Positions 1-64,000 of a stretch of 64,000 nucleotides of DNA are shown piece after piece. The stretch lies in the NCBI RefSeq assembly GCF_055900595.2, contig NZ_CM148325.1; one strand, written 5' to 3'. The translations under genes and the position numbers were made by a program. The notes under the pieces are model-generated. The model did no database searches and had not been told where the DNA came from. It worked only from the letters and a program-made list of their open reading frames with translations. Positions within the stretch are counted from its first letter, which is position 1; every line of letters starts with the position of its first letter.

Positions 1-315
1 ATGATCCGCAAAGCCTTTGTCATGCAGGTTAACCCCGACGCCCACGAAGAGTATCAGCGTCGGCATAATCCAATCTGGCCGGAACTGGAAGCAGTGTTGA
101 AATCTCACGGTGCGCATAACTACGCCATTTACCTCGACAAAGCGCGTAATCTGCTGTTTGCCACGGTAGAGATTGAATCTGAAGAACGGTGGAATGCGGT
201 AGCCAGTACTGATGTTTGCCAACGTTGGTGGAAGTATATGACCGACGTTATGCCAGCTAACCCGGATAACAGCCCAGTCAGTAGCGAGCTGCAAGAAGTG
301 TTTTACCTGCCTTAA
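1..315 (+). CDS. rhaM: L-rhamnose mutarotase (104 aa, complete)
   Basis: ORF translation matches RhaM/YiiL as recalled; begins at window position 1. Confidence 0.9.
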
Positions 316-355
316 TGAGTTGCGGTGCCGGAAAATATCCAGCACCGCGCCTTCA

Positions 356-1750
356 TCAGAAGAAGTATTTAAAGCGAACGCGTGCGCCGTAACGGTCATC
401 AGTATCATCACCGTGTTTTTTATCACCGTCGCTATCCAGAATGGAGTAATAAGTACCAAGGTAAATATTAAAGTTCTCCATATCCATCACATTAGCGAAC
501 TGATAAGACGCATGAATGGTGTGAATGGTGTACGTCCCTTCATCATCAATCCAGCAGTCGTTATCACAAACTACACCGCTGAATTCATCAATCTTATTGT
601 GCGCGTAGATATAACCCAGCTCGAAACGTTTCCACAGCGCGTTAATCCCGGCAGTGAAATCTTTTTCATTATTAGCATCTAAATAGGCGGTATTAAGATT
701 AACCACGACGCCATTTTCCGGATCCGTTTTCAGGCCATTCCAGGTCATGCTCATACCATAGCCGGTACGATCGGACTGATCGACAAAATTACCCTTGCTA
801 TCGGTATAACCATAAGCATTATTTACTACGTTCGCTTCCATCGCTGCGGAAACGGTGAATTCTTCCGTCGGCGACCAGGCAATTACCGGACGCAGATAAG
901 CAACATTTTTCTGCTGCTCCATATCGCGTCCATGATAATTACCGTCATTATATAAAGATGTTCCGTCTTCAAGTAACGTGTTTAATTCAAAATACCAGTT
1001 ATCGAGTTGTTTGCTGACGAGGAAATTACCGCCAGCGTTAGAGCGCCCTCGGCCCTCTTTCATCATATAGATATAACCGCTGCCATCGTCATAAAGATCG
1101 TTCGCAGTATTACCGGAATGTTCAACAAAGGTATCCTGATTCAGCGGGAACATATCGTAGGCTTCAAAACGGCCTACTTTGACCTTCCAGTCGTTTTCTT
1201 TGCCAAAGAAGAATACCGCATCATCGATATTTACTGAACCGTGCATATCCCCCAGCGGTTGTGCGGAGAACCCGGCGAAATAACCATTATCCAGTTTTCG
1301 CATACCATCAAAACCTAACAGAATACGACCATTGAGATTCCACTGTTCATTAGTGGGATCGCTATTCACATCAGCGTTGGTCATTGCCAGCAGGCCATGA
1401 TTACTTTCCGCATCCATATTAAATTCTACGTCGCCGTAGATTTTTAAATCGCCATAACCTGAAAGCAAAAGATTAGGTGAGGTGGAATTTTTCTTTGCAG
1501 ATTCCGCCGTTGCCTGTCCATTAACCGGCGTATTGCCCTGGGCAGCTTTAATTTCGCGGATCTCAGCGGCTTGTTGTGTCTGCAGCTGTTTAACCTGGCT
1601 CTCTGCTTTTGCTGCCCGCATTTCTGCCGCTTCCAGGCGTTCTTCCAGCAATGCCATGCGTTGTTCCAGCGTTAAATGCTGTGTTTTTGCCATTCCGGTA
1701 CTACATGCCAATAATAAACCGATGGCTAAAGATAATGTCGATTTTTTCAT
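356..1750 (-). CDS. Putative outer-membrane sugar-type porin with N-terminal coiled-coil extension (464 aa); not in K-12 as recalled
   Basis: Signal peptide MKKSTLSLAIGLLLACSTGMA; 50-aa heptad-like E/A/Q/L-rich segment; C-terminal ...RFKYFF typical of beta-barrel OMPs; SD agggaa upstream of ATG. Confidence 0.6.
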   Translation of the reverse strand: MKKSTLSLAIGLLLACSTGMAKTQHLTLEQRMALLEERLEAAEMRAAKAESQVKQLQTQQAAEIREIKAAQGNTPVNGQATAESAKKNSTSPNLLLSGYGDLKIYGDVEFNMDAESNHGLLAMTNADVNSDPTNEQWNLNGRILLGFDGMRKLDNGYFAGFSAQPLGDMHGSVNIDDAVFFFGKENDWKVKVGRFEAYDMFPLNQDTFVEHSGNTANDLYDDGSGYIYMMKEGRGRSNAGGNFLVSKQLDNWYFELNTLLEDGTSLYNDGNYHGRDMEQQKNVAYLRPVIAWSPTEEFTVSAAMEANVVNNAYGYTDSKGNFVDQSDRTGYGMSMTWNGLKTDPENGVVVNLNTAYLDANNEKDFTAGINALWKRFELGYIYAHNKIDEFSGVVCDNDCWIDDEGTYTIHTIHASYQFANVMDMENFNIYLGTYYSILDSDGDKKHGDDTDDRYGARVRFKYFF

Positions 1751-2226
1751 TATTTACGTTCCCTGAAATAAAAGAGACCCTACGCTTTCCAAAAGGAATA
1801 CGTATATAGAGAAATATAAGGTGTGCACTTTCTAATTTTTAATCCAACTTCAGCAGGCCGATGGATAGTATCCCGCTGCATAATATGAGTAAATCCGCTG
1901 ATTTCCTGGAACGTGAGGAATATAACAATAGTGCCGTTTTTAACTAAATATCGTAAAAAATATTAGATATAATTCACGCTGACTCATAAGCCACAAATAT
2001 AAATAACCTTGCTGCAAAATATGTGCGGCAGTTAAACATTCACAACATCATTAAATAATGATTTTTTATTCACTGCATTTATTTTTCCCATCAATATGTG
2101 CCTTACACCGCAAAATTTATCCTTCACTCTGCCTTATATTGTCACGACTTCACGACATATCCGCGCTCATCACAAAACCGCCCCGCCGTTACAATTAACT
2201 ATAATATTTTTTCATGGAGTCCAATA

Positions 2227-2673
2227 ATGGCAGCACTTACTGCAAGCTGTATTGACCTGAATATTCAGGGCAATGGCACTTATTCCGTTCTGAAGCAGTT
2301 GGCGACAATGGCGTTACAAAACGGTTTTATCACCGACTCACATCAATTCCTGCAAACCCTGCTGGTGCGCGAAAAAATGCACTCCACCGGTTTTGGTTCT
2401 GGTGTCGCCGTGCCGCACGGTAAAAGCGCCTGTGTTAAACAACCGTTCGTATTATTCGCTCGCAAAGCGCAGGCCATTGACTGGAAAGCCAGCGATGGCG
2501 AAGACGTCAATTGCTGGATCTGCCTCGGCGTGCCGCAAAGTGGCGAAGAGGATCAGGTCAAAATCATCGGCACACTGTGTCGCAAAATTATCCACCAGGA
2601 TTTTATCAACCAACTGCGACAAGGCGACGCCGTCCAGGTGCTTGCTTTGTTAAATCAAACCCTCAGCTCATAA
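2227..2673 (+). CDS. frvA: PTS fructose-like EIIA component (148 aa)
   Basis: Translation matches FrvA as recalled; ATG at 2227 chosen over the longer in-frame ORF from 2098. Confidence 0.85.
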   Translation: MAALTASCIDLNIQGNGTYSVLKQLATMALQNGFITDSHQFLQTLLVREKMHSTGFGSGVAVPHGKSACVKQPFVLFARKAQAIDWKASDGEDVNCWICLGVPQSGEEDQVKIIGTLCRKIIHQDFINQLRQGDAVQVLALLNQTLSS

Positions 2674-2683
2674 GGAAGTGGCG

Positions 2684-4135
2684 ATGGAGTCATCCTTACG
2701 TATTGTCGCGATCACCAACTGCCCCGCCGGGATCGCTCACACCTACATGGTGGCGGAAGCCCTGGAACAGAAAGCCCGTTCTCTCGGTCATACCATTAAA
2801 GTTGAAACTCAAGGATCAAGCGGCGTCGAAAACCGCTTATCCAGCGAAGAGATTGCCGCTGCCGATTACGTGATTCTCGCTACCGGGCGTGGCCTGAGCG
2901 GTGATGATCGCGCGCGATTTGCCGGGAAAAAGGTTTATGAGATTGCCATCTCCCAGGCGCTGAAAAATATCGACCAGATTTTCAGTGAATTACCGACAAA
3001 CTCACAACTTTTTGCCGCAGATAGCGGCGTGAAGCTCGGCAAACAGGAAGTGCAAAGTGGCAGCGTAATGAGCCATCTGATGGCGGGCGTCTCTGCGGCG
3101 CTGCCGTTTGTCATCGGTGGCGGTATCCTGGTGGCGCTTGCCAACATGCTGGTGCAGTTCGGTTTGCCGTATACCGATATGTCGAAAGGTGCGCCGTCGT
3201 TTACCTGGGTGGTTGAATCCATCGGTTATCTCGGTTTCACCTTTATGATCCCCATCATGGGCGCTTATATTGCCTCGTCGATTGCCGATAAACCCGCTTT
3301 CGCTCCGGCGTTTCTGGTTTGTTATCTGGCGAACGACAAAGCCCTGCTCGGCACCCAGTCTGGCGCGGGCTTCCTCGGTGCGGTGGTGCTTGGGCTGGCG
3401 ATTGGCTATTTCGTCTTCTGGTTCCGTAAAGTGCGCCTTGGCAAAGCATTACAACCGCTGCTCGGTTCCATGCTGATCCCGTTCGTTACTCTGCTGGTTT
3501 TTGGCGTACTGACTTACTACGTTATCGGACCGGTGATGTCCGACCTCATGGGCGGGTTGCTGCACTTCCTGAACACCATTCCTCCGTCAATGAAGTTTGC
3601 GGCGGCGTTTCTGGTTGGTGCGATGCTGGCATTCGATATGGGCGGCCCCATCAACAAAACCGCCTGGTTCTTCTGCTTCTCTCTGCTGGAAAAACACATT
3701 TACGACTGGTACGCCATCGTCGGCGTTGTCGCGCTAATGCCGCCTGTCGCGGCGGGTCTTGCGACGTTCATTGCGCCCAAACTGTTTACTCAACAGGAAA
3801 AAGAAGCCGCCAGTAGCGCCATAGTGGTCGGTGCCACAGTCGCAACCGAACCGGCTATTCCTTACGCTCTGGCAGCCCCGTTGCCGATGATTACCGCCAA
3901 TACGCTGGCGGGCGGTATTACCGGCGTGCTGGTGATCGCTTTCGGAATCAAACGGCTGGCACCGGGTTTGGGTATCTTTGACCCGCTGATCGGCCTGATG
4001 TCGCCGGTAGGTTCATTTTATCTGGTGCTGGCGATTGGCCTCGCGCTGAACATTTCATTCATTATCGTCCTGAAAGGATTATGGTTACGCCGCAAAGCCA
4101 AAGCTGCGCAACAGGAGCTTGTCCATGAACATTGA
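2684..4135 (+). CDS. frvB: PTS fructose-like EIIBC component (483 aa)
   Basis: Polytopic membrane protein with N-terminal EIIB domain (CPAGIAHTYM); ATG at 2684; overlaps frvX. Confidence 0.85.
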   Translation: MESSLRIVAITNCPAGIAHTYMVAEALEQKARSLGHTIKVETQGSSGVENRLSSEEIAAADYVILATGRGLSGDDRARFAGKKVYEIAISQALKNIDQIFSELPTNSQLFAADSGVKLGKQEVQSGSVMSHLMAGVSAALPFVIGGGILVALANMLVQFGLPYTDMSKGAPSFTWVVESIGYLGFTFMIPIMGAYIASSIADKPAFAPAFLVCYLANDKALLGTQSGAGFLGAVVLGLAIGYFVFWFRKVRLGKALQPLLGSMLIPFVTLLVFGVLTYYVIGPVMSDLMGGLLHFLNTIPPSMKFAAAFLVGAMLAFDMGGPINKTAWFFCFSLLEKHIYDWYAIVGVVALMPPVAAGLATFIAPKLFTQQEKEAASSAIVVGATVATEPAIPYALAAPLPMITANTLAGGITGVLVIAFGIKRLAPGLGIFDPLIGLMSPVGSFYLVLAIGLALNISFIIVLKGLWLRRKAKAAQQELVHEH

Positions 4136-5195
4136 GTTACTGCAACAGTTGTGCGAAGCCAGCGCCGTCAGCGGCGATGAACAGGAAGTTCGCGACATTC
4201 TGATAAACACGCTGGAACCCTGCGTGAATGAGATCACCTTCGATGGTCTGGGCAGCTTTGTTGCCCGTAAGGGGAATAAAGGGCCGAAAGTTGCCGTTGT
4301 CGGGCATATGGATGAAGTCGGCTTTATGGTCACCCACATCGACGAGAGCGGTTTTCTGCGTTTTACCACCATTGGCGGCTGGTGGAATCAGTCGATGCTC
4401 AACCACCGGGTAACCATACGCACACACAAGGGAGTGAAAATCCCTGGTGTAATTGGCTCCGTCGCCCCACATGCGTTAACCGAAAAGCAAAAGCAACAAC
4501 CGCTGTCATTTGATGAGATGTTCATTGATATTGGCGAAAACAGTCGCGAAGAAGCGGAAAAACGCGGCGTGGAAATTGGCAATTTTATTAGCCCGGAAGC
4601 CAATTTTGCCTGCTGGGGCGAAGATAAAATGGTCGGCAAGGCGTTGGATAACCGCATCGGCTGCGCAATGATGGCTGAGCTATTGCAGACGGTGAATAAC
4701 CCCGAAATTACGCTGTATGGCGTTGGCAGTGTGGAAGAAGAAGTTGGGCTACGCGGGGCGCAAACCTCGGCTGAACACATTAAACCGGATGTGGTGATCG
4801 TGCTGGATACCGCTGTCGCGGGCGATGTTCCAGGCATTGATAACATTAAATATCCGCTGAAACTGGGCAACGGGCCGGGGCTGATGCTGTTTGACAAGCG
4901 GTACTTCCCCAACCAGAAACTGGTAGCAGCGTTAAAAAGCTGTGCCACGCAGAATGATTTACCGCTGCAATTTTCCACCATGAAAACCGGAGCGACGGAT
5001 GGCGGGCGCTACAACGTGATGGGCGGCGGGCGTCCGGTTGTCGCGCTGTGCCTGCCAACGCGTTATCTGCACGCTAACAGCGGCATGATTTCAAAAGCCG
5101 ATTACGATGCTCTGCTCACGTTGATACGGGATTTTCTGACCACCTTAACCGCGGAGAAAGTCAACGCGTTTAGCCAGTTCCGTCAGGTGGATTAA
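4125..5195 (+). CDS. frvX: M42-family peptidase/cellulase-like protein (356 aa)
   Basis: Translation matches FrvX as recalled; start overlaps frvB end; stop overlaps frvR start (TAATG). Confidence 0.85.
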   Translation: MNIELLQQLCEASAVSGDEQEVRDILINTLEPCVNEITFDGLGSFVARKGNKGPKVAVVGHMDEVGFMVTHIDESGFLRFTTIGGWWNQSMLNHRVTIRTHKGVKIPGVIGSVAPHALTEKQKQQPLSFDEMFIDIGENSREEAEKRGVEIGNFISPEANFACWGEDKMVGKALDNRIGCAMMAELLQTVNNPEITLYGVGSVEEEVGLRGAQTSAEHIKPDVVIVLDTAVAGDVPGIDNIKYPLKLGNGPGLMLFDKRYFPNQKLVAALKSCATQNDLPLQFSTMKTGATDGGRYNVMGGGRPVVALCLPTRYLHANSGMISKADYDALLTLIRDFLTTLTAEKVNAFSQFRQVD

Positions 5196-6943
5196 TGCTA
5201 AACGAACGCCAGTTAAAGATTGTCGATCTGCTGGAGCAACAGCCACGCACGCCTGGCGAGCTGGCGCAACAGACTGGCGTTTCCGGCAGGACCATCCTGC
5301 GTGATATTGACTATCTCAACTTTACCCTTAACGGCAAAGCCCGCATTTCCGCCAGTGGCAACGCGGGCTATCAGCTGGAAATCTTCGAGCGTCGCAGCTT
5401 TTTTCAGTTGCTGCAAAAGCACGATAACGACGATCGGCTGCTGGCGCTGTTATTACTGAATACCTTCACTCCCCGTGCGCAACTCGCCTCGACGCTTAAT
5501 TTGCCAGAAACCTGGGTAGCAGAGCGCCTGCCCCGCCTGAAACAGCGCTATGAACGCAGTTTTTGTCTCGCCAGTCGCCCCGGCTTAGGTCATTACATAG
5601 ATGAGACGCAAGAGAAACGCATTATTTTGCTGGCAAATCTGTTACGCAAAGATCCGTTTTTAATTCCGCTGGCGGGCGTAACACGAGACAATTTTCAACA
5701 ATTAACCACCGCCTGCGAAAAGCAACGTCGCTGGCCGCTGATGCAAGGCGACTATCTCTCAAGCCTGATTCTGGCTATTTACGCGTTGCGTAATCAGCTT
5801 ACTGACACATGGCCTGAATATCCCGGTAGCGAGATAAAACAGATTGTTGAATATAGCGGCCTGTTTCTTGGTGATAACGCTGTAAGAACGTTGACGGGGT
5901 TGATAGAAAAACAGCATCAACAGGCGCAGGTTATTTGTGTCGATAATGTGCTGGCATTGCTGCAAAGGGTGCCGGGCATTGCGTCATTGAATATTATTGA
6001 TACGCAGCTGGTTGAGAATATTACCGGGCATTTATTACGTTGCCTTGCCGCGCCGGTGTGGATTGGAGAGCACCGCCAAAGCAGCATGAATAACCTGAAA
6101 GCCGCCTGGCCTGCGGCCTTTGATATGAGTCTGCACTTTATTACGCTACTGCGTGAACAACTCGATATTCCCCTTTTCGACAGCGATCTGATTGGTTTGT
6201 ATTTTGCCTGTGCGCTGGAACGGCATCAAAACGAACGCCAGCCGATCATTTTGCTCTCTGATCAAAACGCGATTGCCACTATTAATCAGCTCGCCATTGA
6301 GCGCGACGTCCTGAATTGTCGGGTGATTATTGCCCGCTGCTTAAGCGAACTGGTTGCCATTCACGAAGAGATTGAGCCGTTATTGATCATTAATAACAGC
6401 CATTATTTACTGGATGACGCGGTCAATAATTGCATCACTGTAAAAAATATCATTACGGCTGCCGGTATCGAACAAATAAAACATTTTCTGGCGACGGCAT
6501 TTATTCGCCAGCAACCGGAGCGTTTTTTTTCTGCCCCCGGAAGTTTTCATTATTCGAATGTACGTGGTGAAAGCTGGCAACATATTACCCGGCAAATATG
6601 TGCGCAATTAGTGACGCAACACCACATTACCGCCGATGAAGCACAACGGATCATCGCCCGCGAAAGCGAAGGCGAAAACCTGATTGTTAATCGTCTCGCC
6701 ATCCCACATTGCTGGAGCGAACAGGAACGACGTTTTCGTGGATTTTTTATTACCCTCGCCCAACCGGTTGAGGTGAATAACGAAGTAGTTAACCATGTGC
6801 TGATCGCCTGTGCCGCCGCCGATGCGCGTCATGAGCTAAAAATATTTAGCTATCTTGCCAGCGTATTGTGCCAGCATCCGGCAGAGGTTATTGCCGGGTT
6901 AACAGGATATGAGGCATTTATGGCGTTACTTCACAAGGGGTGA
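5195..6943 (+). CDS. frvR: frv operon transcriptional regulator (582 aa)
   Basis: N-terminal HTH followed by PRD/EII-like domains; operon position. Confidence 0.85.
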   Translation: MLNERQLKIVDLLEQQPRTPGELAQQTGVSGRTILRDIDYLNFTLNGKARISASGNAGYQLEIFERRSFFQLLQKHDNDDRLLALLLLNTFTPRAQLASTLNLPETWVAERLPRLKQRYERSFCLASRPGLGHYIDETQEKRIILLANLLRKDPFLIPLAGVTRDNFQQLTTACEKQRRWPLMQGDYLSSLILAIYALRNQLTDTWPEYPGSEIKQIVEYSGLFLGDNAVRTLTGLIEKQHQQAQVICVDNVLALLQRVPGIASLNIIDTQLVENITGHLLRCLAAPVWIGEHRQSSMNNLKAAWPAAFDMSLHFITLLREQLDIPLFDSDLIGLYFACALERHQNERQPIILLSDQNAIATINQLAIERDVLNCRVIIARCLSELVAIHEEIEPLLIINNSHYLLDDAVNNCITVKNIITAAGIEQIKHFLATAFIRQQPERFFSAPGSFHYSNVRGESWQHITRQICAQLVTQHHITADEAQRIIARESEGENLIVNRLAIPHCWSEQERRFRGFFITLAQPVEVNNEVVNHVLIACAAADARHELKIFSYLASVLCQHPAEVIAGLTGYEAFMALLHKG

Positions 6944-6998
6944 ACTGTGTCGGATGCGCCGCATCCGACACTGCATTTATCACCAAAATCAAAAACAT

Positions 6999-8054
6999 TT
7001 AACGCAGGCGATTATAATCATCGACCATTTCGTTGTACTCACGTAATGCTCTCGGGAAAGAGTCGTCGACCATCCAACTTGTGTTTGCATCCTGAAGTTG
7101 CTCTTTATCCCAGTCAGAATACGGAACTTTATCTCTGACGCGGCGAACATATTTTTTAGCCTCGAGCTGATATTGATCTGCCGAACTAATGAACGAGGAA
7201 TTCATGCCGCCTTTATCCGCTTCTTTGGCCTGTGCCACCAGCGTTTCAAGTTCAGTCACTTTCTTCATTGCCGCTTCTGCATCAAACTTATCTTGCGATA
7301 TCAGGTTATTAATTTGTTTCGCTGAAATCATGACTGCCAGAGAGTAGTAGTTGAATGTTTTCCCTTCTCTTTGTTCAATATTTTGCAGTTCCGCAAGCTG
7401 GCGCTTATCGTTAATTTCCTGAATCGCCGCATGATAAGATTCTGCTACAGGTTCAAAGGCTTCAAGATTTTTTAAGAATGTCTGGTGCAGCGTTTTCCCT
7501 TTCGCAAACGCATCGTCTTTATAATTTTCCTGGGTGTAATATTTTTCCATTTCGTTAATGGTATTACCCAACGCCACGGCAGCATCAATATAACTCACCG
7601 CCACGCCATCAATAGGTTGCAGCGCAGGCGTTAACGCCACAGCACTTTTTACGCCTTTTTCACACTCAGCGAGGTTGGATTCACTAATACCGTAGATACC
7701 ATAAACAGTACGCTCTTCACCGGTAGGGCCCTGTTTAAAATCTTTCAGCCAGTCAGCATAACGCGCCAGACTGCTCTGTACAGGGATCTGTAACTTGTTG
7801 TAGCACTTGATATAGACATCCATTTTTTCGTCGAAAACCGCTTGTTCATCGACCACCGGTTGAGCAGGCGTTTCAGGTTTAACTTCTGCTTTTGCAACGG
7901 GAGCTTCAGCAGGTTTCGCTTCAGGAGCTGGTGCGGCAGGTTGACTATTGGCAGGCGGGGGCGTTTCTGTTTCGGATTTTTTATCGTCACAACCCGTGAG
8001 ACCGAGGGCCATTATGGCGACTATAATAGCGGAAGATAATAAATTCCTTTTCAT
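6999..8054 (-). CDS. yiiG: Lipoprotein YiiG (351 aa)
   Basis: Lipobox LGLTGC after signal peptide; low-complexity P/A/E linker; matches YiiG as recalled. Confidence 0.85.
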   Translation of the reverse strand: MKRNLLSSAIIVAIMALGLTGCDDKKSETETPPPANSQPAAPAPEAKPAEAPVAKAEVKPETPAQPVVDEQAVFDEKMDVYIKCYNKLQIPVQSSLARYADWLKDFKQGPTGEERTVYGIYGISESNLAECEKGVKSAVALTPALQPIDGVAVSYIDAAVALGNTINEMEKYYTQENYKDDAFAKGKTLHQTFLKNLEAFEPVAESYHAAIQEINDKRQLAELQNIEQREGKTFNYYSLAVMISAKQINNLISQDKFDAEAAMKKVTELETLVAQAKEADKGGMNSSFISSADQYQLEAKKYVRRVRDKVPYSDWDKEQLQDANTSWMVDDSFPRALREYNEMVDDYNRLR

Positions 8055-8264
8055 TTAATTGCCTTATAAATAGATAAATAAGAGTGTGAATATAATAAAT
8101 GAAAAAAGAAAATGTCACTACACGCGTTTTGTTTATAAATAAATCGATAATATTCATAAAATGAATAAGTCCTGTAATTTAATTTCTAAATCACAGGACT
8201 TATTTTAATTAACGGCACAACCTTTGCGGGAGGGAGTGTCATGTCCCCCACCATTAATCATGCA

Positions 8265-10571
8265 CTACATCCCGTAGCGTTCAGCAATAGCAGCATGCTT
8301 CTCTTCATTCGCCCCGGCTTCTTTGGCGAGACGCCACCAGCACAATGGATGTTCCCAGTCAGCGGTCAATTCGTGCAAGGTCTTATCGATATCACCTTTA
8401 GAAATTGAACGCGGCGCACTGATAACAAAGTAGAATGCAGGCAGCGGTTCAGCGCCTTCTCCTTGATGACTGTCCGTTAATGTATAGTCGTCATTACTGT
8501 TGCTCCAGTAGTACCAGTTTCGTTCACGGAGCGCCTCACGGAAAGTATTAAACTCTTCTTCACCAGGCATGACACCTTCGCAGAACCAGGACTCGCCGTA
8601 TTCGGTCGGGATAATGGTTTGCAGGCAGGCATAAAGTGGCGTGAAATTCTTCCGTTCTTCCTCATCCTCTGGTTGGGTATTCAACATTTCTGCATCGAAT
8701 ACCACAACCTCATCAACATGTTGCGGATAATCGGTGCGGTAAGTTGGCTCAATGATCCTTGCTGTTACCGGCCCAATACGTTGAGCATAGTAATAGCGGT
8801 ATTCATAATTTTCCCGGAAGCGGATGTTTAACAGCCCCCATTTTTCGTCAATAAAACCTTCACCTTCCGTAAGTTCGATTTCCAGTTCAGCAGCAATAGC
8901 ACGAACCAAATCCCATTGTTGCAGGATGCTGGCGGTCGCCATGATATCCCACTGGAGATTGCGAATATCTTCTTCACGGCTAATCATCAGTTGCTGCAAT
9001 TGTTGTAAATAATCCAGCTGTCGATCCCAGGCTTCCTGTTTTTGTGCTGCCCAGGAGCACATGCGATAAACGCCAACCCACTCACGCCCTTTTTCGTGTT
9101 GCAGCAACTGTTGCCCAATCGACTCCAGTTCACTCCAGTCTTCCTGTTGGTTGATCACTCGCGCACGGAACCACAAGGCCATATGTAGCAGCCCCGCCTG
9201 TTCATACTGCTTCGCCAGGTGCTCAATGGTTTGCAGATCGTCACGGTGGAGCAATAAATCCAACAGATCGAAGCAAAGACCATTATCTTCCTGGATGTGG
9301 CTTTCGACGTAGCGTTGCAGAAGTTCAATCGACTCATCAATCGCATTACAGGCGTTTAACGCATTGACCAGTTTGCCCAGCAATTCCGCATCATCTGGCG
9401 CGTTCAGGTAAGCGCGGCGGAATGTTTCGACGTCTTTTTCTGGATCTGGTTGCGTTTCTTCATCGCTATTTTCAGGTACTTCTACAACCGGACGAGCAAG
9501 CAACTCTGCTTCTTTGGCGGCGATTTTTTCACTCAGTTCGAGAAACTCACGATCAACCCCCAGTAACACGCGTAATTTTGGAATGTGTCGCTGGGCCAGT
9601 TTCATCGCTATTTTGGCAACCCAGACGGATTCACGCTCCAGCGCCAGGGTAATTTGCAGTTTCGCCAGATTCACCACTTTACGGTGCGCGCCGGCCTGCG
9701 AACGATGCTCCAGCATTTTTTGGATAATGCGCGCCAGCTGCCAGTTGTTTCTTTGTGGATGGCGAGGCAGTAGCGCAGTGATGATCTTGATCCAAATCCC
9801 CCACGAAAAAGGCGTAAGATCAGCCCAGCGCGGCAACTCAGCCCATACGTCTTCGTCCTGTCCACACAACGCCATGATATACAGTTTTTTCAACTGATAA
9901 CTGATACGGTCGCGCCCCCAGTAATCATTTTCTTCTGCCAGTTCATCAATCAATTTGCGTGCTTCATCGTAACGCTGCAGTTCAATCAAAATATCGGCAC
10001 GGGTATTCAATAATGCTTCAATATCATCGTCACCGGATGCTTTAACCGCGTCGATTTGCCGATCCAGGTACGCCAATGCCTCTTCTGCTCTTTTGGAATC
10101 TATCAGTGCGCTGGCATATTCGGTGGACAAACACTGAAAACAGCTCCAGGTTGCATCAATTCGCGCAATGGTTTCTTCACATACTGCCATGCGTTCATTC
10201 GCCCAGCCAGGCGCATCAATATTTTCGTAGCAGGCAGATAAATCCTGGGTAACGCAGATAGATTGCGGGCAATCTTTTGCCTCTTCCCGGTGTGCTTTTT
10301 CAAACAGCGCCACCACGTCTGGCAGCACTTTTTCGCCTTCTTCGCGGTTAGTCAGACGATGGCGCATTTCCCAGTGACCAATAAAAATCTCCAGCCAGGG
10401 ATTTTTCGCCACCTGGGTAAGCGCTTTTACTTCTGGTAATAGCGAATCGCATTTTTCCATTTGCAGGTGCATAACGCTTTCCGAATAATCATCAATAAGC
10501 TGCGGAATATACTCCTGTCCGGCATCGCGTAATTCCTGACTATATTTATTGTACCATTCCCATATATTCAT
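8265..10571 (-). CDS. Hypothetical 768-aa acidic helical protein, co-operonic partner of the HtpG-like ATPase (accessory)
   Basis: Long ORF; ATG 1 nt after the stop of the upstream gene; SD aagga; no enzyme motif recognised by eye. Confidence 0.6.
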   Translation of the reverse strand: MNIWEWYNKYSQELRDAGQEYIPQLIDDYSESVMHLQMEKCDSLLPEVKALTQVAKNPWLEIFIGHWEMRHRLTNREEGEKVLPDVVALFEKAHREEAKDCPQSICVTQDLSACYENIDAPGWANERMAVCEETIARIDATWSCFQCLSTEYASALIDSKRAEEALAYLDRQIDAVKASGDDDIEALLNTRADILIELQRYDEARKLIDELAEENDYWGRDRISYQLKKLYIMALCGQDEDVWAELPRWADLTPFSWGIWIKIITALLPRHPQRNNWQLARIIQKMLEHRSQAGAHRKVVNLAKLQITLALERESVWVAKIAMKLAQRHIPKLRVLLGVDREFLELSEKIAAKEAELLARPVVEVPENSDEETQPDPEKDVETFRRAYLNAPDDAELLGKLVNALNACNAIDESIELLQRYVESHIQEDNGLCFDLLDLLLHRDDLQTIEHLAKQYEQAGLLHMALWFRARVINQQEDWSELESIGQQLLQHEKGREWVGVYRMCSWAAQKQEAWDRQLDYLQQLQQLMISREEDIRNLQWDIMATASILQQWDLVRAIAAELEIELTEGEGFIDEKWGLLNIRFRENYEYRYYYAQRIGPVTARIIEPTYRTDYPQHVDEVVVFDAEMLNTQPEDEEERKNFTPLYACLQTIIPTEYGESWFCEGVMPGEEEFNTFREALRERNWYYWSNSNDDYTLTDSHQGEGAEPLPAFYFVISAPRSISKGDIDKTLHELTADWEHPLCWWRLAKEAGANEEKHAAIAERYGM

Positions 10572-10572
10572 T

Positions 10573-12408
10573 TTATTTTCCTTGATTAATTAAGACAGGA
10601 ATAACCTGAGTAAAATCTTCCAGTGCCTGGTGTAAATCCCACTGCTGTTCTTTATTACCGCTGGAGCACAAAATCACTTTCAGCGATTTTAATAACCGTA
10701 ATGCTGCCGCTGGCTGTTGATGGTGTTGTAATGCCGTCACCAGTTGCATGACACAGGGGTTATTAAGATTGATATACAGACTTGAAGTTTTAGTCTTTTG
10801 GATTTGCGAGGTAAATTGCCGCGCCAGCATTAACGCTGCGGTGCTGATGCGTTTATCTGCGTCATCCTGTTCGAGAATTTGTTTTAATTCTGCTTCGCGG
10901 TCTGGCGTAACCACTAACGGTAAAACGGCGGGTTCGAAGCGGGAGATAATTAATTGCTCGCCATCGCAAAGATGCTCTTCCAGATAAGCAACCTGCTCTT
11001 CGGGTAATTCTGCCAGGCTGAACAACTGCTCATTACCCGTTTGCGTACCGACTTCGATAATCCGGCAGTGATATAACAGCGCCCAACGACGTAAAAATGG
11101 CACCACCGCATAACGATCGCCACGGGCTACGGGCCGTTGCAGAATATGAAACAACATCTCTTCAAAACCGCCGTCGCGGCTTAACAGAATATGAATACTG
11201 TTATTAACGCGTAAATCCTTCGCCAGCAGCGCACCTTTTGACGTTGGCACCTGCAGGCGATCTTTGAGTAAATCACACAGACGATCATCACACAAGGCCG
11301 CACCCAGCAACGCTTCGTTGTGGCGCATTAATACACGCCGCCAGATTTCTGGCTGATTTTGTGCGAGATCGGACAAACCAGAAATCAGCGCCTCTTTTAA
11401 CGCCTCCTGCACCGCAACCCAGGTTTCGTCCCGCTGGAGATCTTCCCGGCTCGCCGTAGGCGTTAGTTTCGATGACTCAATCACGCCGCCAATAAATCCG
11501 GCCCAGGGAGGTAACAACTCACGCGCTTCATCATCCAGTAACATACCGCGCAAAAACAGCGACAGGTTACGGTTATCGCTGGTGCCGTAGGTTGCGCCAT
11601 CCTGAATCCATAAAATCCCAACCGCGTCGCTCATCCCCACGGGCACCACCGGAATGGTGCAAATCGGTTCGAAGGAGGATTCAAACTGTGCGGCAAAGGC
11701 GAGATTTTTACGCTGTACCAGCGCGCGGTGCATGGTTACGCCTTCAGGGGCAACTTCACGCCACGGTGGTTGCAGTTTATTCACCGGCTCGCGGGCATCA
11801 CCGACATAGACTGGTTCGTGCAGCAATATGCAATAGCGTGAAAGAACGCGGTTCAGCAAATTGTTACTCGCCAGATGGCTGTACTCTTCTTTGAGCGTCA
11901 GAATCACCTGCGTACCCGTTTCCGAGGACTGATGCGGCGTAACGGTATATTTTTGCCCGTCGGTAGAGTGGTATTTCCAGCTCTGATCCGGCGTTTGCCA
12001 GGATGTGGTCAACACCGTGACCTCTTTTGCCAGTACAAAGGCCGACAAAAAACCGAGGCCGAACATACCAATTAAACCGGTGTTGTCATCCTGCTGGCGC
12101 AACATTCGGGTATAACCCACGCCCACTGTAGCAAGGAAGCCGTGAATTTCGCTTTCTGTCAGACCCGCACCGGTATCAGTAATAGTGATAGTGGACTTCG
12201 CCACGTCAGCCACCACACGAATTTGGTTATCCTTTGGCGCATCGGGCTGCTCAATCCTGCGACGCACAATCGCATCATGGCCGTTCTGCACCAGCTCGCG
12301 CACGGCAACTACGGGAGTGGAGTAAAGATGCTTACTAAGCACCTCAATTAAACCGTTTAAATTAACTTCTGTAGAATATGAACTGCCAGGTAACTGTAAT
12401 GTACTCAT
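10573..12408 (-). CDS. Divergent Hsp90/HtpG-family GHKL ATPase paralogue (611 aa, accessory)
   Basis: N-terminal motifs RELVQNGHDA (cf. HtpG RELISNASDA), ITDTGAGL (cf. SDNGVGM), GMFGLGFLSAF (cf. GQFGVGFYSAF); length close to HtpG. Confidence 0.75.
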   Translation of the reverse strand: MSTLQLPGSSYSTEVNLNGLIEVLSKHLYSTPVVAVRELVQNGHDAIVRRRIEQPDAPKDNQIRVVADVAKSTITITDTGAGLTESEIHGFLATVGVGYTRMLRQQDDNTGLIGMFGLGFLSAFVLAKEVTVLTTSWQTPDQSWKYHSTDGQKYTVTPHQSSETGTQVILTLKEEYSHLASNNLLNRVLSRYCILLHEPVYVGDAREPVNKLQPPWREVAPEGVTMHRALVQRKNLAFAAQFESSFEPICTIPVVPVGMSDAVGILWIQDGATYGTSDNRNLSLFLRGMLLDDEARELLPPWAGFIGGVIESSKLTPTASREDLQRDETWVAVQEALKEALISGLSDLAQNQPEIWRRVLMRHNEALLGAALCDDRLCDLLKDRLQVPTSKGALLAKDLRVNNSIHILLSRDGGFEEMLFHILQRPVARGDRYAVVPFLRRWALLYHCRIIEVGTQTGNEQLFSLAELPEEQVAYLEEHLCDGEQLIISRFEPAVLPLVVTPDREAELKQILEQDDADKRISTAALMLARQFTSQIQKTKTSSLYINLNNPCVMQLVTALQHHQQPAAALRLLKSLKVILCSSGNKEQQWDLHQALEDFTQVIPVLINQGK

Positions 12409-12687
12409 TTTTCAATACTCATAATCCATCACCTACTATTGAAAATACATTGCTGTTTTTTACAACCGGTGCAAGGTTTGTTATTTGCATTCACTCATCG
12501 GAAACATTTATTTATTGACGCGATGATTAAAACAAAATGTCTTATATAAATAATGATTAATTCTTAAAGGATTAATGCGACTGGAGTATATCGATATAAC
12601 CCGGATTTAACGAGATAATTTCTTGTGGTGAAATTATTATTTGAATGCTGAATAATATATTGAGGATTATTTAATAGAAAAATAAAA

Positions 12688-12712
12688 CCGCAATCCAGAA
12701 TCAGAATTGCGG
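12688..12712 (-). terminator. Intrinsic terminator downstream of fdhD
   Basis: Hairpin ccgcaat...attgcgg followed by a T-run on the minus strand. Confidence 0.6.
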
Positions 12713-12719
12713 TATTTCT

Positions 12720-13556
12720 TTAATTATGAATCAATCGCTGCGGATGAGTATAAACCGTTGCCCGACCCGGCTTACAAAAGCCCACCAGCGTCAAATTACA
12801 ACGCTCAGCCACTTCTACGGCAAGCGTGGTCGCGGCAGACACCGCAAACAAAATCTCGACGCCGCACATCGCTGACTTTTGCACCATTTCATAACTGGCA
12901 CGACTGGAAACCAGCACCGCACCTTGCAGCCAGCTTTCCCCTTCTTGTGACCGGCGGCCTAACAGTTTATCCAGCGCCACATGGCGACCCACGTCTTCAT
13001 GCCCGCCTACCAGTTCGCCAGATGGCAACATCCAGGCAGCGGCGTGAGTACAACCAGTCAGTTGCCCCACTGGCTGGAAATCATTGAGATGGCGTAATGC
13101 ATCATCCAGTTTGTTGAGATCAAATGTCTGAGTGAACGGCAGCGACTGCACCGGTTTACCGATGTCATTAAGTTGCTCCACGCCGCACACGCCACATCCC
13201 GTACGTCCCGCCAGTGCCCGACGACGCTCCTTCAACCCCATAAAGCGGCGGCTGGAAAGCTCAATTTGCACTTCCAGACCATTACAGGAAGGAACGACAT
13301 CCATACCGAAGATATCGCGCGGACTTTCGATAATCCCCTCGGAAAGCGAAAAACCGAGCGCAAAGTATTCAAGGTCTTTGGGCGACGCCATCATCACCAC
13401 ATGCGAAATGCCGTTGTAGACCAGCGCAACGGGAACCTCTTCCGCCACCTCATCTAACCGTGGGTGTTGTAAATCGTCACGCCGCCATAACTCAATTTGA
13501 CGAACACCTGTGACATTTGTCACATTTTTGATTTCTTTTTGCTGTGTTTTTTTCAC
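12720..13556 (-). CDS. fdhD: Formate dehydrogenase accessory sulfurtransferase FdhD (278 aa)
   Basis: Translation matches FdhD as recalled; divergent from fdoG. Confidence 0.9.
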
Positions 13557-13749
13557 TTTCTATTAACCGGATAAGAACACACACACCAACATTATGGTAT
13601 TCTGTTACAAACCCTTCCTGGATGGAGGGAAATTGAGCCAATTCTGGACCTTTGCGGCCCCTTCCGCAAAGAAAAATAACTCCCACTCCCTGCACACGCA
13701 GCAAGCGAATGTAAATGGGACGTGACAATGTCGAAACAAGGAGCAATCC

Positions 13750-16700
13750 ATGCAGGTCAGCAGAAGGCAGTTCTTTAAGATCTGCGCTGGCGGTATGGCA
13801 GGCACCACGGCAGCGGCACTGGGTTTTGCACCCAGCGTAGCACTCGCGGAAACCCGGCAGTATAAACTGCTGCGCACCCGCGAAACCCGTAATACCTGCA
13901 CCTATTGTTCCGTAGGCTGTGGGCTGTTGATGTACAGCCTCGGTGACGGAGCAAAAAACGCCAAAGCATCTATCTTCCATATCGAAGGTGACCCGGATCA
14001 CCCGGTCAACCGCGGTGCACTTTGTCCGAAAGGCGCTGGCCTGGTGGATTTCATCCACTCCGAAAGCCGTCTGAAGTTTCCGGAATACCGTGCGCCAGGT
14101 TCTGATAAATGGCAGCAAATCAGTTGGGAAGAGGCGTTTGATCGCATTGCCAAACTGATGAAAGAAGACCGCGATGCTAACTACATTGCGCAAAACGCCG
14201 AAGGCGTGACTGTTAACCGCTGGCTCTCCACCGGGATGTTGTGTGCTTCCGCGTCGAGTAACGAAACCGGCTATTTAACGCAAAAATTCTCCCGCGCGCT
14301 GGGTATGCTCGCGGTCGACAACCAGGCGCGTGTCTGACACGGACCAACGGTAGCAAGTCTTGCTCCAACATTTGGTCGCGGTGCGATGACCAACCACTGG
14401 GTCGACATCAAGAACGCCAACCTCGTCGTGGTGATGGGCGGTAACGCCGCTGAAGCACACCCGGTCGGGTTCCGCTGGGCGATGGAAGCCAAAATTCACA
14501 ACGGCGCGAAGCTGATTGTGATCGATCCTCGCTTTACGCGTACGGCGGCGGTGGCTGACTACTATGCCCCTATTCGTTCCGGTACTGACATTGCTTTCCT
14601 GTCAGGCGTATTGCTGTACCTGCTGAACAATGAAAAATTCAACCGCGAATACACCGAAGCCTATACCAACGCCAGCCTGATCGTGCGTGAGGATTACGGC
14701 TTTGAAGATGGCCTGTTCACCGGCTACGACGCGGAAAAACGCAAGTACGATAAATCCTCCTGGACCTACGAGCTGGACGAAAACGGCTTCGCCAAACGCG
14801 ATACCACGCTGCAACATCCGCGCTGCGTGTGGAACTTGCTGAAACAGCACGTTTCCCGTTATACGCCAGATGTGGTTGAAAACATCTGTGGTACGCCGAA
14901 AGACGCGTTCCTGAAAGTCTGCGAATACATCGCCGAAACCAGTGCTCACGATAAAACTGCCTCGTTCCTTTACGCGCTCGGCTGGACGCAACACTCCGTT
15001 GGTGCGCAAAACATTCGAACGATGGCGATGATCCAGCTGCTGCTCGGCAATATGGGGATGGCAGGCGGCGGCGTTAACGCCCTGCGCGGTCACTCCAACA
15101 TTCAGGGGCTGACGGACCTGGGGCTGCTGTCGCAGAGCCTGCCAGGTTACATGACGCTGCCAAGCGAGAAGCAGACCGATCTGCAAACCTACCTTGCCGC
15201 CAACACGCCGAAACCGCTGCTGGAAGGCCAGGTTAACTACTGGGGCAATTACCCGAAATTCTTCGTCTCCATGATGAAGGCCTTCTTTGGTGATAAAGCG
15301 ACGGCAGAAAACAGCTGGGGCTTTGACTGGTTGCCGAAGTGGGATAAAGGCTACGACGTCCTGCAATACTTCGAGATGATGAAAGAGGGCAAGGTCAATG
15401 GCTATATCTGCCAGGGCTTTAACCCTGTTGCCTCATTCCCGAACAAAAACAAAGTGATCGGTTGTCTGTCGAAACTGAAGTTCCTCGTCACTATCGACCC
15501 GCTGAACACTGAAACCTCTAACTTCTGGCAGAACCACGGTGAGCTGAACGAAGTGGACTCGTCGAAGATCCAGACCGAAGTGTTCCGTCTGCCATCGACC
15601 TGCTTCGCGGAAGAGAATGGTTCAATCGTTAACTCCGGTCGCTGGTTGCAGTGGCACTGGAAAGGTGCGGACGCCCCGGGGATTGCGCTGACTGATGGCG
15701 AGATCCTCTCCGGTATCTTCCTGCGCTTGCGCAAGATGTACGCCGAACAGGGTGGCGCGAACCCGGACCAGGTGCTGAACATGACCTGGAACTACGCCAT
15801 CCCGCATGAGCCGAAGTCGGAAGAAGTGGCGATGGAGAGCAACGGTAAGGCGCTGGCCGATATTACCGATCCGGCAACCGGGGCGGTTATCGTCAAGAAA
15901 GGCCAACAACTTAGCTCGTTCGCACAACTGCGCGATGACGGTACCACCTCCTGTGGCTGCTGGATTTTCGCCGGTAGCTGGACGCCAGAGGGCAACCAGA
16001 TGGCGCGCCGTGATAACGCCGATCCGTCTGGCCTCGGTAACACGCTGGGCTGGGCATGGGCATGGCCGCTTAACCGCCGCATTCTGTATAACCGCGCCTC
16101 CGCAGATCCGCAGGGTAACCCGTGGGATCCGAAGCGTCAGTTGCTGAAATGGGACGGCACCAAATGGACCGGCTGGGATATTCCGGACTACAGCGCAGCG
16201 CCTCCGGGCAGTGGCGTCGGGCCGTTTATCATGCAGCAGGAAGGCATGGGGCGTCTGTTTGCCCTCGATAAGATGGCGGAAGGTCCGTTCCCGGAACACT
16301 ACGAGCCGTTTGAAACGCCGCTGGGAACTAACCCACTGCATCCAAACGTTATCTCGAACCCGGCTGCACGTATCTTTAAAGACGACGCCGAAGCATTGGG
16401 TAAAGCCGATAAGTTCCCGTATGTCGGAACCACCTATCGTCTGACCGAGCACTTCCACTACTGGACCAAACACGCGCTGTTGAATGCGATTTTGCAGCCA
16501 GAGCAGTTTGTGGAAATCGGTGAGTCGCTGGCGAATAAACTTGGCATTGCTCAGGGCGATACCGTGAAAGTCTCCTCCAACCGTGGCTATATCAAAGCCA
16601 AAGCGGTGGTGACCAAACGTATTCGCACGCTGAAAGCGAATGGCAAAGATATCGATACCATCGGTATTCCGATTCACTGGGGCTATGAAGGTGTTGCGAA

Positions 16701-16800
16701 AAAAGGCTTTATTGCCAATACGTTAACGCCATTCGTTGGTGATGCGAACACGCAGACGCCGGAGTTTAAGTCCTTCCTTGTGAATGTGGAAAAGGTGTAA
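13750..16800 (+). CDS. fdoG: Formate dehydrogenase-O major subunit, selenocysteine-containing (1016 aa; TGA at 14335-14337 read as Sec)
   Basis: Twin-arginine signal MQVSRRQFFK; ORFs 13750-14337 and 14386-16800 are in one frame separated only by the TGA; molybdopterin oxidoreductase motifs. Confidence 0.9.
14338..14380 (+). promoter_or_regulatory. Putative SECIS stem-loop directing Sec insertion at the fdoG UGA
   Basis: Inverted repeat (agcaag/cttgct) immediately 3' of the in-frame TGA; known requirement for bacterial Sec decoding. Confidence 0.6.
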
Positions 16801-16812
16801 CGGAGACGACAT

Positions 16813-17715
16813 ATGGCTTATCAATCTCAAGATATCATTCGTCGTTCCGCGACTAACGGTCTGACCCCCGCGCCTCAGGCGCGGGACTTCCAGGAAGAAG
16901 TGGCGAAACTCATCGACGTCACCACCTGTATCGGCTGTAAAGCCTGTCAGGTGGCGTGTTCAGAGTGGAACGACATTCGCGATACCGTCGGCAATAACAT
17001 TGGGGTGTACGACAACCCCAATGATTTAAGCGCCAAATCGTGGACGGTGATGCGCTTCTCGGAAGTGGAGCAGAACGACAAACTGGAATGGCTGATCCGT
17101 AAAGACGGCTGTATGCACTGTTCCGATCCAGGCTGCCTGAAAGCGTGTCCGGCGGAAGGGGCAATTATTCAGTATGCCAACGGTATCGTCGACTTCCAGT
17201 CCGAGCAGTGCATTGGTTGCGGTTATTGCATTGCGGGCTGTCCGTTCGACATTCCGCGCCTCAACCCGGAAGACAACCGCGTTTATAAATGTACGCTGTG
17301 CGTTGACCGCGTGGTGGTTGGGCAAGAACCGGCCTGTGTGAAAACCTGCCCGACGGGTGCGATTCACTTCGGTACGAAAGAGTCGATGAAAACGCTGGCG
17401 AACGAGCGCGTGGCGGAGCTGAAAACCCGTGGTTACGACAATGCGGGTCTGTACGATCCGGCAGGCGTGGGTGGTACACACGTTATGTACGTGCTGCACC
17501 ATGCTGACAAGCCGAATCTGTATCATGGCTTGCCGGAGAACCCGGAAATCAGCGAAACCGTGAAATTCTGGAAAGGCATCTGGAAACCGCTCGCAGCTGT
17601 TGGCTTTGCGGCTACCTTCGCGGCCAGTATCTTCCACTACGTGGGTGTCGGTCCGAACCGTGCGGATGAGGAAGAGAATAATCTGCACGAAGAGAAAGAC
17701 GAGGAGCGCAAATGA
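16813..17715 (+). CDS. fdoH: Formate dehydrogenase-O iron-sulfur subunit (300 aa)
   Basis: Four CxxCxxCxxxCP ferredoxin-type clusters; C-terminal TM anchor. Confidence 0.9.
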
Positions 17716-18347
17716 AACGACGTGACACCATCGTGCGCTACACCGCGCCGGAACGTATCAACCACTGGATCACCGCCTTCTGCTTCATCCTGGCGGCGGT
17801 GAGCGGGCTGGGCTTTTTGTTCCCTTCCTTCAACTGGTTGATGCAAATCATGGGCACACCGCAGCTGGCGCGCATTCTGCACCCGTTTGTCGGCGTGGTT
17901 ATGTTTGCCTCGTTCATCATCATGTTTTTCCGTTACTGGCATCACAACCTAATCAATCGGGATGATATCTTTTGGGCGAAGAATATTCGTAAGATCGTCG
18001 TCAACGAGGAAGTAGGTGACACCGGGCGTTATAACTTCGGTCAGAAATGCGTTTTCTGGGCGGCGATTATTTTCCTGGTCCTGCTGCTGGTGAGCGGTGT
18101 GATTATCTGGCGTCCTTATTTTGCGCCTGCTTTCTCAATCCCGGTGATCCGATTCGCGTTAATGCTGCATTCATTTGCCGCAGTGGCGTTAATTGTGGTT
18201 ATCATGGTGCATATCTACGCCGCCCTTTGGGTGAAAGGCACGATTACCGCCATGGTGGAAGGATGGGTTACCAGCGCCTGGGCGAAGAAACATCACCCGC
18301 GCTGGTACCGTGAGGTCCGCAAGACAACGGAAAAGAAAGCTGAATGA
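17712..18347 (+). CDS. fdoI: Formate dehydrogenase-O cytochrome b556 subunit (211 aa)
   Basis: Four TM helices with conserved His; 4-nt overlap with fdoH. Confidence 0.9.
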
Positions 18348-19273
18348 GTATTCGCATAATCCCGCAAGATGAGCTGGGTTCGAGCGAGAAACGTACGGCG
18401 GATATGATTCCGCCGTTATTGTTCCCTCGGCTCAAGAATTTATACAACCGCCGCGCCGAGCGTCTGCGCGAGCTGGCAGAAAATAATCCGCTGGGTGATT
18501 ATCTGCGCTTTGCTGCGCTTATCGCCCACGCCCAGGAAGTGGTGCTGTACGACCATCCGCTGGAGATGGATCTGACCGCGCGCATTAAAGAAGCCAGCGC
18601 ACAGGGCAAGCCACCGCTGGATATTCACGTTTTGCCGCGTGATAAGCACTGGCAAAAGCTGCTGATGGCAATGATTGCTGAGCTGAAACCTGAAATGAGC
18701 GGCCCGGCGCTGGCAGTGATTGAGAATCTGGAGAAGGCATCAAGCCAGGAGCTGGAAGATATGGCCAGCGCGCTGTTCGCCTCTGATTTCTCGTCCGTCA
18801 GCAGCGATAAAGCGCCGTTTATCTGGGCTGCACTGTCACTCTACTGGGCGCAGATGGCCAATCTGATCCCGGGCAAAGCCCGCGCTGAATACGGCGAACA
18901 ACGTCAATATTGCCCGGTTTGTGGTTCTATGCCGGTGTCCAGTATGGTGCAAATTGGCACCACTCAGGGTCTGCGTTACCTGCACTGCAACCTGTGTGAA
19001 ACTGAATGGCACGTAGTGCGCGTAAAATGCAGCAACTGTGAACAGAGCGGCAAACTGCATTACTGGTCGCTGGATGACGAACAGGCCGCGATTAAAGCCG
19101 AAAGCTGCGATGACTGTGGCACTTACCTGAAGATTCTTTATCAGGAAAAAGAACCGAAAGTTGAAGCCGTGGCAGATGACCTCGCCTCTCTGGTACTGGA
19201 TGCGCGAATGGAGCAAGAGGGCTATGCCCGTAGTTCCATCAACCCGTTCCTGTTTCCGGGTGAAGGGGAGTAA
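18344..19273 (+). CDS. fdhE: Formate dehydrogenase formation protein FdhE (309 aa)
   Basis: Paired CxxC motifs ([27 protein letters not shown]); 4-nt overlap with fdoI. Confidence 0.9.
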
Positions 19274-19455
19274 TCTCTGACGTTTTCCGGGTGGCGCTGG
19301 TCGCCCGGATTACAGTTGATAGGGTGTGACGACACCATCTCTCGTATTCCGCGTTACCCATTCAAGACTGTGCTGTTAGTGCCTGTTTGGCCTCATTCTT
19401 CCCGCCAACACATCGATAAGGTTATTGGTATGTCACTGATGACAAGCGTAAGATT

Positions 19456-19554
19456 GCCTGATGCGCTGCGCTTATCAGGCCTACCAATAAACTGCAATAT
19501 GTTGAATTTGCACGACTTTGTAGGCAGGATAAGGCGTTCACGCCGCATCCGGCA
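19456..19554. repeat. REP/BIME palindromic elements
   Basis: gcctgatgcgctgcgcttatcaggcctac and tgtaggcaggataaggcgttcacgccgcatccggca. Confidence 0.7.
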
Positions 19555-19603
19555 TGAACAACTCGCACGTTGTCAGCAATCTGATTGATATCATTTTTTC
19601 CCA

Positions 19604-19822
19604 TTACCATTCCTCGCGCAGCTTACGCTGGTATTCGACACCATCTTCCTCACATCCTTGCCAGATGCCAGGAACACTGGATATTGCTGTTTGCGATTGA
19701 TTTACCTGGTATTGATCTACCGCTTCCCGTAATAGCTCCGCACGAGGAAGATTACACTGCACCTCAAGATCATCAAGTTGCTTAATCACCTCATTCGATA
19801 AATCGAGTAAAATTCTGCCCAT
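19604..19822 (-). CDS. yiiF: Ribbon-helix-helix (CopG-like) DNA-binding protein YiiF
   Basis: 72-aa product from ATG 19822 (in-frame ATGs also at 19828 and 19846); RHH signature; paralogue of yiiE. Confidence 0.7.
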
Positions 19823-20064
19823 ATCCATACCTGCCAGAGAGTTCATAAATATCTCGCCAATATCATTTTTGAATCTATAGAGAGAAAAGTACCTTTGTCG
19901 AATGCTTAAAGAAAGTGCATTTACGTATCACTTTTATTTTTGCGAGGCGTTTTCCAGATATGATGTAACAGTTGCAATTATTAGAAGTTCAAGTAAAACA
20001 ACCTTGTATTAATACCAGAATAAGGGGATCTGGTTTTTTATATTCAAGAATAAAAAATTTTTTG

Positions 20065-20283
20065 TCATTCCTTATGCTCCTTACACTGATCATCGACACC
20101 CACTGTCTCCCCCTTTTGCCTGCCTCCCTTTGCTTTACGCACCGGGAATTGCTGACGTTCCAGATATTGCTCTACCGCTTCGCGTAAAATTGCAGATCGT
20201 GAAACCTTACGCCAGCCCCTAAGCTTGTTCAGCCGTTTAATTGCCTCTTCTGATAAATGAAGAAAAACCGTATTCATCACCAT
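20065..20283 (-). CDS. yiiE: Ribbon-helix-helix (CopG-like) DNA-binding protein YiiE
   Basis: 72-aa product from ATG 20283 (ORF extends to 20310); LSEEAIKRLNKL...AILREAVEQYL RHH signature. Confidence 0.7.
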   Translation of the reverse strand: MVMNTVFLHLSEEAIKRLNKLRGWRKVSRSAILREAVEQYLERQQFPVRKAKGGRQKGETVGVDDQCKEHKE

Positions 20284-20977
20284 TACCAATACCTTACATA
20301 TATTACTCATTAATGTATGTGCGAAAATTACGCCGAAAAATCATTTAAAAAAAGCGGATTTTTGCATGCTGTTTTGTTTTTGCGAGACGTTTTCCAGAAA
20401 TAATAAGAACGTTGCAGTTGTTTCATTTGTTAATCAATAATGGTTTGGTTATCGCCCAGGATGAGATATGGGTGCTATAAATATATTATATTCAGGGATA
20501 TTTATTTTTTGATTGGGTCTTCATTTGCATAATCTGAATGGTGTACCCGAAAAACGTCAGCATCCTAACAGCACCAGGATTTAAGGTGAAATTTAACATC
20601 CATCACAGACCGGTCAATGCTGCCGCCAACCGGTCTTTACTTGCTCGTCGTTATAATTTTGTGGGTAACAGTTCGGGAAACAAGGAATTCCTTCCGGAAC
20701 ACCCCGGTATCATCCGATAGCATTGACGTCAATCATCAGCGCGACGGTGAGTTTTTTTAATCGAATCATAGGATGGTAACGTTAAGCACGATTACGGGTC
20801 ATAGTAAAACTCCTGAGCAGGCGGCACTATGCCGCTTTCACAGGAGTTCTGAATGCTGGTGCTTTCTGTATGGCATAACCATGCCCCTCGCGGCTAAGTG
20901 CCTGCACACTTCTCTCTTTGTATGTCATTTTTGCAATGCATTGGCCGAATTCTGGTAATTCAAATGAGTTTTACTCT

Positions 20978-33035: not shown

Positions 33036-33141
33036 TCATTATGCGGGTTTTAATTTATACCTTCACACATTCTTTAATTAATGAAACCTGTAATAACAGG
33101 ATGGCATGAAATATTAGTTTTATACTCTATGGAGATTATTT

Positions 33142-35178
33142 ATGGATACGCCACGCCCACAGTTATTAGATTTTCAATTTCATCAGAATAACGACAGTTT
33201 TACTCTACGTTTTCAAGACCGTCTTATTTTAATCCATAGCAAAGATAATCCTTGCTTATCGATTGGCTCAGGTATAGCGGATATCGATATGTTCCGCGGT
33301 AATTTCAGCATTAAAGATAAATTGCAGGAGAAAATTGCGCTGACCGACGCCATCGTCAGCCAGTCACCGGATGGCTGGTTAATCCATTTCTGCCGTGGTT
33401 CTGACATTAGCGCCACGCTGCATATCTCTACTGACGAACAAGGCCGTTTAGTGCTGAAACTGCAAAACGATGATCGTCACCATAACCGCATCTGGCTGCG
33501 TCTCGCCGCACAACCAGAGGACCATATCTACGGCTGCGGCGAACAATTCTCCTACTTTGATCTGCGCGGCAAACCGTTCCCGCTATGGACCAGTGAACAA
33601 GGCGTTGGTCGCAACAAACAAACCTATGTCACCTGGCAGGCCGACTGCAAAGAGAACGCGGGCGGCGACTATTACTGGACTTTCTTCCCGCAGCCTACTT
33701 TTGTCAGCACGCAGAAGTATTACTGCCATGTCGATAACAGCTGCTATATGAACTTCGACTTCAGTGCTCCGGAATACCATGAACTGGCATTGTGGGAAGA
33801 CAATGCCACCCTGCGTTTTGAATGTGCGGACACATACATCTCCCTGTTGGAAAAATTAACCGCCCTGCTGGGACGTCAGCCAGAACTGCCCGACTGGATT
33901 TATGACGGGGTAACGCTAGGTATTCAGGGCGGGACAGATGTATGCCAGAAGAAACTGGACACCATGCGTAACGCGGGCGTGAAGGTCAACGGCATCTGGG
34001 CGCAGGACTGGTCCGGGATCCGTATGACCTCTTTTGGCAAACGTGTGATGTGGAACTGGAAGTGGAACAGTGAAAACTACCCACAGTTAGATTCCCGCAT
34101 CAAGCAATGGAAAGAAGAAGGCGTGCAGTTCCTCGCCTACATCAACCCGTATGTTGCCAGCGATAAAGATCTCTGCGAAGAAGCGGCGCAACATGGCTAT
34201 CTGGCAAAAGATGCCTCTGGCGGTGACTATCTGGTGGAATTTGGGGAGTTTTACGGCGGCGTTGTCGATTTGACCAATCCTGAAGCCTATTCCTGGTTTA
34301 AAGAGGTCATCAAGAAAAACATGATCGAATTGGGCTGCGGCGGCTGGATGGCAGATTTTGGCGAATATTTGCCGACCGATACGTATCTGCATAACGGCGT
34401 TAGCGCCGAAATTATGCATAACGCCTGGCCCGCACTGTGGGCGAAATGTAACTACGAAGCCCTTGAAGAAACGGGCAAGCTTGGCGAGATCCTTTTCTTT
34501 ATGCGCGCCGGTTCTACCGGTAGCCAGAAATACTCCACCATGATGTGGGCGGGCGACCAGAACGTCGACTGGAGTCTGGACGATGGCCTGGCGTCGGTTG
34601 TTCCGGCGGCGCTCTCGCTGGCGATGACCGGGCATGGCCTGCATCACAGTGACATTGGCGGTTACACCACCCTGTTTGAGATGAAGCGCAGCAAAGAGCT
34701 GCTGCTGCGCTGGTGCGATTTCAGCGCCTTCACGCCGATGATGCGCACCCACGAAGGTAACCGTCCTGGCGACAACTGGCAGTTTGACGGCGACGCGGAA
34801 ACCATCGCCCATTTTGCCCGTATGACCACCGTCTTCACCACCCTGAAACCTTACCTCAAAGACGCCGTCGCGCAGAACGCGAAGTCCGGTCTGCCCGTTA
34901 TGCGCCCGCTGTTCCTGCATTACGAAGACGATGCACACACCTACACCCTGAAATATCAGTACCTGCTGGGCCGCGACATTCTGGTCGCTCCGGTGCACGA
35001 GCAAGGTCGCAGCGACTGGACGCTCTATCTGCCAGAGGATAACTGGGTCCACACCTGGAGCGGAGAAACCTTCCACGGCGGAGAAGTCACCGTTGAAGCG
35101 CCCATCGGCAAACCGCCGGTCTTTTATCGCGCCGACAGCGAATGGGCTGCACTGTTCGCCTCGTTAAAAAGCATCTAA
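33142..35178 (+). CDS. yihQ: GH31 glycoside hydrolase (sulfoquinovosidase, 678 aa)
   Basis: Family 31 alpha-glucosidase motifs (GIWAQDWSG, WMADFGE); matches YihQ. Confidence 0.9.
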   Translation: MDTPRPQLLDFQFHQNNDSFTLRFQDRLILIHSKDNPCLSIGSGIADIDMFRGNFSIKDKLQEKIALTDAIVSQSPDGWLIHFCRGSDISATLHISTDEQGRLVLKLQNDDRHHNRIWLRLAAQPEDHIYGCGEQFSYFDLRGKPFPLWTSEQGVGRNKQTYVTWQADCKENAGGDYYWTFFPQPTFVSTQKYYCHVDNSCYMNFDFSAPEYHELALWEDNATLRFECADTYISLLEKLTALLGRQPELPDWIYDGVTLGIQGGTDVCQKKLDTMRNAGVKVNGIWAQDWSGIRMTSFGKRVMWNWKWNSENYPQLDSRIKQWKEEGVQFLAYINPYVASDKDLCEEAAQHGYLAKDASGGDYLVEFGEFYGGVVDLTNPEAYSWFKEVIKKNMIELGCGGWMADFGEYLPTDTYLHNGVSAEIMHNAWPALWAKCNYEALEETGKLGEILFFMRAGSTGSQKYSTMMWAGDQNVDWSLDDGLASVVPAALSLAMTGHGLHHSDIGGYTTLFEMKRSKELLLRWCDFSAFTPMMRTHEGNRPGDNWQFDGDAETIAHFARMTTVFTTLKPYLKDAVAQNAKSGLPVMRPLFLHYEDDAHTYTLKYQYLLGRDILVAPVHEQGRSDWTLYLPEDNWVHTWSGETFHGGEVTVEAPIGKPPVFYRADSEWAALFASLKSI

Positions 35179-35223
35179 TCACGTCCGCCCGTGGGGAAAC
35201 TCACGGGCACAGGGAGAACAACG

Positions 35224-36609
35224 ATGAGTCACATCACAACGGAAGATCCGGCTACTTTACGCCTGCCCTTTAAAGAGAAACTCTCTTACGGTATCGGCGA
35301 TCTGGCCTCTAACATCCTGCTGGATATCGGCACGCTTTATCTTTTGAAGTTTTATACCGACGTTCTGGGGCTGCCCGGTACCTATGGCGGCATTATCTTT
35401 TTGATTTCGAAGTTCTTTACTGCGTTTACCGATATGGGTACCGGCATCATGCTCGATTCCCGACGCAAGATCGGTCCAAAAGGTAAGTTCCGTCCTTTTA
35501 TTCTGTATGCGTCATTCCCGGTCACCTTACTGGCGATCGCCAACTTTGTCGGCACACCGTTTGATGTCACCGGTAAAACGGTGATGGCCACTATCCTGTT
35601 TATGCTCTACGGGCTGTTTTTCAGCATGATGAACTGCTCTTATGGCGCAATGGTCCCCGCTATTACCAAAAACCCCAACGAACGCGCATCACTGGCGGCA
35701 TGGCGTCAGGGTGGCGCTACATTGGGCCTGCTGCTTTGTACGGTGGGATTCGTGCCGGTTATGAATCTTATCGAGGGTAATCAGCAACTTGGCTATATCT
35801 TCGCCGCCACGCTGTTTTCACTGTTCGGCCTGCTGTTTATGTGGATCTGCTATTCGGGCGTGAAAGAGCGTTATGTCGAAACGCAACCTGCAAATCCGGC
35901 GCAAAAGCCAGGCTTGTTGCAGTCTTTCCGCGCAATTGCCGGTAACCGCCCGCTGTTCATTTTGTGCATTGCTAACCTCTGTACCTTAGGGGCATTTAAC
36001 GTCAAGCTCGCCATTCAGGTCTATTACACCCAGTACGTGCTTAACGATCCCATCCTGTTGTCATATATGGGATTTTTCAGCATGGGCTGTATTTTCATCG
36101 GCGTGTTCCTGATGCCTGGTGCAGTCAGACGTTTTGGTAAGAAGAAGGTCTATATCGGCGGCCTGCTGATTTGGGTGCTGGGCGATCTGCTCAACTATTT
36201 CTTCGGCGGCGGCTCGGTCAGTTTTGTGGCGTTCTCCTGCCTGGCATTCTTCGGCTCGGCGTTTGTTAACAGCCTGAACTGGGCACTGGTTTCCGACACC
36301 GTCGAGTACGGCGAGTGGCGCACCGGCGTTCGTTCGGAAGGTACGGTCTACACCGGCTTCACCTTCTTTCGCAAAGTATCTCAGGCGCTGGCAGGTTTCT
36401 TCCCAGGCTGGATGCTGACGCAAATCGGCTATGTGCCAAACGTGGCGCAGGCTGACCATACCATCGAAGGTTTACGCCAGCTGATCTTCATCTACCCAAG
36501 CGCACTGGCGGTAGTCACCATTGTTACGATGGGTTGCTTCTACAGTCTGAACGAGAAAATGTACGTCCGCATTGTTGAAGAAATAGAAGCCCGTAAACGC
36601 ACGGCATAA
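35224..36609 (+). CDS. yihP: GPH-family glycoside/cation symporter-like transporter (461 aa)
   Basis: 12-TM MFS/GPH; paralogue of yihO; ATG 35224 preceded by SD agggagaa. Confidence 0.85.
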   Translation: MSHITTEDPATLRLPFKEKLSYGIGDLASNILLDIGTLYLLKFYTDVLGLPGTYGGIIFLISKFFTAFTDMGTGIMLDSRRKIGPKGKFRPFILYASFPVTLLAIANFVGTPFDVTGKTVMATILFMLYGLFFSMMNCSYGAMVPAITKNPNERASLAAWRQGGATLGLLLCTVGFVPVMNLIEGNQQLGYIFAATLFSLFGLLFMWICYSGVKERYVETQPANPAQKPGLLQSFRAIAGNRPLFILCIANLCTLGAFNVKLAIQVYYTQYVLNDPILLSYMGFFSMGCIFIGVFLMPGAVRRFGKKKVYIGGLLIWVLGDLLNYFFGGGSVSFVAFSCLAFFGSAFVNSLNWALVSDTVEYGEWRTGVRSEGTVYTGFTFFRKVSQALAGFFPGWMLTQIGYVPNVAQADHTIEGLRQLIFIYPSALAVVTIVTMGCFYSLNEKMYVRIVEEIEARKRTA

Positions 36610-36617
36610 ATAATAAA

Positions 36618-36635
36618 CAACGCCCTGCGGGGCGT
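36618..36635 (+). other. Intercistronic stem-loop between yihP and yihO
   Basis: aacgccc-tgcg-gggcgtt perfect 7-bp stem, no T-run; 10 nt after the yihP stop. Confidence 0.5.
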
Positions 36636-36649
36636 TATAAGGAGTGATT

Positions 36650-38053
36650 ATGTCTGACCATAATCCACTGACATTAAAACTGAATCTGCGGGAAAAAATC
36701 GCTTATGGCATGGGCGACGTCGGTTCGAATTTAATGCTTAGCATCGGCACTCTGTATCTCCTCAAATTTTATACCGATGAATTAGGGATGCCTGCTTACT
36801 ATGGCGGGATTATCTTTCTGGTGGCAAAATTCTTTACCGCGTTTACCGATATGCTCACCGGATTTTTACTCGACTCGCGGAAAAATATTGGGCCTAAAGG
36901 CAAATTTCGTCCCTTTATTTTATATGCAGCGGTTCCGGCGGCGTTAATTGCAACGCTCCAGTTTATCGCCACCACTTTTAGTTTGCCGATTAAAACGACG
37001 ATTGCCACCGCGCTGTTTATGATGTTTGGACTTTCATACAGTCTGATGAACTGCTCGTATGGCGCGATGATTCCAGCAATTACCAAAAACCCCAATGAGC
37101 GCGCGCAGCTTGCGGCTTACCGCCAGGGTGGTGCAACCATAGGGCTATTGATTTGTACCGTAGCATTTATTCCACTGCAGTCGCTTTTTTCTGACTCCAC
37201 TGTCGGTTATGCCTGCGCGGCACTGATGTTCTCCATTGGTGGCTTTATTTTTATGATGCTGTGCTACAGAGGCGTCAAAGAGCATTATGTGGACACGACG
37301 CCAACCGGACATAAAGCCAGTATTCTCAAATTTTTTTGCGCGATATTTCGTAATCCGCCATTGCTGGTTTTATGCATTGCTAACCTGTGTACCCTGGCGG
37401 CATTTAATATCAAACTGGCAATTCAGGTCTATTACACCCAGTATGTGCTGAATGATATTAATTTATTGTCGTGGATGGGATTCTTCAGTATGGGATGCAT
37501 CCTCATCGGCGTATTGCTGGTGCCATTAACTGTAAAATGTTTTGGTAAAAAACAGGTTTATTTAGCTGGCATGGTGCTGTGGGCGGTGGGGGATATCCTG
37601 AATTATTTCTGGGGCAGTAACTCTTTCACTTTCGTCATGTTCTCTTGTGTCGCCTTTTTTGGTACGGCCTTTGTGAACAGCCTGAACTGGGCGTTAGTTC
37701 CTGACACCGTAGATTACGGTGAATGGAAAACCGGTATTCGTGCCGAAGGTTCTGTTTATACTGGTTATACCTTCTTTCGTAAAATTTCTGCCGCACTTGC
37801 TGGCTTCTTGCCAGGCATTATGCTGACGCAAATCGGTTATGTTCCCAACATCGCGCAAAGCGATGCAACATTACAGGGTTTGCGTCAGCTCATTTTTATT
37901 TGGCCTTGTGCGCTGGCGATAATTGCTGCATTGACGATGGGATTCTTTTACACGCTCAATGAAAAACGTTTTGCGTTAATTATTGAGGACATCAACCAAC
38001 GTAAAAATAAAGAGATTGAGACAAAAGAAAAAACTGCTTCCGTAACGTTATAA
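36650..38053 (+). CDS. yihO: GPH-family transporter (sulfoquinovose importer, 467 aa)
   Basis: 12-TM MFS/GPH; SD aaggag. Confidence 0.85.
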   Translation: MSDHNPLTLKLNLREKIAYGMGDVGSNLMLSIGTLYLLKFYTDELGMPAYYGGIIFLVAKFFTAFTDMLTGFLLDSRKNIGPKGKFRPFILYAAVPAALIATLQFIATTFSLPIKTTIATALFMMFGLSYSLMNCSYGAMIPAITKNPNERAQLAAYRQGGATIGLLICTVAFIPLQSLFSDSTVGYACAALMFSIGGFIFMMLCYRGVKEHYVDTTPTGHKASILKFFCAIFRNPPLLVLCIANLCTLAAFNIKLAIQVYYTQYVLNDINLLSWMGFFSMGCILIGVLLVPLTVKCFGKKQVYLAGMVLWAVGDILNYFWGSNSFTFVMFSCVAFFGTAFVNSLNWALVPDTVDYGEWKTGIRAEGSVYTGYTFFRKISAALAGFLPGIMLTQIGYVPNIAQSDATLQGLRQLIFIWPCALAIIAALTMGFFYTLNEKRFALIIEDINQRKNKEIETKEKTASVTL

Positions 38054-38120
38054 ATGTCAATAGCCGCTATTTCCATCCTGATGGGTGGCGGCCCCCCTAC
38101 GTTAAAAAAATGGACTTATT

Positions 38121-38813
38121 ATGAAAAAGATTAATGCAATAATTTTATTATCTTCTCTGACCTCTGCCTCGGTATTTGCTGGCGCATACGTCGAAAACAG
38201 GGAGGCATATAATCTCGCCTCCGATCAGGGCGAGGTTATGCTACGTGTGGGTTATAACTTCGATATGGGCGCGGGTATCATGTTAACCAATACCTACAAC
38301 TTTCAGCGCGAAGATGAACTAAAACATGGATATAACGAAATTGAAGGCTGGTATCCGTTATTTAAACCAACCGATAAATTAACCATCCAGCCCGGTGGAT
38401 TAATTAATGATAAGAGCGCCGGTTCCGGTGGTGCAGTATATCTGGACGTCAACTATAAATTTGTACCATGGTTTAATCTGACAGTGCGAAATCGCTATAA
38501 CCATAATAACTACAGTTCAACAGATTTGAACGGGGAGCTGGATAATAATGACACCTATGAAATTGGTACCTACTGGAATTTCAAAATCACCGATAAATTC
38601 TCCTATACATTTGAGCCACATTATTTTATACGCGTAAATGACTTTAATAGCAGCAATGGAAAAGATCATCATTGGGAAATCACTAATACCTTCCGTTACC
38701 GTATTAATGAACACTGGCTGCCTTATTTCGAATTACGCTGGTTAGACCGCAACGTCGAGCCGTATCACCGCGAGCAAAACCAGATTCGTATCGGAACGAA
38801 GTATTTCTTCTGA
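38121..38813 (+). CDS. ompL: KdgM/OmpL-family small outer-membrane porin (230 aa)
   Basis: Signal peptide, beta-strand-rich, C-terminal ...GTKYFF. Confidence 0.85.
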   Translation: MKKINAIILLSSLTSASVFAGAYVENREAYNLASDQGEVMLRVGYNFDMGAGIMLTNTYNFQREDELKHGYNEIEGWYPLFKPTDKLTIQPGGLINDKSAGSGGAVYLDVNYKFVPWFNLTVRNRYNHNNYSSTDLNGELDNNDTYEIGTYWNFKITDKFSYTFEPHYFIRVNDFNSSNGKDHHWEITNTFRYRINEHWLPYFELRWLDRNVEPYHREQNQIRIGTKYFF

Positions 38814-38821
38814 TGTGAAAA

Positions 38822-38889
38822 TGTAAAAAGTCGCTGATATGGACTGCCCCCCATAAAGTTGGACAGTTCAGGTTAAGCGGCTTTTTACA
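38822..38889 (+). terminator. Putative ompL terminator (long imperfect palindrome)
   Basis: tgtaaaaagtcgct ... aagcggctttttaca inverted repeat followed by T-run. Confidence 0.5.
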
Positions 38890-39025
38890 CAGATATTCAC
38901 AATATAAATAACTCCCCATAATTATATAACCACGTTGATTATAAAATATTCCTCGTCCTCTCTATCAAAGTCATTGACTACCAGGTAAGATCTTTTCCAC
39001 CGCAACACTCACAAGGAATGAGAAA

Positions 39026-39874
39026 ATGGAAAAGAAATTTTTTATGGATTGGGATAATGAAATCCCGCAAGAAGAGTTTATTAACAATATTTTAGCCGAT
39101 GAAGACCTGCCTAAAATCCGCTCTCTGATTATTGGTCGTTGGGGGGAGTGCTGGGATGAGGAAAGTTGCCAACCAATAATCGACATGTTTGTTGAACATG
39201 CCGAACGCTTTGCTCATCTCGAATCCCTATTTATCGGCGATATGGAAAGCGAAGAGTGTGAAATTTCGTGGATAAAACAAGGGGATTATTCTCGTCTGTA
39301 TGCTGCGCTGCCGAACCTCAAAAAGCTGACAATTAAAGGTACTCAGGGCCTGGAACTGGGAGAAATCGCCCATGACAAACTGGAGCATCTGGAAATTATC
39401 TCTGGCGGTACGCCGTGTGACGTGTTCGCCTCATTGCAAAATGCCCAACTGCCTGCGTTAAAAACACTTATCGTTTATATTGGCGTTGAGAATTATGGTT
39501 TTGATGCATCGCTGGATATCGTAATGAAGCTGGCGTCGAAATCCCTCTTCCCGAGCCTGACGCATCTTGGCCTGGTGAACAGCGAAGAGCAAAACGAAAT
39601 CGTCCGCCGCGTGCTGGAAAGCGACATTCTGCCGCAACTGGAAGTGCTGGCACTCTCCTGCGGTACGCTTACCGACGAAGGTGCAGAGCATCTTCTCAAA
39701 CATGCCGATCGCCTTAGCCATCTGAAACTGCTGGATTTGTACCATCATTACCTGACAGAAGAGATGCAGAAAAAACTGCAAAAAACACTGACATGTACTC
39801 TCGAATTATCAGAAGCGCTAACGCCTGAAGTCTATGATGACGAAATTTATATGCATGCGATGTATACCGAATAA
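39026..39874 (+). CDS. Cytoplasmic repeat-rich helical protein, LRR-like (282 aa); first gene of accessory six-gene operon
   Basis: Repeated L-x-x-L-x-L segments; no signal peptide; SD aagga; I believe it corresponds to an uncharacterised Salmonella 'STM4015'-type family (unverified). Confidence 0.55.
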   Translation: MEKKFFMDWDNEIPQEEFINNILADEDLPKIRSLIIGRWGECWDEESCQPIIDMFVEHAERFAHLESLFIGDMESEECEISWIKQGDYSRLYAALPNLKKLTIKGTQGLELGEIAHDKLEHLEIISGGTPCDVFASLQNAQLPALKTLIVYIGVENYGFDASLDIVMKLASKSLFPSLTHLGLVNSEEQNEIVRRVLESDILPQLEVLALSCGTLTDEGAEHLLKHADRLSHLKLLDLYHHYLTEEMQKKLQKTLTCTLELSEALTPEVYDDEIYMHAMYTE

Positions 39875-39934
39875 ATGACATTTATTGGGAGAGAGTCATC
39901 TCTCCCATTATTTATCACAGAAAAGGAATTCTTC

Positions 39935-40921
39935 GTGATTACGCTAATTGGTCATCCTGAAAGCAAACGCACATTTTATTTTTGCCAGGCAGCGTCACGC
40001 TTACAGGAACATATCAACGTAGTGAGCTATGATCAAGCACTTACCCTGCTCTTAAATAAAGGCATGGTAAAAATCGATCCCCCCTTACATCAGGAAACAG
40101 ATATTCGCTTAATTAATACGGTTAGCCAAAACTATATTACTTTTTTACAAAAAATGGCTACCAGAAGGGAGATCCGTTTTATTAACTCACCAGAAGGTAT
40201 TATTCATCTTCTGGATAAACGCCACTGTAAGCAACGATTAGTCGAACACGCGATCCCGACACCGCCAATATTAGCGGATGATATCCGTAGCTACGATCAA
40301 CTGATCGCCTGTATGCGCAGCGAAAAGGTTTATCGCGTGTTTATTAAGCCGAATTTCGGATCAGGGGCCGCCGGGGTGCTGGCTTTGAGTCTACATCCCG
40401 GCGATAACCGTCAGGTGCTTTATTGCGCCATCCAGGTTGCAGGTGACAGGCTGGTGAACAGTAAACATATTATCCGCTATGAAAACAGCGGTGATATTAC
40501 GTTGATTGTGAATGCTATTTTACAACAAGACAATATTATCGAACGCTGGCTGGCAAAAGCCAGAGTGGGCAATAAAAGCTACGATTTACGCATCGTGTAC
40601 GTTAATGGTGAAATCGTCTGGCGGGTTGTCAGAACATCATCACAGCCGATCACCAATTTACATTTACAAAATGAAGCTATCCGTTTTGCCGATCTTAATT
40701 TACCCGTAGAAAAAGTAGCTGAAATTGATACGCTTTGTCTCAACGCCATGACCCTCTATCCGGACGTACACATTGCCGGGCTTGACGTATTACTCACGCA
40801 AAATTTAACACCCTATATTATCGAAATTAACGGCCAGGGCGATCTTATTTATCAGGACACCTGCGAAAAAAACAAAATTTATCAACGCCAGATTCAGGTA
40901 ATGAGAGAACATCATGTATAA
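39935..40921 (+). CDS. ATP-grasp-like protein (328 aa from GTG 39935; alternative ATG 39875 would give 348 aa)
   Basis: Fold guess from RimK/glutathione-synthetase-like features (KPNFGSGAAGV glycine-rich loop, ...IIEINGQGD); SD aaggaa precedes GTG. Confidence 0.5.
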   Translation: MITLIGHPESKRTFYFCQAASRLQEHINVVSYDQALTLLLNKGMVKIDPPLHQETDIRLINTVSQNYITFLQKMATRREIRFINSPEGIIHLLDKRHCKQRLVEHAIPTPPILADDIRSYDQLIACMRSEKVYRVFIKPNFGSGAAGVLALSLHPGDNRQVLYCAIQVAGDRLVNSKHIIRYENSGDITLIVNAILQQDNIIERWLAKARVGNKSYDLRIVYVNGEIVWRVVRTSSQPITNLHLQNEAIRFADLNLPVEKVAEIDTLCLNAMTLYPDVHIAGLDVLLTQNLTPYIIEINGQGDLIYQDTCEKNKIYQRQIQVMREHHV

Positions 40922-41786
40922 CGTAACAGACGAAGTACCGGAAAATACCCGCACGGCAATCCATTCCTGCGATGGCGAAATCAATCTGAATGATTTAATT
41001 GCCAGGGAAGCCAATATCCTGTTTGTGGTGCTTGATTCCCTGCGTTTTGATATTGCGTTTCAGGAACAAGAGGCGGGAAATACACCAAATATTAACCGCT
41101 ATGGTCGCTGGATAAAGTGTGAAGCCGCTGGCAATTTTACCTGGCCTTCGCATCATTCGATGTTCTCTGGTTTTATGCCTAAGCCGCTGGAAGCTGCACC
41201 TGGTCATTCAATGCTCTTTTTCCCGAAAGATATTGGTTTAGGTCGTTTAGGGCCAAAAAATGCGTTCGCGTTCAGCGAAGAGACGTGGATTAAAGGGCTG
41301 GAAAACAAAGGTTACCGCACTATCTGCGTGGGTGGCGTCTCCTTTTTTAATAACCGCTCAGGGATGGGAAAAGTGTTCCCGGCGATGTTTAAAGAGAGTT
41401 ACTGGTATCCTAATTTCTCCTGCACGGTGAAAGAGAGCATGGATAATCAGCTCACCTTAATTAACAAAAAGGTGAACGCTGAACAGCCGCTGATGATGTA
41501 TATCAATATCGACACCATTCATTATCCGAATCATTTTTATATTGAAAATGCCAAACCTGGCGATACGGTAGAAACTCACGCCGCTGCCCTGCATTATATT
41601 GATGCCAGAATCGAAAAACTTTTCGATATCTTTCGGCAAACCGGGCGGGAGACGTTAGTTATTCTCTGTTCCGATCATGGCACCTGCTACGGGGAAGACG
41701 GTAAATATTTCCACAGTTTTAACCATCCGATTGTGAATACCGTACCCTATTTTCACTTTGTGTTAGACGGCAAAGACCATGAATAA
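40914..41786 (+). CDS. Alkaline-phosphatase-superfamily metallohydrolase-like protein (290 aa)
   Basis: N-terminal VVLDSLRFD metal-ligand-like motif and C-terminal LCSDHG motif; 8-nt overlap with upstream gene. Confidence 0.5.
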   Translation: MYNVTDEVPENTRTAIHSCDGEINLNDLIAREANILFVVLDSLRFDIAFQEQEAGNTPNINRYGRWIKCEAAGNFTWPSHHSMFSGFMPKPLEAAPGHSMLFFPKDIGLGRLGPKNAFAFSEETWIKGLENKGYRTICVGGVSFFNNRSGMGKVFPAMFKESYWYPNFSCTVKESMDNQLTLINKKVNAEQPLMMYINIDTIHYPNHFYIENAKPGDTVETHAAALHYIDARIEKLFDIFRQTGRETLVILCSDHGTCYGEDGKYFHSFNHPIVNTVPYFHFVLDGKDHE

Positions 41787-43017
41787 TGAATCGATTTATC
41801 AGCAATATATGTACAGTTACCCGCATAAGACCGCTTATCGGGAATTAAACAATATTGCTTTTGCGGATGTGAAATCGCGTATTTACGAGCATAAAACACA
41901 TCTCTATATTCATATGCCTTTTTGCCAGAGCCGCTGCGGGTTTTGTAATCTCTTTACCTGCACGGGGGCAGACAATGCCTTTATCGACAACTACATAGAA
42001 GCAATTATTATCCAGGCCCGGCAAATGCAACTTGCGCCTGTAGACTGGGCCAGTTTTACCATTGGCGGCGGTACGCCACTACTGCTTAATACCGGGCAAC
42101 TGTCACGGTTGTTTCGCGGGGTGTTTGACGAATTACAGGTCGATGCGCAGATTTTTAAGGCAATTGAAACATCGCCTTCCGATACCACCGCCGAAAAGGT
42201 CGCGTTATTGCGCCAGCTTGCGGTAAACCGCGTCAGTATTGGCATTCAGAGTTTTAACGATCTGGAACTTGCCACATTACACCGCCGCCATAGTGCGGAA
42301 AATGCCCATCGGGCGCTGGAGCTACTGCGCAGGGGTAATTTCCCGATAATCAATATTGATATTATTTACGGTATTCCTGGTCAAACAGCCGCAAGTTTAA
42401 TGGCGTCGCTTAATCAAGCATTAGATTATCAGCCTGACGAACTGTTTCTGTACCCGCTATATAACATGCCGCGTCAGCCGGATATGTATAGCCTCTATAT
42501 TGAAGCCCGCGATCGCTTATTGCATGAAGGTTATACGCAAACGTCAATGCGCCGTTTTGTGCGGGTGAATAATGATTCGGCGGCTGAAAGTTGTGGCTTT
42601 GAAAATTCGCTGGCGCTTGGCGCGGGCGGGCGCAGTTATCTTGGCAATTTACATTACTGCACGCCGTGGTCGCAAAACCAGCCCGCATCGCGGCAAATTG
42701 TCACGGATTTTATCGCCCGGCCAGATAAGACCCAGATTCACCACGGCTATGTACTTTCACAAGCAGAAATGAAGCGGCGTTTTATTATCAAGAATCTCTT
42801 TTTCTATAAGGGGCTTTCGTTACGGGATTATCAGCACCAGTTCTTCTCTGAGGTATTAAGCGATTTTCCCCTGCTGGGCGATTTCATCAAACAAGATTAC
42901 TGCCACCAGCAGGATAATCGTATTCTGCTCACCGCGCAGGGTTTAGCGCTTTCGGACCAGCTTGGCCCGCTGTTTATCTCCCCGGAAGTTCGCAGGCTGG
43001 AGACGCATAAACGATGA
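41779..43017 (+). CDS. HemN/HemW-like radical SAM enzyme (412 aa)
   Basis: CQSRCGFCNLF (CxxxCxxC) at 41923-41946 near N-terminus; length and layout like the HemN family, which includes class C radical SAM methyltransferases. Confidence 0.65.
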   Translation: MNNESIYQQYMYSYPHKTAYRELNNIAFADVKSRIYEHKTHLYIHMPFCQSRCGFCNLFTCTGADNAFIDNYIEAIIIQARQMQLAPVDWASFTIGGGTPLLLNTGQLSRLFRGVFDELQVDAQIFKAIETSPSDTTAEKVALLRQLAVNRVSIGIQSFNDLELATLHRRHSAENAHRALELLRRGNFPIINIDIIYGIPGQTAASLMASLNQALDYQPDELFLYPLYNMPRQPDMYSLYIEARDRLLHEGYTQTSMRRFVRVNNDSAAESCGFENSLALGAGGRSYLGNLHYCTPWSQNQPASRQIVTDFIARPDKTQIHHGYVLSQAEMKRRFIIKNLFFYKGLSLRDYQHQFFSEVLSDFPLLGDFIKQDYCHQQDNRILLTAQGLALSDQLGPLFISPEVRRLETHKR

Positions 43018-43871
43018 CGCTCAAGCAGATCCAGACGCTGATTTATCGCGGCGAGATAAAGTCGTGTAATTATCGCTGTGGTTATTGCCCTTTTCATAAA
43101 CAAGACCGCAATGATAAACAGCAGGATGAAGTGGCATTATGGCGCATGGTTGAACATTTACCGGCGCAGGGTTCACCATTAAATGTATTTATTACGCCCT
43201 ACGGCGAAGCATTGCGTTATCGTTATTATATGGCGGCGATGGCGGAAATCAGCCGCTATTCCCATGTGCAGGCGGTGGGTATTCAGACCAACGCCTCTTT
43301 TAATTTATCCACCTTAGTCGCGACTTTTCAGCACTCTCAGGGCGATTTAGCAAAGCTGCGGCTGTGGTGTTCGTTTCATCCTTCCCAGGCAAGTAAAGAA
43401 GTTTTCCTTAAACAGTTACTGGCAATTAAGGACACGGGGATTACCTGTTCTGTGGGGGCCGTCGCCAGCGTAGCCGACTATGACGAATTACAGTGGTTAC
43501 GCGCGCATCTTCCTCCCGATATCTATTTCTGGCTAAACGCCAATGAGCGCGATAAAAGGCCCACCAGCGACGAAAGAAATAGCCAGTTTCAGTTGCTGGA
43601 CCCGCTTTATTATCTGGAAACCAGCCTCTGGCCTGCCAATGTCGAGTTTTGTCTGGGCGGCAAAAAGAGCGTGTTTATGAATGCTGATGGCGATCTCTTC
43701 GCCTGTAATATCAGCAAAATTAAGATTGGCAATTTATATCAACAGCAACTTTCATCTCCGTCTTGTATGTCCAGGCACTGTCACTGTTATCTGGCTTATC
43801 ACCTGCGTGAGGATATTCCGGCCCTCTCACAATTTGATGCTGAACGCTGCTTTCGGATCTTCTCGTTATGA
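43014..43871 (+). CDS. Small radical SAM enzyme (285 aa)
   Basis: CNYRCGYCPF (CxxxCxxC) at residues 18-25; additional C-terminal Cys cluster SPSCMSRHCHC; ATGA overlap with upstream gene. Confidence 0.6.
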   Translation: MTLKQIQTLIYRGEIKSCNYRCGYCPFHKQDRNDKQQDEVALWRMVEHLPAQGSPLNVFITPYGEALRYRYYMAAMAEISRYSHVQAVGIQTNASFNLSTLVATFQHSQGDLAKLRLWCSFHPSQASKEVFLKQLLAIKDTGITCSVGAVASVADYDELQWLRAHLPPDIYFWLNANERDKRPTSDERNSQFQLLDPLYYLETSLWPANVEFCLGGKKSVFMNADGDLFACNISKIKIGNLYQQQLSSPSCMSRHCHCYLAYHLREDIPALSQFDAERCFRIFSL

Positions 43872-44563
43872 TCTGGCGGTTAATCGCGCTCGATTTAGAC
43901 GGCACATTGCTGAACAGCAAGAAGATGATTTCCCCTGCGTCTGTTTCGGCACTGCAAAGCGCACAACAGGCAGGTGTGAAAATTATCCTCGCCACCGGAC
44001 GTTCGCACAGCGAAGCCCTGCCTTATTACCAACAATTGCAGTTAACCGAGCCGATGATTTGCTGTAACGGCAGCTATCTTTATCATCCGCGCCAGCGGCA
44101 AATATTGCGTCCGCTGGCGCTTGATATCCACAAGGTGGAAAGGCTACGACTCTGGTTTTCACAACAAATATTGCAGCCAAATATTTATACGTACGATGAT
44201 TTTGTTTTGCAGATTAGCCTGATACACCGCAAGGCTTCGTTATTGCGCCAGACAGAGGAATTTGCCCGACAAGAATTATCGCTGGCCTGTAGCTGGTCCT
44301 GGCATCATCAACTGGATATTACACAGGTGGGGTGTGAGAAAGGCAAAAGTCTGGCCTGGTATGCCCGACAGCAAAATATCGTGCTGGATGAAATCATCGC
44401 CTTTGGCGATAACGATAATGATGCGGGGATGCTGCGGATGGTAGGCAAAGGGATTGCGATGGGCAATGGCAGTTCGCTGGCAAAAGTCAGTGCTGACCGC
44501 GTTATTGGTCACAACAACACAGATGCTATTGCGGATTTTCTTGATGCGCAGGGTTTCAGATGA
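43868..44563 (+). CDS. HAD-superfamily (Cof-type) phosphatase (231 aa)
   Basis: Motif I LIALDLDGTLL; motif GDNDNDAGM near C-terminus; ATGA overlap with upstream gene. Confidence 0.7.
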   Translation: MIWRLIALDLDGTLLNSKKMISPASVSALQSAQQAGVKIILATGRSHSEALPYYQQLQLTEPMICCNGSYLYHPRQRQILRPLALDIHKVERLRLWFSQQILQPNIYTYDDFVLQISLIHRKASLLRQTEEFARQELSLACSWSWHHQLDITQVGCEKGKSLAWYARQQNIVLDEIIAFGDNDNDAGMLRMVGKGIAMGNGSSLAKVSADRVIGHNNTDAIADFLDAQGFR

Positions 44564-44600
44564 CGCCTGATGCGATGCTGACGCATCTTATCAGGCCTAC
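44562..44600. repeat. REP element
   Basis: gacgcctgatgcgatgctgacgcatcttatcaggcctac. Confidence 0.7.
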
Positions 44601-44605
44601 AAAAG

Positions 44606-44636
44606 CAAAAAACCTGCCATCGCTGGCAGGTTTTTT
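44606..44636. terminator. Bidirectional intrinsic terminator (six-gene operon and bipA)
   Basis: A-run, hairpin cctgccatcgctggcagg, T-run. Confidence 0.75.
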
Positions 44637-44653
44637 ATGACTAAAAAACGAAA

Positions 44654-46477
44654 TTAATCGTCTTTCGGTGCGCGGTTGGCGCGACGACGATCGTTTTCCG
44701 TCAGGTGACGTTTACGAATACGGATAGAGGTCGGAGTCACTTCTACCAGTTCGTCATCATCGATGAACTCCAGCGCTTGTTCCAGCGTCATGCGGATAGG
44801 CGGAACCAGAACAACGGCTTCGTCAGTACCGGAAGCACGCATGTTGGTCAGTTTCTTACCGGTCAGACAGTTTACAGTCAGGTCGTTAGAACGGCTGTGA
44901 ATACCGATAATCTGACCTTCGTAAACTTCTGCACCGTGACCGAGGAACAGCTTACCGCGATCCTGCAGACCGAACAGCGCGAACGCGACCGCTTTACCCT
45001 GACCGTTAGAGATCAGTACGCCGTTCTGACGCTGACCCACTTCACCCGGACGCACGTCGTCGTAGTGGCTGAAGGTGGAGTACAACAGACCCGTACCAGA
45101 GGTCATGGTCATGAACTCAGAACGGAAGCCAATCAGACCACGGCTTGGGATCACGTAGTCGAGACGTACGCGGCCTTTACCGTCTGGATTCATGTTTTTC
45201 AGGTCGCCTTTACGTTCGCCCAGCGCCTGCATCACAGAACCCTGATGCTGTTCTTCAACGTCCAGCGTCACGTTTTCATACGGCTCTTGTTTACGACCGT
45301 CGATTTCACGGAAGATAACTTTCGGACGGGATACCGCCAGTTCGAAACCTTCACGACGCATGTTTTCGATCAGAACAGACAGGTGCAGTTCGCCACGACC
45401 AGAAACGCGGAACGCATCGGCGTCTTCAGTTTCTTCTACGCGCAGCGCAACGTTGTGTACCAGTTCTTTGTTCAGACGATCCAGAATCTGACGAGACGTT
45501 ACGAACTTACCTTCTTTACCGCAGAACGGCGAGGTGTTAACGCAGAAGAACATAGAAACGGTCGGCTCATCAACGGAGAGTGCCGGCAGCGCTTCAACGT
45601 TTTGCGTGTCGCAAACGGTGTCAGAAATGTTCAGTTCGCCCAGGCCCGTGATCGCCACGATATCGCCAGCTTCCGCCAGATCGGTTTCGATACGTTCCAG
45701 ACCGAGGTGGCCCAGCACTTTACCGACTTTCGCGTTGCGGGTTTTGCCTTCGCTATCGATGATAGTAACTTGCTGGTTCGGCTTCACTTTACCGCGCTTG
45801 ATGCGGCCAATGCCGATAACGCCAACATAGCTGTTGTAATCGAGCTGAGAAATCTGCATCTGGAACGGACCGTCAAGGTCAACGTCCGGCGCAGGAACGT
45901 GGTCAACAATTGCCTGATACAGCGGGGTCATGTCTTCCGCCATATCTTCGTGGTCCAGACCGGCGATACCGTTCAGCGCAGAAGCGTAAACGATCGGGAA
46001 GTCCAGCTGCTCGTCGGTCGCGTCGAGGTTAACGAACAGGTCGAATACCTGATCCACAACCCAGTCAGGACGCGCGCCAGGGCGGTCAACTTTGTTGATA
46101 ACAACAATTGGCTTCAGGCCGTAAGCAAACGCTTTTTTGGTTACGAAGCGCGTTTGCGGCATCGGGCCGTCAAATGCGTCAACCACCAGCAGCACTGAGT
46201 CTACCATGGACATTACACGTTCAACTTCACCACCGAAGTCGGCGTGCCCCGGGGTATCAACGATGTTGATACGGTAATCATTCCATTTGATAGCGGTGTT
46301 TTTCGCGAGGATGGTAATCCCACGCTCTTTCTCCAAATCGTTGGAGTCCATCACGCGCTCTTGGGTTTCGGCACGAGAGTCGAACGTACCGGATTGTTGG
46401 AGCAGCTTGTCTACCAGGGTGGTTTTACCATGGTCTACGTGCGCGATGATGGCGATATTACGCAATTTTTCGATCAC
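44654..46477 (-). CDS. bipA: Ribosome-associated translational GTPase BipA/TypA (607 aa)
   Basis: G-domain motifs [18 protein letters not shown]. Confidence 0.95.
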
Positions 46478-46628
46478 AACTTTGCCTCAGGCATTAGAAA
46501 TAGCGCGTTATTGTACACGGATTAATCGCACTACAAAACAGGATCACAAACATCCTCCGCAAACAAGTATTGCAGAGTCCCTTTGTGATCGCTTTCACGG
46601 AGCATAAAAAGGGTTATCCAAAGGTCAT

Positions 46629-46720
46629 TGCACCAATATGGTGCTTAATGTTTCCATTGAAGCACTATATTGGTGCAATATTCACATCGTGGTGCAGCCC
46701 TTTTGCACGATGGTGCGCAT
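46629..46720 (+). promoter_or_regulatory. NtrC (GlnG) enhancer sites upstream of glnA
   Basis: Repeated TGCACCA-N-TGGTGCA dyads (tgcaccaatatggtgc, gcactatattggtgcaa, tggtgcagcccttttgcacgatggtgcgca). Confidence 0.75.
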
Positions 46721-46750
46721 GATAACGCCTTTTAGGGGCAATTTAAAAGT

Positions 46751-46766
46751 TGGCACAGTTTTCGCT
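46751..46766 (+). promoter_or_regulatory. sigma-54 promoter glnAp2
   Basis: tggcacagttttcgct matches the -24 GG / -12 GC consensus. Confidence 0.75.
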
Positions 46767-46849
46767 TTATCTTTTTTACGGCGACACGGCCAAAATAATT
46801 GCAGATTTCGTTACCACGACGACCATGACCAATCCAGGAGAGTTAAAGT

Positions 46850-48259
46850 ATGTCCGCTGAACACGTACTGACGATGCTGAACGAGCACGAAGTGAAGTTT
46901 GTTGATTTGCGCTTCACCGATACCAAAGGTAAAGAACAGCACGTCACTATCCCTGCTCATCAGGTGAATGCTGAATTCTTCGAAGAAGGCAAAATGTTTG
47001 ACGGCTCCTCGATTGGCGGCTGGAAAGGCATTAACGAATCCGACATGGTGCTGATGCCAGACGCATCCACCGCAGTGATTGACCCGTTCTTCGCGGACTC
47101 TACCCTGATTATCCGTTGCGATATCCTTGAACCAGGCACCCTGCAAGGCTATGACCGTGACCCGCGTTCCATCGCGAAGCGCGCTGAAGATTACCTGCGT
47201 TCTACTGGCATTGCCGACACCGTACTGTTCGGGCCAGAACCTGAATTCTTCCTGTTCGATGACATCCGTTTCGGCGCGTCTATCTCCGGTTCTCATGTTG
47301 CCATCGACGATATCGAAGGTGCATGGAACTCCTCCACCAAATATGAAGGTGGTAACAAAGGTCACCGTCCGGCAGTGAAAGGCGGTTACTTCCCGGTTCC
47401 GCCGGTAGACTCTGCTCAGGATATCCGTTCTGAAATGTGTCTGGTGATGGAACAGATGGGACTGGTAGTTGAAGCCCATCACCACGAAGTAGCGACTGCT
47501 GGTCAGAACGAAGTGGCTACCCGCTTCAATACCATGACCAAAAAAGCTGACGAAATTCAGATCTACAAATATGTTGTGCACAACGTAGCACACCGCTTCG
47601 GTAAAACCGCGACCTTTATGCCAAAACCGATGTTCGGTGATAACGGCTCCGGTATGCACTGCCACATGTCACTGTCTAAAAACGGCGTCAACCTGTTCGC
47701 TGGCGACAAATATGCAGGTCTGTCTGAGCAGGCGTTGTACTACATTGGCGGCGTAATCAAACACGCTAAAGCAATTAACGCCCTGGCAAACCCGACCACC
47801 AACTCTTACAAGCGTCTGGTCCCGGGCTACGAAGCACCGGTAATGCTGGCTTACTCTGCGCGCAACCGTTCTGCGTCTATCCGTATTCCAGTGGTTTCTT
47901 CTCCGAAAGCACGTCGTATCGAAGTCCGTTTCCCGGACCCAGCGGCTAACCCGTACCTGTGCTTTGCTGCCCTGCTGATGGCCGGTCTTGATGGTATCAA
48001 GAACAAGATCCACCCAGGCGAAGCCATGGACAAAAACCTGTATGACCTGCCGCCAGAAGAAGCGAAAGAGATCCCACAGGTTGCAGGCTCTCTGGAAGAA
48101 GCACTGAACGAACTGGATCTGGACCGCGAGTTCCTGAAAGCCGGTGGCGTGTTCACTGACGAAGCCATTGATGCGTACATCGCTCTGCGTCGCGAAGAAA
48201 ATGACCGCGTGCGTATGACTCCGCATCCGGTAGAGTTTGAGCTGTACTACAGCGTCTAA
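46850..48259 (+). CDS. glnA: Glutamine synthetase (469 aa)
   Basis: Translation matches GlnA. Confidence 0.95.
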
Positions 48260-48320
48260 TAGTTGAAGTTGTACTACCCGGTGCTAAGAAGGCCGGGATT
48301 TAGTTGCCGTGGAAACTTTC

Positions 48321-48347
48321 AGCCCATCTCTGCATGGGCTTTTTTCT
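48321..48347 (+). terminator. glnA intrinsic terminator (3' end of glnA 3'UTR)
   Basis: agcccatctctgcatgggct followed by tttttt. Confidence 0.75.
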
Positions 48348-48390
48348 CCGTAACTTCTTTGATGCTTCGCGCTTTTTATCCGTAAAAAGC

Positions 48391-48412
48391 TATAATGCAC
48401 TAAAATGGTGCA
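48391..48412 (+). promoter_or_regulatory. glnL promoter -10 (tataat) overlapped by an NtrC site
   Basis: tataat at 48391-48396; tgcactaaaatggtgca dyad immediately after. Confidence 0.6.
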
Positions 48413-48433
48413 ACCTGTTCAGGAGACTGCTTT

Positions 48434-49483
48434 ATGGCAACAGGCACGCAGCCCGATGCTGGGCAGATCCTCAACTCGCTGATTAACAGTATTTTGTTAA
48501 TTGATGACAACCTGGCGATCCATTACGCCAACCCCGCCGCACAACAACTGCTCGCTCAAAGCTCCCGCAAATTGTTTGGTACACCGTTACCGGAACTGTT
48601 GAGCTACTTCTCATTAAATATCGAGCTGATGCAAGAAAGTCTTGAGGCGGGGCAAGGTTTTACCGATAACGAAGTGACGCTGGTCATCGACGGGCGCTCG
48701 CATATCCTTTCTGTGACGGCCCAGCGTATGCCGGACGGCATGATCCTGCTGGAGATGGCACCGATGGATAACCAGCGCCGCTTAAGTCAGGAACAGCTAC
48801 AGCACGCCCAGCAGGTTGCTGCCCGTGATTTAGTGCGCGGCCTGGCGCATGAGATTAAAAATCCGCTTGGCGGTTTACGTGGCGCGGCCCAGTTGCTCAG
48901 CAAAGCATTACCTGACCCGTCACTGCTCGAATATACCAAAGTGATTATCGAACAGGCGGACCGGCTGCGAAATCTGGTCGACCGTCTGTTGGGGCCGCAG
49001 CTGCCTGGTACGCGCGTTACCGAAAGTATTCACAAAGTGGCTGAACGCGTGGTGACGTTGGTGTCGATGGAACTGCCGGACAACGTGCGGTTGATTCGTG
49101 ATTACGACCCCAGCCTGCCGGAACTGGCGCACGACCCGGATCAAATTGAACAGGTATTGCTGAATATTGTGCGCAATGCACTTCAGGCGCTGGGGCCGGA
49201 AGGTGGTGAAATCATTCTGCGTACCCGCACCGCGTTTCAACTGACTTTACACGGCGAGCGCTATCGGCTGGCGGCGCGGATTGATGTGGAAGATAACGGG
49301 CCAGGCATTCCGCCTCATTTGCAGGATACGCTGTTTTACCCGATGGTCAGCGGCCGCGAAGGTGGCACCGGGCTTGGCTTATCCATCGCCCGTAATTTGA
49401 TTGATCAGCATTCAGGCAAAATTGAATTTACCAGTTGGCCAGGTCATACCGAGTTCTCGGTTTACCTGCCTATCAGGAAATAA
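48434..49483 (+). CDS. glnL: Nitrogen-regulation sensor kinase NtrB (349 aa)
   Basis: H-box [10 protein letters not shown]1/G2 boxes. Confidence 0.9.
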
Positions 49484-49494
49484 AGGTGACGTTT

Positions 49495-50904
49495 ATGCAA
49501 CGAGGGATAGTCTGGGTAGTCGATGACGATAGTTCCATCCGTTGGGTGCTTGAACGTGCGCTCGCTGGAGCAGGTTTAACCTGTACGACGTTTGAGAACG
49601 GCGCGGAAGTGCTGGAGGCGCTGGCGAGCAAAACACCGGATGTACTGCTGTCGGATATCCGTATGCCGGGAATGGACGGGCTTGCGCTGCTCAAGCAGAT
49701 TAAACAGCGCCATCCGATGCTTCCGGTCATCATTATGACCGCACATTCCGATCTGGATGCTGCCGTCAGCGCCTATCAACAAGGGGCGTTTGATTATCTG
49801 CCTAAACCATTTGATATCGACGAAGCCGTGGCGCTGGTTGAGCGCGCCATCAGCCATTATCAGGAACAGCAGCAACCGCGTAATGTTCAGCTTAACGGCC
49901 CGACGACCGATATCATCGGCGAAGCGCCAGCCATGCAGGACGTGTTCCGGATTATCGGTCGGCTTTCACGTTCTTCTATTAGTGTGCTGATTAACGGCGA
50001 GTCCGGTACCGGTAAAGAATTGGTCGCTCATGCCCTGCATCGCCACAGTCCGCGAGCCAAAGCGCCGTTTATCGCGCTGAATATGGCGGCTATCCCGAAG
50101 GATTTGATCGAATCAGAACTGTTCGGTCACGAGAAAGGCGCGTTTACCGGCGCGAATACCATTCGTCAGGGGCGTTTTGAACAGGCCGATGGCGGCACGT
50201 TATTCCTCGATGAAATTGGCGATATGCCGCTCGATGTACAGACGCGTTTGCTGCGCGTGCTGGCAGACGGTCAGTTTTATCGCGTTGGCGGTTATGCGCC
50301 GGTGAAAGTGGATGTGCGGATTATCGCTGCGACCCACCAGAATCTCGAACAGCGGGTACAGGAAGGCAAGTTCCGTGAGGATTTGTTCCACCGCCTGAAC
50401 GTTATCCGCGTTCATCTGCCGCCATTGCGCGAGCGTCGGGAAGATATTCCCCGTCTGGCACGCCATTTTTTACAGGTTGCCGCGCGCGAACTGGGCGTAG
50501 AAGCGAAGTTGCTGCATCCGGAAACCGAAGCCGCGCTGACGCGTCTGGCATGGCCGGGTAACGTGCGCCAGCTGGAAAACACCTGCCGCTGGCTAACGGT
50601 GATGGCCGCCGGGCAGGAAGTGTTGATTCAGGATTTGCCAGGCGAACTGTTTGAATCAACCGTAGCGGAAAGCCCTTCGCAATTACAGCCGGACAGTTGG
50701 GCAACGCTGTTAGCGCAGTGGGCAGACAGAGCGCTACGTTCCGGTCATCAAAACCTGCTTTCCGAAGCGCAGCCTGAGCTTGAGCGGACATTACTGACAA
50801 CCGCGTTGCGACATACGCAGGGGCATAAACAGGAAGCGGCGCGGCTACTCGGCTGGGGGCGTAACACACTGACGCGGAAGTTAAAAGAGCTGGGGATGGA
50901 GTGA
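49495..50904 (+). CDS. glnG: Nitrogen-regulation response regulator NtrC (469 aa)
   Basis: Receiver domain, sigma-54 activator AAA+ ([14 protein letters not shown]), C-terminal HTH; ATG 49495 chosen. Confidence 0.9.
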
Positions 50905-51015
50905 TTCACGGCTTGTGTGTAAAGATTGATTATTGAGCGCAAATTGCTGGTATTTTGCGCTTTACTGTTCCGATAAGTTCAGTATGATCTTGCCCGGAAA
51001 ACGGGGAGAGTCATT

Positions 51016-51126
51016 ATGCTGGAATCAATAATTAATCTCGTATCGAGTGGCGCAGTTGACAGCCACACACCACAAACTGCTGTTGCTGCTGTTCTGTGTG
51101 CCGCGATGATTGGGCTGTTTAGCTGA
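51016..51126 (+). CDS. yshB: Small membrane protein YshB (36 aa)
   Basis: SD ggggagag before ATG; hydrophobic C-terminus; matches the K-12 small protein at this position as recalled. Confidence 0.55.
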   Translation: MLESIINLVSSGAVDSHTPQTAVAAVLCAAMIGLFS

Positions 51127-51140
51127 AGCTCGTTGTTTAT

Positions 51141-51245
51141 GCCGGATGCGGAGAAAGTCGTAGGCCTGATAAGACGCGACCAGCGTCGCATCAGGCATCA
51201 TGCTCAGATGCCGGATGCAGCGTAAACGCCTTATCCGGCCTACAA
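51141..51245. repeat. REP/BIME cluster
   Basis: gccggatgcgg..., taggcctgataagacgcgaccagcgtcgcatcaggca, gatgccggatgcagcgtaaacgccttatccggcctac. Confidence 0.7.
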
Positions 51246-51354
51246 AAGCAATAATTTCAACAGGTTTTCTTAACCAGCGCATCAAGCAATCTTGTTCTCA
51301 GCACATTGATGGCGCTTTCGTTTTCTACTTTGTAAACGAAGCGCCATTCACCAT

Positions 51355-52728
51355 TTAAATCACCCGTGAGAACTGCTGCATCCGCGCTTTCTGGCGCAGA
51401 TAGGTATCAAAGCACATGCAAATGTTGCGGATCAGCAGGCGACCTTTCGCCGTTACCTGAATCCCCTTCTCATCCACATCCACCAGCCCATCTTTTGCTA
51501 ACGGGGCGAGCAGCTTGAGATCTTCTGCAAAGTAGTCAGCGAAGAGCAAATCCCACTGTTGCTCAATAGGGGCGTAATCCAGACGGAAGTTGCAGATGAG
51601 CGACTTAATCACATCGCGGCGAATACAGTCATCACGCGTTAGCGCAATACCACGCCACAGCGCATTGCCTTGTTCATCCACTTGCTGATAGTACTGCTTC
51701 AACTCTTTCTGGTTCTGCGCGTAGCAGTCGCCAATCATGCTGATGGCGGAAACGCCCATCCCCAGCAGATCGGTATCGCCCTGAGTGGTGTAGCCCTGGA
51801 AGTTACGATGCAGCACGCCTTCACGCTGGGCCACCGCCAGCTCGTCATCCGGACGGGCAAAGTGATCCATACCGATAAACTGATAGCCCGATTGTGTCAG
51901 GAAGGCGATGGTTTCCTGCAGGATATCGAGTTTTTGCTGCGGACTCGGCAGGTCAGCATCTTTGATTTTACGCTGAGCAGCAAAAATGGTCGGCAAATGC
52001 GCGTAGTTAAAGACACTCAGGCGATCGGGGTTAAGTTCCGCCACGCGTTTCAGGGTAAAGGCGAAACTCTCCGGCGTTTGTTTCGGCAGGCCGTAAATCA
52101 GGTCGATGTTGGTGGAGGTAAAGCCAATCTCACGCGCATGGTTAAGCAGTGCAAAGATGAACTCTTCATCCTGCTCGCGGTTAACCAGACGTTGCACTTC
52201 TTTGTTGAAGTCCTGCACGCCCATGCTCAGGCGATTAAAGCCTTCGGCGCGTAAATGATCGAGTACATCCAGTTCGATTTCCCGCGGATCGACTTCGATC
52301 GAGATCTCCGCATCGGCATTGAACTGGAAGTTTTCGCGCAGCAGCTTCATCAGACGGCTGATTTGCGCTTTATTCAGATACGTCGGCGTTCCTCCGCCCC
52401 AGTGCAATTGGCTGACGTGACGCCCGGCGAACAGCGGTGCACGATGGACGATTTCTTGCTCCAGCGCGTCCAGATACTGATCGGCCTTGTGCTGCTGGCG
52501 AGTAACAATCTTATTGCAACCGCAGAAGTAACAAAGCTTATGGCAGAACGGGATATGTACGTAGAGAGATAATGGACGCTCAGGATAGCGCGCCACGGCT
52601 TGTAAAAACGCCTGTTCGCCGAAGTCTTCTGAAAACTCCAGCGCGGTTGGGTACGAGGTGTATCGTGGCCCGGAATAGTTATATTTCTGGATCAGGGCCA
52701 GATCCCAGTCGATTTGCTGTACAGACAT
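51355..52728 (-). CDS. hemN: Oxygen-independent coproporphyrinogen III oxidase (457 aa)
   Basis: Radical SAM CHKLCYFCGC motif; matches HemN. Confidence 0.9.
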   Translation of the reverse strand: MSVQQIDWDLALIQKYNYSGPRYTSYPTALEFSEDFGEQAFLQAVARYPERPLSLYVHIPFCHKLCYFCGCNKIVTRQQHKADQYLDALEQEIVHRAPLFAGRHVSQLHWGGGTPTYLNKAQISRLMKLLRENFQFNADAEISIEVDPREIELDVLDHLRAEGFNRLSMGVQDFNKEVQRLVNREQDEEFIFALLNHAREIGFTSTNIDLIYGLPKQTPESFAFTLKRVAELNPDRLSVFNYAHLPTIFAAQRKIKDADLPSPQQKLDILQETIAFLTQSGYQFIGMDHFARPDDELAVAQREGVLHRNFQGYTTQGDTDLLGMGVSAISMIGDCYAQNQKELKQYYQQVDEQGNALWRGIALTRDDCIRRDVIKSLICNFRLDYAPIEQQWDLLFADYFAEDLKLLAPLAKDGLVDVDEKGIQVTAKGRLLIRNICMCFDTYLRQKARMQQFSRVI

Positions 52729-52916
52729 GCTCACTCCTTCCGATGGCGTCTCTGGCGGCTACGGCGTACCGGCGGATGCCCGTTTCGGGTCATCAACCGG
52801 TTGCGCAGCCACTTTTGTCGCCGCGACAACCGCTGTAGTTTAACGAATAACCACACCAGATAACATATAACCGGAAGGGTTATCAGCAGAACGGGAAGGC
52901 CCACGGCGGCAATCCG

Positions 52917-53426
52917 TTAGTTGCCCCGCAGCAGACGCATCATGTCTTCTTGCTTCTCGTCTTCTTCCTCTTCTTCGTCATCGTCATAAGAGAGGCCGAG
53001 TTTCTGCATCAACTCATCAATACGATCCAGTTTGGCATCCACCCAGGATTGCTCTTCGGCGCTCAGGGTTTCGCCTGCCTCCAGACGTTCCAGCAGCGCA
53101 TCCAGACGCTCATCCGTTTCCAGTAACTCCAACTCCGCCTGCGGTGAAAGCATAGGTTTCTCACTCTTCGGTTTGTGCTGTTTGGTGACTTTTTCAGTCA
53201 CGCCCAATGGAATAGGGGTTTTACTGCCAATACGTGGATCTTTCGGTGCGTTCTGGCCTTTGCTGCCTGACGTGGTGTTACCGCCCGCTGCGCGGCTGCC
53301 CGGCGCATGACCACGACGTTTTTTCTGACGCTTACGGTCACGAGCTTCCTGATCCAGCTCCTCGCGTGTTTTTCGACGCGCTTTTGCATGACCTTTGCTG
53401 CGTGAGTTTGAAGATGATGGTTTCAT
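52917..53426 (-). CDS. yihI: Der GTPase-activating protein YihI (169 aa)
   Basis: Basic N-terminus, acidic C-terminus; ATG 53426 chosen. Confidence 0.8.
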
Positions 53427-53493
53427 AATGGTTCGTCTTTTAGCCGTTTTATTCAGTATAGATTTGCGGCGGAATCTAACAGAAAGCAAGCAA

Positions 53494-53740
53494 AGAAAAA
53501 AGGCGACAGATTACTCTGTCGCCTTTTTTCCTGACTCATAACCCTTAACGGGTCTTACAATCCTTGCAGGCCGCCAACACACCCTGTTTTTCCATTAGCC
53601 GGAACAATCCGTGTTGATTCCATTTCCGTTTAATTACGTCTCCGGACGTTTGTCTTCCTGACAATCCTCTGTCTTCGCCTCCTGGCGCTCCTGACCCTCA
53701 TCCTGAGTCATTGTTCCTGTTAGCGTCCTCGCTCTATGGG
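53494..53740 (-). ncRNA. csrC: CsrC small RNA (CsrA-sequestering)
   Basis: About 14 GGA triplets on the minus strand; ends in hairpin ggcgacagagtaatctgtcgcc plus U-run; position between yihI and engB. Confidence 0.8.
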
Positions 53741-54007
53741 TGCTACTTTACGCCTTTGCTTTAAACAAACAATCAACCGCCATCAGTATTTGCACATTTT
53801 CAGAGTTTTATATAAAAGCAATTAACTGATTTATATAGCTTATTTGACATGCATCGCAGAATTTTCTCTGCTATTTCGCATAAAGACTATCGGCAATGTC
53901 TCACAAAGCGTATGGCTTTTACTTACAACGCTCACGCCGAAAAATCCGCCTTTTATTATGGTTCAGGTATAATCACCGCAAAGCTTTGACTGACGGAGAC
54001 GACCGCT

Positions 54008-64000: not shown

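Follow-up and report, generated by a model that had tools for sequence, protein, structure and literature searches.

The DNA analysed here, a 64,000-nucleotide stretch of contig NZ_CM148325.1 (assembly GCF_055900595.2; the window), raises a simple question: which neighbour, if either, is served by a porin gene lying between the L-rhamnose genes and the cryptic frv PTS operon? The original prediction cast this gene as a porin dedicated to letting the Frv substrate through the outer membrane, regulated together with frvA. The layout from which it set out is accurate: a 464-aa ORF with signal peptide, coiled coil and a barrel ending in ...KYFF, as the ORF, the AlphaFold (AF2) model and the heptad register confirm, which meets rhaM tail to tail and is separated from the divergent frvA by a 476-bp AT-rich spacer. 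The main features of the locus are as follows.

1..315, plus strand: rhaM, encoding L-rhamnose mutarotase, the last gene of rhaBADM (ORF list, RefSeq annotation).
323..349: inverted repeat GCGGTGC...GCACCGC between the two convergent stops, read by eye from the sequence.
356..1750, minus strand: porin ORF, ATG start, 464 aa, C-terminal end ...RFKYFF.
1751..2226: composite AT-rich spacer, with a porin promoter module at ~1751-1930 and an frvA-proximal module at 2092-2226.
2227..6943, plus strand: frvA (2227-2673), frvB (2684-4135), frvX (4125-5195) and frvR (5195-6943) (RefSeq annotation).

The porin gene and rhaM converge with 40 bp between them and are thus not co-transcribed; the porin gene and frvA, which starts at 2227 on the plus strand, are divergent and likewise not co-transcribed. 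The inverted repeat may act as a transcript-end hairpin, one lacking a T-run, and does not figure among the predictions of a terminator scan. The porin gene has a GC content of 44.5% and the window as a whole 49.2%. The frv operon is intact, with Pfam matches to EIIA_2 (frvA), IIB and EIIC (frvB), Peptidase_M42 (frvX) and HTH_11 plus EIIA_2 (frvR), and our literature search on frvA, frvB and frvR found no paper naming an Frv substrate. The identity of the porin gene is already known: its product, WP_000749944.1, is annotated as a 'carbohydrate porin' in the RefSeq genome annotation, and an O157:H7 study named the gene rafY2 and likewise found it without linkage to raf genes (PMC4809568). No raf genes flank it in the window or at any E. 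coli chromosomal locus inspected. An ATPase/TPR gene pair near the porin gave only weak, partial TmtA matches in PADLOC.

The porin belongs to the RafY glycoporin family (PF16966; TCDB 1.B.15). Residues 104-464 align to the full length of the Porin_8 profile (PF16966, positions 1-372 of 372) at 513.9 bits against a cutoff of 25 (E=3.1e-154), which upholds its description as an accessory outer-membrane sugar-type porin. The profiles proposed for it in advance, LamB/ScrY (PF02264), OprB and KdgM, all failed to match; RafY takes their place. A search of NCBIfam matched no family, and a PDB sequence search returned only chance matches (E ~0.8, dehydroquinase), so the porin has no solved relative by sequence. 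In TCDB, family 1.B.15 is the family of RafY; 16 strands are predicted there too, and among the references listed RafY figures as a general diffusion pore. The protein divides into four parts.

1688..1750, minus strand: signal peptide, codons 1-21, MKKSTLSLAIGLLLACSTGMA (model helix 3-16; putative cleavage site).
1541..1669, minus strand: periplasmic coiled-coil helix, codons 28-70 (AF2 helix, heptad register, weak Sugarporin_N match).
1466..1540, minus strand: low-complexity disordered linker, codons 71-95 (pLDDT <50 at residues 72-95).
359..1465, minus strand: beta-barrel, codons 96-464, ~16 strands.

The protein has the RafY-family layout of signal peptide, outer-membrane beta-barrel and C-terminal aromatic residue. 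Its N-terminus reads MKKSTLSLAIGLLLACSTGMA followed by KT; a lipoprotein reading of the 'LLAC' within the signal peptide was rejected because orthologues lack the Cys, leaving no conserved lipobox. In the AF2 model (mean pLDDT 82), residues 28-70 form a single long helix, and one heptad register places hydrophobic residues at 79% of its a/d positions, compared with 29-43% in the other six. The Nissle 1917 porin carries an in-frame deletion exactly one heptad long. The similarity of this extension to that of ScrY, also part of the original prediction, fits the helix and the heptad register; PF11471 (Sugarporin_N) matches residues 27-54 only weakly (15.3 bits, E=0.024, below the 25.7-bit cutoff) and is listed for several close homologues in precomputed Pfam annotation. 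The strands of the barrel are counted in the predicted model rather than in a solved structure. After strand 5 comes a 46-residue loop (195-240) in which D206, Y228 and R236 are family-invariant and R234 and G235 occur in at least 90% of family sequences. As modelled, the barrel is closer to the 16-stranded trimeric porins than to ScrY or LamB, and the protein has neither the LamB profile match nor the 18-stranded barrel by which a LamB/ScrY member is recognised.

Comparison with other systems separates fold from family and placement. ScrY, of the ScrY/LamB family (PF02264; PDB 1A0S, 1MPR), likewise has a periplasmic N-terminal coiled-coil extension and shares with the porin the presumed role of oligosaccharide entry. 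Likeness to the 16-stranded trimeric porins, above all DcaP of Acinetobacter baumannii (PDB 6EUS) but also OprP, Omp32 and the Vibrio chitoporin VhChiP, extends to fold class alone: these share 8-13% sequence identity with the porin, fall into other Pfam families and have substrates (dicarboxylates, phosphate, chitosugars) unlike those presumed here. The window itself contains a second accessory sugar-related porin beside carbohydrate transporters, OmpL (~38121-38813), whose gene closes the yihO/yihP/yihQ sulfoquinovose operon. OmpL is much smaller (230 aa), and its gene lies within its catabolic operon and runs in the same direction, the layout expected of a dedicated porin; the rafY2-frv pair is not so arranged.

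If the porin were the dedicated channel of the Frv PTS, the two should occur together. We counted raw presence and absence in 5,426 complete E. coli genomes. The porin is present in 2,557 (~47%) and frv in 4,186, with an intact porin-frvA junction in 1,375-1,378; both are found in ~1,378, porin only in ~1,180, frv only in ~2,808 and neither in ~60. Carriers of the porin include O157:H7, the BL21-derived Rosetta2-DE3 and Nissle 1917, and K-12 lacks it. Each gene set is missing as a discrete segment, with clean boundaries on both the porin and the frv sides (blastn).

317..2091: segment missing in K-12-type genomes, comprising the porin gene and its promoter (blastn boundaries).
2210..7017: segment missing in frv-less, porin-only genomes, comprising frvABXR and the 3' end of yiiG (blastn boundaries).

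In K-12, an unrelated 164-bp filler replaces 317..2091 and the spacer is kept only from 2092 on (135 bp); the idea that the filler is what remains of a degenerated porin gene or porin promoter was rejected, its best local score being 20 against a shuffled mean of 21.4. In the frv-less examples, AP022173 and E. coli Nissle 1917, the spacer is kept through 2209. One porin accession is identical in an frv-positive and an frv-negative strain, and the ORF is intact in every match inspected. dN/dS stands at ~0.02 among E. coli sequences; for the barrel compared with Citrobacter, Kluyvera and Trabulsiella it is 0.03-0.05. The porin is thus under strong purifying selection in strains without frv too, and porin and frv are separately dispensable in E. 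coli, their presence and absence being independent.

Across 34 enterobacterial species whose porin loci we compared, frvA directly adjoins the porin in 5; azlCD stands between the two in 7, and the remaining 22 have no frvA at the locus. The dedicated-channel reading draws on these 12 frv-linked species (in the 7 separated ones frv lies within 2.6 kb), on the divergent, adjacent arrangement in the ~1,378 E. coli genomes, and on the existence of other porin-PTS pairs, ScrY with ScrA and BglH with BglF. Against it, the genes that intervene in 7 of the 12 (azlCD and an HTH regulator) are unrelated, and to our knowledge the PTS-linked porins already described sit inside their operon and are co-transcribed with it rather than divergent. 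The original prediction had staked itself on a correlation between porin and frv across genomes; with the porin-only and frv-only E. coli genomes counted above, and frv absent from the locus in most species, the proposal is already largely refuted on its own terms, and we consider a dedicated Frv channel, co-regulated with frvA from the spacer, very improbable.

The constant partner of the porin across genera is rhaM, not frv. In 24 of the 34 species rhaM converges on the porin at a distance of no more than 1 kb, and in 29 rhaM is found within 5 kb; in Citrobacter the orthologues adjoin rhaM without frv. Such constancy could mean that the porin serves the rhamnose locus, admitting rhamnose-containing oligosaccharides or glycosides that feed rhaBADM, and distant RafY-family porins do stand last in AraC-MFS-GH78 alpha-L-rhamnosidase clusters of Klebsiella spallanzanii and Budvicia. 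However, the porin converges with rhaM and is served by a conserved promoter of its own, the porin locus showed no rhamnosidase, and K-12 keeps an intact rha locus without the porin. L-rhamnose is a small monosaccharide that requires no special porin, and vertical inheritance alone would give a constant adjacency. We consider a rhamnose-dedicated porin just as improbable as an Frv-dedicated one.

What lies on the other, upstream side of the porin varies with the species: the frv PTS, rafRAB, a GPH permease with GH32 and a beta-helix enzyme, or a cellobiose-type PTS EIIC with GH4. Genes of rafRAB adjoin the porin in 9 of the 34 species; in Klebsiella, Raoultella and Enterobacter the orthologue stands directly downstream of rafRAB, in the same rhaM-adjacent position. 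Other RafY-type porins end clusters of an MFS or GPH permease with a glycosidase (GH36, GH32, GH78), and a Salmonella RafY-type homologue is induced on lactulose (PMC13304739).

The spacer, exactly 476 bp (1751-2226) at 35.3% GC, carries a predicted promoter for the porin.

1912..1927, minus strand: CRP-like site TGTTATATTCCTCACG, a putative binding site centred ~61-62 bp upstream of the predicted start.
1888..1893, minus strand: predicted -35, TTTACT, 18 nt downstream of the CRP-like core.
1865..1870, minus strand: predicted -10, TACTAT, with a 17-nt spacer.

These elements predict a transcription start near 1858 and a 5' UTR of ~108 nt. Apart from the window, 35 loci were scanned, and in 30 of them the CRP-like core, -35 and -10 recur at constant distances from one another, unchanged with frv, azlCD or nothing recognisable upstream. 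The CRP-like site carries 1.9-2.0 bits per position against ~0.5 in the flanks, and in 27 aligned loci a -35 consensus TTtaC stands at the constant 18-nt distance; the -10 is only weakly conserved. Within the 64-kb window the CRP-like pattern gives 4 matches at 3 sites against 0.72 expected. One further place where the search pattern matches is the glnA-typA spacer, home to a known CRP-dependent glnA promoter. The left half of the porin site is imperfect (TGTTA, not TGTGA) and its 6-nt spacer unusually conserved (1.34 bits), so another regulator could bind there. A generic sigma-70 scan found fewer promoter-like sites than in shuffled sequence and did not pick the conserved promoter; the minus-strand site that it did propose (1842..1813) was rejected as the porin promoter, as it is not conserved in orthologues. 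An Rfam search of positions 1-2700 (E<=1) returned nothing, so the long 5' UTR contains no known riboswitch or sRNA.

That a CRP-like site with class-I promoter geometry is kept whatever the neighbour suggests an autonomous gene under catabolite control. It also speaks against the spacer as a single regulatory unit shared with frvA, as had been proposed: the porin promoter module persists in frv-less species, and frvA of K-12 retains only 135 bp of spacer. Repeats within the spacer are short, chance-level matches, with no operator-like repeat common to the porin and frvA sides.

The closest known system is the mobile RafY of the rafRABD-rafY (pRSD2-type) operon, for which we used the porin that follows rafR-rafA-rafB-rafD on an E. 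coli plasmid and a chromosomal island. It has the same family profile, the same length of 464 aa and 77.6% identity to the porin; the two share the order of signal peptide, coiled coil, linker and barrel and the C-terminal FKYFF. The barrels are 84-85% identical and the N-terminal 95 residues 51-52%. The chromosomal gene stands alone beside rhaM, without rafR, rafA, rafB or rafD, whereas mobile rafY lies inside the raf operon, and the CRP-like promoter module belongs to the chromosomal gene and is absent upstream of mobile rafY. All 200 bootstrap replicates of a neighbour-joining tree place mobile RafY together with the chromosomal porins of E. coli, and mobile rafY appears to descend from an Escherichia-type chromosomal porin gene. 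Plasmid RafY is reported to complement lamB and scrY mutants. It is reportedly also a wide general-diffusion channel that admits oligosaccharides, for which the O157:H7 study and TCDB cite Ulmke 1997 and Andersen 1998.

The raf connection also allows a less favourable interpretation, that the porin is a silent relic that contributes nothing, being either the remains of a chromosomal rafRAB-Y cluster whose catabolic genes have gone or part of an H-NS-silenced AT-rich stretch. The rafRAB genes directly upstream of the orthologue in Klebsiella, Raoultella and Enterobacter would fit, as would the 35% GC of the upstream DNA and the loss of the porin from half of the E. coli genomes. In a survey of 58 E. 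coli isolates, moreover, rafY was found in 45, only 23 of which had the complete rafABD operon (PMC12987596). However, the low dN/dS and the intact ORFs speak for a maintained function, and the promoter module is kept across genera. Citrobacter and Kluyvera share the CRP-type promoter without raf, so raf looks inserted in the Klebsiella group rather than lost in E. coli. We regard a functionless remnant as scarcely plausible.

Taken together, the locus is probably explained by a chromosomal, stand-alone RafY glycoporin, a wide sugar channel with its own CRP-type promoter, inherited vertically beside rhaM and independent of frv. The signal peptide would export the protein, and its C-terminal ~370 residues would form an outer-membrane barrel that is, judging by the model, probably 16-stranded and probably trimeric, with a long conserved loop after strand 5 folding inward and a ~43-residue coiled-coil stalk reaching into the periplasm on its disordered linker. 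By analogy with the 78%-identical plasmid protein, the porin is most likely a wide diffusion channel, which, where di- to tetrasaccharides (raffinose-family sugars, sucrose, maltodextrins) are dilute, would lower the outer-membrane barrier to them; uptake would then fall to whichever inner-membrane transporters a strain has. The gene is probably transcribed alone, from the predicted promoter ~110 nt upstream of the start codon, and, given the CRP-like site at about -61.5, its expression would come on when catabolite repression is lifted. It would be an old resident beside rhaM in Enterobacteriaceae, with frv a positional neighbour, lost or kept independently. As adjacency to frv recurs in 12 of the 34 species, an opportunistic link between porin and Frv is possible in strains that have both. 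A broader version, with a small chance of being right, casts the porin as a catabolite-controlled outer-membrane gate that stays in place while the 'sugar-cassette slot' beside rha varies, a generalist channel for whichever cassette is present, Frv included where both occur, from which mobile raf took its rafY.

The practical importance of the stand-alone glycoporin is small. The gene is best annotated as a RafY-family glycoporin (rafY2), an assignment that says nothing on the substrate of the cryptic Frv PTS. Its conserved CRP-like promoter offers a testable prediction of when the porin is switched on. The chromosomal gene looks like the source of mobile rafY, not like a stray copy derived from it, which reverses the direction implied by the name 'rafY2'. 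For the species, some 47% of complete E. coli genomes would encode an extra, probably wide, outer-membrane channel absent from K-12, one that could alter how oligosaccharides are scavenged in the gut and might also change permeability to bulky solutes.

The porin gene lies between rhaM and the frvABXR PTS operon in the following arrangement:

1..315: rhaM, convergent with the porin gene
356..1750, minus strand: porin ORF, 464 aa, C-terminus RFKYFF
start at 2227: frvA, divergent from the porin gene

The porin–frvA spacer is exactly 476 bp long, with a GC content of 35.3% against a window average of 49.2%. The ORF, the annotated orientation of rhaM and frvA, the spacer length and the computed GC content all agree with the original prediction, whose description of this locus was accurate in all respects. 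The sole strong Pfam answer for the protein is PF16966, "Porin-like glycoporin RafY" (E=3.1e-154), the entire profile aligning to residues 104–464. Membership in the LamB/ScrY, OprB or KdgM families had been suggested for checking, and none of these profiles matched the porin in the Pfam search; NCBIfam holds no model for it, and no solved structure is related to it by sequence. The identical protein in RefSeq, WP_000749944.1, is named "carbohydrate porin", and an O157:H7 comparative study describes "a rafY homolog annotated as rafY2" in strains without rafRABD (PMC4809568). In a separate survey, rafY was found in 45 of 58 E. coli isolates, only 23 of which carried the complete rafABD operon (PMC12987596). 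The porin is an already-annotated protein of the RafY glycoporin family, encoded on the chromosome. This family is small, with 233 matches in a library of 1.84 billion proteins that holds one representative per cluster at 50% identity, and most of its full-length distant members in this library lack the N-terminal extension. The raf-operon porin, the final gene of rafR-rafA-rafB-rafD-rafY on plasmids and an integrase-flanked island, is 77.6% identical to the window porin overall, with 84–85% identity in the barrel and ~51% over the first 95 residues.

An AlphaFold2 model derived from 48 family members (mean pLDDT 82, pTM 0.72) divides the protein as follows:

residues 3-16: signal-peptide helix
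residues 28-70: single continuous helix
residues 72-95: disordered linker
residues ~96 to 464: barrel

The DSSP segments of the modeled barrel fit 16 transmembrane strands, which bears out the proposal that the protein is a β-barrel. A 46-residue loop (residues 195–240) follows strand 5 in the model, the same position as the constriction loop of classical porins. Within it, D206, Y228 and R236 are invariant across the family, and R234 and G235 are kept in at least 90% of sequences. Helix 28–70 has a single clear heptad register, with 79% hydrophobic residues at the a/d positions compared to 29–43% in the other six registers. The porin of E. coli Nissle 1917 (locus L094, 4001–5374) has lost in frame exactly seven residues, RMALLEE, corresponding to residues 31–37; this one-heptad deletion preserves the register of the coiled coil, and the barrel is otherwise 99% identical. 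As regards the suggested likeness to the ScrY N-terminal coiled coil, the match of the ScrY-type extension PF11471 to the window porin (residues 27–54, E=0.024) is weak and falls below threshold; several close homologues have PF11471 in their precomputed Pfam annotation.

The porin had been proposed as a dedicated outer-membrane entry step for the Frv substrate, so that its presence should correlate with frv. Among 5,426 complete E. coli genomes (coverage ≥80%), the porin gene is present in 2,557, frvA-frvX in 4,186 and an intact porin–frvA junction in 1,375–1,378. By subtraction, ~1,378 genomes (25%) carry both, ~1,180 (22%) the porin only, ~2,808 (52%) frv only and ~60 neither. The raw association is negative, since frv is carried by 54% of genomes with the porin versus 98% of those without it; these counts are free of phylogenetic correction and mirror a few lineage-level events. 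The three arrangements are clean indels. Genomes of the K-12 type lack 317–2091, comprising the porin and 341 bp upstream, and hold an unrelated 164-bp filler in its place, with frv remaining intact. Porin-only genomes (AP022173, Nissle 1917) lack 2210–7017, comprising frvABXR and the 3′ end of yiiG, and retain the spacer almost whole. The AP022173 porin protein is identical to that of the window, and dN/dS is 0.02 relative to another frv-less E. coli strain, which together argue that the porin is under strong constraint where frv has been lost. Relative to Citrobacter, Kluyvera and Trabulsiella, dN/dS of the barrel is 0.03–0.05.

Other features lie elsewhere in or next to the window. The interval between fabY and yiiE (~20978–22792) contains a transposase gene together with a truncated hypothetical gene, and the same pair is found in frv-less AP022173. 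Two accessory genes inserted between yiiG and fdhD (8265–12408, minus strand) and absent from K-12 encode an "ATP-binding protein" of 611 aa and a TPR protein of 768 aa, which may form a defence-like pair; in PADLOC, the ATPase matches TmtA only weakly and in part (E=5e-6 over ~120 residues), and the TPR protein has no match. The accessory, Salmonella-named STM4011–STM4015 cluster between typA and ompL (~39026–44562) encodes two radical-SAM proteins, a hydrolase and a HAD hydrolase, and its STM4015 homologue is annotated as frameshifted. yihT (sulfofructosephosphate aldolase, ~28994–29872) is an annotated pseudogene with an internal stop, so the sulfoquinovose pathway may be broken in this strain, and rhaT, just beyond the window, likewise carries an annotated internal stop.

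A cross-genus scan, covering one genome per species, yielded 80 loci, 34 of which hold a porin at least 66% identical to that of the window. rhaM is convergent with the porin within 1 kb in 24 of these 34 and within 5 kb in 29. Directly divergent frvA (<700 bp) occurs in 5/34, namely an Escherichia cryptic-clade strain, two Trabulsiella and two Enterobacter. In a further seven, frvA lies 2.1–2.6 kb away, and the four inspected (L018, L025, L033 and L042) have azlCD and an HTH/cupin regulator in between. One of these, L033, is titled Chryseobacterium sp. 18061, has a typical Enterobacteriaceae frv-azlCD-porin-rhaM locus and is probably mislabelled or contaminated. rafRAB adjoins the porin in nine loci, and both frv and raf are absent in 15. 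Citrobacter orthologues (81–85% identical) have rhaM on one flank and an HTH regulator with azlCD on the other, without frv. The slot upstream of the porin holds a GPH permease, a GH32 enzyme and a β-helix protein in Klebsiella michiganensis, and a cellobiose-type PTS EIIC with a GH4 enzyme in Superficieibacter. More distant RafY-family porins (56–65% identical) stand alone or at the end of cscB-like permease/GH32, GPH permease or AraC–MFS–GH78 α-L-rhamnosidase clusters. The last type is Pfam-confirmed in Klebsiella spallanzanii (L044, 1882–8359), where the genes are co-oriented with the porin last, and is assigned from ORF size and similarity in Budvicia diplopodorum (L051, 1761–8371); both porins are ~62% identical to that of the window. 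The rhamnosidase clusters are of note as the E. coli porin always adjoins the rhamnose operon. The porin tree broadly tracks genus boundaries, as expected under vertical inheritance at the rhaM position. Adjacency to frv is an old synteny, repeatedly interrupted or lost. The E. coli counts and the cross-genus synteny thus show no correlation with frv, and the proposed partnership with the Frv PTS fails on presence/absence, selection and synteny alike.

Across genera, the 260 bp upstream of the porin start codon are poorly conserved (46% mean column identity) apart from one sharp island. The motif TGT[T]A-N6-TCAC[G/A] occurs once in 30 of 35 loci scanned besides the window, 177–242 nt before the ATG; it is absent only upstream of mobile rafY and at loci in which a raf or GH32 cluster immediately precedes the porin. 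Anchored on this motif, information content reaches 1.9–2.0 bits per position in both half-sites against ~0.3–0.5 bits in the flanks. A fixed 18 nt downstream lies TTTAC(N) (1.06 bits), followed after a further 17 nt by a TAnnnT-type hexamer (0.70 bits). The corresponding elements in the window are:

1927..1912, minus strand: predicted CRP-like site, TGTTATATTCCTCACG
1893..1888, minus strand: predicted -35, TTTACT
1870..1865, minus strand: predicted -10, TACTAT

This arrangement predicts a transcription start near 1858, and the sequence geometry would center the CRP-like site at ~-61.5, class-I CRP sites lying at about -61.5. Across the 64-kb window, a loose CRP-type pattern matches at only three places versus 0.72 expected. 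One match, TGTGACATTTGTCACA (13509–13524), is a near-perfect palindrome inside the 5′ end of fdhD, upstream of divergent fdoG; another, TGTGATCGCTTTCACG (46584–46599), lies in the glnA-typA spacer, which is known to contain a CRP-dependent glnA promoter. We read the conserved upstream module as a putative autonomous, catabolite-controlled porin promoter, and the imperfect left half-site and unusually conserved 6-nt spacer make another regulator possible. On the frv side, only the frvA-proximal 135 bp of the spacer are common to K-12, at ~75% identity. A 118-bp stretch just ahead of frvA (2095–2212; K-12 locus L003, 6484–6601) is likewise ~75% identical, compared to ~93.5% overall in the BLAST alignment of spacer and frv operon (2092–7200), so the frv promoter region differs markedly between this porin-carrying haplotype and K-12; for example, K-12 reads TAAAAT at the place of TATAAT in the window. 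No Rfam families and no convincing shared repeats were found in the porin–frvA spacer.

In a neighbor-joining tree, the mobile RafY proteins (L009, 8001–9395; L095, 8003–9397) cluster with the E. coli chromosomal porins, with Citrobacter and Kluyvera orthologues outside (bootstraps 200/200 for the barrel and 198/200 for the full length). Mobile rafY and the E. coli chromosomal gene differ at a dS of ~0.9, whereas against the other genera dS is saturated. The chromosomal porin shares both its position and its promoter module with orthologues in other genera. Most simply, an Escherichia-lineage copy of the gene would have been taken up by the mobile raf element, and "rafY2" would not be a stray copy of plasmid rafY. 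We hold this with moderate confidence, given a distance-based method and one genome per species.

It seems improbable to us that the porin is a generalist gate, serving any sugar cassette, Frv included, that fills the neighboring slot. Taken together, our analysis suggests that the porin is most likely a wide channel for the diffusion of oligosaccharides, under CRP control and with a coiled-coil stalk in the periplasm.

Follow-up and report, generated by a model that had tools for sequence, protein, structure and literature searches.

The frvABXR operon of Escherichia coli as an intact PTS-aminopeptidase cassette, with a sugar-peptide conjugate as its possible cargo

The frv operon in the stretch of DNA analysed here (64,000 nucleotides of contig NZ_CM148325.1, hereafter the window) is real and intact, and a chance arrangement of its genes is excluded. 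Four tightly packed open reading frames run in one direction at positions 2227-6943 and encode, in order, a PTS EIIA, an EIIBC, an M42 metallopeptidase and a 582-aa regulator (Table 1). We tentatively read frvABXR as a self-contained, horizontally mobile catabolic cassette, the cargo of which is most likely a sugar carrying an amino acid or a short peptide and not free fructose. The cargo is described in this way because Gram-positive relatives of the operon suggest so.

Table 1. Genes and upstream elements of the frv locus, in window coordinates
Feature	Position	Strand	Description
CRP-like site TGTGC-N6-CCGCA (tentative)	2097..2112	+	from alignment of 11 enterobacterial frvA upstream regions
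imperfect palindrome TGTCAcgacttcaCGACAT	2140..2158	+	candidate FrvR operator; family consensus TGTCA-N8/9-TGACA
-10-like hexamer TACAAT	2190..2195	+	conserved; TAnnnT invariant in 11 enterobacterial sequences
frvA	2227..2673	+	PTS EIIA (Fru/Mtl/Ntr type); predicted phospho-His64 in VAVPHGK, read from the translation
frvB	2684..4135	+	PTS EIIB-EIIC, fructose family; predicted phospho-Cys13 in TNCPAGIAHT
frvX	4125..5195	+	M42 (TET-type) dinuclear metallo-aminopeptidase, by Pfam Peptidase_M42 and structure matches
frvR	5195..6943	+	regulator with HTH, winged HTH, degenerate PRD region, EIIB-like and EIIA domains

The arrangement itself, a PTS together with an M42 enzyme, is known already and is not a new observation, since frvABXR has been annotated from 1994 onwards (Reizer et al. 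1994, Protein Sci 3:440). The M42 family has long been labelled "Frv operon protein FrvX" in PDB names. The first 11 nt of frvX are also the last 11 of frvB, and a single base is shared by frvX and frvR. E. coli chromosomes with these four genes in their PGAP annotation match the 2227-6943 stretch at 100% identity, and the stretch is syntenic with b3897-b3900 of K-12, the same locus, where gene order, lengths and products are identical. The K-12 allele is about 94-95% identical in DNA, with 97.8% protein identity for FrvX. In this strain, unlike in K-12, rhaM and frvA are separated by an inserted gene for a RafY-like porin.

An earlier note on this DNA had described an operon at 2227-6943 with an M42-family third gene, a large multidomain regulator and an undefined substrate, and in these respects it was right. 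The positions are exact, FrvX matches Pfam Peptidase_M42 (PF05343) at 5.8e-101 over profile positions 1-292, the 582 residues of FrvR extend from HTH to EIIA domains, and full-text literature searches on the frv gene names gave no defined substrate. In an E. coli carbon-source atlas from 2026, the substrate of the paralogous sgc operon is still given as unknown and frv goes unmentioned; the operon is absent from the 43-carbon-source transcriptome atlas.

FrvA matched Pfam PTS_EIIA_2 (6.6e-34), the NCBIfam equivalog NF007389 (284 bits against a cutoff of 151) and TIGR00848 (147 bits against 103.5), and is a Fru/Mtl/Ntr-type EIIA with its active-site His. FrvB matched PTS_IIB (9.5e-21), PTS_EIIC (1.3e-33) and NF008493 (1033 bits, cutoff 806), and exceeded the cutoffs of TIGR00829 and TIGR01427. 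An EIIB with an N-terminal phosphorylatable Cys precedes a Fru-type EIIC, and the motif around Cys13 is invariant across 12 FrvB-type sequences from two phyla. With the FruA equivalog (NF007984) FrvB reached only 271 bits against a cutoff of 793. The model of the mannosylglycerate transporter MngA gave 256 bits, about equal to the FruA score and far beneath the MngA equivalog cutoff of 763 bits. FrvB can be likened to MngA of E. coli in that a fructose-family PTS takes up a sugar conjugate, 2-O-alpha-mannosyl-D-glycerate, and a hydrolase from the same operon, MngB, splits the phosphorylated product. MngB is a GH38 mannosidase, unlike the peptidase in frv.

The cassette is conserved across phyla. 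Each of the 11 enterobacterial loci with long flanks has the order frvA-B-X-R, and no other catabolic gene accompanies the four genes in these 11 loci. Hafnia is among them and has the genes at an unrelated chromosomal site. Metagenomic enterobacterial loci with enough flank all had the same genes, and the lyase described below was absent. A Listeria newyorkensis locus reads EIIA-EIIBC-M42-PatB-FrvR, with identities to the E. coli proteins of 76% for FrvB, 63% for FrvX and 35% for FrvR. An overlap between the start of frvX and the stop of frvB persists in E. coli, Buttiauxella and Enterobacter and in two further loci, L088 and L099. Judged by these comparisons, the cassette is mobile across phyla.

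Outside the enterobacteria, eight FrvB-type loci were compared (L088, L094, L095, L096, L098, L099, L100 and L101). A C-S beta-lyase of the MalY/PatB family is present in seven of the eight; these lyases score 301-385 bits with TIGR04350 (cutoff 340) and are closest to E. coli MalY (nearest solved structure 1D2F, 1.8e-102). Six of the eight carry an aminopeptidase, which is an M42 enzyme in three and a PepT-like M20 enzyme (TIGR01883) instead in the other three, and one locus adds RidA and an alanine-dehydrogenase-like gene. Among 74 non-enterobacterial M42 loci taken as a control, none had a PatB-like gene within 8 kb (0/74 versus 7/8; Fisher p = 2e-9), and a FruA-like transporter was found only in L075, 2.4 kb away. 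No PatB-like ORF was found in the window or in any enterobacterial frv locus, so that the Gram-positive pathway may not transfer in full to E. coli. The peptidase is absent from Loigolactobacillus L095 and Companilactobacillus L100, which would make the hydrolytic step there either dispensable or supplied in trans.

These comparisons bear on the proposal of the earlier note that a glycoside or amino-sugar conjugate fits the operon better than fructose. The preference for a conjugate over fructose gains partial support from the low FruA score, about equal to that for MngA, and from the aminopeptidases and C-S beta-lyase that accompany FrvB-type transporters in Firmicutes and Mollicutes. The amino-sugar part is unsupported, as no deacetylase or deaminase co-occurs with the frv cassette.

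Could FrvAB simply import a free ketose or hexose (fructose, mannose or similar), with FrvX as an ordinary cytosolic aminopeptidase sharing the transcript, for instance in balancing carbon and nitrogen supply? We consider this unlikely, although it retains appreciable weight. FrvA and FrvB do exceed the cutoffs of the fructose-PTS subfamily models TIGR00848, TIGR00829 and TIGR01427, but FrvB misses the FruA equivalog widely and scores equally with MngA. The complete lack of a peptidase in L095 and L100 is in keeping with a plain sugar, whereas loci without M42 usually carry the PepT-like M20 aminopeptidase in its place. FrvX is a canonical M42 enzyme, about as close to YsdC and archaeal TETs as to anything, and frv encodes no second sugar-processing enzyme; against this stand the frvB-frvX overlap and gene order kept across phyla, and the lyase linkage that is lacking in the controls. 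The three M42 paralogs of E. coli K-12 also argue against a peptidase that is there by coincidence, as all lie within PTS clusters, namely frv, fry (with the M24 peptidase YpdF) and sgc, while the other paralogs share only 28-35% identity with FrvX.

All four frv genes are under purifying selection relative to K-12 (dN/dS 0.004-0.14). Between these lineages, which differ at dS ~0.2, frvB has 1 non-synonymous and 66 synonymous changes (dN/dS 0.004), and the values for frvA, frvX and frvR are 0.07-0.14. About 22% of complete E. coli genomes lack the operon. A clean deletion has removed it, along with the 5' end of yiiG, from a B2-type strain, frvR and frvX are occasionally split or missing in metagenomic E. 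coli contigs, and a truncated FrvX was found in Shigella.

The palindrome upstream of frvA is the sole match to its consensus in the window, where 0.12 matches are expected by chance and at least one match arose in 12 of 100 shuffles. Every examined locus that bears FrvR has this element upstream of frvA, in a range that extends from E. coli to Listeria. It was found in all enterobacterial loci examined (in Hafnia with one mismatch) and in Listeria, Loigolactobacillus, Cytobacillus, Companilactobacillus and Enterococcus, the last having it twice, with TGTCC as the left half. L088 and L099, both regulated by RpiR, lack it. The distance from the palindrome to the -10-like hexamer, 31 nt, is equal in E. 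coli and Listeria. The palindrome is a candidate operator for FrvR, with which it is co-inherited. A perfect TATAAT at 2200-2205 is specific to this strain. No -35 was recognisable upstream of frvA, and a consensus sigma-70 scan gave no full promoter, which fits an activator-dependent promoter. The GTG...C.CA positions of the CRP-like site are invariant in the 11 aligned enterobacterial upstream regions; in this strain the site agrees with only about 7/10 positions of the CRP consensus, TGTGA-N6-TCACA.

The losses described above would suit a silent relic, that is, a cryptic acquisition without present function in E. coli, with which any chemistry in the donor lineage would be compatible. So would the lack of a consensus promoter, the absence of a frv signal from the 43-substrate atlas, and the lack of a published frv phenotype in the literature searched. 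We regard a relic as quite unlikely in view of the strong purifying selection between lineages, most clearly in frvB, the catalytic and phospho-acceptor residues, which are all intact, and the promoter architecture kept across genera.

FrvX matches the M42 family over its full length, both in the profile and in solved TET structures. It scored 837 bits with NF007367 (cutoff 569), and its nearest solved structures are B. subtilis YsdC 1VHE (7.6e-87), 5DS0, 9QR6 and PhTET2 1Y0R (7.5e-68). In the alignment H61, D63, D175, E205, E206, D228 and H316 of FrvX correspond to H68, D70, D182, E212, E213, D235 and H323 of PhTET2. We take H61, D175, E206, D228 and H316 to be the five ligands of the dinuclear metal site, with D63 alongside the catalytic Glu, E205. 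The equivalent E212 of PhTET2 is the general base (PMC3511314). None of the PTS-linked M42 enzymes examined has lost a metal ligand or the catalytic Glu, and these residues are identical in FrvX and its full-length homologs PhTET2, YsdC, MjTET (9QR6) and the E. coli-type YpdE (1YLO). FrvX therefore looks like an active aminopeptidase. It is unlike these TET/M42 enzymes in being embedded in, and translationally coupled to, a PTS transporter gene, and 72 of the 74 nearest non-enterobacterial FrvX relatives in the genome scan have no PTS nearby. Two points count against a conjugate: the substrates of characterised M42 enzymes are ordinary peptides, and YsdC, the nearest solved relative, is not described as PTS-linked.

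An activity other than that of a peptidase, in which FrvX strips an N-acyl group from an imported amino-sugar phosphate (cf. NagA, AgaA) in analogy to the clan-MH enzymes ArgE and DapE, which act on amino acids, strikes us as improbable. M42 enzymes and M20 deacylases belong to one metallohydrolase clan, the N-terminus of FrvX weakly matched DapE, ArgE and LysW-lysine hydrolase models, and one M42 enzyme has been given a role in NAGGN osmoprotectant metabolism (TIGR03106). Amino-sugar PTS operons do contain amide hydrolases (nagA, agaA, chbG), but we know of no fructose-family PTS transporter with an amino sugar as cargo. No amino-sugar deaminase or isomerase co-occurs with the cassette, and the replacement enzymes in Enterococcus, Cytobacillus and L101 are best classed as PepT-like tripeptidases, not ArgE/DapE deacylases. 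The M42 enzymes tested lack aminoacylase activity, and CelM and TmPep1050 did not deblock N-acetyl-Leu-pNA (PMC3511314).

CelM and TmPep1050 are also the origin of the cellulase label of M42, which is experimentally refuted, as both are leucine aminopeptidases without endoglucanase activity and without similarity to any glycoside hydrolase family or carbohydrate-active enzymes (PMC3511314). No glycoside hydrolase match was found in FrvX by Pfam search. The RafY-like glycoporin gene, 476 bp upstream of frv and divergently oriented, is outside the operon: K-12 has frv and lacks the porin, the B2-type strain kept the porin after the frv deletion, and in Enterobacter sp. ENT03 the porin lies beside LacI, GH36 and LacY raffinose-type genes. 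The glycoside alternative of the earlier note, in which FrvAB imports a glycoside or oligosaccharide supplied by this porin to a cellulase-like phospho-glycosidase FrvX, is very improbable given the CelM and TmPep1050 results, the complete aminopeptidase active site and the independent inheritance of the porin, despite the historical "endoglucanase" names on M42 proteins (PDB names; the sgcX annotation), the proximity of the porin and the example of MngA, which shows that a fructose-family PTS can accept a glycoside.

FrvR is predicted to be a regulator of the Mga/AtxA fold, with PRDs that are degenerate and an EIIA domain at the C-terminus. It matched Pfam HTH_11 (1.1e-10), PTS_EIIA_2 (4.7e-14 over 455-560) and NF007366 (1023 bits, cutoff 426). 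Its domains are an HTH (1-63), a winged HTH (66-135), a helical degenerate PRD region (139-343), an alpha/beta EIIB-like domain (349-439) and the EIIA domain (450-582). The best Foldseek matches of its AlphaFold2 model (mean pLDDT 84), over ~480 columns, were MgaSpn 5WAY, AtxA 4R6I, 3SQN and AcpB, with E values of 1e-9 to 1e-10 for MgaSpn and AtxA, and the AcpB/EbpR/MafR model matched residues 4-74. FrvR shares with MgaSpn, AtxA and AcpB the N-terminal HTH and Mga-type winged helix, the helical double-PRD-like core and the EIIB-like domain, whereas Mga and AtxA are without an EIIA domain. The C-terminus matches the folds of EIIA-Ntr and EIIA-Mtl (TM-scores 0.7), and with H505 in AIPH it is like the C-terminal EIIA(Mtl/Fru) domain with a PH motif in MtlR and LicR.

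H279, R282, Y336 and H505 are invariant in six FrvR orthologs from two phyla. The 139-343 region superposes on the Mga/AtxA PRDs and can be aligned to PRD2 of a genuine PRD activator, but Pfam detected no PRD in FrvR. Unlike in MtlR, LicR and ManR, the PRDs are too divergent for Pfam, H279 is the only invariant PRD histidine, and Tyr336 occupies the canonical position of the second His of PRD2. MtlR has a phosphorylatable Cys in its EIIB-like loop, where FrvR has LLSDQ with Ser355; no Cys of the EIIB(Gat) type is conserved there across orthologs. We infer that this loop, after the first strand of the 349-439 domain, is where the EIIB-like phospho-acceptor would be. With these three departures, in the PRDs, at Tyr336 and at Ser355, the phospho-control scheme of FrvR is uncertain.

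In three PTS families, the transporter is likewise paired with clan-MH peptidases and/or a MalY-type lyase. The clusters fryBC-ypdF-ypdE-fryA, sgcXBCQAER and malXY of E. coli and that of L. sakei LT-13 (PRD-aminopeptidase-PTS(Lac)-RDD-aminopeptidase-MalY) resemble frv in this pairing and differ from it in their transporter families (Gat, Lac and Glc). In L. sakei, a lactose-family PTS stands with aminopeptidases, MalY and PRD regulators (PMC5845896), and L059 holds a similar cluster. The Cys-Gly-3M3SH pathway of Staphylococcus hominis follows the same logic, with the transporter DtpT, the dipeptidase PepA and the C-S lyase PatB acting in turn on a conjugated cysteinyl peptide, and yields an amino acid, pyruvate and ammonia (PMC7385124). 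It is unlike frv in that the transporter is a proton-coupled peptide transporter, the genes are unclustered and an alcohol takes the place of the sugar as the conjugated group.

On the best reading of the cassette, a sugar-amino-acid or sugar-peptide conjugate would be taken up and phosphorylated, and the aminopeptidase would then trim it. Phosphoryl groups would pass from the general PTS proteins to His64 of FrvA and then to Cys13 of FrvB, and the sugar part of the cargo would be imported by the EIIC domain of FrvB and phosphorylated. FrvX, translationally coupled to FrvB, would hydrolyse the amide bond next to a free alpha-amino group and release an amino acid, along with a phosphorylated sugar or glyco-amino acid. 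In most Gram-positive versions, the MalY/PatB-type PLP beta-lyase, whose gene is not in the E. coli operon, may then strip the Cys- or Ser-like residue that remains of its beta-substituent, so that pyruvate and ammonia are formed. Against this reading, the cassette has no enzyme that would split the sugar-phosphate from the remaining aglycone after FrvX. In the regulation that we envisage, FrvR would bind the palindrome, whose centre lies about 53 nt before the predicted start of transcription, and activate a promoter with a weak -35, and the CRP-like site may add catabolite control. The activity of FrvR would be set by PTS phosphorylation at H279 and H505, so that the regulator would report whether FrvAB is transporting.

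Bases 1-8200 of the window are 100% identical to several human and canine E. coli isolates, and the window is E. coli chromosome. The NCBI annotation of an identical isolate was transferred to it, and the ORF list and Pfam agree with that annotation for the frv genes. FrvA matches PTS_EIIA_2 (6.6e-34), FrvB contains PTS_IIB and PTS_EIIC domains, and Peptidase_M42 covers the full length of FrvX (5.8e-101). FrvR has HTH_11 at its N-terminus and PTS_EIIA_2 at its C-terminus, with about 380 residues between them free of any Pfam assignment. Because each of the four proteins exceeds the curated cutoff of the NCBIfam equivalog made for its own gene, and because K-12 has the same four genes (b3897-b3900), the four-gene frv operon that the earlier note had placed here is confirmed. 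It is certainly frvABXR, a known and named operon and not a new one; its original description is said to be that of Reizer in 1994.

Genes and upstream elements of the frv region, gene coordinates from rhaM to yiiG being those of the identical isolate
Feature	Position	Strand	Remark
rhaM	1-315		
"carbohydrate porin" gene	356-1750	minus	RafY-like glycoporin
CRP-like element, TGTG-N8-CACA	2097-2112		conserved island
Inverted repeat, (A/T)TGTCA-N8/9-TGACAT	2140-2158		conserved island; window copy TGTCAcgacttcaCGACAT
-10-like hexamer, TAnnnT	2190-2195		conserved island
frvA	2227-2673	plus	EIIA
frvB	2684-4135	plus	EIIBC
frvX	4125-5195	plus	M42 metallopeptidase
frvR	5195-6943	plus	regulator
yiiG	6999-8054	minus	
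Two-gene insertion	8265-12408	minus	absent from K-12

The solved structures nearest to FrvX are B. subtilis YsdC 1VHE (7.6e-87), 5DS0, M. jannaschii TET 9QR6 and P. horikoshii TET2 (PhTET2) 1Y0R, whereas the E. coli-type paralog YpdE 1YLO is far more distant (8e-50). H61, D63, D175, E205, E206, D228 and H316 of FrvX align with H68, D70, D182, E212, E213, D235 and H323 of PhTET2, a set made up of the metal ligands and the general base. E212 is the general base of PhTET2 (PMC3511314). The comparison with characterised M42 enzymes suggested in the earlier note thus finds the complete set of seven PhTET2 active-site residues in FrvX. The same seven are kept in the alignment of K-12 FrvX, YpdE and SgcX, in the FrvX orthologs of Hafnia, Buttiauxella and Enterobacter, and in the PTS-linked M42 proteins of three non-enterobacterial loci. 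FrvX scores below the glutamyl and lysyl aminopeptidase equivalog models. From its sequence, FrvX is predicted with certainty to be a peptidase built for activity. Despite the low identity of FrvX to YpdE (35%) and SgcX (28%), all three M42 paralogs of K-12 lie inside PTS clusters, namely frvABXR, fryB-fryC-ypdF(M24)-ypdE-fryA and sgcX-B-C-Q-A-E-R.

Seeded with FrvX, a genome scan at species level gave 74 M42 loci outside Enterobacterales (36-44% identity), 72 of which had no fructose-type PTS within 8 kb. A general linkage between M42 and the PTS is ruled out, as only 2 of the 74 were near any PTS. The nearest distinct relative of FrvX in an exhaustive search of representatives was protein P0245 (43% identity), from a Mycoplasmatales genome bin (L088) that encodes RpiR, EIIABC, M42 and a class-I/II aminotransferase in this order. 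There the M42 start overlaps the end of the transporter gene, and the EIIBC part of the transporter is 61% identical to FrvB. In a search with this transporter, FrvB-type transporters (58-69% identity) proved common in Listeria, Enterococcus, Loigolactobacillus, Companilactobacillus, Cytobacillus and Granulicatella. The PTS link belongs to the FrvB-type transporter and not to the M42 family. The transporter-seeded search also recovered a Listeria FrvX of 63% identity, which refutes the confinement of FrvX orthologs to Enterobacterales. A metagenome scan with a Firmicute-led FrvB alignment added little: a single new informative locus from Firmicutes, beside 78 from Enterobacterales.

Gene order at the eight FrvB-type loci sampled outside Enterobacterales
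Locus	Source	Gene order
L094	Listeria newyorkensis	EIIA-EIIBC-M42-lyase-FrvR
L095	Loigolactobacillus backii	EIIA-EIIBC-lyase-FrvR
L096	Enterococcus sp. 669A	EIIA-EIIBC-lyase-FrvR-PepT-like M20
L098	Cytobacillus sp. Hz8	EIIA-EIIBC-lyase-FrvR-PepT-like M20
L101	metagenomic relative of Enterococcus	lyase-EIIA-EIIBC-FrvR-PepT-like M20
L088	Mycoplasmatales bin	RpiR-EIIABC-M42-lyase
L099	genome bin GCA_049070185.1	RpiR-RidA-alanine-dehydrogenase-like-lyase-EIIABC-M42
L100	Companilactobacillus	EIIA-EIIBC only

The linked "aminotransferase" is a C-S beta-lyase of the PatB/MalY family, with TIGR04350 scores of 301-385 bits against a cutoff of 340 and E. coli MalY as the nearest solved structure (1.8e-102). 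In this sample of eight loci the lyase accompanies the FrvB-type transporter in seven, as against 0 of the 74 control M42 loci (p = 2e-9), and a clan-MH aminopeptidase, of the M42 or M20 type, is present in six. The lyase is absent from every enterobacterial frv locus, including about 50 metagenomic ones with sufficient flank. Identities between E. coli and Listeria are 76% for FrvB, 63% for FrvX, 37% for FrvA and 35% for FrvR. Since those of FrvB and FrvX are about equal to the identities between E. coli and Hafnia, the cassette has moved between phyla. The transporter FrvB and the peptidase FrvX probably share the same molecule as substrate, because they are translationally coupled and co-inherited across phyla and because another aminopeptidase replaces a missing M42. 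At L099 (3294-4726), the lyase-EIIABC-M42 genes are directly preceded by genes for RidA (Rid family, 149 bits) and an alanine-dehydrogenase-like protein; these two fit a beta-elimination step giving 2-aminoacrylate, pyruvate and ammonia.

When the 170 nt preceding frvA were aligned for 11 enterobacterial loci, three conserved islands stood out: a CRP-like element, an inverted repeat and a -10-like hexamer. A consensus sigma-70 scan of the region upstream of frvA found no promoter. The inverted repeat has its sole match in the 64-kb window at this site, against 0.12 expected by chance, and 12 of 100 shuffled windows contained at least one match. It stands upstream of frvA in all FrvR-bearing loci among those fetched, including Listeria, Loigolactobacillus, Cytobacillus, Enterococcus and Companilactobacillus; Enterococcus has two copies with TGTCC as left halves, and Hafnia has one left-half mismatch. 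The RpiR-regulated loci do not have the TGTCA/TGACA repeat. In E. coli and Listeria alike the repeat is located 31 nt upstream of the -10-like hexamer. We infer from these alignments that the repeat is a candidate FrvR operator of an activator-dependent promoter. The RpiR-regulated loci L088 (about 5040-5060) and L099 (about 4740-4760) have in its place an upstream palindrome, TGTGAA-N4-TTCACA, which may be a different operator.

A sequence search of the PDB with FrvR gave no match, and its relatives came from fold comparison alone. The AlphaFold2 model, built with 28 orthologs (mean pLDDT 84), contains two N-terminal winged-helix units, a helical region (139-343), an alpha/beta domain (349-439) and, starting at about residue 450, an EIIA fold. 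The top Foldseek matches over about 480 columns were MgaSpn, AtxA, an E. faecalis Mga-family protein and AcpB, and the C-terminus matched EIIA-Ntr and EIIA-Mtl. The domain order is that of the MtlR/LicR/ManR activators, but FrvR is a degenerate version of this layout, in which Pfam detects no PRD. Aligned with a bona fide PRD activator, Tyr336 occupies the position of the canonical "LHF" histidine, and the EIIB-like loop has Ser355. The invariant phosphorylation candidates in six orthologs from two phyla are H279, within an H..R motif of PRD2, and H505, within the "PH" motif of the EIIA domain. FrvR is certainly a PTS-linked regulator.

Within Enterobacterales, the frvA-B-X-R order is invariant in Hafnia, Buttiauxella, two Enterobacter, two Citrobacter, Superficieibacter, Kluyvera, RIT691 and K-12. 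The flanks vary, with xanthine-dehydrogenase-like genes and ispH in Hafnia, and no additional catabolic gene travels along. About 78% of 5,426 complete E. coli genomes have frv and about 22% do not. In comparison with K-12, the window's frv genes have dS values of 0.16-0.30 and dN/dS values of 0.004 for frvB, 0.07 for frvX, 0.09 for frvR and 0.14 for frvA, and dS across the rhaM-frv-yiiG region is 0.15-0.30. The operon is certainly intact and under selection, and selection maintains it in both lineages, the window strain and K-12. The rhaM-frv-yiiG segment (1-8200) is unusually divergent for E. coli, with 94-95% DNA identity to K-12 and at least 99% identity in only 8 of 5,422 genomes, which points to a deep lineage or to ancient recombination of the segment.

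Losses were seen as well. In the B2-type strain APEC E19019 (L006, 10744-11463), a single deletion took frvABXR and the 5' part of yiiG, sparing the porin and fdhD. A split frvR or truncated or missing frvX/frvR occurs occasionally in metagenomic E. coli contigs (L126, L141, L114, L137), and Shigella has FrvX variants of 299-302 aa (P0073, P0078, P0086), suggesting sporadic decay in some lineages. Truncated FrvR protein clusters were left out as evidence of decay because they are mostly "partial" entries at contig ends. In the E. coli assembly GCA_014328915.1 (L097, 6001-8487), frvB has lost 25 bp at its 3' end, which produces an in-frame FrvB-FrvX protein of 828 aa, and two more fused gene calls were found (P0452, P0455). 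The one fusion inspected being this strain-specific deletion, it was rejected as Rosetta-stone evidence.

The gene between rhaM and frvA encodes a RafY-like glycoporin (Porin_8, 3e-154), for which there are 200 matching places on plasmids. The glycoporin is present in 2,543 genomes (about 47% of complete E. coli) and frv in 4,184, and in only 1,371 genomes do the two adjoin; K-12 has frv without the porin, and the reverse holds for a B2-type strain. The porin gene of Enterobacter sp. ENT03 lies beside LacI, GH36 alpha-galactosidase and LacY-type genes, so the window copy is probably a leftover of a raffinose-type cluster; E. hormaechei has raffinose-type genes at the same place and no porin. 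This independent inheritance and the raffinose-type context rule out the porin as an operon member, and it therefore gives no support to a glycoside substrate of frv. On the other side of frv, the insertion between yiiG and fdhD carries genes for a TPR protein of 768 aa and a GHKL/HSP90-like ATPase of 611 aa (HATPase_c_3, 1.4e-9; HSP90, 4e-8). PADLOC gave just a weak TmtA match (5e-6), and the insertion may be an uncharacterised accessory or defence-like module.

What, then, does the operon act on? Full-text literature searches on the frv genes, and on M42 with YpdE or SgcX, returned no paper assigning a substrate, in agreement with the earlier note, which had called it undefined. YpdE is the sole characterised enzyme of the three E. 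coli M42 members (PMC3511314). In a July 2026 atlas of E. coli on 43 carbon sources, the paralogous sgc operon is still described as having an unknown substrate, and frv is nowhere mentioned (PMC13343008). The glycoside or "cellulase" reading of M42 is contradicted by published enzymology: CelM and TmPep1050 show no endoglucanase activity and no resemblance to any family of glycoside hydrolases; they are leucine aminopeptidases activated by cobalt and lack deblocking activity (PMC3511314). The amino-sugar conjugate also favoured in that note fared better in part, as a conjugate with an amide bond is the right direction; amino sugars specifically have no support.

Related designs are known elsewhere. 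An 8-kb cluster of L. sakei LT-13 encodes two PRD proteins, an aminopeptidase, lactose-family PTS IIA/IIB/IIC, an RDD protein, another aminopeptidase and a MalY that has beta-lyase and racemase activity in vitro and no assigned physiological role (PMC5845896). The same layout, with two M42 genes, recurs in an Erysipelotrichales bin (L059). In staphylococcal body-odour chemistry, a cysteine-S-conjugate dipeptide passes from a transporter to a dipeptidase and then to PatB (PMC7385124), a worked example of the transporter-peptidase-lyase logic proposed for frv-type operons.

The frv cargo is plausibly a sugar bearing an amino acid or peptide, and in the fuller Gram-positive version the beta-lyase plausibly completes degradation at a Cys- or Ser-type residue. 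A bolder reading, which we consider rather unlikely, unites the frv-type PTS, an M42 or PepT-like M20 aminopeptidase of clan MH and a MalY/PatB lyase in one cross-phylum pathway for an undescribed class of PTS substrate. The members of that class would be glyco-amino acids or short glycopeptides whose sugar is attached to the beta-carbon of a residue resembling Cys or Ser. Phosphorylation of the sugar at entry would be followed by trimming of the peptide, and beta-elimination would release pyruvate and ammonia along with a (thio)sugar phosphate. A reduced version, with MalY or MetC supplied in trans, would operate in Enterobacterales, and further orphan PTS-peptidase clusters, namely fry/ypdEF, sgc, malXY and that of L. 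sakei, would follow the same logic.

The frv operon is one of several orphan PTS operons of the best-studied bacterium, and for 30 years there has been no explanation of why its sugar transporter is paired with an aminopeptidase. The operon itself being already known, the useful leads are its cross-phylum gene partners and the operator: a cassette that E. coli has in common with Listeria and Enterococcus, a statistical link to a MalY/PatB lyase and interchangeable aminopeptidases, and a candidate FrvR operator found across phyla. If the conjugate hypothesis is true, it would add a new substrate class to the PTS, and both MalY-type lyases and the three M42 peptidases that E. coli has in PTS clusters would acquire a function.

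Follow-up and report, generated by a model that had tools for sequence, protein, structure and literature searches.

To our knowledge, no co-chaperone of a bacterial Hsp90 has been described (cf., in part, 10.1101/562637 and PMC9312948). Among the described systems closest to the protein reported here are bacterial HtpG (group A, Escherichia coli, PDB 2IOP) and mitochondrial TRAP1, with which it has in common a GHKL N-domain and the first segment of the middle domain, including the catalytic Glu, the Mg-binding Asn, the adenine-binding Asp, the glycine-rich loop and the arginine of the middle-domain SRE motif. Non-canonical bacterial Hsp90 paralogues make up “group B/C” of Chen et al. 2006 (PMC1525184) and were named hsp90B/hsp90C by Press et al. 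2013 (PMC3708813); both papers treat these groups phylogenetically only and mention no partner. In eukaryotes, Hsp90 works with TPR co-chaperones (Hop/Sti1, PP5, CHIP, Tah1, and Sgt1 together with the zinc-binding CHORD protein Rar1), a combination of ATPase and TPR-type helical scaffold to which the present locus may be analogous. Finally, GHKL defence proteins (Tiamat TmtA, paraMORC and type II restriction enzymes of the GHKL kind, for example BbrUII/HgiDII) have the Bergerat ATP-binding fold in common with Hsp90-type ATPases.

The window analysed here is a stretch of 64,000 nt of E. coli contig NZ_CM148325.1 (assembly GCF_055900595.2). Two intact genes, encoding proteins of 611 and 768 aa, lie on its minus strand between fdhD and yiiG, with the coordinates, strand and lengths given in a preliminary description of the sequence. 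The layout of the locus is as follows.

6999-8054: yiiG, flanking gene
8164..8204, minus strand: terminator hairpin 3' of the partner gene
8205..8230, minus strand: degenerate copy of the last 26 nt of fdhD (~19/26 nt, read from sequences)
8265..10571, minus strand: gene for the 768-aa, three-module partner (PGAP: “tetratricopeptide repeat protein”)
10573..12408, minus strand: gene of the 611-aa Hsp90 paralogue (Hsp90-family ATPase, not HtpG)
10579..10583, minus strand: Shine-Dalgarno AAGGA of the partner gene, within the 3' end of the Hsp90 coding sequence
12409..12686, minus strand: AT-rich upstream DNA (~35% GC) that presumably holds the promoter and 5' leader of the pair
12687..12713, minus strand: terminator-like hairpin directly 3' of the fdhD stop (10-pair stem, then a T-run)
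12720-13556: fdhD, flanking gene

The Hsp90 stop codon (10575-10573) is followed after 1 nt by the partner ATG (10571), as already noted in the preliminary description, and the two genes are predicted to be translationally coupled. Terminators on both sides of the pair, together with the 1-nt gap and the internal Shine-Dalgarno, give the locus the structure of an operon, which the hairpin at 12687..12713 sets apart from fdhD. The hairpin at 8164..8204 is homologous to the one found directly after fdhD in genomes without the pair, and the adjoining copy at 8205..8230 and the genuine 3' end of fdhD (about 12717-12742) together make up an imperfect direct repeat; the copy marks an indel edge. The reading we favour, at roughly even odds, is that the two genes encode a dedicated, co-chaperone-like two-component Hsp90 machine. 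No functional literature on the pair was found, in agreement with the earlier statement that no function had been described.

Domain boundaries in the 611-aa protein were drawn from profile matches and alignments.

11794..12381, minus strand: N-terminal GHKL ATP-binding domain, residues ~10-205 (Pfam HATPase_c_3 at 32-174; TRAP1 alignment)
11329..11793, minus strand: first part of the Hsp90 middle domain, residues ~206-360 (Pfam HSP90, PDB profile alignment over 9-360, invariant columns)
10576..11328, minus strand: family-specific C-terminal ~250 residues (361-611)

The ATPase motifs quoted previously are all present (RELVQNGHDA at residue 37, ITDTGAGL at 76 and GMFGLGFLSAF at 114), correspond to the Bergerat-fold motifs ExxxN, DxGxG and GxxGxG, and align to TRAP1 and HtpG; E38 and N42 (RELVQN), D78 (DTGAGL) and G114-x-x-G-x-G119 (GMFGLGF) show no variation among the 26 family members compared. 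In the middle domain, the catalytic-loop motif T318-A-S-R321-E, within TASREDLQ (318-325), aligns with LSRELLQ of TRAP1 and VSREILQ of HtpG. The earlier expectation that profile searches would recover Hsp90 domains was borne out by HATPase_c_3 and by Pfam HSP90 (PF00183; residues 274-353, E = 1e-7), and searches of the PDB matched TRAP1 and HtpG at 1e-30 (1e-54 with a profile). Judged by its sequence, the 611-aa protein is thus a true Hsp90-family ATPase, predicted to be ATPase-competent. The best NCBIfam model was PRK14083 (“HSP90 family protein”; 288 bits, residues 13-570), whose equivalog cut-off of 455 bits was not reached, which places the protein in a sister subfamily rather than in the curated equivalog. 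The HtpG equivalog PRK05218 scored 198 bits, over residues 14-389 only and against a cut-off of 371 bits, and orthology to HtpG was rejected on that score; the view that the protein belongs to the Hsp90 family but is not htpG therefore held. It probably belongs to group C, by its fit to the published description of that group (gammaproteobacterial, with shortened variable regions).

The protein is close in size to HtpG and TRAP1 (about 610-625 aa), but identity is only about 25-30% and limited to residues ~10-360, and its lid and other variable regions are shorter. A profile of the 26 members aligned with solved Hsp90s over positions ~4-360 only; between residues 361-611 and the second halves of HtpG, TRAP1 and Hsp90, this alignment detected no sequence similarity. 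These last ~250 residues thus cannot be matched by sequence to the canonical Hsp90 dimerisation domain, which counts against the two-component machine. The C-terminal tail is variable and not acidic (...INQGK here, other endings elsewhere by genus) and, unlike that of eukaryotic Hsp90, has no conserved MEEVD motif or EEVD peptide to which a carboxylate-clamp TPR could bind. Binding by the classical TPR clamp therefore does not apply, a further point against the two-component machine.

The 768-aa partner, acidic (pI 4.7) and mostly helical as first described, resolves into three modules.

9498..10571, minus strand: N-module, residues 1-358, all-helical
10131..10271, minus strand: cysteine signature C101-P-Q-S-x-C106 ... 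C144-x-x-C147, putative metal or redox site
8886..9443, minus strand: second helical, TPR-like module, residues 377-562 (AF2 pLDDT >90; Foldseek TPR solenoids)
8268..8837, minus strand: C-terminal alpha/beta domain, residues 579-768, with double ferredoxin-like topology

It had been thought to lack any recognisable motif, and this did not hold. Pfam TPR_12 (E = 3e-4) and TPR_19 matched weakly over residues 150-215, the AF2 model is a TPR-like alpha-solenoid (pLDDT 92) and its Foldseek matches are TPR proteins; the partner is accordingly predicted, on weak Pfam hits and a high-confidence model, to contain TPR-type repeats. Of the folds proposed for checking, TPR was found and nuclease and protease were not. 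The four-cysteine signature is invariant in 72 long forms and in an alignment of 27 sequences (26 short forms and the partner encoded in the window), as are W6, W59, H66 and W67. This cysteine-rich putative metal site might be loosely compared with CHORD domains, although the partner has no sequence homology to any of the eukaryotic co-chaperones listed above, is operon-encoded with an implied 1:1 ratio, and carries a signature N-module and a C-terminal domain for which no eukaryotic counterpart was found. The C-terminal alpha/beta domain is confined to the partner's own family.

An invariant Cys4 signature, and an ATPase whose last 250 residues are not canonical Hsp90, might also point to a regulatory or signalling switch without a role in folding, in which an Hsp90-like clamp and a cysteine-bearing helical protein respond to redox state or metals. 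The upstream region is unusually conserved (12409..12686 is 98-99% identical among Escherichia lineages in which coding DNA differs by 6-9%), which suggests tight regulation, and neighbouring genes are often sensor kinases or GGDEF/EAL/MCP genes, though none is conserved across genera. However, both the N-domain and the middle domain are of a type specific to Hsp90, down to the catalytic-loop arginine, and do not resemble MutL, GyrB, MORC or histidine kinases, and no DNA-binding or signalling output domain was found, so that we regard such a switch as very improbable. An Rfam search of the upstream region returned no family match, and no strong sigma-70 consensus was found there on the strand of the pair. 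No heat-shock promoter was recognised upstream of the pair, which counts against the Hsp90/co-chaperone reading.

Co-conservation of the two genes was confirmed across many genera: they were adjacent and co-oriented, separated by short gaps or overlapping, in 72/72 informative loci (those with complete upstream DNA), and no third gene is conserved beside them. The distance matrices of the two proteins correlate (r = 0.98 for 73 loci; r = 0.93 for 29 non-redundant loci). Values of dN/dS were 0.03-0.04 for the Hsp90 gene and ~0.09 for the partner, with all sliding windows ≤0.36, and both genes are under purifying selection; with hundreds of full-length homologues, this range (0.03-0.09) argues for real genes and not chance ORFs. 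Strict pairing and co-divergence would also fit a chaperone with an obligate client or effector, the 768-aa protein being the sole client or the output of a private Hsp90 that controls its folding, assembly or on/off state. The partner is large and multi-domain, its unique C-terminal domain could hold the actual activity, and its rate of evolution is about 1.5 times that of the Hsp90 paralogue. Nonetheless, no catalytic signature and no known relatives of that domain were found, and short partners (345-364 aa) consist of the N-module alone, yet lay directly downstream of Hsp90 paralogues in 4/4 cases examined. The N-module is the sole part of the partner always present beside such Hsp90 paralogues, and what is conserved at the core is therefore Hsp90 with the N-module, not Hsp90 with an effector domain, leaving a client or effector role unlikely, if still credible. 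Two partner homologues, those of Thorsellia (L067) and Nonomuraea (L099), have no Hsp90 gene next to them, which counts against the two-component machine. Among the wider PRK14083/group B/C paralogues, a tightly coupled helical gene follows in Streptomyces, Listeria and metagenomic loci, although these partners of more distant paralogues have no detectable homology to the 768-aa protein.

The pair is present in 254/5,426 complete E. coli genomes (4.7%), always chromosomal and single-copy. In a BL21 derivative (a K-12-like empty site), as in most E. coli, yiiG is the immediate neighbour of fdhD, the gene order that the preliminary description gives for K-12, and the block is accordingly accessory within the species. 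The same fdhD-yiiG synteny of the pair is seen in E. whittamii, cryptic Escherichia clades and Superficieibacter, and in Salmonella Infantis the pair lies near fdhD. Given this common site, the pair looks like a long-standing resident since lost from most E. coli lineages, and not a recent island. Flanks examined in five genera were housekeeping genes (Escherichia: fdhD and yiiG; Xanthomonas: two-component genes; P. aeruginosa PA7: the liv/bra operon; Holophaga: mfd; Phytobacter: a histidine kinase and CrfC), and synteny is kept within genera, including across Xanthomonas species.

The patchy occurrence in E. coli and the AT-rich upstream DNA are features that an anti-phage or conflict system might show, with a TPR protein sensing the invader and a GHKL ATPase driving a response that is either abortive or protective. 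Both kinds of component are recurrent in defence systems, and one operon encodes a distant Hsp90 paralogue and its helical partner alongside a ThsB-like TIR protein and an LD_cluster/SLOG-like protein; that operon hints at uses outside proteostasis and so counts against the two-component machine. The ATPase domain also gives weak matches to PADLOC TmtA and to a GHKL restriction enzyme. In PADLOC-DB v2, however, the partner had no matches and the Hsp90 paralogue reached 14-23 bits on the generic ATPase fold (TmtA, REase_II). Matches to the GHKL defence proteins introduced above (15-38 bits, residues ~13-195) cover the ATP-binding fold only, which in the paralogue is joined to an Hsp90-specific middle domain instead of a nuclease or effector. 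No nuclease, TIR, protease or pore-forming domain was found in the pair. No defence-island location was found in the flanks examined, and the pair is all but missing from plasmid and phage records: three doubtful plasmid records among 72,556 and a single record mislabelled “phage” contained it. Position and synteny stay constant among Xanthomonas species and between Escherichia and Superficieibacter, and purifying selection acts strongly and evenly, without any fast-evolving patch. Of the options offered in the preliminary description (chaperone-client pair, GHKL effector, or defence/stress module), defence is the least supported by context, and we consider it decidedly unlikely.

If the pair is instead a two-component Hsp90 machine, the N-module would dock on the Hsp90 paralogue in the manner of a co-chaperone and tune its ATP-driven clamp cycle. 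The four cysteines might hold a structural zinc ion or serve as a redox or metal sensor, and in the long form the TPR-like module and alpha/beta domain would recruit one client or ligand, or a narrow set. From these steps, the complex would have a specialised folding, assembly or stress role, parallel to that of housekeeping HtpG. This E. coli strain has a second and divergent gene for an Hsp90-type chaperone that, unlike that of HtpG, is encoded together with a dedicated and constant partner, and the pair matters because bacterial Hsp90 is thought to act without dedicated partner proteins.

The 611-aa Hsp90 paralogue and the 768-aa protein encoded after it (the partner) lie as intact ORFs between fdhD and yiiG in the window of this E. 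coli contig:

12720-13556: fdhD, flanking the gene pair
12713-12687: hairpin and T-run after fdhD
10573-12408, minus strand: intact 611-aa ORF, Hsp90 paralogue
8265-10571, minus strand: intact 768-aa ORF, partner
8204-8164: hairpin and T-run after the 768-aa gene
6999-8054: yiiG, flanking the gene pair on the other side

As the preliminary description had stated, a single nucleotide separates the TAA stop of the Hsp90-paralogue gene from the ATG of the partner, and the sequence also contains an AAGGA Shine-Dalgarno for the partner within the 3' end of the upstream gene. The interval between fdhD and the Hsp90-paralogue gene is ~280 bp of AT-rich DNA (~35% GC). Taken with the flanking hairpins, this layout makes the pair look like an independent bicistronic unit. 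Upstream of the pair, no sigma-32 or sigma-54 consensus was readable, a sigma-70 scan gave background level only and an Rfam search of the conserved upstream region returned no RNA family. In the same window, the formate dehydrogenase alpha-subunit gene (13750-16800) reads as two ORFs (13750-14337 and 14386-16800) split by an in-frame TGA, which is the selenocysteine codon of an expected and well-known arrangement.

Assignment of the 611-aa protein to the Hsp90 family but not to htpG, as proposed earlier, was borne out by profile searches. Pfam identified HATPase_c_3 and HSP90 domains. The best NCBIfam model was PRK14083 ("HSP90 family protein"; 288 bits, residues 13-570), followed by the HtpG model PRK05218 (198 bits, residues 14-389); both scores fall below the equivalog cut-offs (455 and 371 bits, respectively), and the protein thus fails the curated tests for PRK14083 and for HtpG. 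Among solved structures, TRAP1 and E. coli HtpG were matched at ~1e-30, which improved to 1e-54 when a profile of 26 members was used. All motifs quoted for the ORF in the preliminary description are present, and no variation occurs across the paralogue family in the catalytic Glu and Asn of RELVQN, the adenine-binding Asp of DTGAGL, the glycine loop GMFGLGF or the arginine that TASRE contributes from the middle domain. Membership of the Hsp90 family is assigned because these ATPase and middle-domain features are present, and invariance of the catalytic motifs makes the protein ATPase-competent, though it is no HtpG orthologue. Similarity to canonical Hsp90 ends near residue 360 and leaves the final ~250 residues specific to the family; the C-terminal tail is variable and, in contrast to canonical Hsp90, has no EEVD-type peptide. 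Deep bacterial Hsp90 paralogues (groups B and C, as distinct from group A, HtpG) have been described phylogenetically and are functionally unstudied (PMC1525184, PMC3708813); the present paralogue probably belongs to group C, whose published description (shortened variable regions, gammaproteobacterial origin) it fits. Residues 127-415 also match a phage family of unknown function, phrog_32952 (PHROGs search, E = 8e-18); therefore, some phages encode Hsp90-like proteins.

The partner had been described as lacking any recognisable motif. This holds for NCBIfam, PADLOC and PHROGs, none of which gave a match, but needs qualifying for Pfam, which returned weak TPR matches (residues 150-215 only), and for a cysteine signature found by alignment. 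An AlphaFold2 model built from a 72-sequence alignment was confident (mean pLDDT 92.4) and resolved three modules:

residues 1-358: helical N-module
residues 377-562: second helical, TPR-like module
residues 579-768: alpha/beta domain

Fold searches with the whole model recovered only generic TPR solenoids (IFT-A, Ski3, Ctr9, OGT, APC/C) and are thus uninformative about function. The invariant signature, the partner's most striking feature, comprises C101-P-Q-S-x-C106 and C144-x-x-C147, together with W6, W59, H66 and W67, and suggests a putative four-cysteine metal or redox site.

Co-conservation of the two genes in other genomes, which had been proposed as a check, was confirmed by a neighbourhood survey. 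With one genome representing each GTDB species, the scan detected 163 relatives of the partner; 80 loci were retrieved. In every locus with complete upstream sequence (72/72) the Hsp90 paralogue was the immediate upstream neighbour in the same orientation, the two genes overlapping or lying a short distance apart; one additional locus had a 1.1-kb gap between the two genes. Linkage is not absolute, since two full-length partner homologues had no Hsp90 gene nearby: none within 4.7 kb upstream in Thorsellia anophelis (L067 4755-7061) and none within 5 kb on either side in Nonomuraea gerenzanensis (L099 4995-7271). The Thorsellia copy is preceded by a nicotinate/nicotinamide phosphoribosyltransferase gene and a PRPP-synthetase-like gene, and the Nonomuraea copy sits among dapF, an SCO6745-family gene and an SDR gene. 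No third conserved gene was found at partner loci; apparent third-gene clusters were rejected as antisense artefacts in high-GC genomes. The pairwise distances within each protein family were strongly correlated between the two (r = 0.98 for 73 loci and 0.93 for a non-redundant set of 29), a value reached by none of 2,000 permutations, with identity across genera of 51-62% for the Hsp90 paralogue and 31-41% for the partner. The helical partner, with its N-module as the invariant element, is thus shown to be obligatorily co-encoded with an ATPase-competent Hsp90-family protein, with which it is co-inherited and co-diverges.

Searches with an N-module profile revealed a distinct class of short proteins (345-364 aa) consisting of this module alone. 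In all four cases considered (three examined plus locus L084) the short form lies directly downstream of an Hsp90 paralogue (~590-616 aa), and every invariant partner residue is retained. The conserved core is therefore the Hsp90 paralogue plus N-module, to which the three-module long form adds the TPR-like and alpha/beta modules. Downstream of Hsp90 paralogues at ~30% identity there is often a helical gene in tight coupling (324-1,033 aa; metagenomic loci, Streptomyces, Listeria), and some paralogues are solo. Homology of these partners to the N-module is clear for L084 (99.8%), suggestive only for L089 (66%), L086 (34%) and L087 (14%), and was not detected for L090, Streptomyces or Listeria; for distant paralogues it is at best suggestive. 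In Streptomyces globosus (Actinobacteria; L101 5989-10959) an annotated "HSP90 family protein" gene is followed by a gene for a 1,033-aa hypothetical protein, and in Listeria monocytogenes (Firmicutes; L102 4989-8774) by genes for 324-aa and 320-aa proteins and an SMI1/KNR4 protein, the hypothetical proteins starting 1-11 nt after the "HSP90 family protein" gene. At L090 (5001-10600; likewise L091) a distant 845-aa paralogue (~31% identity) is the first gene of an operon with overlapping gene boundaries that also encodes a 415-aa faint-TPR protein, a 378-aa ThsB-like TIR protein and a 221-aa LD_cluster2/3 (SLOG-like) protein, and that adjoins a ResIII/DEAD helicase. This looks like an immune-type operon on an Hsp90-plus-helical-partner core.

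The block is accessory in E. coli, as had been supposed from gene order: the pair occurs in 254 of 5,426 complete genomes, always single-copy and chromosomal, and an empty site exists in which the hairpin found after the partner gene in the window comes directly after fdhD. An imperfect direct repeat brackets the two genes: the final ~26 nt of fdhD recur in degenerate form at 8205-8230 (~19/26 nt identical to ~12717-12742). Where the block is missing, the C-terminus of fdhD (277 aa versus 278 aa) resembles the left-hand repeat copy. The repeats are consistent with deletion or insertion through them, and the empty site fits either loss from an ancestrally occupied site or gain with target duplication. 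The order fdhD-Hsp90-partner-yiiG is common to E. whittamii, cryptic Escherichia clades and the genus Superficieibacter, and this cross-genus synteny favors an old resident of the fdhD-yiiG site that was repeatedly lost. The pair lies near fdhD in Salmonella Infantis, and is also found in EPEC E2348/69, Stenotrophomonas, P. aeruginosa PA7-type strains and Xanthomonas, where the flanking genes are conserved across species. In E2348/69 (L092) yiiG is absent, so frvR directly abuts the partner gene; between strains, yiiG is unusually divergent (78-95% amino acid identity). The window's pair allele is rare, matching at ≥99% in 8 of the 254 carriers. Over 9757-10210 (partner codons ~121-300) it has only 73-80% DNA identity to the common E. 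coli allele. Positive selection was rejected for these codons (dS > 1, dN/dS 0.05-0.19), and the values make it an old recombined allele, not an arms-race patch; the stretch is a mosaic segment from an old, divergent allele.

Defence is one function for which the preliminary description had allowed. The pair's patchy occurrence in E. coli, the GHKL-plus-TPR combination known from defence systems and the ThsB-like TIR and LD_cluster/SLOG-like proteins encoded with one distant paralogue (L090) are in line with this, but PADLOC gave only generic GHKL/ATPase-fold matches for the Hsp90 paralogue and nothing for the partner, and the pair has no recognisable effector domain. Housekeeping genes or ordinary regulators surround it in Escherichia, Xanthomonas, Phytobacter, P. 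aeruginosa PA7 and Holophaga, not those of a defence island, and plasmid and phage records are essentially free of it, their few matches being megareplicons or mislabelled chromosomal contigs. Purifying selection is uniform along both genes (dN/dS between Escherichia alleles 0.03-0.04 for the Hsp90 paralogue and ~0.09 for the partner; sliding-window maximum ≤0.36). A defence role is possible but unlikely for this subfamily, and of the functions proposed earlier it is the one that context supports least.

The finding is real and the preliminary reading of it is supported, with the refinements described here. The pair amounts to a bacterial Hsp90 chaperone that comes with a hard-wired partner, and we infer the following function for it. 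The two proteins would associate stably, the N-module docking on the Hsp90 paralogue in a co-chaperone-like role; the Cys4 site may hold structural zinc or sense redox state or metal, and the TPR-like and alpha/beta modules might recruit a specific client or ligand. As the whole explanation, we consider such a two-component complex an evenly balanced proposition. The eukaryotic EEVD-clamp binding mode cannot apply, given the variable tail lacking EEVD, and the resemblance to eukaryotic Hsp90/TPR co-chaperone pairs is by analogy only, their defining feature being absent. That the partner is instead the private client or effector of the chaperone seems unlikely, and a regulatory switch with no role in folding very unlikely.

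Deep bacterial Hsp90 paralogues were reportedly noticed in 2004-2006, their function having been left open since. As had been suspected, a literature search found no functional study of the partner, the pairing or a phenotype, although its coverage was incomplete and absence is thus unproven; the sole mention was of htpG_2 as an accessory gene of one ST131 lineage. In the textbook view TPR co-chaperones are a eukaryotic elaboration and bacterial Hsp90, to our knowledge, works without dedicated co-chaperones. The locus challenges the latter view and makes the long-ignored paralogues directly testable, the cassette being compact, conserved, translationally coupled and present in tractable organisms, with a minimal partner domain and a mutable Cys signature. 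Should the two proteins form a complex, bacteria would have their first Hsp90 co-chaperone system, which would also offer a simple model of how a partner steers the Hsp90 cycle. A broader reading, which as a whole we regard as tentative and rather doubtful, extends the two-component arrangement to non-canonical bacterial Hsp90s (groups B and C) in general, with a helical or TPR partner encoded downstream of each and hard-wired to it. The CPQSxC...CxxC N-module would then rank as the first co-chaperone domain to be recognised for a bacterial Hsp90. The module would serve as a reusable ATP-driven switch to which lineages attach specific outputs: the unique alpha/beta domain in the case of the long form, none in that of the short forms, and genes for TIR and SLOG-like proteins in a distant relative. 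If this were true, Hsp90/TPR partnerships would not be a eukaryotic invention, and some versions would act in immunity or signalling.

Follow-up and report, generated by a model that had tools for sequence, protein, structure and literature searches.

Gene content of the locus

The window, by which we mean the whole 64-kb stretch of DNA analysed here, is part of an Escherichia coli chromosome and contains a formate dehydrogenase locus with the layout fdhD <> fdoGHI-fdhE. On the plus strand, fdoG (13750 to 16800, 3051 nt) encodes the catalytic (alpha) subunit of formate dehydrogenase-O in 1016 codons, counting a putative selenocysteine (Sec) at position 196. The ATG at 13750, a TGA after 195 codons and the TAA at 16798-16800 are all in phase, and the continuous translation, 1016 residues long, is interrupted only by the stop at codon 196. 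An earlier note on this DNA had described an open reading frame track split at TGA 14335-14337, with both halves lying in one frame and together giving 1016 residues, and had named the gene fdoG; the open reading frame list and the continuous translation bear out the former statement, and a DNA identity of 98.0% to b3894 of strain MG1655 the latter, the 63 nt around the TGA being identical in both strains. The translated protein matches the NCBIfam model TIGR01553 with 1572 bits (cut-off 814.2) over residues 2-1015, a full-length family match, and aligns end-to-end with the FdnG chain 1kqf_A (1903 bits). Its N-terminus is almost the same as that of FdnG in 1kqf_A and reads as a twin-arginine (Tat) signal peptide, MQVSRRQFFK...VALA (13750 to 13848, plus strand), with the S-R-R-x-F-F-K motif visible in the translation; we take this segment to act as a Tat signal, a predicted role that follows established knowledge.

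The remaining genes of the operon lie downstream on the same strand. They are fdoH, annotated as the Fe-S beta subunit (16813 to 17715; TIGR01582, 479 bits, cut-off 335), fdoI, for the cytochrome b556 gamma subunit (17712 to 18347; FdoI model NF007924, 453 bits, cut-off 341), and fdhE, for a formate dehydrogenase accessory protein (18344 to 19273; NF002925, 603 bits). Since the product of fdoI matches the FdoI model and falls under the cut-off of the FdnI model NF007558 (243.6 bits, cut-off 339), the operon is fdo rather than fdn. The divergently transcribed fdhD (12720 to 13556, minus strand; TIGR00129, 335 bits) is annotated as a sulfurtransferase for the molybdenum cofactor. The whole arrangement is syntenic with b3892-b3895 of MG1655 and is that of the FDH-O (fdo) operon. 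Compared with K-12 fdoG (b3894) and its selenocysteine insertion sequence (SECIS), the gene, the locus and the TGA at codon 196 are the same and no relevant difference was found, the two differing only in strain-level SNPs and in accessory genes beside the operon.

The in-frame TGA at codon 196

The TGA at 14335-14337 (plus strand), whose next base is C (UGA-C), aligns exactly with the X (Sec196) of 1kqf_A, and by this homology it would encode the molybdenum ligand. It also stands opposite Sec in three further solved formate dehydrogenases (1h0h_A and D. vulgaris FdhA chains), the D. vulgaris FdhA entries carrying the name 'selenocysteine-containing'. The motif QAR[VI]-U-H is shared by the fdoG site and these Sec-containing enzymes, and the peptide spanning codon 196 reads ...QARV-U-HGPTVASLAPTFGR if UGA stands for Sec. 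The proposal of the earlier note that this TGA encodes Sec is thus supported by its position opposite Sec196 of FdnG (1KQF) and opposite Sec in the three other solved enzymes.

The closest of these relatives is FdnG (1KQF/1KQG), a paralogue encoded at a different locus; it has Sec196 at the same residue within the identical motif VDNQARV-U-HGPTVASL, and K-12 fdoG and fdnG have TGA at the same codon. The periplasmic W/Mo formate dehydrogenases of Desulfovibrio (1H0H, from D. gigas, 6SDR and 8CM4) align with FdoG over their full length (860-935 bits) and share QAR[VI]-U-H with the Sec aligned, but they are more distant orthologues with tungsten and another subunit composition, and the likeness is at the protein level. 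FdnG, FdoG and FdhF are the three selenopolypeptides of E. coli, and FdoG has a size of 110 kDa (PMC4009273).

We regard it as almost certain that codon 196 of fdoG is read as Sec with the help of a downstream SECIS, and we infer that selenium is probably incorporated into FdoG in the strain of the window. The Sec codon and the SECIS of fdoG are already known and belong to textbook biology, so that neither is a discovery.

Structure and covariation of the downstream hairpin

The stretch from 14332 to 14390 (plus strand) matches the bacterial SECIS family SECIS_3 of Rfam (RF01989) with 84.3 bits over model positions 1-59 of 59 (gathering threshold 63 bits, E = 1.4e-18), a result that answers the check by SECIS prediction put forward in the earlier note. 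Within the open reading frame, the UGA corresponds to model positions 4-6, and the first nucleotide after it opens the helix. The whole hairpin extends from 14338 to 14380 (plus strand), with a lower helix in which 14338-14347 pair with 14372-14380 in the Rfam register; the stem-loop previously noticed directly after the TGA is therefore confirmed, its proposed end at 14380 being the last paired base. The apical minihelix, GGU(bulge)AGCAA-GUC-UUGCUCC (14349 to 14366, plus strand), is the putative SelB-binding part. Counted from the U of the UGA, its bulged U (14351) has position 17, and the G and U of the loop (14357-14358) have positions 23 and 24. The minimal SECIS of fdhF has been described as an apical stem-loop with a bulged U17 and loop G23/U24, at a distance of about 11 nt from the UGA (PMC8659212), and the apical stem-loop of fdoG has this E. 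coli-type geometry.

The two elements belong, nevertheless, to different sequence families, for the fdoG hairpin was rejected as a member of SECIS_2 (RF01988, the fdhF type), where it scores 28.1 bits against a threshold of 70. Both are placed 3' of UGA-C and have the bulged U17, the loop G23/U24 and G-C pairs flanking the bulge, whereas the apical helix of fdoG is one base pair longer, its loop is GUC with 3 nt (or 5 nt) instead of GGUC, and the bulge lies above an A-U instead of a U-A pair.

The folding energy of the fdoG hairpin (MFE -14.6 kcal/mol) was no better than chance against dinucleotide shuffles (z = -0.76), with 41 of 200 shuffled sequences folding as well. As energy does not separate the hairpin from shuffles, the case for the structure is a comparative one. 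We had expected the SECIS of fdnG to differ from that of fdoG by compensatory changes, which proved wrong, as the two genes are perfectly identical over 71 nt (14332 to 14402, plus strand, starting 3 nt before the TGA), and covariation had consequently to come from other taxa. None was found in three orthologues taken from 90% protein clusters (Cronobacter-like, Hafnia and Kosakonia), in which the SECIS is near-invariant.

A codon-degenerate genome scan provided 69 distinct orthologous sequences from many Proteobacteria, in which 100% of the cells of the upper helix are paired. The pair 21-33 is GC in 41 sequences, AU in 21, GU in 6 and CG in one, and the pair 24-30 is AU in 43, CG in 17 and GC in 9. 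Both pairs lie at synonymous third codon positions, with double changes in 22 and 26 cells, respectively, and the observed covariation score, which is to be read with the caveat that the 69 sequences are related and were chosen by a peptide-based pattern, was reached by none of 500 shuffles. Overall pairing reaches 90% in register, compared with 27-48% in controls that have the 3' partner displaced by 1 to 3 columns. U17, G23 and U24 (U20, G26 and U27 of the alignment) are invariant in this set, and Thr is encoded throughout by ACG and Ser by AGU, choices that the scan pattern had not imposed. The lower helix is imperfect, with 82-85% pairing across orthologues and two alternative registers that track whether alignment column 12 has A or C. 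On this comparative sequence evidence, the SECIS_3 match together with the covariation places the fdoG stem-loop far beyond chance. The locus illustrates neatly how an RNA signal can sit within a coding sequence, where the embedded SECIS freezes synonymous sites and yields covariation between third codon positions.

Selenocysteine machinery and proposed mechanism

The 64-kb window contains none of selA, selB, selC and selD, nor any tRNA gene. We therefore looked at the near-identical genome NZ_CP098223.1, which is 15 SNPs from the first 39 kb of the window. There, selABCD, whose presence the earlier note had suggested verifying, are all intact: the tRNA-Sec gene selC at 4707533-4707627, selB/selA at 4627401-4630633 and selD at 2671051-2672094. 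Next to selC in NZ_CP098223.1 there are an island and a rearrangement. Of 5426 E. coli genomes, 5424 contain selC.

Following the established E. coli pathway, from which the individual steps are taken, SelD would supply selenophosphate, and SelA would convert Ser-tRNA(Sec), the tRNA being encoded by selC, into Sec-tRNA(Sec). The mRNA immediately 3' of the UGA is predicted to fold into the SECIS hairpin within the coding sequence, and its apical minihelix, which starts 11 nt past the UGA and presents U17 and G23/U24, would probably be bound by the C-terminal domain of SelB carrying GTP and Sec-tRNA(Sec). Tethered in this way to the ribosome when the UGA arrives in the A site, the complex would outcompete RF2. 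Translation would then proceed through 820 further codons to give one Tat-exported polypeptide of 1016 residues, the catalytic subunit of FDH-O, whose Sec at position 196 is expected to ligate the molybdenum of the bis-MGD cofactor.

Recoding can be inefficient, as the published ribosome densities indicate (PMC5714196), and this weighs against the explanation just given. In E. coli, under one condition, ribosome density after the fdoG UGA is about 100-fold lower than before it, and in Salmonella it falls 27-fold in MOPS medium and about 2-fold in infection-relevant media (PMC5714196). These figures fit the view that the UGA and SECIS act mainly as a regulated gate, at which most ribosomes stop and the efficiency of Sec insertion, governed by selenium supply and growth condition, tunes the output of FDH-O. 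Such a view extends Sec decoding and does not exclude it, the variation in density may be a passive result of limited selenium or SelB, and the ratios come from a single study; we consider it unlikely as the main role of the site, though deserving of some weight. Its more specific form, in which the gate is tunable by selenium or growth condition and the abundant terminated product, a 195-residue fragment with Tat signal and 4Fe-4S region, might itself be produced and have a fate of its own in the cell, is built on those published density ratios only (PMC5714196) and appears somewhat less probable again.

Nucleotide constraint around the TGA

The 71-nt run is the longest identical stretch between fdoG and fdnG, the runner-up being 37 nt, in a pair of genes with 75.3% nucleotide identity overall and 58% of synonymous codons identical gene-wide. 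Perfect identity over such a length in paralogues that are 75% identical resembles a short conversion tract, and it could be asked whether it stems from a recent gene conversion that involved both genes, and not from selection on RNA structure. This is improbable, given that the orthologues of E. coli and Hafnia show the same longest run: at 80% nucleotide identity, it covers exactly 14332-14390, the boundaries of the SECIS_3 model. Moreover, one identical 65-mer recurs in 29 of 121 scan matches, those listed spanning several genera (Yersinia, Providencia, Photorhabdus, Citrobacter, Enterobacter and others), and distant taxa alter the SECIS helix by compensatory pairs only. Gene conversion may still contribute within a genome.

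The same conservation bears on the reading of the TGA as a nonsense mutation that makes fdoG a pseudogene in the strain of the window. In its favor, the mechanical open reading frame list has a stop at the TGA, and the near-identical genome has real lesions elsewhere, namely an internal stop in yihT and a frameshift in a gene of the STM4015 family. (As nonsense sites of the window itself these two lesions were discarded, both genes being intact there.) Against it, the stop is shared by 5425 of 5426 E. coli genomes and by Proteobacteria of different classes, and is thus not strain-specific; 5432 of 5433 E. coli records carry the TGA with its 71-nt context at 99% identity or more, at 10830 places that include both paralogues; and more than 100 other genomes, besides those of Cronobacter, Hafnia and Kosakonia, have a TGA at this codon. 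Downstream of the TGA, strong constraint persists at the protein level and at synonymous sites, and fdoG bears no pseudogene flag in RefSeq. As far as sequence can tell, the conservation data refute the pseudogene reading, to which we give hardly any credence.

Annotation of the recoded gene

The earlier note had further predicted that gene callers would mis-annotate fdoG as two genes or a pseudogene. This holds for generic callers, which split it into products of 195 and 804 residues, but not for RefSeq (PGAP), which keeps one non-pseudo CDS of 3051 nt (WP_015953878.1). The label 'fdnG' given to it there is explained by TIGR01553 being the only matching equivalog model. The mechanical list gives 13750..14337 (195 aa) and 14386..16800 (804 aa) in the same frame.

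That these are two real genes, one for a 195-residue Fe-S/Tat protein and one for an 804-residue molybdopterin protein starting at ATG 14386, has a negligible probability: the fragments are called separately in many public assemblies and an annotation based on ribosome profiling predicts two open reading frames (PMC5714196), but the authors of that work blame the split on an algorithm that does not allow recoding, the intervening 48 nt encode in frame HGPTVASLAPTFGRGA, identical to residues 197-212 of the single chain 1kqf_A, one profile (TIGR01553) covers residues 2-1015, and a single FdoG polypeptide of about 110 kDa has been reported for E. coli (PMC4009273).

With the TGA read as Sec, the case matters for annotation hygiene, as an unrecognised recoded UGA puts two proteins on record in place of one. 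Fragments of this kind, with 195 or 804 residues, number in the thousands in the public protein collection. As separately called proteins, the exact fragments were found on at least 1000 contigs for the 195-residue product and on 196 contigs for the 804-residue product, and some of the former carry the wrong name 'sulfate ABC transporter substrate-binding protein'.

Identity of the gene and of the residue at the in-frame TGA

The source of the window is the Escherichia coli chromosome. Of 5426 complete E. coli genomes, 5424 covered 80% or more of a 6.4-kb query that contains the TGA, and eight records covered it at 100%; the entire 64-kb window is collinear with the reverse strand of NZ_CP098223.1 (strain Z0117EC0005; 123762-187761), with 15 mismatches across the first 39 kb and an indel near 39146 thereafter. 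By sequence comparison, the gene at 13750-16800 (+) is identified as fdoG, encoding the catalytic subunit of formate dehydrogenase-O: its DNA is 98.0% identical to MG1655 fdoG (b3894) and 75.3% to the paralogue fdnG, and its product scores 1572 bits over residues 2-1015 against the NCBIfam model TIGR01553 (formate dehydrogenase-N subunit alpha; cut-off 814). Downstream lie genes for an Fe-S beta subunit, a cytochrome b556 subunit and FdhE, with FdhD as the divergent neighbour; the cytochrome subunit passed the FdoI model (453 bits vs 341) and failed the FdnI model (243.6 vs 339).

As the earlier note had described, the ORF list splits fdoG at the TGA (14335-14337) into two pieces in a common frame, 13750..14337 (195 aa) and 14386..16800 (804 aa), and translation of 13750-16800 gives the 1016 residues it had claimed, with the sole internal stop at codon 196. 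The best match among all PDB chains was FdnG 1kqf_A (1903 bits, residues 1-1015 against 1-1014), and the TGA lies exactly opposite its non-standard residue X196, whose context (VDNQARV-X-HGPTVASL) is identical in FdoG; the proposed equivalence with a selenocysteine site is thereby borne out. The tungsten enzyme of D. gigas (1h0h_A) also carries X in the TGA column, in the context QARI-X-HS, as do the D. vulgaris FdhA chains, which their depositors named 'selenocysteine-containing'. These alignments place the in-frame UGA at the codon of the Mo ligand in a formate dehydrogenase. The TGA is codon 196 in K-12 fdoG and fdnG and codon 140 in fdhF, and the selenopolypeptides of E. coli are exactly three, FdnG, FdoG and FdhF (PMC4009273). 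The selenocysteine reading is correct, and is already known, textbook biology.

The SECIS hairpin

The 51 nt from the TGA fold at -14.6 kcal/mol with a z-score of only -0.76, and hairpin thermodynamics by themselves prove nothing. An Rfam scan confirmed the predicted stem-loop, giving a full-length match to SECIS_3 (RF01989), a model of the RNA hairpin that signals selenocysteine insertion, at 14332-14390 (+), with the hairpin directly 3' of the TGA (84.3 bits vs a gathering score of 63; E = 1.4e-18 over the whole window). The fdhF-type family SECIS_2 was rejected, at only 28.1 bits for a threshold of 70. With the U of UGA as position 1, the fdoG apical helix comprises the pairs G15-C32, G16-C31, A18-U30, G19-C29, C20-G28, A21-U27 and possibly A22-U26, with U17 bulged and a G23-U24-C25 loop. 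The minimal fdhF SECIS, which was defined by experiment, is an upper stem-loop (nt 15-31) located 11 nt from the UGA, where U17 and G23 are needed for SelB binding (review PMC8659212). In fdoG the bulged U, loop G and loop U therefore fall at the fdhF positions.

To examine this element in distant taxa, a species-level genome collection was scanned with a pattern fixing the amino acids U-H-G-P-T-V-A-[S]-L-A-P and leaving third positions free. The 121 matches, from Pseudomonas, Pasteurellaceae, Burkholderiales, Rhizobiales, a Geobacter relative and others, gave 69 distinct 59-mers, which are phylogenetically related and selected by peptide pattern, the pattern fixing codon positions 1 and 2 and not the covarying ones. 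The Rfam structure paired 90.1% of cells in these sequences, against 27-48% when the 3' partner was slid by 1 to 3 columns, and the observed covariation score was reached by none of 500 shuffles. Pairing in the upper helix was 100%. For the pair of alignment columns 21 and 33, the third positions of the Val and second Ala codons, we found GC 41, AU 21, GU 6 and CG 1, and for the pair 24 and 30, those of the first Ala and Leu codons, AU 43, CG 17 and GC 9. The bulged U, loop G and loop U were invariant, and the Thr codon was always ACG and the Ser codon always AGU, though the pattern permitted any third base. The lower helix was 82-85% paired, in two registers that vary with A or C at column 12, and its weakness fits the published view that the apical part alone is essential. 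The fdoG hairpin is assigned to the SECIS family, with an apical helix supported by covariation and invariant bases at the predicted SelB contacts. One identical 65-mer over the SECIS accounted for 29 of the 121 scan matches.

Conservation and alternative explanations

Only 58% of synonymous codons match between fdoG and fdnG, and their longest identical run, 71 nt (14332-14402; the runner-up is 37 nt), begins 3 nt before the TGA. Of 5433 E. coli records, 5432 contain this 71-mer with an identity of 99% or more, in a total of 10830 places (median two per genome). Orthologues drawn from protein clusters were measured against the window in the same way: the longest identical run was 59 nt in Hafnia (80% nt identity; 14332-14390, exactly the Rfam match), 83 nt in a Cronobacter-like orthologue (87.7%; 14320-14402) and 54 nt in Kosakonia (86.6%; 14314-14367).

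The conservation data and the alignments contradict three rivals: a nonsense allele, a division into two separate genes, and gene conversion as the sole cause of conservation in the fdoG/fdnG tract, although intragenomic conversion may add to purifying selection there.

Selenocysteine machinery and decoding

No sel genes or tRNA genes were found within the 64-kb window. In the near-identical NZ_CP098223.1 all four sel genes are intact, as the selenocysteine reading had anticipated: tRNA-Sec (selC) at 4707533-4707627, selB and selA at 4627401-4630633 and selD at 2671051-2672094. The tRNA-Sec sequence was found in 5424 of 5426 E. coli genomes. In the stretch 4707533-4747415 of NZ_CP098223.1, outside the window, an integrase-bearing island directly adjoins selC; beyond it, ~30 kb from selC, lies a setC-yicL-nlpA-yicS segment, presumably inverted relative to the K-12 gene order.

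On the established E. coli pathway, SelD, SelA and selC would supply Sec-tRNA(Sec), and SelB-GTP-Sec-tRNA(Sec) would bind the apical minihelix and, competing with RF2, deliver Sec at the UGA. The UGA and SECIS may also act as a regulatory 'gate', an addition to selenocysteine decoding and not an alternative to it; in ribosome profiling, density after the fdoG UGA is ~100-fold lower in E. coli, and in Salmonella the ratios vary with condition (PMC5714196).

Annotation of fdoG

The expectation that gene callers would mis-annotate fdoG holds for generic callers, which split it, but not for RefSeq, which keeps a single 3051-nt CDS, here and in MG1655, with no pseudogene flag. The exact 195-aa fragment is recorded on at least 1000 contigs (cluster of 3382 members) and the exact 804-aa fragment on 196 (cluster of 6687); a 195 + 804 split also stands in the gene calls of three contigs that were retrieved, and a ribosome-profiling annotator split the gene as well (PMC5714196). 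GenBank/UniRef entries for 195-aa FdoG N-terminal fragments of Cronobacter malonaticus and Hafnia alvei bear the name 'sulfate ABC transporter substrate-binding protein', a misannotation of the Sec-truncated product that has been propagated. RefSeq/PGAP names fdoG in E. coli genomes 'fdnG, formate dehydrogenase-N subunit alpha', evidently for want of any matching equivalog other than TIGR01553, and each genome therefore has two genes called fdnG; the adjacent fdoH and fdoI are named correctly.

Other features of the window

Between fdhD and yiiG, a two-gene accessory insert (8265-12408, -) encodes a 610-aa HSP90/GHKL-type ATPase (Pfam HATPase_c_3 plus an HSP90 middle-domain match) followed by a 767-aa TPR protein, named 'ATP-binding protein' and 'tetratricopeptide repeat protein' in RefSeq. 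PADLOC matched the insert only weakly, through similarity of its ATPase domain to TmtA (E = 5e-6). The insert may be a module of defence or stress type. A continuous 617-aa ORF (20978-22831, -) belongs to no family in Pfam or NCBIfam. In PGAP annotation it is broken into a 'transposase' and a 'hypothetical protein, missing C-terminus', and in other strains into two hypotheticals. Of 5426 E. coli genomes, 1061 carry 80% or more of its length, in every case as one chromosomal copy, which does not look like an active transposase.

Two genes intact in the window are flagged in NZ_CP098223.1, yihT (sulfofructosephosphate aldolase; 28994-29872, +) as 'internal stop' and an STM4015-family gene (39026-39874, +) as 'frameshifted'; the flags fall where the two sequences differ, at the mismatch at 29380 and at the indel near 39146, and mark either real lesions or assembly errors in that record. 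The STM4011-STM4015 cluster (~39026-44323, +; 143200-148736 in NZ_CP098223.1), between ompL and typA, encodes two radical SAM proteins, a hydrolase, two family-named proteins and a Cof-type HAD hydrolase, and is not known from K-12. Above their Rfam gathering scores, all on the minus strand, were ES036 (19477-19519), ES222 (46559-46666), naRNA4 (51163-51240), CsrC (53484-53737) and Spot 42 (54766-54884), known small RNAs that are ordinary for the region.

Follow-up and report, generated by a model that had tools for sequence, protein, structure and literature searches.

We find that a 22-nt sequence, which stands ahead of each of the tandem genes yiiF and yiiE in the window analyzed here (the whole stretch of 64,000 nucleotides), is best read as a portable, selection-maintained and cassette-associated cis element, serving either as a factor-binding site or as a recombination handle. 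In the arrangement that we propose, yiiE and yiiF would be two small cassettes, each encoding a ribbon-helix-helix (RHH) antitoxin, stacked in tandem in a variable slot beside fdhE. The sequence, hereafter the core, would mark the upstream edge of many unrelated enterobacterial accessory cassettes (VapBC, RelE/NadS, Hok-like, YbiA and YhcG).

A repeat search of the window identified a 51-nt direct repeat on the minus strand (19932-19982 versus 20372-20422) with 78% identity and a spacing of 440 nt, confirming at the same positions the pair of elements that an earlier sequence-only reading of this DNA had described. The core (minus strand, TCTGGAAAACGYCTCGCAAAAA) occurs only twice in the 64-kb window, at 19937-19958 in the copy upstream of yiiF (F copy, TCTGGAAAACGCCTCGCAAAAA) and at 20377-20398 in the copy upstream of yiiE (E copy, TCTGGAAAACGTCTCGCAAAAA). 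The two occurrences match at 21 of 22 positions, and none was found in 100 shuffles of the sequence, even with up to 3 mismatches allowed. The distance to the start codon, previously put at about 90-110 nt, is corrected here for the 22-nt core to 91-112 nt upstream of the yiiF ATG (19846) and 94-115 nt upstream of the yiiE ATG (20283); the 51-nt repeat lies 86-136 nt and 89-139 nt upstream, respectively. Both repeats are part of a tandem unit of about 440 bp that comprises the upstream region and the RHH gene, and alignment of the two units bears out the suggested duplication of the upstream region. The concern raised in the same reading, that the similarity might simply belong to a longer duplication, is formally justified; yet conservation is much higher in the core than in the remaining duplication, with 95% identity between units compared to 59% in the coding part, 60% in the start-proximal part and 46% further upstream.

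Both genes lie on the minus strand and encode RHH paralogues, as had been proposed. More specifically, yiiE (20065..20283 according to PGAP; the longest ORF reaches 20310) encodes a 72-aa RHH (CopG) protein that matches Pfam RHH_1 (PF01402) with an E-value of 1.6e-11 and 44.2 bits, for a gathering cut-off of 20.5 bits. The 80-aa product of yiiF (19604..19846, defined by its ORF and by the PGAP annotation in a 99.9%-identical strain) has the RHH fold by its match to the solved structure PDB 2K5J 'yiiF' (E 8.7e-45); the YiiF of the window had no Pfam match at E<=0.01, and many YiiF orthologues carry a precomputed match to RHH_1. YiiE and YiiF share 37% identity (E 1e-10). In addition, YiiF matches the K. 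pneumoniae VapB chain 7BY2_A (E 2.9e-29, 63% identical), and in at least 6 genera, including Klebsiella, Citrobacter, Salmonella and relatives, the gene for a YiiF orthologue at the same locus is directly followed, with overlap, by that for a PIN toxin; the orthologous pair of K. pneumoniae is the solved VapBC complex PDB 7BY2. The window contains no PIN (VapC) gene, and the interval 19274-19603 holds only REP elements and a relic of the vapC tail. This relic (19310..19366, minus strand) corresponds to the last ~18 codons, LEWVTRNTRDGVVTPYQL followed by the stop, and abuts the fdhE terminator; it was recognized by tblastn with C. freundii VapC (E 6e-5) and by its translation. REP/BIME elements (19420..19560), read directly from the sequence and matched by the REP-derived Rfam families ES036 and naRNA4, fill the space of the lost vapC. 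Judged from these sequence comparisons, yiiF encodes an orphaned VapB antitoxin, its VapBC module having lost the PIN toxin, and the earlier description of an orphan antitoxin with no adjacent toxin holds for this gene. A second vapC relic between yiiE and the F copy was considered and rejected, as E-values in tblastn ranged from 0.2 to 1.1 and the backbone that carries the LexA box gives a better alignment of this region.

As far as the homologues retrieved can tell, yiiE, a diverged paralogue, is confined to Escherichia. All named homologues of YiiE belong to Escherichia or Shigella (115 homologues were returned, most of them without an organism name), and a search of genome contigs returned four loci, two from Escherichia species and two on Escherichia-like contigs filed under unrelated organism names, which are probably contamination. 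The neighboring 617-aa ORF had been taken for part of an acquired phosphatase island; it has no Pfam, NCBIfam or PDB match, and its identity as a phosphatase is not confirmed.

The conservation of the core extends to orthologues: pairwise comparison of 23 distinct sequences from upstream of vapB gives a mean identity of 98.7% within the core, as against 53-54% on either side of it. All 19 of 19 core positions are invariant across genera, the distance from core to vapB start is fixed at 111-112 nt, and the VapB orthologues themselves drift to 52-76% identity with YiiF. Of 5426 E. coli genomes, 5413 have the core, with the adjacent LexA boxes decayed. At the head of each cassette the consensus is TCTGGAAA[A/G]CG[N]CTCGCAAAA, an asymmetric sequence in which no dyad is visible on reading and which was not found in the literature searched. 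We suggest that purifying selection holds it.

The core is also found well beyond vapB. The same sequence stands upstream of RelE(PF06296)/NadS cassettes, whose antitoxin is of the HTH type, upstream of genes for Hok-like toxins, and next to a RelBE pair; in E. coli it occurs in addition at dinG-ybiA, rayT-yafL and gltD-yhcG. The search of metagenomes used the core as its anchor, and loci that have lost the core are invisible to it. A scan of viral contigs gave chance matches only, inside P2-like coding sequence.

Near the start codon, every module carries a palindrome or repeats of its own, and the core would be separate from the module's promoter and operator. For yiiF, the start-proximal region (19847..19901, minus strand) contains a promoter predicted by consensus scan, TCGACA-18-TAGATT, and AAAAATGATATTGGCGAGATATTT beside the ATG; it corresponds in the alignment to the conserved TGATATACT..GTATAT block of the orthologues, and is the likely operator of this gene. 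In K. pneumoniae the vapB transcription start site (TSS) falls in this block, 4 nt upstream of the start codon (PMC3415461). The core is about 100 nt upstream of this mapped TSS, and the promoter is overlapped by tandem TGATATA-type repeats, not by the core.

We favor, at rather less than even chance, the reading that a conserved trans-acting factor, one that is not specifically YiiE or YiiF, binds the core with high specificity. The conservation, distribution and junctions of the core, the orphan state of the VapB gene and the position of the promoter are observed; that such a factor binds, and what it does, we infer. It would supply a common external input to the cassettes, about 100 bp upstream of their autoregulated promoters. 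Several observations sit poorly with this reading. No binding factor was identified, and tables of ChIP-exo peaks for uncharacterized transcription factors contain no peak at a core; a SlyA site was rejected, as its TTA-N6-TAA consensus is absent. The core lacks the obvious repeat or dyad symmetry typical of transcription-factor sites. Its position relative to downstream promoters is not constant, being around -100 at K. pneumoniae vapB, about 35-70 nt upstream of the predicted promoter hexamers at hok, and inside the 5' UTR at ybiA, and in three contexts (espX2, rayT-yafL and the RelBE locus) no co-oriented gene follows. Finally, invariance at 19/19 positions exceeds what is usual for a protein site, and base pairing or recombination could explain it.

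Recombination is the alternative that fares best, although we consider it unlikely. Here cassettes would be gained, lost and stacked at the core, which would serve as the site or as a short homology anchor for these events, each incoming cassette bringing or regenerating a copy. Cassette arrays have one core ahead of each cassette (loci L006 and L004, and E. coli), and homology between alternative cassettes stops at the 3' edge of the core. This edge is the breakpoint at two loci: loci of the VapBC type cease to resemble those of the RelE type within 0-3 nt past the core, and the K-12 (ybiA) and strain N3 (espX2) alleles are homologous precisely as far as ...GGCTCGCAA. Breakpoints at the 5' edge are seen in E. 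hormaechei and at L055, where the core begins 7-17 nt after the fabY stop. The Hok cassette carries a core and the empty fdhF-yjcO spacer of K-12 has none, which indicates that the core arrived with the cassette. Upstream of yiiE in E. whittamii the core is a hybrid, CCGGAAAGCG|TCTCGCAAAAAC, whose left half is of the backbone type and whose right half is of the E-copy type, with the backbone LexA box directly upstream, as expected if a RelE/NadS cassette had been lost by core-to-core exchange. In Pseudocitrobacter, both cores share a derived CAGAA variant.

Other features weigh against such a handle. No recombinase gene lies alongside the cassettes, and there is neither a second site at their right end nor an inverted copy within 4 mismatches. 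Neither two arms nor an imperfect palindrome at both cassette ends, as in Xer/dif-like or attC-like sites, could be recognized: the fit to Xer/dif is poor, with 8/11 positions of the XerC arm and no XerD arm (dif, cer and psi were compared by eye). Two deletions that end at the core, considered as a sign of site-specific cleavage, are accounted for by CGCAA microhomology with vapC. In addition, conservation at 19/19 positions at a vertically inherited syntenic locus across genera favors selection in place, unlike what a passive handle would show. A broader version of the same idea strikes us as more doubtful still, namely that the core is the signature of an undescribed Enterobacteriaceae cassette system in which an unlinked host recombination activity, acting on a 19-27-nt site, inserts, stacks and swaps small toxin-antitoxin (TA) and defence-type genes (VapBC, RelE/NadS, Hok, the NADAR protein YbiA and the YhcG nuclease) at intergenic hot spots. 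Under the favored binding-site reading, homology between alternative cassettes would break at the core edge because the core is the outermost functional part of the cassette.

The sequence-only reading had proposed an autoregulatory RHH operator. As an operator plus promoter bound by YiiE and/or YiiF (VapB), the element has in its favor that it was duplicated with each RHH gene and kept in nearly all E. coli, that its distance to the vapB start is fixed, and that two loosely similar subsites read from the sequence, TGGAAAG and TCGCAAA, lie 11 bp apart in a geometry compatible with an RHH dimer of dimers. We nevertheless find this account improbable, and from its distribution and position the core itself is almost certainly not an RHH operator. 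It does not consist of repeated or palindromic subsites overlapping the promoter, a place taken by the TGATATA-type repeats, and lies about 100 nt upstream of the vapB TSS mapped in K. pneumoniae. Nor is it specific to a cognate antitoxin: an identical core precedes RelE/NadS cassettes with their HTH antitoxin, including in E. hormaechei, where no vapB is present at this locus, and it also precedes hok, ybiA and yhcG. Moreover, the aligned N-terminal segments, taken from analogy to other RHH proteins to be the DNA-reading beta-strand, differ between YiiE (TVFLHL) and YiiF (RILLDL) despite the same core. TA operators usually co-vary with their antitoxins, and here the core is invariant while VapB drifts to 52% identity.

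Similarly improbable is a role at the RNA level, in which the core would act in transcripts from an upstream LexA-controlled promoter as the target of an sRNA or RNA-binding protein. In other genera and in E. whittamii, intact predicted LexA boxes precede the core by 70-73 nt, a distance that is fixed at the hydrolase locus. The distance is 62 nt at dinG-ybiA, where the predicted ybiA promoter overlaps the box and a TSS 34 nt upstream of the core is supported by 2 reads only; invariance at every position would also fit recognition by base pairing. In the window the boxes are decayed. The relic of the F unit (CTGGTATTAATACAAG, 20003..20018, minus strand) aligns under the intact CTGTATGGATATACAG box of orthologues, and that of the E unit (CTGGGCGATAACCAAA, 20444..20459, minus strand), assigned by alignment position, has its counterpart in E. 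whittamii in a box that is still intact, CTGTATGAATGTACAG; neither window relic retains CTGT-N8-ACAG. The Hok, yhcG and rayT contexts have no LexA box. Conserved secondary structure was not found either: a hairpin with the core in its loop was rejected, as the flanks are complementary to a significant degree in the Salmonella/Citrobacter group alone (z -2 to -3.6), with values of about 0 elsewhere. The core has no Rfam match, the search returning REP-derived matches only, and no complementary sRNA was identified.

A sigma-54 (-24/-12) promoter, TGG-N10-GCA with conserved GG and GC, is very improbable and was rejected. The spacing of GG and GC is exact and invariant, as in TGGAAAACGCCTCGCA, the variable positions fall in the would-be spacer, and a few weakly bound genuine sites, such as CTGGAACGCTTTTCGCA, look similar. 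However, against a position weight matrix built from 135 ChIP-seq sites the two cores score 5.0 and 7.2 bits, level with or under nearly every one of the real sites, which score 6.6 or more with a median of 14.4, and 221 and 88 positions of the window score at least as high as the respective cores. The ChIP-seq tables (high-stringency in the main text, and supplementary including low-stringency) and the RpoN gSELEX list include none of the five core loci of E. coli; positions -19 and -16 are conserved without a sigma-54 reason, and no gene for an enhancer-binding protein is nearby. A sigma-70 promoter was rejected on either strand for want of a -10 hexamer conserved at the right spacing. A small ORF across the core was also rejected, as frames are inconsistent in close relatives (C. 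freundii reads MKMGKIGMGMILESGSQK and stop, and S. enterica diarizonae and the RelE-type loci are shifted by +/-1). As a separate observation, stop codons are in excess right after the core in one frame (9/24 sequence types). A further account, a neutral duplication remnant without function, has on its side that the element belongs to the duplication of a whole unit, but is contradicted by conservation of the core both between units (95%, surroundings 46-60%) and across genera (98.7%, flanks 53%) and by its independent occurrence at other loci; it is likewise very improbable.

How chromosomal TA modules, most of them without mobility genes, move between genomes and come to be stacked in the same intergenic slots is a long-standing question, and one invariant sequence of 19-22 nt that bounds several unrelated cassette types on their upstream side, at several loci and across many genera, offers a concrete handle on it. 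Should the core instead serve as a regulatory input shared by the cassettes, one host signal would connect TA and defence genes that are otherwise independent of each other. The analysis also clarifies two poorly characterized K-12 genes, yiiF as a probable VapB antitoxin minus its toxin and yiiE as a stacked paralogue apparently confined to Escherichia.

Among known systems, one that comes close is the VapBC type II TA module (RHH VapB with PIN VapC), as in K. pneumoniae (PDB 7BY2/7BY3). YiiF retains the C-terminal tail of VapB, and its gene sits at the same fabY...fdhE locus; the window differs in having no PIN toxin and in the toxin-less paralogue yiiE stacked upstream. Like the autoregulatory operators of RHH proteins (Arc, CopG, FitAB/VapBC), the element precedes an RHH gene, with which it was duplicated. 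Those operators, however, are antitoxin-specific repeats or palindromes overlapping the promoter, whereas the core lacks symmetry, lies some 100 nt away from the TSS and is common to unrelated modules. With sigma-54 -24/-12 promoters the core shares the spacing of GG and GC, and differs in its poor matrix score and in the lack of reported occupancy at its five E. coli copies. CDI and Rhs loci contain arrays of orphan toxin/immunity cassettes, and on Acinetobacter plasmids TA genes are carried by Xer-flanked 'dif modules'. As in these, small accessory or TA cassettes are stacked with the same short boundary sequence, and exchange takes place at the boundary. The core cassettes differ in that neither Xer-type arms (judged by eye) nor a coding-sequence homology handle nor an associated recombinase was found, and in that their boundary is a single asymmetric sequence of 19-22 nt, placed at one end only.

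The yiiF/yiiE region of the window is Escherichia DNA; it shares about 93% identity with typical E. coli and 99.9% with strain Z0117EC0005. It holds two ribbon-helix-helix (RHH) cassettes in a stack: yiiF (19604-19846), which is an orphaned VapB, and yiiE (20065-20283), both on the minus strand and adjoined by fdoH-fdoI-fdhE on the plus strand. Each cassette is preceded by a portable and strongly constrained sequence of 19-22 nt (the core), which in several enterobacterial hot spots also stands at the upstream boundary of unrelated accessory cassettes. The sequence-only reading had proposed a duplicated element upstream of the two genes, and the duplication is real: a repeat search of the window revealed a 51-nt direct repeat (19932-19982 and 20372-20422, 78% identity), and the 22-mer TCTGGAAAACGYCTCGCAAAAA (minus strand) has exactly two occurrences in 64 kb (19937-19958 and 20377-20398) and none in 100 shuffled windows, allowing up to three mismatches. 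In K-12, both 22-mers are identical to each other. The concern that the similarity is only part of a longer duplication is formally correct, because the two units of about 440 nt (upstream region plus gene) align globally along their whole length and the proteins are 37% identical. Nevertheless, the 95% identity of the 22-nt core far exceeds the duplication background of 59% in the coding part, 60% in the start-proximal non-coding part and 46% further upstream. By this alignment, an entire unit was duplicated, and the repeat is where the similarity of the copies peaks.

Upstream regions of vapB genes, the yiiF orthologues, were aligned across many genera and contain a near-invariant block, TCTGGAAAGCGGCTCGCAAAA, amid otherwise scrambled sequence. 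Among 23 distinct vapB upstream sequences, mean pairwise identity reaches 98.7% for the core, against 53-54% for the flanks. The VapB orthologues drift to 52-76% identity with YiiF, and the distance from core to start codon stays constant at 111-112 nt. Since the core has been kept across genera at a locus inherited vertically, and 5413 of 5426 E. coli genomes possess it, it appears to be under selection in place. We tentatively favor a role as binding site of a conserved trans-acting factor, which would provide a shared input to the cassettes.

A metagenome scan with a 19-mer of the core as probe, to which core-less loci are invisible, returned 116 stretches, 47 of them containing a YiiF-like gene. 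In others, the core stands before a RelE (PF06296)/NadS HTH module at the same locus as vapB, in some cases in the order RelE/NadS, second core, then vapBC or yiiE; elsewhere it precedes a Hok-like type I toxin or lies beside a RelBE pair. Among the rest, many are flanked by GC-rich sequence and seem to be chance matches. Further cores are found between dinG and ybiA in K-12 (TCTGGAAAGCGGCTCGCAA, 24 nt before ybiA), between rayT and yafL in E. coli (CGGGAAAGCGGCTCGCAAA, 62 nt from the rayT start, with REPs after it) and, in some E. coli strains, between gltD and yhcG past the gltD terminator (TGGAAAGCGCCTCGCATAA). The P2-like prophage sequence TGGAAAAYGACTCGCARAA in viral contigs (L131-L173) lies inside coding sequence and is unrelated to the intergenic core.

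At the hydrolase locus (the fabY-fdhE slot with a divergent alpha/beta-hydrolase gene), an intact LexA-type box precedes the core at a constant distance of 70-73 nt. The core of E. hormaechei begins 7 nt past the fabY stop codon, with RelE/NadS after it and neither hydrolase nor LexA box present. At dinG-ybiA, an intact box is 62 nt upstream of the core, and the core sits 46 nt past the dinG LexA box; the predicted ybiA promoter overlaps the LexA box and the ybiA transcription start site (TSS), seen in two reads only, is 34 nt upstream of the core. However, the Hok, yhcG and rayT contexts have no LexA box, and in E. coli the boxes adjoining yiiE and yiiF are decayed whereas the cores are not. 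In Citrobacter and Salmonella (e.g., L010 2296-2384), the first hydrolase codons (ATGGCACTGGAAAGCGGG...) hold an inverted exact 11-nt copy of the left half of the core, CTGGAAAGCGG; the match is 8-9 of 11 in other genera, and the copy may be a coincidence.

The main rival, a recombination handle, is less probable than the binding site but compatible with it, and draws on the junctions at the core. VapBC-type and RelE-type loci are homologous from the hydrolase up to and including the core, and diverge within 0-3 nt past ...CTCGCARAA. At the dinG locus, homology between K-12, which has ybiA, and strain N3 (L177), which has espX2 and another gene, ends exactly at ...GGCTCGCAA and restarts at the rhlE stop. 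This interval is a replacement island: K-12 has ybiA (a NADAR protein), and about 540 genomes including N3 have espX2, which encodes a T3SS effector, and a hypothetical gene in its stead. The Hok cassette sits between fdhF and yjcO, and the empty spacer of K-12 has no core; the core therefore came with the cassette. The E. whittamii core upstream of yiiE, with an intact LexA box directly upstream, reads as a hybrid whose left half is of the backbone type and whose right half is of the yiiE-copy type, as would be expected from core-core recombination removing a RelE/NadS cassette. That E. coli once had such a cassette upstream of yiiE is suggested by window positions ~20440-20970, which are homologous to the ~400-500-nt spacer following RelE/NadS in two comparison loci (L004, L006). 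The L006 spacer carries a Cys-rich ORF of ~87 codons (MARNRAERRHH...CGCSCWMCG...), whose window counterpart looks decayed. Two deletions also end at the core, one in L092 and one in an allele shared by E. whittamii and E. coli 98203, but CGCAA microhomology with vapC explains both, so site-specific cleavage is not required. The shared allele (L181 2440-2520; L003) has no yiiF, its yiiF-type core being fused to a longer vapC tail (..RDFAGIAGVVxPYEL*), and the junction is the same in the two species except for one base.

That the element is an autoregulatory RHH operator, as the sequence-only reading had supposed, is unlikely. The same core precedes HTH-antitoxin modules and non-TA genes, and the aligned N-terminal segments, taken by analogy with the RHH family as the DNA-reading strand, differ (TVFLHL in YiiE, RILLDL in YiiF) although both genes carry the same core. 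Moreover, a palindrome or repeats peculiar to each module type lie between core and start codon: GTACGTCATTGACGTAC for RelE/NadS and tandem TGATATA-type repeats around the ribosome-binding region for vapB. Kim et al. 2012 (PMC3415461) list a TSS for K. pneumoniae 'yiiF' 4 nt ahead of the start codon and behind TGATATACT, an extended -10; the core thus lies about 100 nt further upstream than the promoter. A role in an RNA leader is likewise improbable. RNA structure at the core was rejected, as flank complementarity is confined to one clade; Rfam has no family there.

A sigma-54 promoter is effectively excluded. The GG/GC spacing in the core is right, but on a matrix built from 135 ChIP-seq sites of Bonocora et al. 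the two cores score only 5.0 and 7.2 bits (real sites: minimum 6.6, median 14.4), values reached or exceeded at 221 and 88 window positions, and the five E. coli core loci are all absent from the tables and supplements of that study and from the RpoN gSELEX list. The top window match (16.6 bits, CTGGCGCGCATTCTGCA, 17865-17881, plus strand) is the published intragenic site IS47 inside fdoI. Between the yiiE core and the yiiE start, TCGGCGTAATTTTCGCA (20320-20336, minus strand) scores 12.7 bits, within the range of genuine sites; its K-12 counterpart is CCGGCGTAATTTTCGCA, and the site is not in published ChIP-seq lists. A small ORF across the core was rejected, with frames inconsistent among close relatives. 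In the frame NTG GAA AGC GGC TCG CAA AAR, a stop (TAA, TGA or TAG) directly follows the core in 9 of 24 sequence types, and the base preceding TG may be C, T, A or G; no consistent ORF is definable. A neutral relic is effectively excluded.

The small number of papers naming yiiE or yiiF report expression, binding or classification only, and the core sequence was not found in any paper of the literature searched. SlyA over-expression raises the yiiE transcript 2.5-fold (PMC5797941, where we read the flags beside yiiE as H-NS binding), yiiE is among the SlyA gSELEX targets (PMC6134199), and RpoS gSELEX gives a weak peak in the yiiD-yiiE spacer (PMC5493296). For yiiF, altered expression is noted in strains adapted to temperature and in a dataset on transcription termination (PMC9308461), and a list of uncharacterised transcription factors assigns YiiF to the AraC family (PMC4797297). 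The neighbouring 617-aa ORF (20978-22831, minus strand), previously labelled a phosphatase, contains a CX5R-type motif (CKSAKDRT) and matches nothing in Pfam, NCBIfam or PDB. Apparently the same stretch in Z0117EC0005 is annotated by PGAP as 'transposase' plus a partial 'hypothetical protein', and K-12 retains only the first ~25 codons (L009 ~2350-2420).

YiiE matches Pfam RHH_1, and its homologues carrying an organism name are all from Escherichia or Shigella; two of its four genome loci are Escherichia, and the other two, Escherichia-like contigs filed under unrelated organisms, are probably contamination. In E. coli SCAID WND1-2021 (L182 3390-5300), a ~2-kb insert with a DUF6708 gene and a hypothetical gene separates yiiE from yiiF, beginning 25 nt upstream of the yiiF core. 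Solved structures that YiiF matches include 2K5J ('yiiF') and chain A of 7BY2/7BY3 (E 2.9e-29), and it has homologues in Citrobacter, Pseudocitrobacter, Salmonella and Klebsiella and in records labelled Serratia and Enterobacter. All fetched homologue loci read fabY, alpha/beta-hydrolase (opposite strand), RHH, PIN toxin, fdhE, with the RHH and toxin genes overlapping at stop/start in every one. In the window the toxin gene is missing, and 19274-19603 holds REP elements and a vapC relic that matches the last ~18 codons (LEWVTRNTRDGVVTPYQL*, 19310-19366). By this comparison yiiF is an orphaned VapB, and the suggestion of an orphan antitoxin was right for this gene. The PIN protein encoded at the K. 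pneumoniae fabY-fdhE locus is 'Ribonuclease VapC', chain B of 7BY2 (E 9e-81), and belongs to the VapBC system for which PMC11117207 cites Kang et al. 2020; window YiiF is 63% identical to the K. pneumoniae VapB, C-terminal tail included.

Follow-up and report, generated by a model that had tools for sequence, protein, structure and literature searches.

The window analysed here is a 64,000 nucleotide stretch of DNA, and an ORF check of it places six genes on the + strand between ompL and bipA, the interval that is occupied by yihL-yihM-yihN in K-12 MG1655, both as given in the initial annotation of this DNA. The genes and the non-coding elements around them are as follows.

38814..39025, + strand: intergenic region between ompL and the STM4015-family gene, presumed promoter and 5' UTR (212 bp)
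39026..39874, + strand: STM4015-family LRR protein (282 aa, pI 4.6, net charge -28)
39827..39871, + strand: acidic C-terminal tail of this protein, EVYDDEIYMHAMYTE, with the terminal Glu codon at 39869-39871
39886..39917, + strand: intercistronic hairpin, GGGAGAGAG/CTCTCCC and then a T-rich run, a terminator-like match
39935..40921, + strand: STM4014-family ATP-grasp ligase (328 aa counted from the GTG start)
40914..41786, + strand: STM4013/SEN3800-family alkaline-phosphatase-superfamily enzyme (290 aa, predicted Thr nucleophile)
41779..43017, + strand: STM4012-family HemN-like radical SAM enzyme (412 aa)
43014..43871, + strand: STM4011-family radical SAM enzyme (285 aa, C-terminal SPASM/twitch-like Cys cluster)
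43868..44563, + strand: Cof-type HAD-IIB phosphatase (231 aa, short cap)
44565..44600, no strand assigned: REP-type palindromic element, GCCTGATGCGATGCTGACGCATCTTATCAGGCCTAC, past the HAD stop codon
44606..44637, no strand assigned: bidirectional intrinsic terminator common to the convergent bipA (14-bp GC-rich stem flanked by an A-run and a T-run)

The junctions within the operon had been described correctly: neighbouring genes share 8 nt at 40914 and again at 41779, and an ATGA at both 43014 and 43868. The proposal that all six genes are translationally coupled holds for five of them, but not for the step from STM4015 to STM4014. A TAA and an ATG abut at 39874/39875 in this sequence, and the longest STM4014 ORF in the window is 39875-40921. 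However, this ATG is probably not the real start, which we place at the GTG at 39935 because the NCBIfam alignment sets in at residue 23 of the 39875 ORF, because PGAP starts the gene at the equivalent GTG after an AAGGAA ribosome-binding site, and because a second E. coli lineage lacks an in-frame ATG at this point. With this start the five genes would be translationally coupled and a 60-nt hairpin spacer would part STM4015 from them. The hairpin has a folding energy of -20.9 kcal/mol (z -2.7) and lies 3' of STM4015 in three enterobacterial lineages, the second E. coli lineage and Superficieibacter carrying theirs at the same position, with a stem sequence that differs in each. It is possible that it serves as an attenuator or mRNA stabiliser.

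On the upstream side, GGAATGAG is the ribosome-binding site ahead of the STM4015 ATG at 39026. The + strand of 38814..39025 has no ORF of at least 20 aa save one that overlaps the STM4015 start, in line with the earlier remark that no precursor-peptide ORF is obvious there. The same region gave no Rfam match, and promoter-like matches in it are no commoner than chance. At the other end the REP-type element is a weak naRNA4 match, and the terminator, which overlaps an STnc370-like match on the - strand, has the HAD stop (44563) on one side and the bipA stop (44654) on the other, as expected from the suggestion that operon and bipA share it.

Five of the six proteins exceed curated NCBIfam cut-offs (NF038076, NF038074, NF038075, NF006067 and NF038073), which confirms what had been a guess that they belong to the STM4011-STM4015 families, and the RefSeq annotation of these E. 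coli genes already uses the STM401x family names. No function is attached to these models, which are of the 'hypothetical equivalog' or subfamily kind, the literature that we searched contained no paper on the function of the families, and PADLOC matched nothing in the six proteins besides a 22.7-bit hit for STM4012. Across NCBIfam, PADLOC and this literature the cassette matches no characterised pathway, as had been supposed; it is a real and unusual operon that is already catalogued as families without an assigned function.

The protein classes read from the sequence (LRR-like, ATP-grasp, metallohydrolase, two radical SAM enzymes of which one is HemN-like, HAD phosphatase) were recovered by profile matches, and the CxxxCxxC motifs of both radical SAM proteins are present. 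STM4012 scores 492 bits against NF006067 (cut-off 380), with Pfam Radical_SAM at 9.6e-20 and HemN_C at 0.002. The cysteines of its CQSRCGFC (C49/C53/C56) are 100% conserved in 76 homologues, among which GGGTP 96-100 and an N-terminal YxxYMYSYPHK motif are conserved as well. It resembles the HemN family, which takes in HemN, HemW, ChuW/HutW and class C radical SAM methyltransferases, in its CxxxCxxC, its GGGTP, the HemN-like N-terminal Y-S-Y-P motif and the weak HemN_C, but falls under the cut-off of every characterised equivalog (HemW 137 vs 205, HemN 124 vs 325, ChuW 124 vs 400). A Leu follows its third Cys+1, a position that holds Cys in HemN and Phe in HemW. STM4011 scores 300 bits against NF038073 (cut-off 200). 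Its CNYRCGYC (C18/C22/C25) is 100% conserved in 71 homologues, as are C213-x12-G226-x4-C231 and C251-x4-C256-x-C258; residues 213-247 match Pfam SPASM (E 0.004). The SPASM/twitch-type Cys set, which the initial annotation had proposed to look for, is therefore carried by this second radical SAM protein.

The protein first called a metallohydrolase does belong to the alkaline-phosphatase superfamily and can be described more closely. STM4013 scores 351 bits against NF038075 (cut-off 250), with Pfam Sulfatase at 3.7e-16 and Phosphodiest at 4e-6. Its T76-W-P-S-H aligns with the sulfatase C-x-P-x-R motif, and 93% or more of 80 homologues retain D41, T76, D254 and H255. The Thr at the nucleophile position rules out a sulfatase-type formylglycine site, and judged by these residues the enzyme is of the phosphodiesterase/phosphotransferase type with a Thr nucleophile. 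The HAD protein has the DLDGT and GDNDND motifs and scores 179 bits against TIGR00099 (cut-off 137). Against the PRK10530 pyridoxal phosphatase model it stays below the cut-off (208 bits, cut-off 274), and the match to that model comes in two stretches, which implies that part of the cap is deleted.

The cassette occurs in 157 of 5,426 complete E. coli genomes and is common to this E. coli minority, Salmonella, gut Firmicutes, Bacteroides, Streptomyces, Deinococcus, Methylobacterium and Paenibacillus. Our genome scan retained 80 loci, of which 60 had enough downstream DNA, and in 57 of these 60 loci from other species all five core genes stand in identical order, which strongly bears out the co-conservation that had been put forward as a check. 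STM4014 is apparently absent from one locus in a MAG (L050). The HAD phosphatase is an integral member of the cassette, being fused to STM4011 in most other lineages: 47 of 63 STM4011 ORFs elsewhere are at least 450 aa, the size of the fusion, and the fused domain is seen as Pfam Hydrolase_3 in L002-L008 and as a Cof-type HAD in L007. The HAD type itself differs by lineage, Cof-type IIB or, in L012, type IA. STM4014 is fused to STM4013 in L033 and STM4013 to STM4012 in L072 and L082, while no fusion of STM4015 to STM4014 was seen among roughly 90 loci.

This distribution brings up the possibility of a conflict or anti-phage defence system, in which an invader would be sensed by the LRR protein, to which a nucleic-acid-binding WGR domain is often joined, and the enzymes would make a toxic or signalling molecule. 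The patchy occurrence in E. coli fits, as do the roughly 50% identical relatives found across different phyla in variable contexts, the LRR and WGR domains, which are common sensors, and the divergence of STM4015, the gene that differs most between the two E. coli lineages (85% amino-acid identity vs 100% for STM4013). Some loci also have nSTAND NTPase, HipA, RES-Xre or RloB/AAA_21 genes beside them, and the partner genes present in soil lineages, DUF6745 and one that encodes about 100 aa, have homologues in phages. However, no additional gene recurs in the flanks of the cassette loci, these defence-type neighbours included, and the cassette has no nuclease, pore, TIR or Sir2-type effector. 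In Enterobacteriaceae it sits at a fixed chromosomal site, ompL-bipA, common to Escherichia and Superficieibacter and outside any defence island. Matching phage records are few (5, all from Salmonella or E. coli, some of them no longer than 1.4-2.8 kb or placed at the end of a record), as are plasmid records (15, mostly large non-mobilizable replicons). Besides the STM4012 hit, PADLOC gave a 20-bit match restricted to the WGR domain of a WGR-fused STM4015 homologue, and none for DUF6745 or the small partner protein. We consider a defence role unlikely.

The C-terminus of STM4015 points in another direction. The LRR-like fold of the initial annotation is upheld by the match to NF038076 (323 bits, cut-off 275) and to PDB 2RA8 (E 1.6e-71), and the AF2 model (pLDDT 97.5) has a TM of 0.88 to 2RA8, followed by NLR/F-box/RNI-type LRRs. 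The role of a passive scaffold does not hold up as well. E282 is invariant across a 61-sequence alignment, and 140 of 147 representatives of the family (mutual identity 50% or less) end in Glu, the other seven having a truncated C-terminus or no tail. The tail before this Glu is acidic and aromatic, with a median net charge of -7 over the last 25 residues and conserved aromatic residues at positions 5-7 before Glu. Added domains are found only N-terminally (WGR in 13 of 34 extended members), an internally duplicated paralogue retains the tail in its last copy only, and Glu is also the last residue of every tandem paralogue in Deinococcus, Streptomyces and a marine contig. 2RA8 itself, Bacteroides fragilis Q64V53, is a structural-genomics target without an assigned function that shares 45% identity with STM4015 in the Foldseek alignment. 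It ends in ...YPMITE with the C-terminal tag straight after the terminal Glu, and differs in an N-terminal extension of about 80 residues, where WGR-fused relatives carry WGR. The invariant Glu, the acidic tail, the N-terminal-only domains, the tandem paralogues and the hairpin that follows the gene make STM4015 a candidate substrate or carrier of the ATP-grasp ligase, and probably no passive scaffold. Against this, at least one family member, of 789 aa and with the same tail, occurs without a cassette within 8 kb (L103/L104), and another, on a short contig, lacks a downstream ligase gene (L096).

In nearly every locus STM4014, which is above the NF038074 cut-off, comes directly after STM4015. 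Its model is structurally closest to ArgX/LysX, whose structures were determined with LysW, and to RimK, all enzymes that ligate onto protein C-terminal Glu. The tail motif of LysW is EDWGE, which differs from that of STM4015, and its pathway also uses an aminotransferase and an M20 hydrolase. LysX puts alpha-aminoadipate onto the C-terminal Glu of LysW (PMC12998189), and the S6 C-terminus receives Glu from RimK (PMC10375531). By analogy, we infer that Glu282 would be the site of ligation by STM4014. The pI values also resemble LysW systems, where an acidic carrier meets basic partner enzymes: the STM4015 family median is 4.4, while STM4014 and STM4011 are basic (medians 8.3 and 8.5). There are clear differences, as STM4014 is far under the family cut-offs of LysX (31 bits, cut-off 276) and RimK (TIGR00768, 37.6 bits, cut-off 143), and the proposed carrier is a 282-aa LRR domain and not of the LysW type. 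Where the LysW pathway has a kinase and a reductase, the cassette has two radical SAM enzymes and two phosphoesterases, and it encodes no amidase or peptidase for product release corresponding to LysK. Unlike RimK/S6, a C-terminal poly-glutamylation system, the substrate gene adjoins the ligase gene and four further enzymes are strictly co-conserved. We give a probability of roughly 40% to the full reading, with STM4015 as carrier or substrate whose terminal Glu is joined by STM4014 to an amine or amino acid, and with the radical SAM enzymes and phosphoesterases tailoring the result.

A possible, if doubtful, alternative is that the cassette makes or modifies a small molecule, one of the options in the initial annotation. 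A free phosphorylated metabolite would then be the substrate of all five enzymes: the ATP-grasp enzyme would carry out a ligation, C-C or C-H chemistry would fall to the radical SAM enzymes and trimming to the phosphoesterases, with the LRR protein as nothing more than a non-covalent scaffold, chaperone or regulator of their complex. Catalytic residues are retained in all the enzymes, two phosphoesterases suggest a small phosphorylated substrate, the variable HAD type is as expected for a simple dephosphorylation step, and LRR domains are typical protein-protein interaction modules. The tail is also ordered in the AF2 model (pLDDT about 88-97), so the terminal Glu could be kept for structural reasons. 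This would leave unexplained the near-absolute terminal Glu, the N-terminal-only domains, the tail loss in internal copies and the paralogues. Moreover, the ligase's nearest structural relatives work on protein C-termini, and the cassette has no accompanying transporter, regulator or riboswitch, the last of which was sought and not found.

The aromatic tail could also serve as the template of a product. In a RiPP-like or pearlin-like route its last residues (Y-x-Y-P-M-x-T-E or R-Y-V-A-V-S-E), alone or extended by an appended residue, would be cross-linked or rearranged by radical SAM chemistry, after which a protease from another locus would release them, giving a cofactor or metabolite as in PQQ, mycofactocin or 3-thiaglutamate biosynthesis. 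The conserved aromatics, the SPASM-type signature of STM4011 (such enzymes are mostly peptide-acting), the several 'precursor' paralogues and the hairpin 3' of the structural gene, an arrangement that many RiPP operons have, would suit this. PqqA/PqqE, MftA/MftC and the pearlin route share with the cassette a gene-encoded polypeptide with important C-terminal residues, a radical SAM enzyme of the SPASM type and more than one substrate paralogue, but the cassette has no short precursor, RRE domain, protease or peptidase, transporter or PEARL enzyme. Its 'leader' would be a folded LRR domain of 280 aa, which is without precedent, and the tail, Glu apart, varies considerably by lineage. Such a route seems quite improbable.

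A terminal Glu beside a ligase resembling Glu-attaching enzymes provides a directly testable idea of the operon's function, and the multi-step modification pathway suggested at first, which fits the evidence but had stayed generic, can be put in more definite terms. The five core genes and the HAD form a self-contained, horizontally mobile cassette, whose target, under the carrier reading, would be the C-terminal end of its own LRR protein. STM4015 would be produced in excess over the enzymes, with the hairpin contributing. STM4014, as a distant RimK/LysX type, could turn a carboxylate of the terminal Glu into an acyl-phosphate, to which an amine or amino acid would then be coupled, in the manner of LysX/ArgX acting on LysW and RimK acting on S6. 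STM4012 and STM4011 may remodel the tethered group or the tail itself, and STM4013 and the HAD phosphatase may add, move or remove a phosphate-containing group. It speaks against this reading that simple amino-acid ligation does not account for what the two phosphoesterases do.

Six plus-strand ORFs occupy the gap between ompL and bipA, as the initial annotation had claimed, at the position where K-12 MG1655 carries yihL, yihM and yihN. We refer to the first five as the cassette.

38121-38813: ompL, upstream flank of the six ORFs
39026-39874, +: STM4015, LRR protein, 282 aa
39875-40921, +: STM4014, ATP-grasp enzyme, long reading
40914-41786, +: STM4013, alkaline phosphatase superfamily, 290 aa
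41779-43017, +: STM4012, radical SAM, 412 aa
43014-43871, +: STM4011, radical SAM, 285 aa
43868-44563, +: HAD phosphatase, 231 aa
44565-44600: REP-type palindrome 3' of the last stop codon
44606-44637: hairpin flanked by A- and T-runs
44654-46477: bipA, convergent to the cassette

The four downstream junctions are also those described there, two 8-nt overlaps followed by two ATGA overlaps, but the first junction needs correction. A TAA-ATG abutment does exist at 39874/39875, yet STM4014 more probably starts at the GTG at 39935, because its NCBIfam match begins at residue 23 of ORF 39875-40921, the PGAP start is the equivalent GTG, preceded by an AAGGAA ribosome-binding site, and the second E. 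coli lineage of the cassette (L097, NZ_AP027764) has no in-frame ATG at the position equivalent to 39875. The 60-nt spacer between STM4015 and STM4014 holds a 9-bp hairpin and then UUAUUUAU (39886-39917; z -2.7). Hairpins with other stem sequences lie at the same position in the second E. coli lineage and in Superficieibacter, so the structure is kept and not the sequence. At the other end, the hairpin at 44606-44637 is predicted to be able to terminate both the cassette operon and bipA. An STnc370-like sRNA match on the minus strand (44601-44669; 53.2 bits against a gathering score of 54) spans the shared terminator together with the 3' end of bipA, and a weak naRNA4 match (44530-44597; 30 bits against 59.5) covers the REP element.

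All five cassette proteins score above the curated whole-protein cut-off of an NCBIfam model, by which membership was defined, and the STM401x names that had been suggested for them are correct.

NCBIfam membership of the cassette proteins
STM4015: NF038076, 323 bits, cut-off 275
STM4014: NF038074, 337 bits, cut-off 175
STM4013/SEN3800 hydrolase: NF038075, 351 bits, cut-off 250
STM4012 radical SAM: NF006067, 492 bits, cut-off 380
STM4011 radical SAM: NF038073, 300 bits, cut-off 200

These models are "hypothetical equivalogs" without function. No functional account turned up in literature searches on STM4010-4015, SEN3800, 2RA8, Q64V53 and DUF6745 or on several combinations of domains, and full-text searches gave two incidental mentions only, in a positive-selection list and as an antisense sigma-54 ChIP site. 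The cassette matches no characterised pathway functionally. Given that its genes are already catalogued as families with no assigned function and that one structure has been solved (a component has been crystal-structured since 2007), the locus is not a discovery as such.

The gene order is kept in unrelated genomes. In a scan with one genome per species, a STM4015 relative was encoded by at least 577 among the 600 matches listed; 80 loci were kept, 60 of them extend far enough downstream, and in 57 of these all five genes are colinear (STM4015-STM4014-STM4013-STM4012-STM4011). Identity of STM4015 to the window protein is 93% in E. fergusonii, 92% in E. marmotae, 73% in Salmonella, 65% in Superficieibacter, where the ompL-cassette-bipA synteny is kept, and about 50% in many gut Lachnospiraceae, Clostridia, Bacteroides and Parabacteroides. 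Deinococcus, Streptomyces, Methylobacterium and Paenibacillus likewise have cassettes annotated by PGAP. The association of one LRR protein with two radical SAM enzymes, an ATP-grasp ligase and a phosphoesterase spans at least five phyla (Pseudomonadota, Bacillota, Bacteroidota, Actinomycetota and Deinococcota), and among the hosts are major gut commensals and Salmonella. Among 5,426 complete E. coli genomes, 157 have the 5.9-kb segment at 80% coverage or more, and the remainder match its flanks only.

The HAD phosphatase is usually no separate gene elsewhere, and 47 of 63 STM4011 ORFs are at least 450 aa long. An STM4011::HAD fusion was confirmed in one collected locus, L007 (NF038073 at 324 bits plus a Cof-type HAD), and by Pfam Hydrolase_3 in L002-L008. 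In one soil locus the HAD is of type IA, not Cof-type, and the cassettes of Deinococcus, Streptomyces and Paenibacillus contain no HAD. Other apparent fusions come from Firmicutes MAGs: STM4014::STM4013 (L033 1157-3064, 635 aa) and STM4013::STM4012 (L072 11890-14136, 748 aa; L082 3571-5157, at least 528 aa). Two contigs could be taken for a minimal module of LRR protein and ligase (L010/L011), but this reading was dropped because a partial STM4011-like ORF sits at the contig end. Clustering of 1,544 flanking ORFs gave no recurrent accessory gene (transporter, regulator or protease), the top cluster being an antisense artefact, so the cassette is self-contained and lies in variable contexts. 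Carriage by phages or plasmids was discarded: few records match, the phage ones being short or unannotated and from Salmonella/E. coli, the plasmid ones mostly large replicons that are non-mobilizable.

A mechanism is suggested by the end of STM4015. A homologue of the protein from Bacteroides fragilis is in the PDB as 2RA8 (E 1.6e-71), a structural-genomics entry without annotation, and the AF2 model of STM4015 (pLDDT 97.5) is an LRR solenoid, closest to 2RA8 (TM 0.88) and then to NLR, F-box and ribonuclease-inhibitor-type LRRs. The family comprises 2,296 clusters at 50% identity, 420 of them with E of 1e-30 or lower. A C-terminal Glu ends 140 of the 147 best family representatives, the seven exceptions being C-terminally truncated or tail-less, and E282, the last residue, is among the ten invariant columns of a 61-sequence alignment. 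The family also has an invariant E79/S81/W82 motif. The tail before it is acidic and aromatic (consensus SDxQExD..DGExYRYVAV[S/G/T]E; ...YxYPM[L/I/F]TE in gut lineages). Extra domains are N-terminal (WGR, the commonest such fusion, in 13 of 34 extended members; others have TPR, DM9 or additional LRRs), and none of about 90 loci showed an STM4015::STM4014 fusion. A 598-aa paralogue with an internal tandem duplication of the domain carries the tail on its last copy only. Deinococcus, Streptomyces and a marine contig have two or three tandem paralogues, all Glu-ended; at four collected loci such paralogues lie upstream of the ligase (L098 7957-9822, L099 7914-9837, L095 8029-9960 and L105 1073-5846). 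STM4015 has a pI of 4.6 and a net charge of -28 (family median pI 4.4), and STM4014 and STM4011 are basic, with median pI of 8.3 and 8.5. The tail and terminal Glu are also kept in two long multidomain members, one of 789 aa found among AAA_21/RloB and SMI1_KNR4 genes (L103/L104 8001-10370) and one of 994 aa on a short contig (L096 291-3275), neither with a cassette close by.

STM4014 is an ATP-grasp enzyme (Pfam ATPgrasp_YheCD, 1.6e-5) with invariant K95, K138, E203, D284, E297 and N299. The structural matches of its model are led by ArgX with LysW (3VPB, 24.5) and LysX/ArgX with LysW-gamma-aminoadipate (5K2M, 24.0); RimK (4IWX, 23.2) is only third best, followed by glutathione synthetase (22.2) and DcsG (22.1). 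The best non-self NCBIfam matches are MptN, the RimK family, LysX and CofF. In the LysW/LysX system the carrier is a small Zn ribbon with the tail EDWGE, the ligase is a LysX equivalog, and the enzymes that act downstream are of LysZ/Y/J/K type. The likeness to the cassette is one of logic, a ligase together with a terminal Glu, which in cassette STM4015 is invariant. However, the carrier here has an LRR fold in place of the Zn ribbon, STM4014 scores far below the LysX cut-off (31 bits against 275.6), and the cassette encodes no kinase, reductase, aminotransferase or M20 hydrolase. The same logic is shared with S6/RimK, but STM4014 falls outside the RimK family (TIGR00768, 37.6 bits against 143.4). 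In the carrier LysW, the C-terminal Glu is the residue to which LysX/ArgX couples an amino acid (PMC12998189).

The reading we prefer, with a probability of about 0.4, is that STM4015 would be a carrier or substrate, that STM4014 would attach an amine or an amino acid at the terminal Glu of STM4015, and that this group, or the tail itself, would afterwards be tailored by the two radical SAM enzymes and two phosphoesterases. The hairpin 3' of STM4015 would fit the need for a substrate protein in excess of the enzymes. What the data establish is the gene content, the joint conservation and fusions of the genes, the intactness of the catalytic motifs, the invariance of the terminal Glu and the structural affinity of the ligase; the ligation step is an inference from these. 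Several observations count against this proposal. The tail is ordered in the AF2 model, which leaves room for a structural role of the Glu; the 789-aa member has no cassette within 8 kb, the 994-aa member has no downstream ligase gene, and one MAG locus seemingly lacks STM4014. In addition, no amidase is encoded in the cassette.

The CxxxCxxC motifs of the two radical SAM enzymes, which had been read from the sequence, are present (C49/53/56 in STM4012, C18/22/25 in STM4011) and 100% conserved, with Pfam Radical_SAM matches at E 9.6e-20 and 8e-4. Class C radical SAM methyltransferases have a HemN-like fold, a second SAM site and methyl transfer activity; of these traits, STM4012 shows only the HemN-like fold and motifs. 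Its match to HemN_C is weak (0.002), and it stays below the equivalog cut-offs of HemW (137 against 205.4), HemN (124.4 against 324.95), ChuW/HutW (124.1 against 400) and HemZ. SPASM and twitch domains carry a C-terminal Cx9-15Gx4C and further Cys for auxiliary Fe-S clusters, a full SPASM domain having seven Cys. STM4011 has five further Cys (C213-x12-G226-x4-C231 and C251-x4-C256-x-C258), 100% conserved in 71 homologues, and matches Pfam SPASM weakly (E 0.004); the pattern would fit a one-cluster, twitch-like domain or a partial SPASM domain. A fuller version of the preferred reading makes the LRR protein the covalent carrier or end product, its terminal Glu extended by the RimK/LysX-like ligase and rebuilt by the HemN-like and SPASM/twitch-type enzymes with phosphoesterase help; we regard it as somewhat doubtful. 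The cassette resembles C-terminal-Glu ligation and carrier-protein systems and might represent a protein-templated radical SAM pathway of a new class, spread over at least five phyla. If so, the carrier-protein and C-terminal-ligation chemistry of LysW, S6 and tubulin would be extended to an LRR scaffold and radical chemistry, and could reveal a new metabolite or protein modification, possibly an unknown cofactor or signal, in Salmonella, some E. coli and many gut Lachnospiraceae and Bacteroides. Specialists should find both the terminal-Glu rule and how widely the cassette is conserved of note, and the former makes a catalogued cassette concretely and cheaply testable. Even if the hypothesis fails, the cassette would still be among the better-defined unknown operons of enteric bacteria.

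The phosphoesterases can also be accommodated by a small-molecule pathway in which the LRR protein is a passive scaffold, a view close to the one first put forward for this locus. STM4013 falls into the alkaline phosphatase superfamily, which is marked by conserved metal ligands (Asp, Asp-His) and a nucleophile: it matches Pfam Sulfatase (3.7e-16) and Phosphodiest (4e-6), and its D41, T76, D254 and H255 are conserved. Phosphodiesterases and phosphoethanolamine transferases typically have Thr as their nucleophile. At the position of the sulfatase C-x-P-x-R motif STM4013 has T76-W-P-S-H; it therefore lacks a formylglycine sulfatase site and, judging from these residues, is predicted to use Thr as phosphodiesterases/phosphotransferases do. 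STM4011 as an anSME-like maturase of an STM4013 sulfatase was rejected on the same motif, neither C-x-P-x-R nor S-x-P-x-R, and because the anSME match is limited to the CxxxCxxC region. The HAD protein is of Cof-type HAD-IIB (TIGR00099, 179 bits against a cut-off of 137), with DLDGT and GDNDND present. It is below the cut-off for the pyridoxal phosphatase YbhA (PRK10530, 207.6 bits against 274), and that match is split in two stretches, which points to a shortened cap. Orthology with the fused HAD domains was rejected, because the identity is just 21% when the protein is compared with the Bacteroides fusion (E 6e-4); it could be a replacement by a Cof paralogue. The small-molecule pathway agrees with the ordered STM4015 tail as well as with these enzymes, but it leaves the terminal-Glu rules unexplained and we hold it to be unlikely.

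A third possibility is a route like those of PQQ, mycofactocin or pearlin, in which the tail is excised. Neither a protease nor an RRE is found, and we consider it a long shot. The earlier statement that no precursor ORF lies upstream holds: that region contains no small plus-strand ORF and no Rfam match, which removes both a precursor peptide and a riboswitch there from consideration. With no recurrent small flanking gene and no RRE match in Pfam/NCBIfam either, the locus falls outside the RiPPs.

The patchy distribution, the transfer across phyla, the fast evolution of STM4015 and the toxin-antitoxin or NTPase neighbours at some loci would all suit a conflict or defence system in which an LRR/WGR protein is the sensor. 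However, the chromosomal site is fixed in Enterobacteriaceae, there is no effector, defence neighbours do not recur, and PADLOC 2.0 gave for the six proteins a single match of 22.7 bits (STM4012 to the candidate PDC-M51A), so that we find this distinctly improbable. A known defence system was rejected on the PADLOC results for the six proteins and for two partners of the cassette in other hosts, a DUF6745 protein with an LRR-like N-terminus and a conserved protein of about 100 aa (GDVL...GEVTGHxH...HEEH; phrog_27831), neither of which has a PADLOC match or gave anything in the literature searches. This pair adjoins the cassette in Deinococcus, in Streptomyces, in Methylobacterium (where it lies immediately upstream on the same strand) and on soil contigs (L098 13948-15257, L099 6228-7692, L100 5443-6768, L095 14187-15502, L010 6238-7555), and may supply extra components of that lineage's version. 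At L095 1-6994 (GCA_014648095.1) the cassette also adjoins a SWIM-DUF5691-MoxR(AAA_5)-DUF5682-VWA cluster.

A sigma-54 ChIP site has been mapped inside Salmonella STM4013 (PMC3844500). It aligns to 41163-41180 on the minus strand of the window with three mismatches, and a chance match arose in 5 of 100 shuffles. Being antisense and within conserved coding sequence, the site is probably non-functional in E. coli.

The flanks (35191-38813 and 44654-48259) hold yihP/yihO-type transporters, annotated in K-12 as putative sulfoquinovose and 2,3-dihydroxypropane-1-sulfonate transporters, and then ompL on one side, and bipA and glnA on the other. G+C content lies at 38-46% across ompL and the first half of the cassette; in bipA it is 51-54%. 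Comparison of window 38800-44700 with the second E. coli lineage gives a mosaic: STM4015 is 86% identical in nucleotides and 84.6% in amino acids, the spacer about 78%, STM4014 96%, STM4012 98%, STM4011 94% and HAD 93%; at STM4013 the identity is 100% along a stretch of more than 1 kb (40800-42000). This alignment suggests recombination, fast evolution of the LRR gene, or both.

Follow-up and report, generated by a model that had tools for sequence, protein, structure and literature searches.

The spacer between the first two genes of a six-gene E. coli operon specifies a sense-strand RNA stem-loop, a real and fairly ordinary regulatory element in an untranslated region, whose stem, on comparison of related loci, is under selection as a structure and has been kept by compensating mutations. 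The same comparison places the start of gene 2 beyond the hairpin, at GTG 39935 with its own Shine-Dalgarno sequence AAGGAA, and not at ATG 39875. The most likely role of the stem-loop, to which we give about an even chance, would be to form and protect a 3' end, helped in E. coli by leaky termination, such that gene-1 mRNA is raised over that of the coupled enzyme genes.

The window analysed, a 64,000-nt stretch of E. coli DNA, carries the operon at a locus between ompL and typA (Table 1). The operon is accessory: of 5426 complete E. coli genomes, 157 carry the locus. The product of gene 1 scored 323 bits against the NCBIfam profile NF038076 (cutoff 275), in agreement with the RefSeq annotation of identical DNA. 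This STM4015 protein is homologous to PDB 2ra8 (E=1.6e-71), which is itself uncharacterised, and 'scaffold' as a label for STM4015 is only a guess. Neighbouring genes from gene 2 through gene 6 overlap by 4-8 nt each and a single strong terminator follows gene 6, which bears out the six-gene operon proposed in a first-pass annotation of this DNA. The junction between gene 1 and gene 2 is the sole uncoupled junction of the operon. A search of the literature on expression of the operon found nothing.

Table 1. Features of the operon and of its first intercistronic spacer, in window coordinates.
Feature	Position	Strand	Remarks
Gene 1, STM4015-family repeat protein	39026-39874	+	282 aa; stop TAA 39872-39874
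Intercistronic spacer	39875-39934	+	60 nt, untranslated; frame open here only by accident
ATG adjoining the gene-1 stop (TAAATG)	39875-39877	+	Non-conserved; not the conserved gene-2 start
Hairpin 5' arm	39886-39894	+	TGGGAGAGA; from folding and covariation
Hairpin tetraloop	39895-39898	+	GTCA; varies by lineage: GUAA, UACA, UGCA, UGCG, CCUG
Hairpin 3' arm	39899-39907	+	TCTCTCCCA; from folding and covariation
A/U-rich tail	39908-39918	+	TTATTTATCAC; 6 U in first 8 nt; terminator-like in E. coli only
Shine-Dalgarno AAGGAA of gene 2	39923-39928	+	6 nt from GTG start
Gene 2, STM4014-family ATP-grasp protein	39935-40921	+	328 aa; start GTG 39935
Gene 3, STM4013/SEN3800 sulfatase-like hydrolase	40914-41786	+	
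Gene 4, STM4012 HemN-like radical SAM protein	41779-43017	+	
Gene 5, STM4011 radical SAM protein	43014-43871	+	
Gene 6, Cof-type HAD hydrolase	43868-44563	+	
Strong bidirectional terminator hairpin	44606-44637	.	Operon end, between gene 6 and typA

The whole hairpin (TGGGAGAGA-GTCA-TCTCTCCCA, 39886-39907) contains nine perfect pairs and a 4-nt loop, and its 22 nt fold with an energy of -15.2 kcal/mol. A perfect 8-bp stem had been reported at 39887-39906; those coordinates proved correct, with core arms GGGAGAGA (39887-39894) and TCTCTCCC (39899-39906) flanking the loop GTCA (39895-39898), and one more pair, T39886-A39907, makes nine. The positions given earlier for TAA (39872-39874), ATG 39875 and GTG 39935 were all confirmed as well, as was the Shine-Dalgarno sequence AAGGAA (39923-39928). 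The hairpin pattern matched once in the window and in none of 100 shuffles. Perfect hairpins with a stem of at least 9 bp and a loop of 3-8 nt numbered ~1.8 per 64 kb in dinucleotide shuffles, and the real window gave 23 such matches (~12 distinct hairpins). Arithmetic from the dinucleotide shuffles puts the chance of a perfect hairpin of at least 9 bp in a given 60-nt spacer at ~0.002. For the 101-nt region around the hairpin, the z-score of the folding energy was only -1.94. We regard thermodynamics alone as unconvincing for this hairpin; the strong evidence against chance lies in comparative covariation.

Four stem types were distinguished in the homologous spacers. The main E. coli type is GGGAGAGA-GUCA-UCUCUCCC; in E. 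coli strain 2017-02-2CC its place is taken by AACAGGAGAUG-GUAA-CAUCUCCUGUU as RNA (AACAGGAGATG-GTAA-CATCTCCTGTT in the DNA). The Salmonella type is GGGGAAUG-(UACA/UGCA/UGCG)-CAUUCCCC, with 14 pairs in locus L092, and the Superficieibacter type is GGGGAAUG-CCUG-CAUUCCCU. Pairs were counted in nine distinct, loop-aligned sequences from E. coli, Salmonella and Superficieibacter, a narrow comparative set of three genera and four stem types; Salmonella locus L091, a G·U variant from an assembly with many broken genes, was left out of the counts. Every cell of the eight core pairs across the nine sequences formed a standard pair (72/72), and five of the eight core pairs had changed on both sides, that is, in a compensatory manner. 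The covariation score was 0.58 versus 0.27±0.05 in shuffles, a value reached by 0 of 500 shuffles, and control registers slid by 1-3 columns placed only 43-60% of cells in pairs. RNAalifold, applied to an independent MAFFT alignment of the whole spacers, returned the hairpin helix as the only consensus structure. Among the other E. coli lineages sampled, spacer substitutions and one indel were confined to the loop and the 5' flank and left the stem untouched. Since the loops are variable between lineages, the stem is the constrained part; the variable loops argue against sequence-specific recognition. The closing pair in Superficieibacter is G·U, for which the opposite strand would give A·C, and this points to action as sense-strand RNA.

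A scan of metagenomes with the DNA pattern added only E. coli variants, together with two chance matches (L096 and L098). The 2017-02-2CC allele is accompanied by a divergent, evidently recombinant STM4015 3' end, with the recombination breakpoint at the 3' foot of the hairpin. Identity as a REP/BIME, MITE or other dispersed repeat was rejected, the element occupying one site per genome and occurring only in the 157 operon-carrying genomes, and an Rfam scan of the E. coli and Salmonella spacers returned noise only (E>=0.067, far below gathering scores). We attach next to no credence to the view that the stem is a chance palindrome or a functionless neutral remnant, such as the relic of an inserted element; the number of hairpins expected by chance in 64 kb and the energy z-score of the region would allow it, but it has to contend with at least five independent compensatory pair changes, with core pairing of 100%, and with an element that occurs once per genome, without a match to any repeat family.

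RefSeq begins the STM4014 gene at the GTG in three E. coli lineages, and position 2 of the NF038074 profile aligns with residue 23 of the long open reading frame, which is residue 3 counted from GTG 39935. Seventeen aligned homologues (37-94% identity) all start with M-x-x-LIG at the GTG position, and the same start is given by the family profile together with ~80 homologues. The codon at this position reads ATG in Superficieibacter and in the distant locus L009, and an AAGGGA/AAGGAA motif is kept at the same site in all enterobacterial loci. ATG 39875 is in frame with GTG 39935-39937 and has no Shine-Dalgarno sequence 5' of it. The corresponding codon is ACT in strain 2017-02-2CC, in which the hairpin loop also contains an in-frame TAA, and ATA in LF82-type E. 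coli, with its 59-nt spacer; in Superficieibacter the frame is closed by a stop four codons 5' of the gene-2 ATG. An in-frame upstream start codon is absent in these three lineages. Because the spacers compared measure 51, 52, 54, 59 or 60 nt, the frame is not conserved, and a short RiPP-precursor-like peptide ORF within the spacer was rejected because it has no conserved frame.

Two alternatives had been left standing by the first-pass annotation: that gene 2 starts at ATG 39875 and is translated through the hairpin, or that it starts at GTG 39935 and the hairpin is intercistronic. Conservation of the hairpin versus that of the 20 intervening codons had been set in advance as the test. The 20 codons were not conserved in homologous loci and the stem was kept through compensatory changes, results that together place the gene-2 start at GTG 39935 and identify the hairpin as a selected intercistronic RNA structure. 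The second alternative, which matches the RefSeq start and an unconserved spacer frame, is favoured, and the first lost its ground. It would be a considerable surprise if gene 2 began at ATG 39875 through termination-reinitiation at TAAATG, with the hairpin simply part of the codons of a 20-residue N-terminal extension. This strain and the L002-type lineage have an open frame, the ATG adjoins the stop codon, and upstream ATGs are picked by some gene callers in Salmonella; however, the Salmonella 'ATG' sits within its own hairpin and encodes unrelated residues, the spacer lengths do not keep to multiples of three, LF82-type E. coli, 2017-02-2CC and Superficieibacter have no in-frame start codon, and the family profile and the ~80 homologues begin at the GTG position. 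As a conserved feature the ATG 39875 start is refuted, and it could at most give a minor reinitiation product in this strain.

The gene order STM4015, 4014, 4013, 4012, 4011 is common to Clostridia, and this order is ancient. A scan of genome contigs returned mostly Firmicutes, with Salmonella and E. coli representatives not among the matches listed. The first junction measured -4 to +19 nt in 61 of 78 non-enterobacterial loci, gene 1 and gene 2 abut or overlap in most Firmicutes relatives, and the closest non-enterobacterial relative, L009, has a 2-nt gap at this junction. Given these short junctions, the hairpin spacer appears to have been added in enterobacteria, where it separates gene 1 from the coupled remainder of the operon, and spacer and hairpin together are specific to enterobacterial loci.

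The terminator scan flagged the hairpin with nine pairs, five G-C pairs and the tail TTATTTATCA. Intrinsic terminators have a G+C-rich stem of ~5-14 bp with a short loop, and that was found here (9 bp, 5 G-C, 4-nt loop); an uninterrupted U-tract conserved with the stem was not, since the E. coli tail UUAUUUAU is interrupted. U residues make up 6 of 8 nt in the E. coli tail and 2-4 of 8 in Salmonella, L007 and Superficieibacter; the Salmonella tails TACTCACC and CCCTGTTC contain 2-3 U in 8 nt, and the stem there is equally conserved. A hairpin without a U-tract is inefficient at intrinsic termination. The hairpin thus answers to the definition of an intrinsic terminator only partly. Between stop codon and stem lie 11-12 nt in E. 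coli and 6-12 nt across lineages; in Salmonella L092 the stem reaches the stop codon and only 1 nt is left on its 5' side. On its other side the stem ends 27 nt before the GTG, clear of the ribosome-binding site, so it is not a translational occluder. No conserved promoter was found between the stem and gene 2, in the 27 nt available. Because this gap is too short to hold a conserved promoter for genes 2-6 and the tail is U-rich only in E. coli, the hairpin can hardly be an efficient terminator.

Several other features of the spacer were considered. An internal promoter (TTGGGA ~17 nt before TTATTT, in E. coli) was rejected: it was unlisted by the scan and, by eye, not conserved in 2017-02-2CC or Salmonella. 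An alternative structure, in which the pyrimidine-rich 3' arm would pair with the Shine-Dalgarno sequence further on, was dropped, as it would involve at most 3-4 bp and was unpredicted by RNAfold. Single-sequence folds contain a second, weak A/U hairpin with the GGA of the Shine-Dalgarno sequence in its loop and CAC paired with the GTG; in Superficieibacter it is CAT that pairs with the ATG. This weak hairpin is absent from the RNAalifold consensus.

As a 3'-end-forming and protecting element, the stem-loop would provide, 11-12 nt past the gene-1 stop, a structured and nuclease-resistant 3' end for the gene-1 part of the mRNA. One route would begin with an endonucleolytic cut, either within the A/U-rich stretch or at a point beyond it, after which 3'-to-5' exonucleases would trim the RNA back to the stem; a second route, in E. 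coli, would have some polymerases terminate at the interrupted U-tract. By either route gene-1 mRNA would outlast or outnumber the mRNA of genes 2-6, which would be read from read-through transcripts and translationally coupled via their 4-8 nt overlaps. We infer both this molecular role and its effect on the balance between gene 1 and the genes that follow. Two properties expected of a 3'-protective structure were observed, namely a stable stem-loop in an untranslated gap directly 3' of a cistron and conservation of the structure in orthologous operons (E. coli, Salmonella and Superficieibacter). In malE-malF and other operons, structures of this kind stop 3'-to-5' exonucleases once an endonuclease has cut, which makes the upstream cistron the more abundant one (PMC5927463). 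The hairpin resembles that of malE-malF in being a stable intergenic stem-loop directly after the 5'-most cistron (PMC5927463), in being conserved among enterobacteria, and in having downstream genes on the same promoter. It differs in that the mal element is a REP (BIME) with hundreds of copies, whereas the present hairpin is single copy, shorter (8-11 bp) and of unrelated sequence. We conclude that the hairpin is a further example of a known element type, nearest to the malE-malF protective structures, and introduces no new mechanism class. Against 3' protection it counts that 8-9 bp is rather short for a stem that has to stop exonucleases robustly, that the comparative set is narrow, and that the anatomy of the hairpin also suits a leaky attenuator or a hairpin protecting the 5' end of the downstream mRNA.

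The first of these would make a translation-sensitive, leaky intrinsic terminator the primary function, with termination at the hairpin and U-tract unless a ribosome on the gene-1 stop, 6-12 nt upstream, blocks closure of the stem; enzyme expression would then be tied to gene-1 translation. We consider this unlikely, though it is the main rival to 3' protection. Ribosomes repress terminators at close range, 10-15 nt of free RNA being needed (PMC4824070), and the E. coli hairpin, which the terminator scan flags and whose tail has 6 U in 8 nt, resembles the leaky intra-operon terminators described in that study in its G+C-rich stem, 4-nt loop and U-rich tail. As in ribosome-repressed terminators, the stop codon lies within range of interference with hairpin closure, 11-12 nt upstream in E. 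coli and 6-12 nt overall (PMC4824070). Unlike in those terminators, the U-tract of E. coli is broken by other bases and Salmonella lacks one, and the stem is conserved equally in both. A broader proposal, that the stem-loop works as a regulated switch and not as a passive barrier, either as a ribosome-sensing attenuator or as an RNA operator to which a product of the operon binds in autoregulation, strikes us as a long shot. In its attenuator version, termination or decay at the stem would depend on a ribosome at the gene-1 stop, and enzyme output would report on STM4015 translation. Were either version true, the switch would be a lineage-specific regulatory invention on an ancient, otherwise tightly coupled radical-SAM/ATP-grasp operon.

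Protection could also act on the other side of the cut. In papB-papA, RNase E cleaves upstream of an intercistronic hairpin, which then gives 5' protection to the downstream mRNA (PMC5927463); by analogy, RNase E would cut the A/U-rich stretch between the gene-1 stop and the stem, and the stem would cap the 5' end of the mRNA of genes 2-6, stabilising the enzyme transcripts instead of gene 1. The arrangement is similar to papB-papA in that the intercistronic hairpin follows an A/U-rich stretch, the single-stranded AUGACAUUUAUU adjoining the 5' side of the stem in E. coli, and papBA and other 5'-protective structures offer precedent (PMC5927463). Here, unlike in papB-papA, the upstream flank is very short, variable and unconserved (6-12 nt, and 1 nt in Salmonella L092), and we judge this possibility distinctly improbable. 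A perfect DNA palindrome in an operon without a known regulator might further suggest an operator bound by a transcription factor, or a protein-bound RNA hairpin, for instance one recognised by an autoregulatory STM4015. This is very improbable: lineages differ at half of the positions in the stem and throughout the loop with pairing kept, the variation extends even to E. coli strains with an otherwise shared genome, so that a specific binder would have to co-evolve, and the G·U pair of Superficieibacter breaks the palindrome in DNA.

Taken together, the value of the hairpin lies in an annotation fix and in a first hint of how an uncharacterised operon is regulated. It settles where the STM4014-family gene starts, some public Salmonella gene calls having a spurious upstream ATG. 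The spacer also offers a clean, small example of compensatory evolution in an RNA stem, seen even between strains of one species. The operon, which combines an LRR-like protein with an ATP-grasp enzyme, a sulfatase-like hydrolase, two radical-SAM enzymes and a HAD phosphatase, is widespread and wholly uncharacterised, and the uncoupling of its first junction in enterobacteria hints that the repeat protein may be needed at a different level than the enzymes.

In the homologous locus of E. coli 2017-02-2CC (L101), the segment corresponding to the terminal part (3') of STM4015 together with the conserved spacer hairpin is only 55–77% identical to the window, whereas identity rises abruptly to 98% from position 39919 onwards. 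This jump in the alignment indicates a recombination breakpoint that coincides exactly with the hairpin's 3' foot.

Single-sequence folds predict a second, weak A/U hairpin reaching from the spacer into the start codon, without RNAalifold support, in which the GGA of the Shine-Dalgarno sequence lies in the loop and the GTG start codon of STM4014 is paired with a CAC; the Superficieibacter counterpart pairs a CAT with an ATG start. The arrangement of this predicted hairpin recalls CsrA-type sites.

In some Lachnospiraceae, tandem 18-nt units, roughly GCATTGATTACRGAGTAA, fill the STM4015-STM4014 spacer. The STM4015 homologue of L009, the closest non-enterobacterial relative, is 361 residues long with an N-terminal WGR domain, and the following gene begins 2 nt past its stop codon. 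The STM4015 match to PDB 2ra8 (362 residues) is limited to residues 81–354, and thus 2ra8 also has approximately 80 extra N-terminal residues. In L031, a Clostridiales MAG, a 927-nt "gap" separates the best STM4015 match from STM4014; by eye, it looks to encode a second STM4015-like gene, which would represent a tandem duplication of gene 1.

Coordinates of features in the window and in homologous loci
Feature	Sequence	Position
Second spacer hairpin (predicted)	Window	39916-39937
Insertion in ompL terminator loop	Window	38841-38872
STM4013	Window	40914-41786
Cof-type HAD gene	Window	43868-44563
STM4015 3' end and hairpin, E. coli 2017-02-2CC	L101	614-1534 (window ~39741-39918)
18-nt tandem-repeat spacer	L033	~928-998
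18-nt tandem-repeat spacer	L038	~1007-1133
18-nt tandem-repeat spacer	L051	~2439-2522
Gap between STM4015 match and STM4014	L031	1424-2352
STM4015 homologue with WGR domain	L009	1913-2998
Frameshifted STM4015, E. coli Z0117EC0005	L001	4727-5574
STM4014 with internal deletion, Salmonella	L092	3001-3849

Among the other genes of the operon, the Cof-type HAD protein is 231 residues long (244 in the Salmonella orthologue) and matches Cof and pyridoxal-phosphatase profiles of 256–272 positions in two stretches; it seems to lack part of the cap region. For the Salmonella LT2 orthologue of STM4013, PMC3844500 lists an internal sigma-54 binding site from ChIP-chip, antisense to the gene. Some strains carry a decaying operon: STM4015 has a frameshift in E. 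coli Z0117EC0005, a strain otherwise identical to the window, STM4014 is reduced to 282 residues by an internal deletion in one Salmonella lineage, and the operon genes are fragmented in another Salmonella assembly (L091).

Upstream of the operon, the window lineage differs from other E. coli (L002) by a 32-nt insertion, GGACTGCCCCCCATAAAGTTGGACAGTTCAGG, within the loop of the hairpin that forms the ompL terminator (AAAAAGCCGC...GCGGCTTTTT), and by a C-to-T substitution in its 5' arm. The terminator may be weakened in the window lineage, in which case read-through from ompL would be possible.
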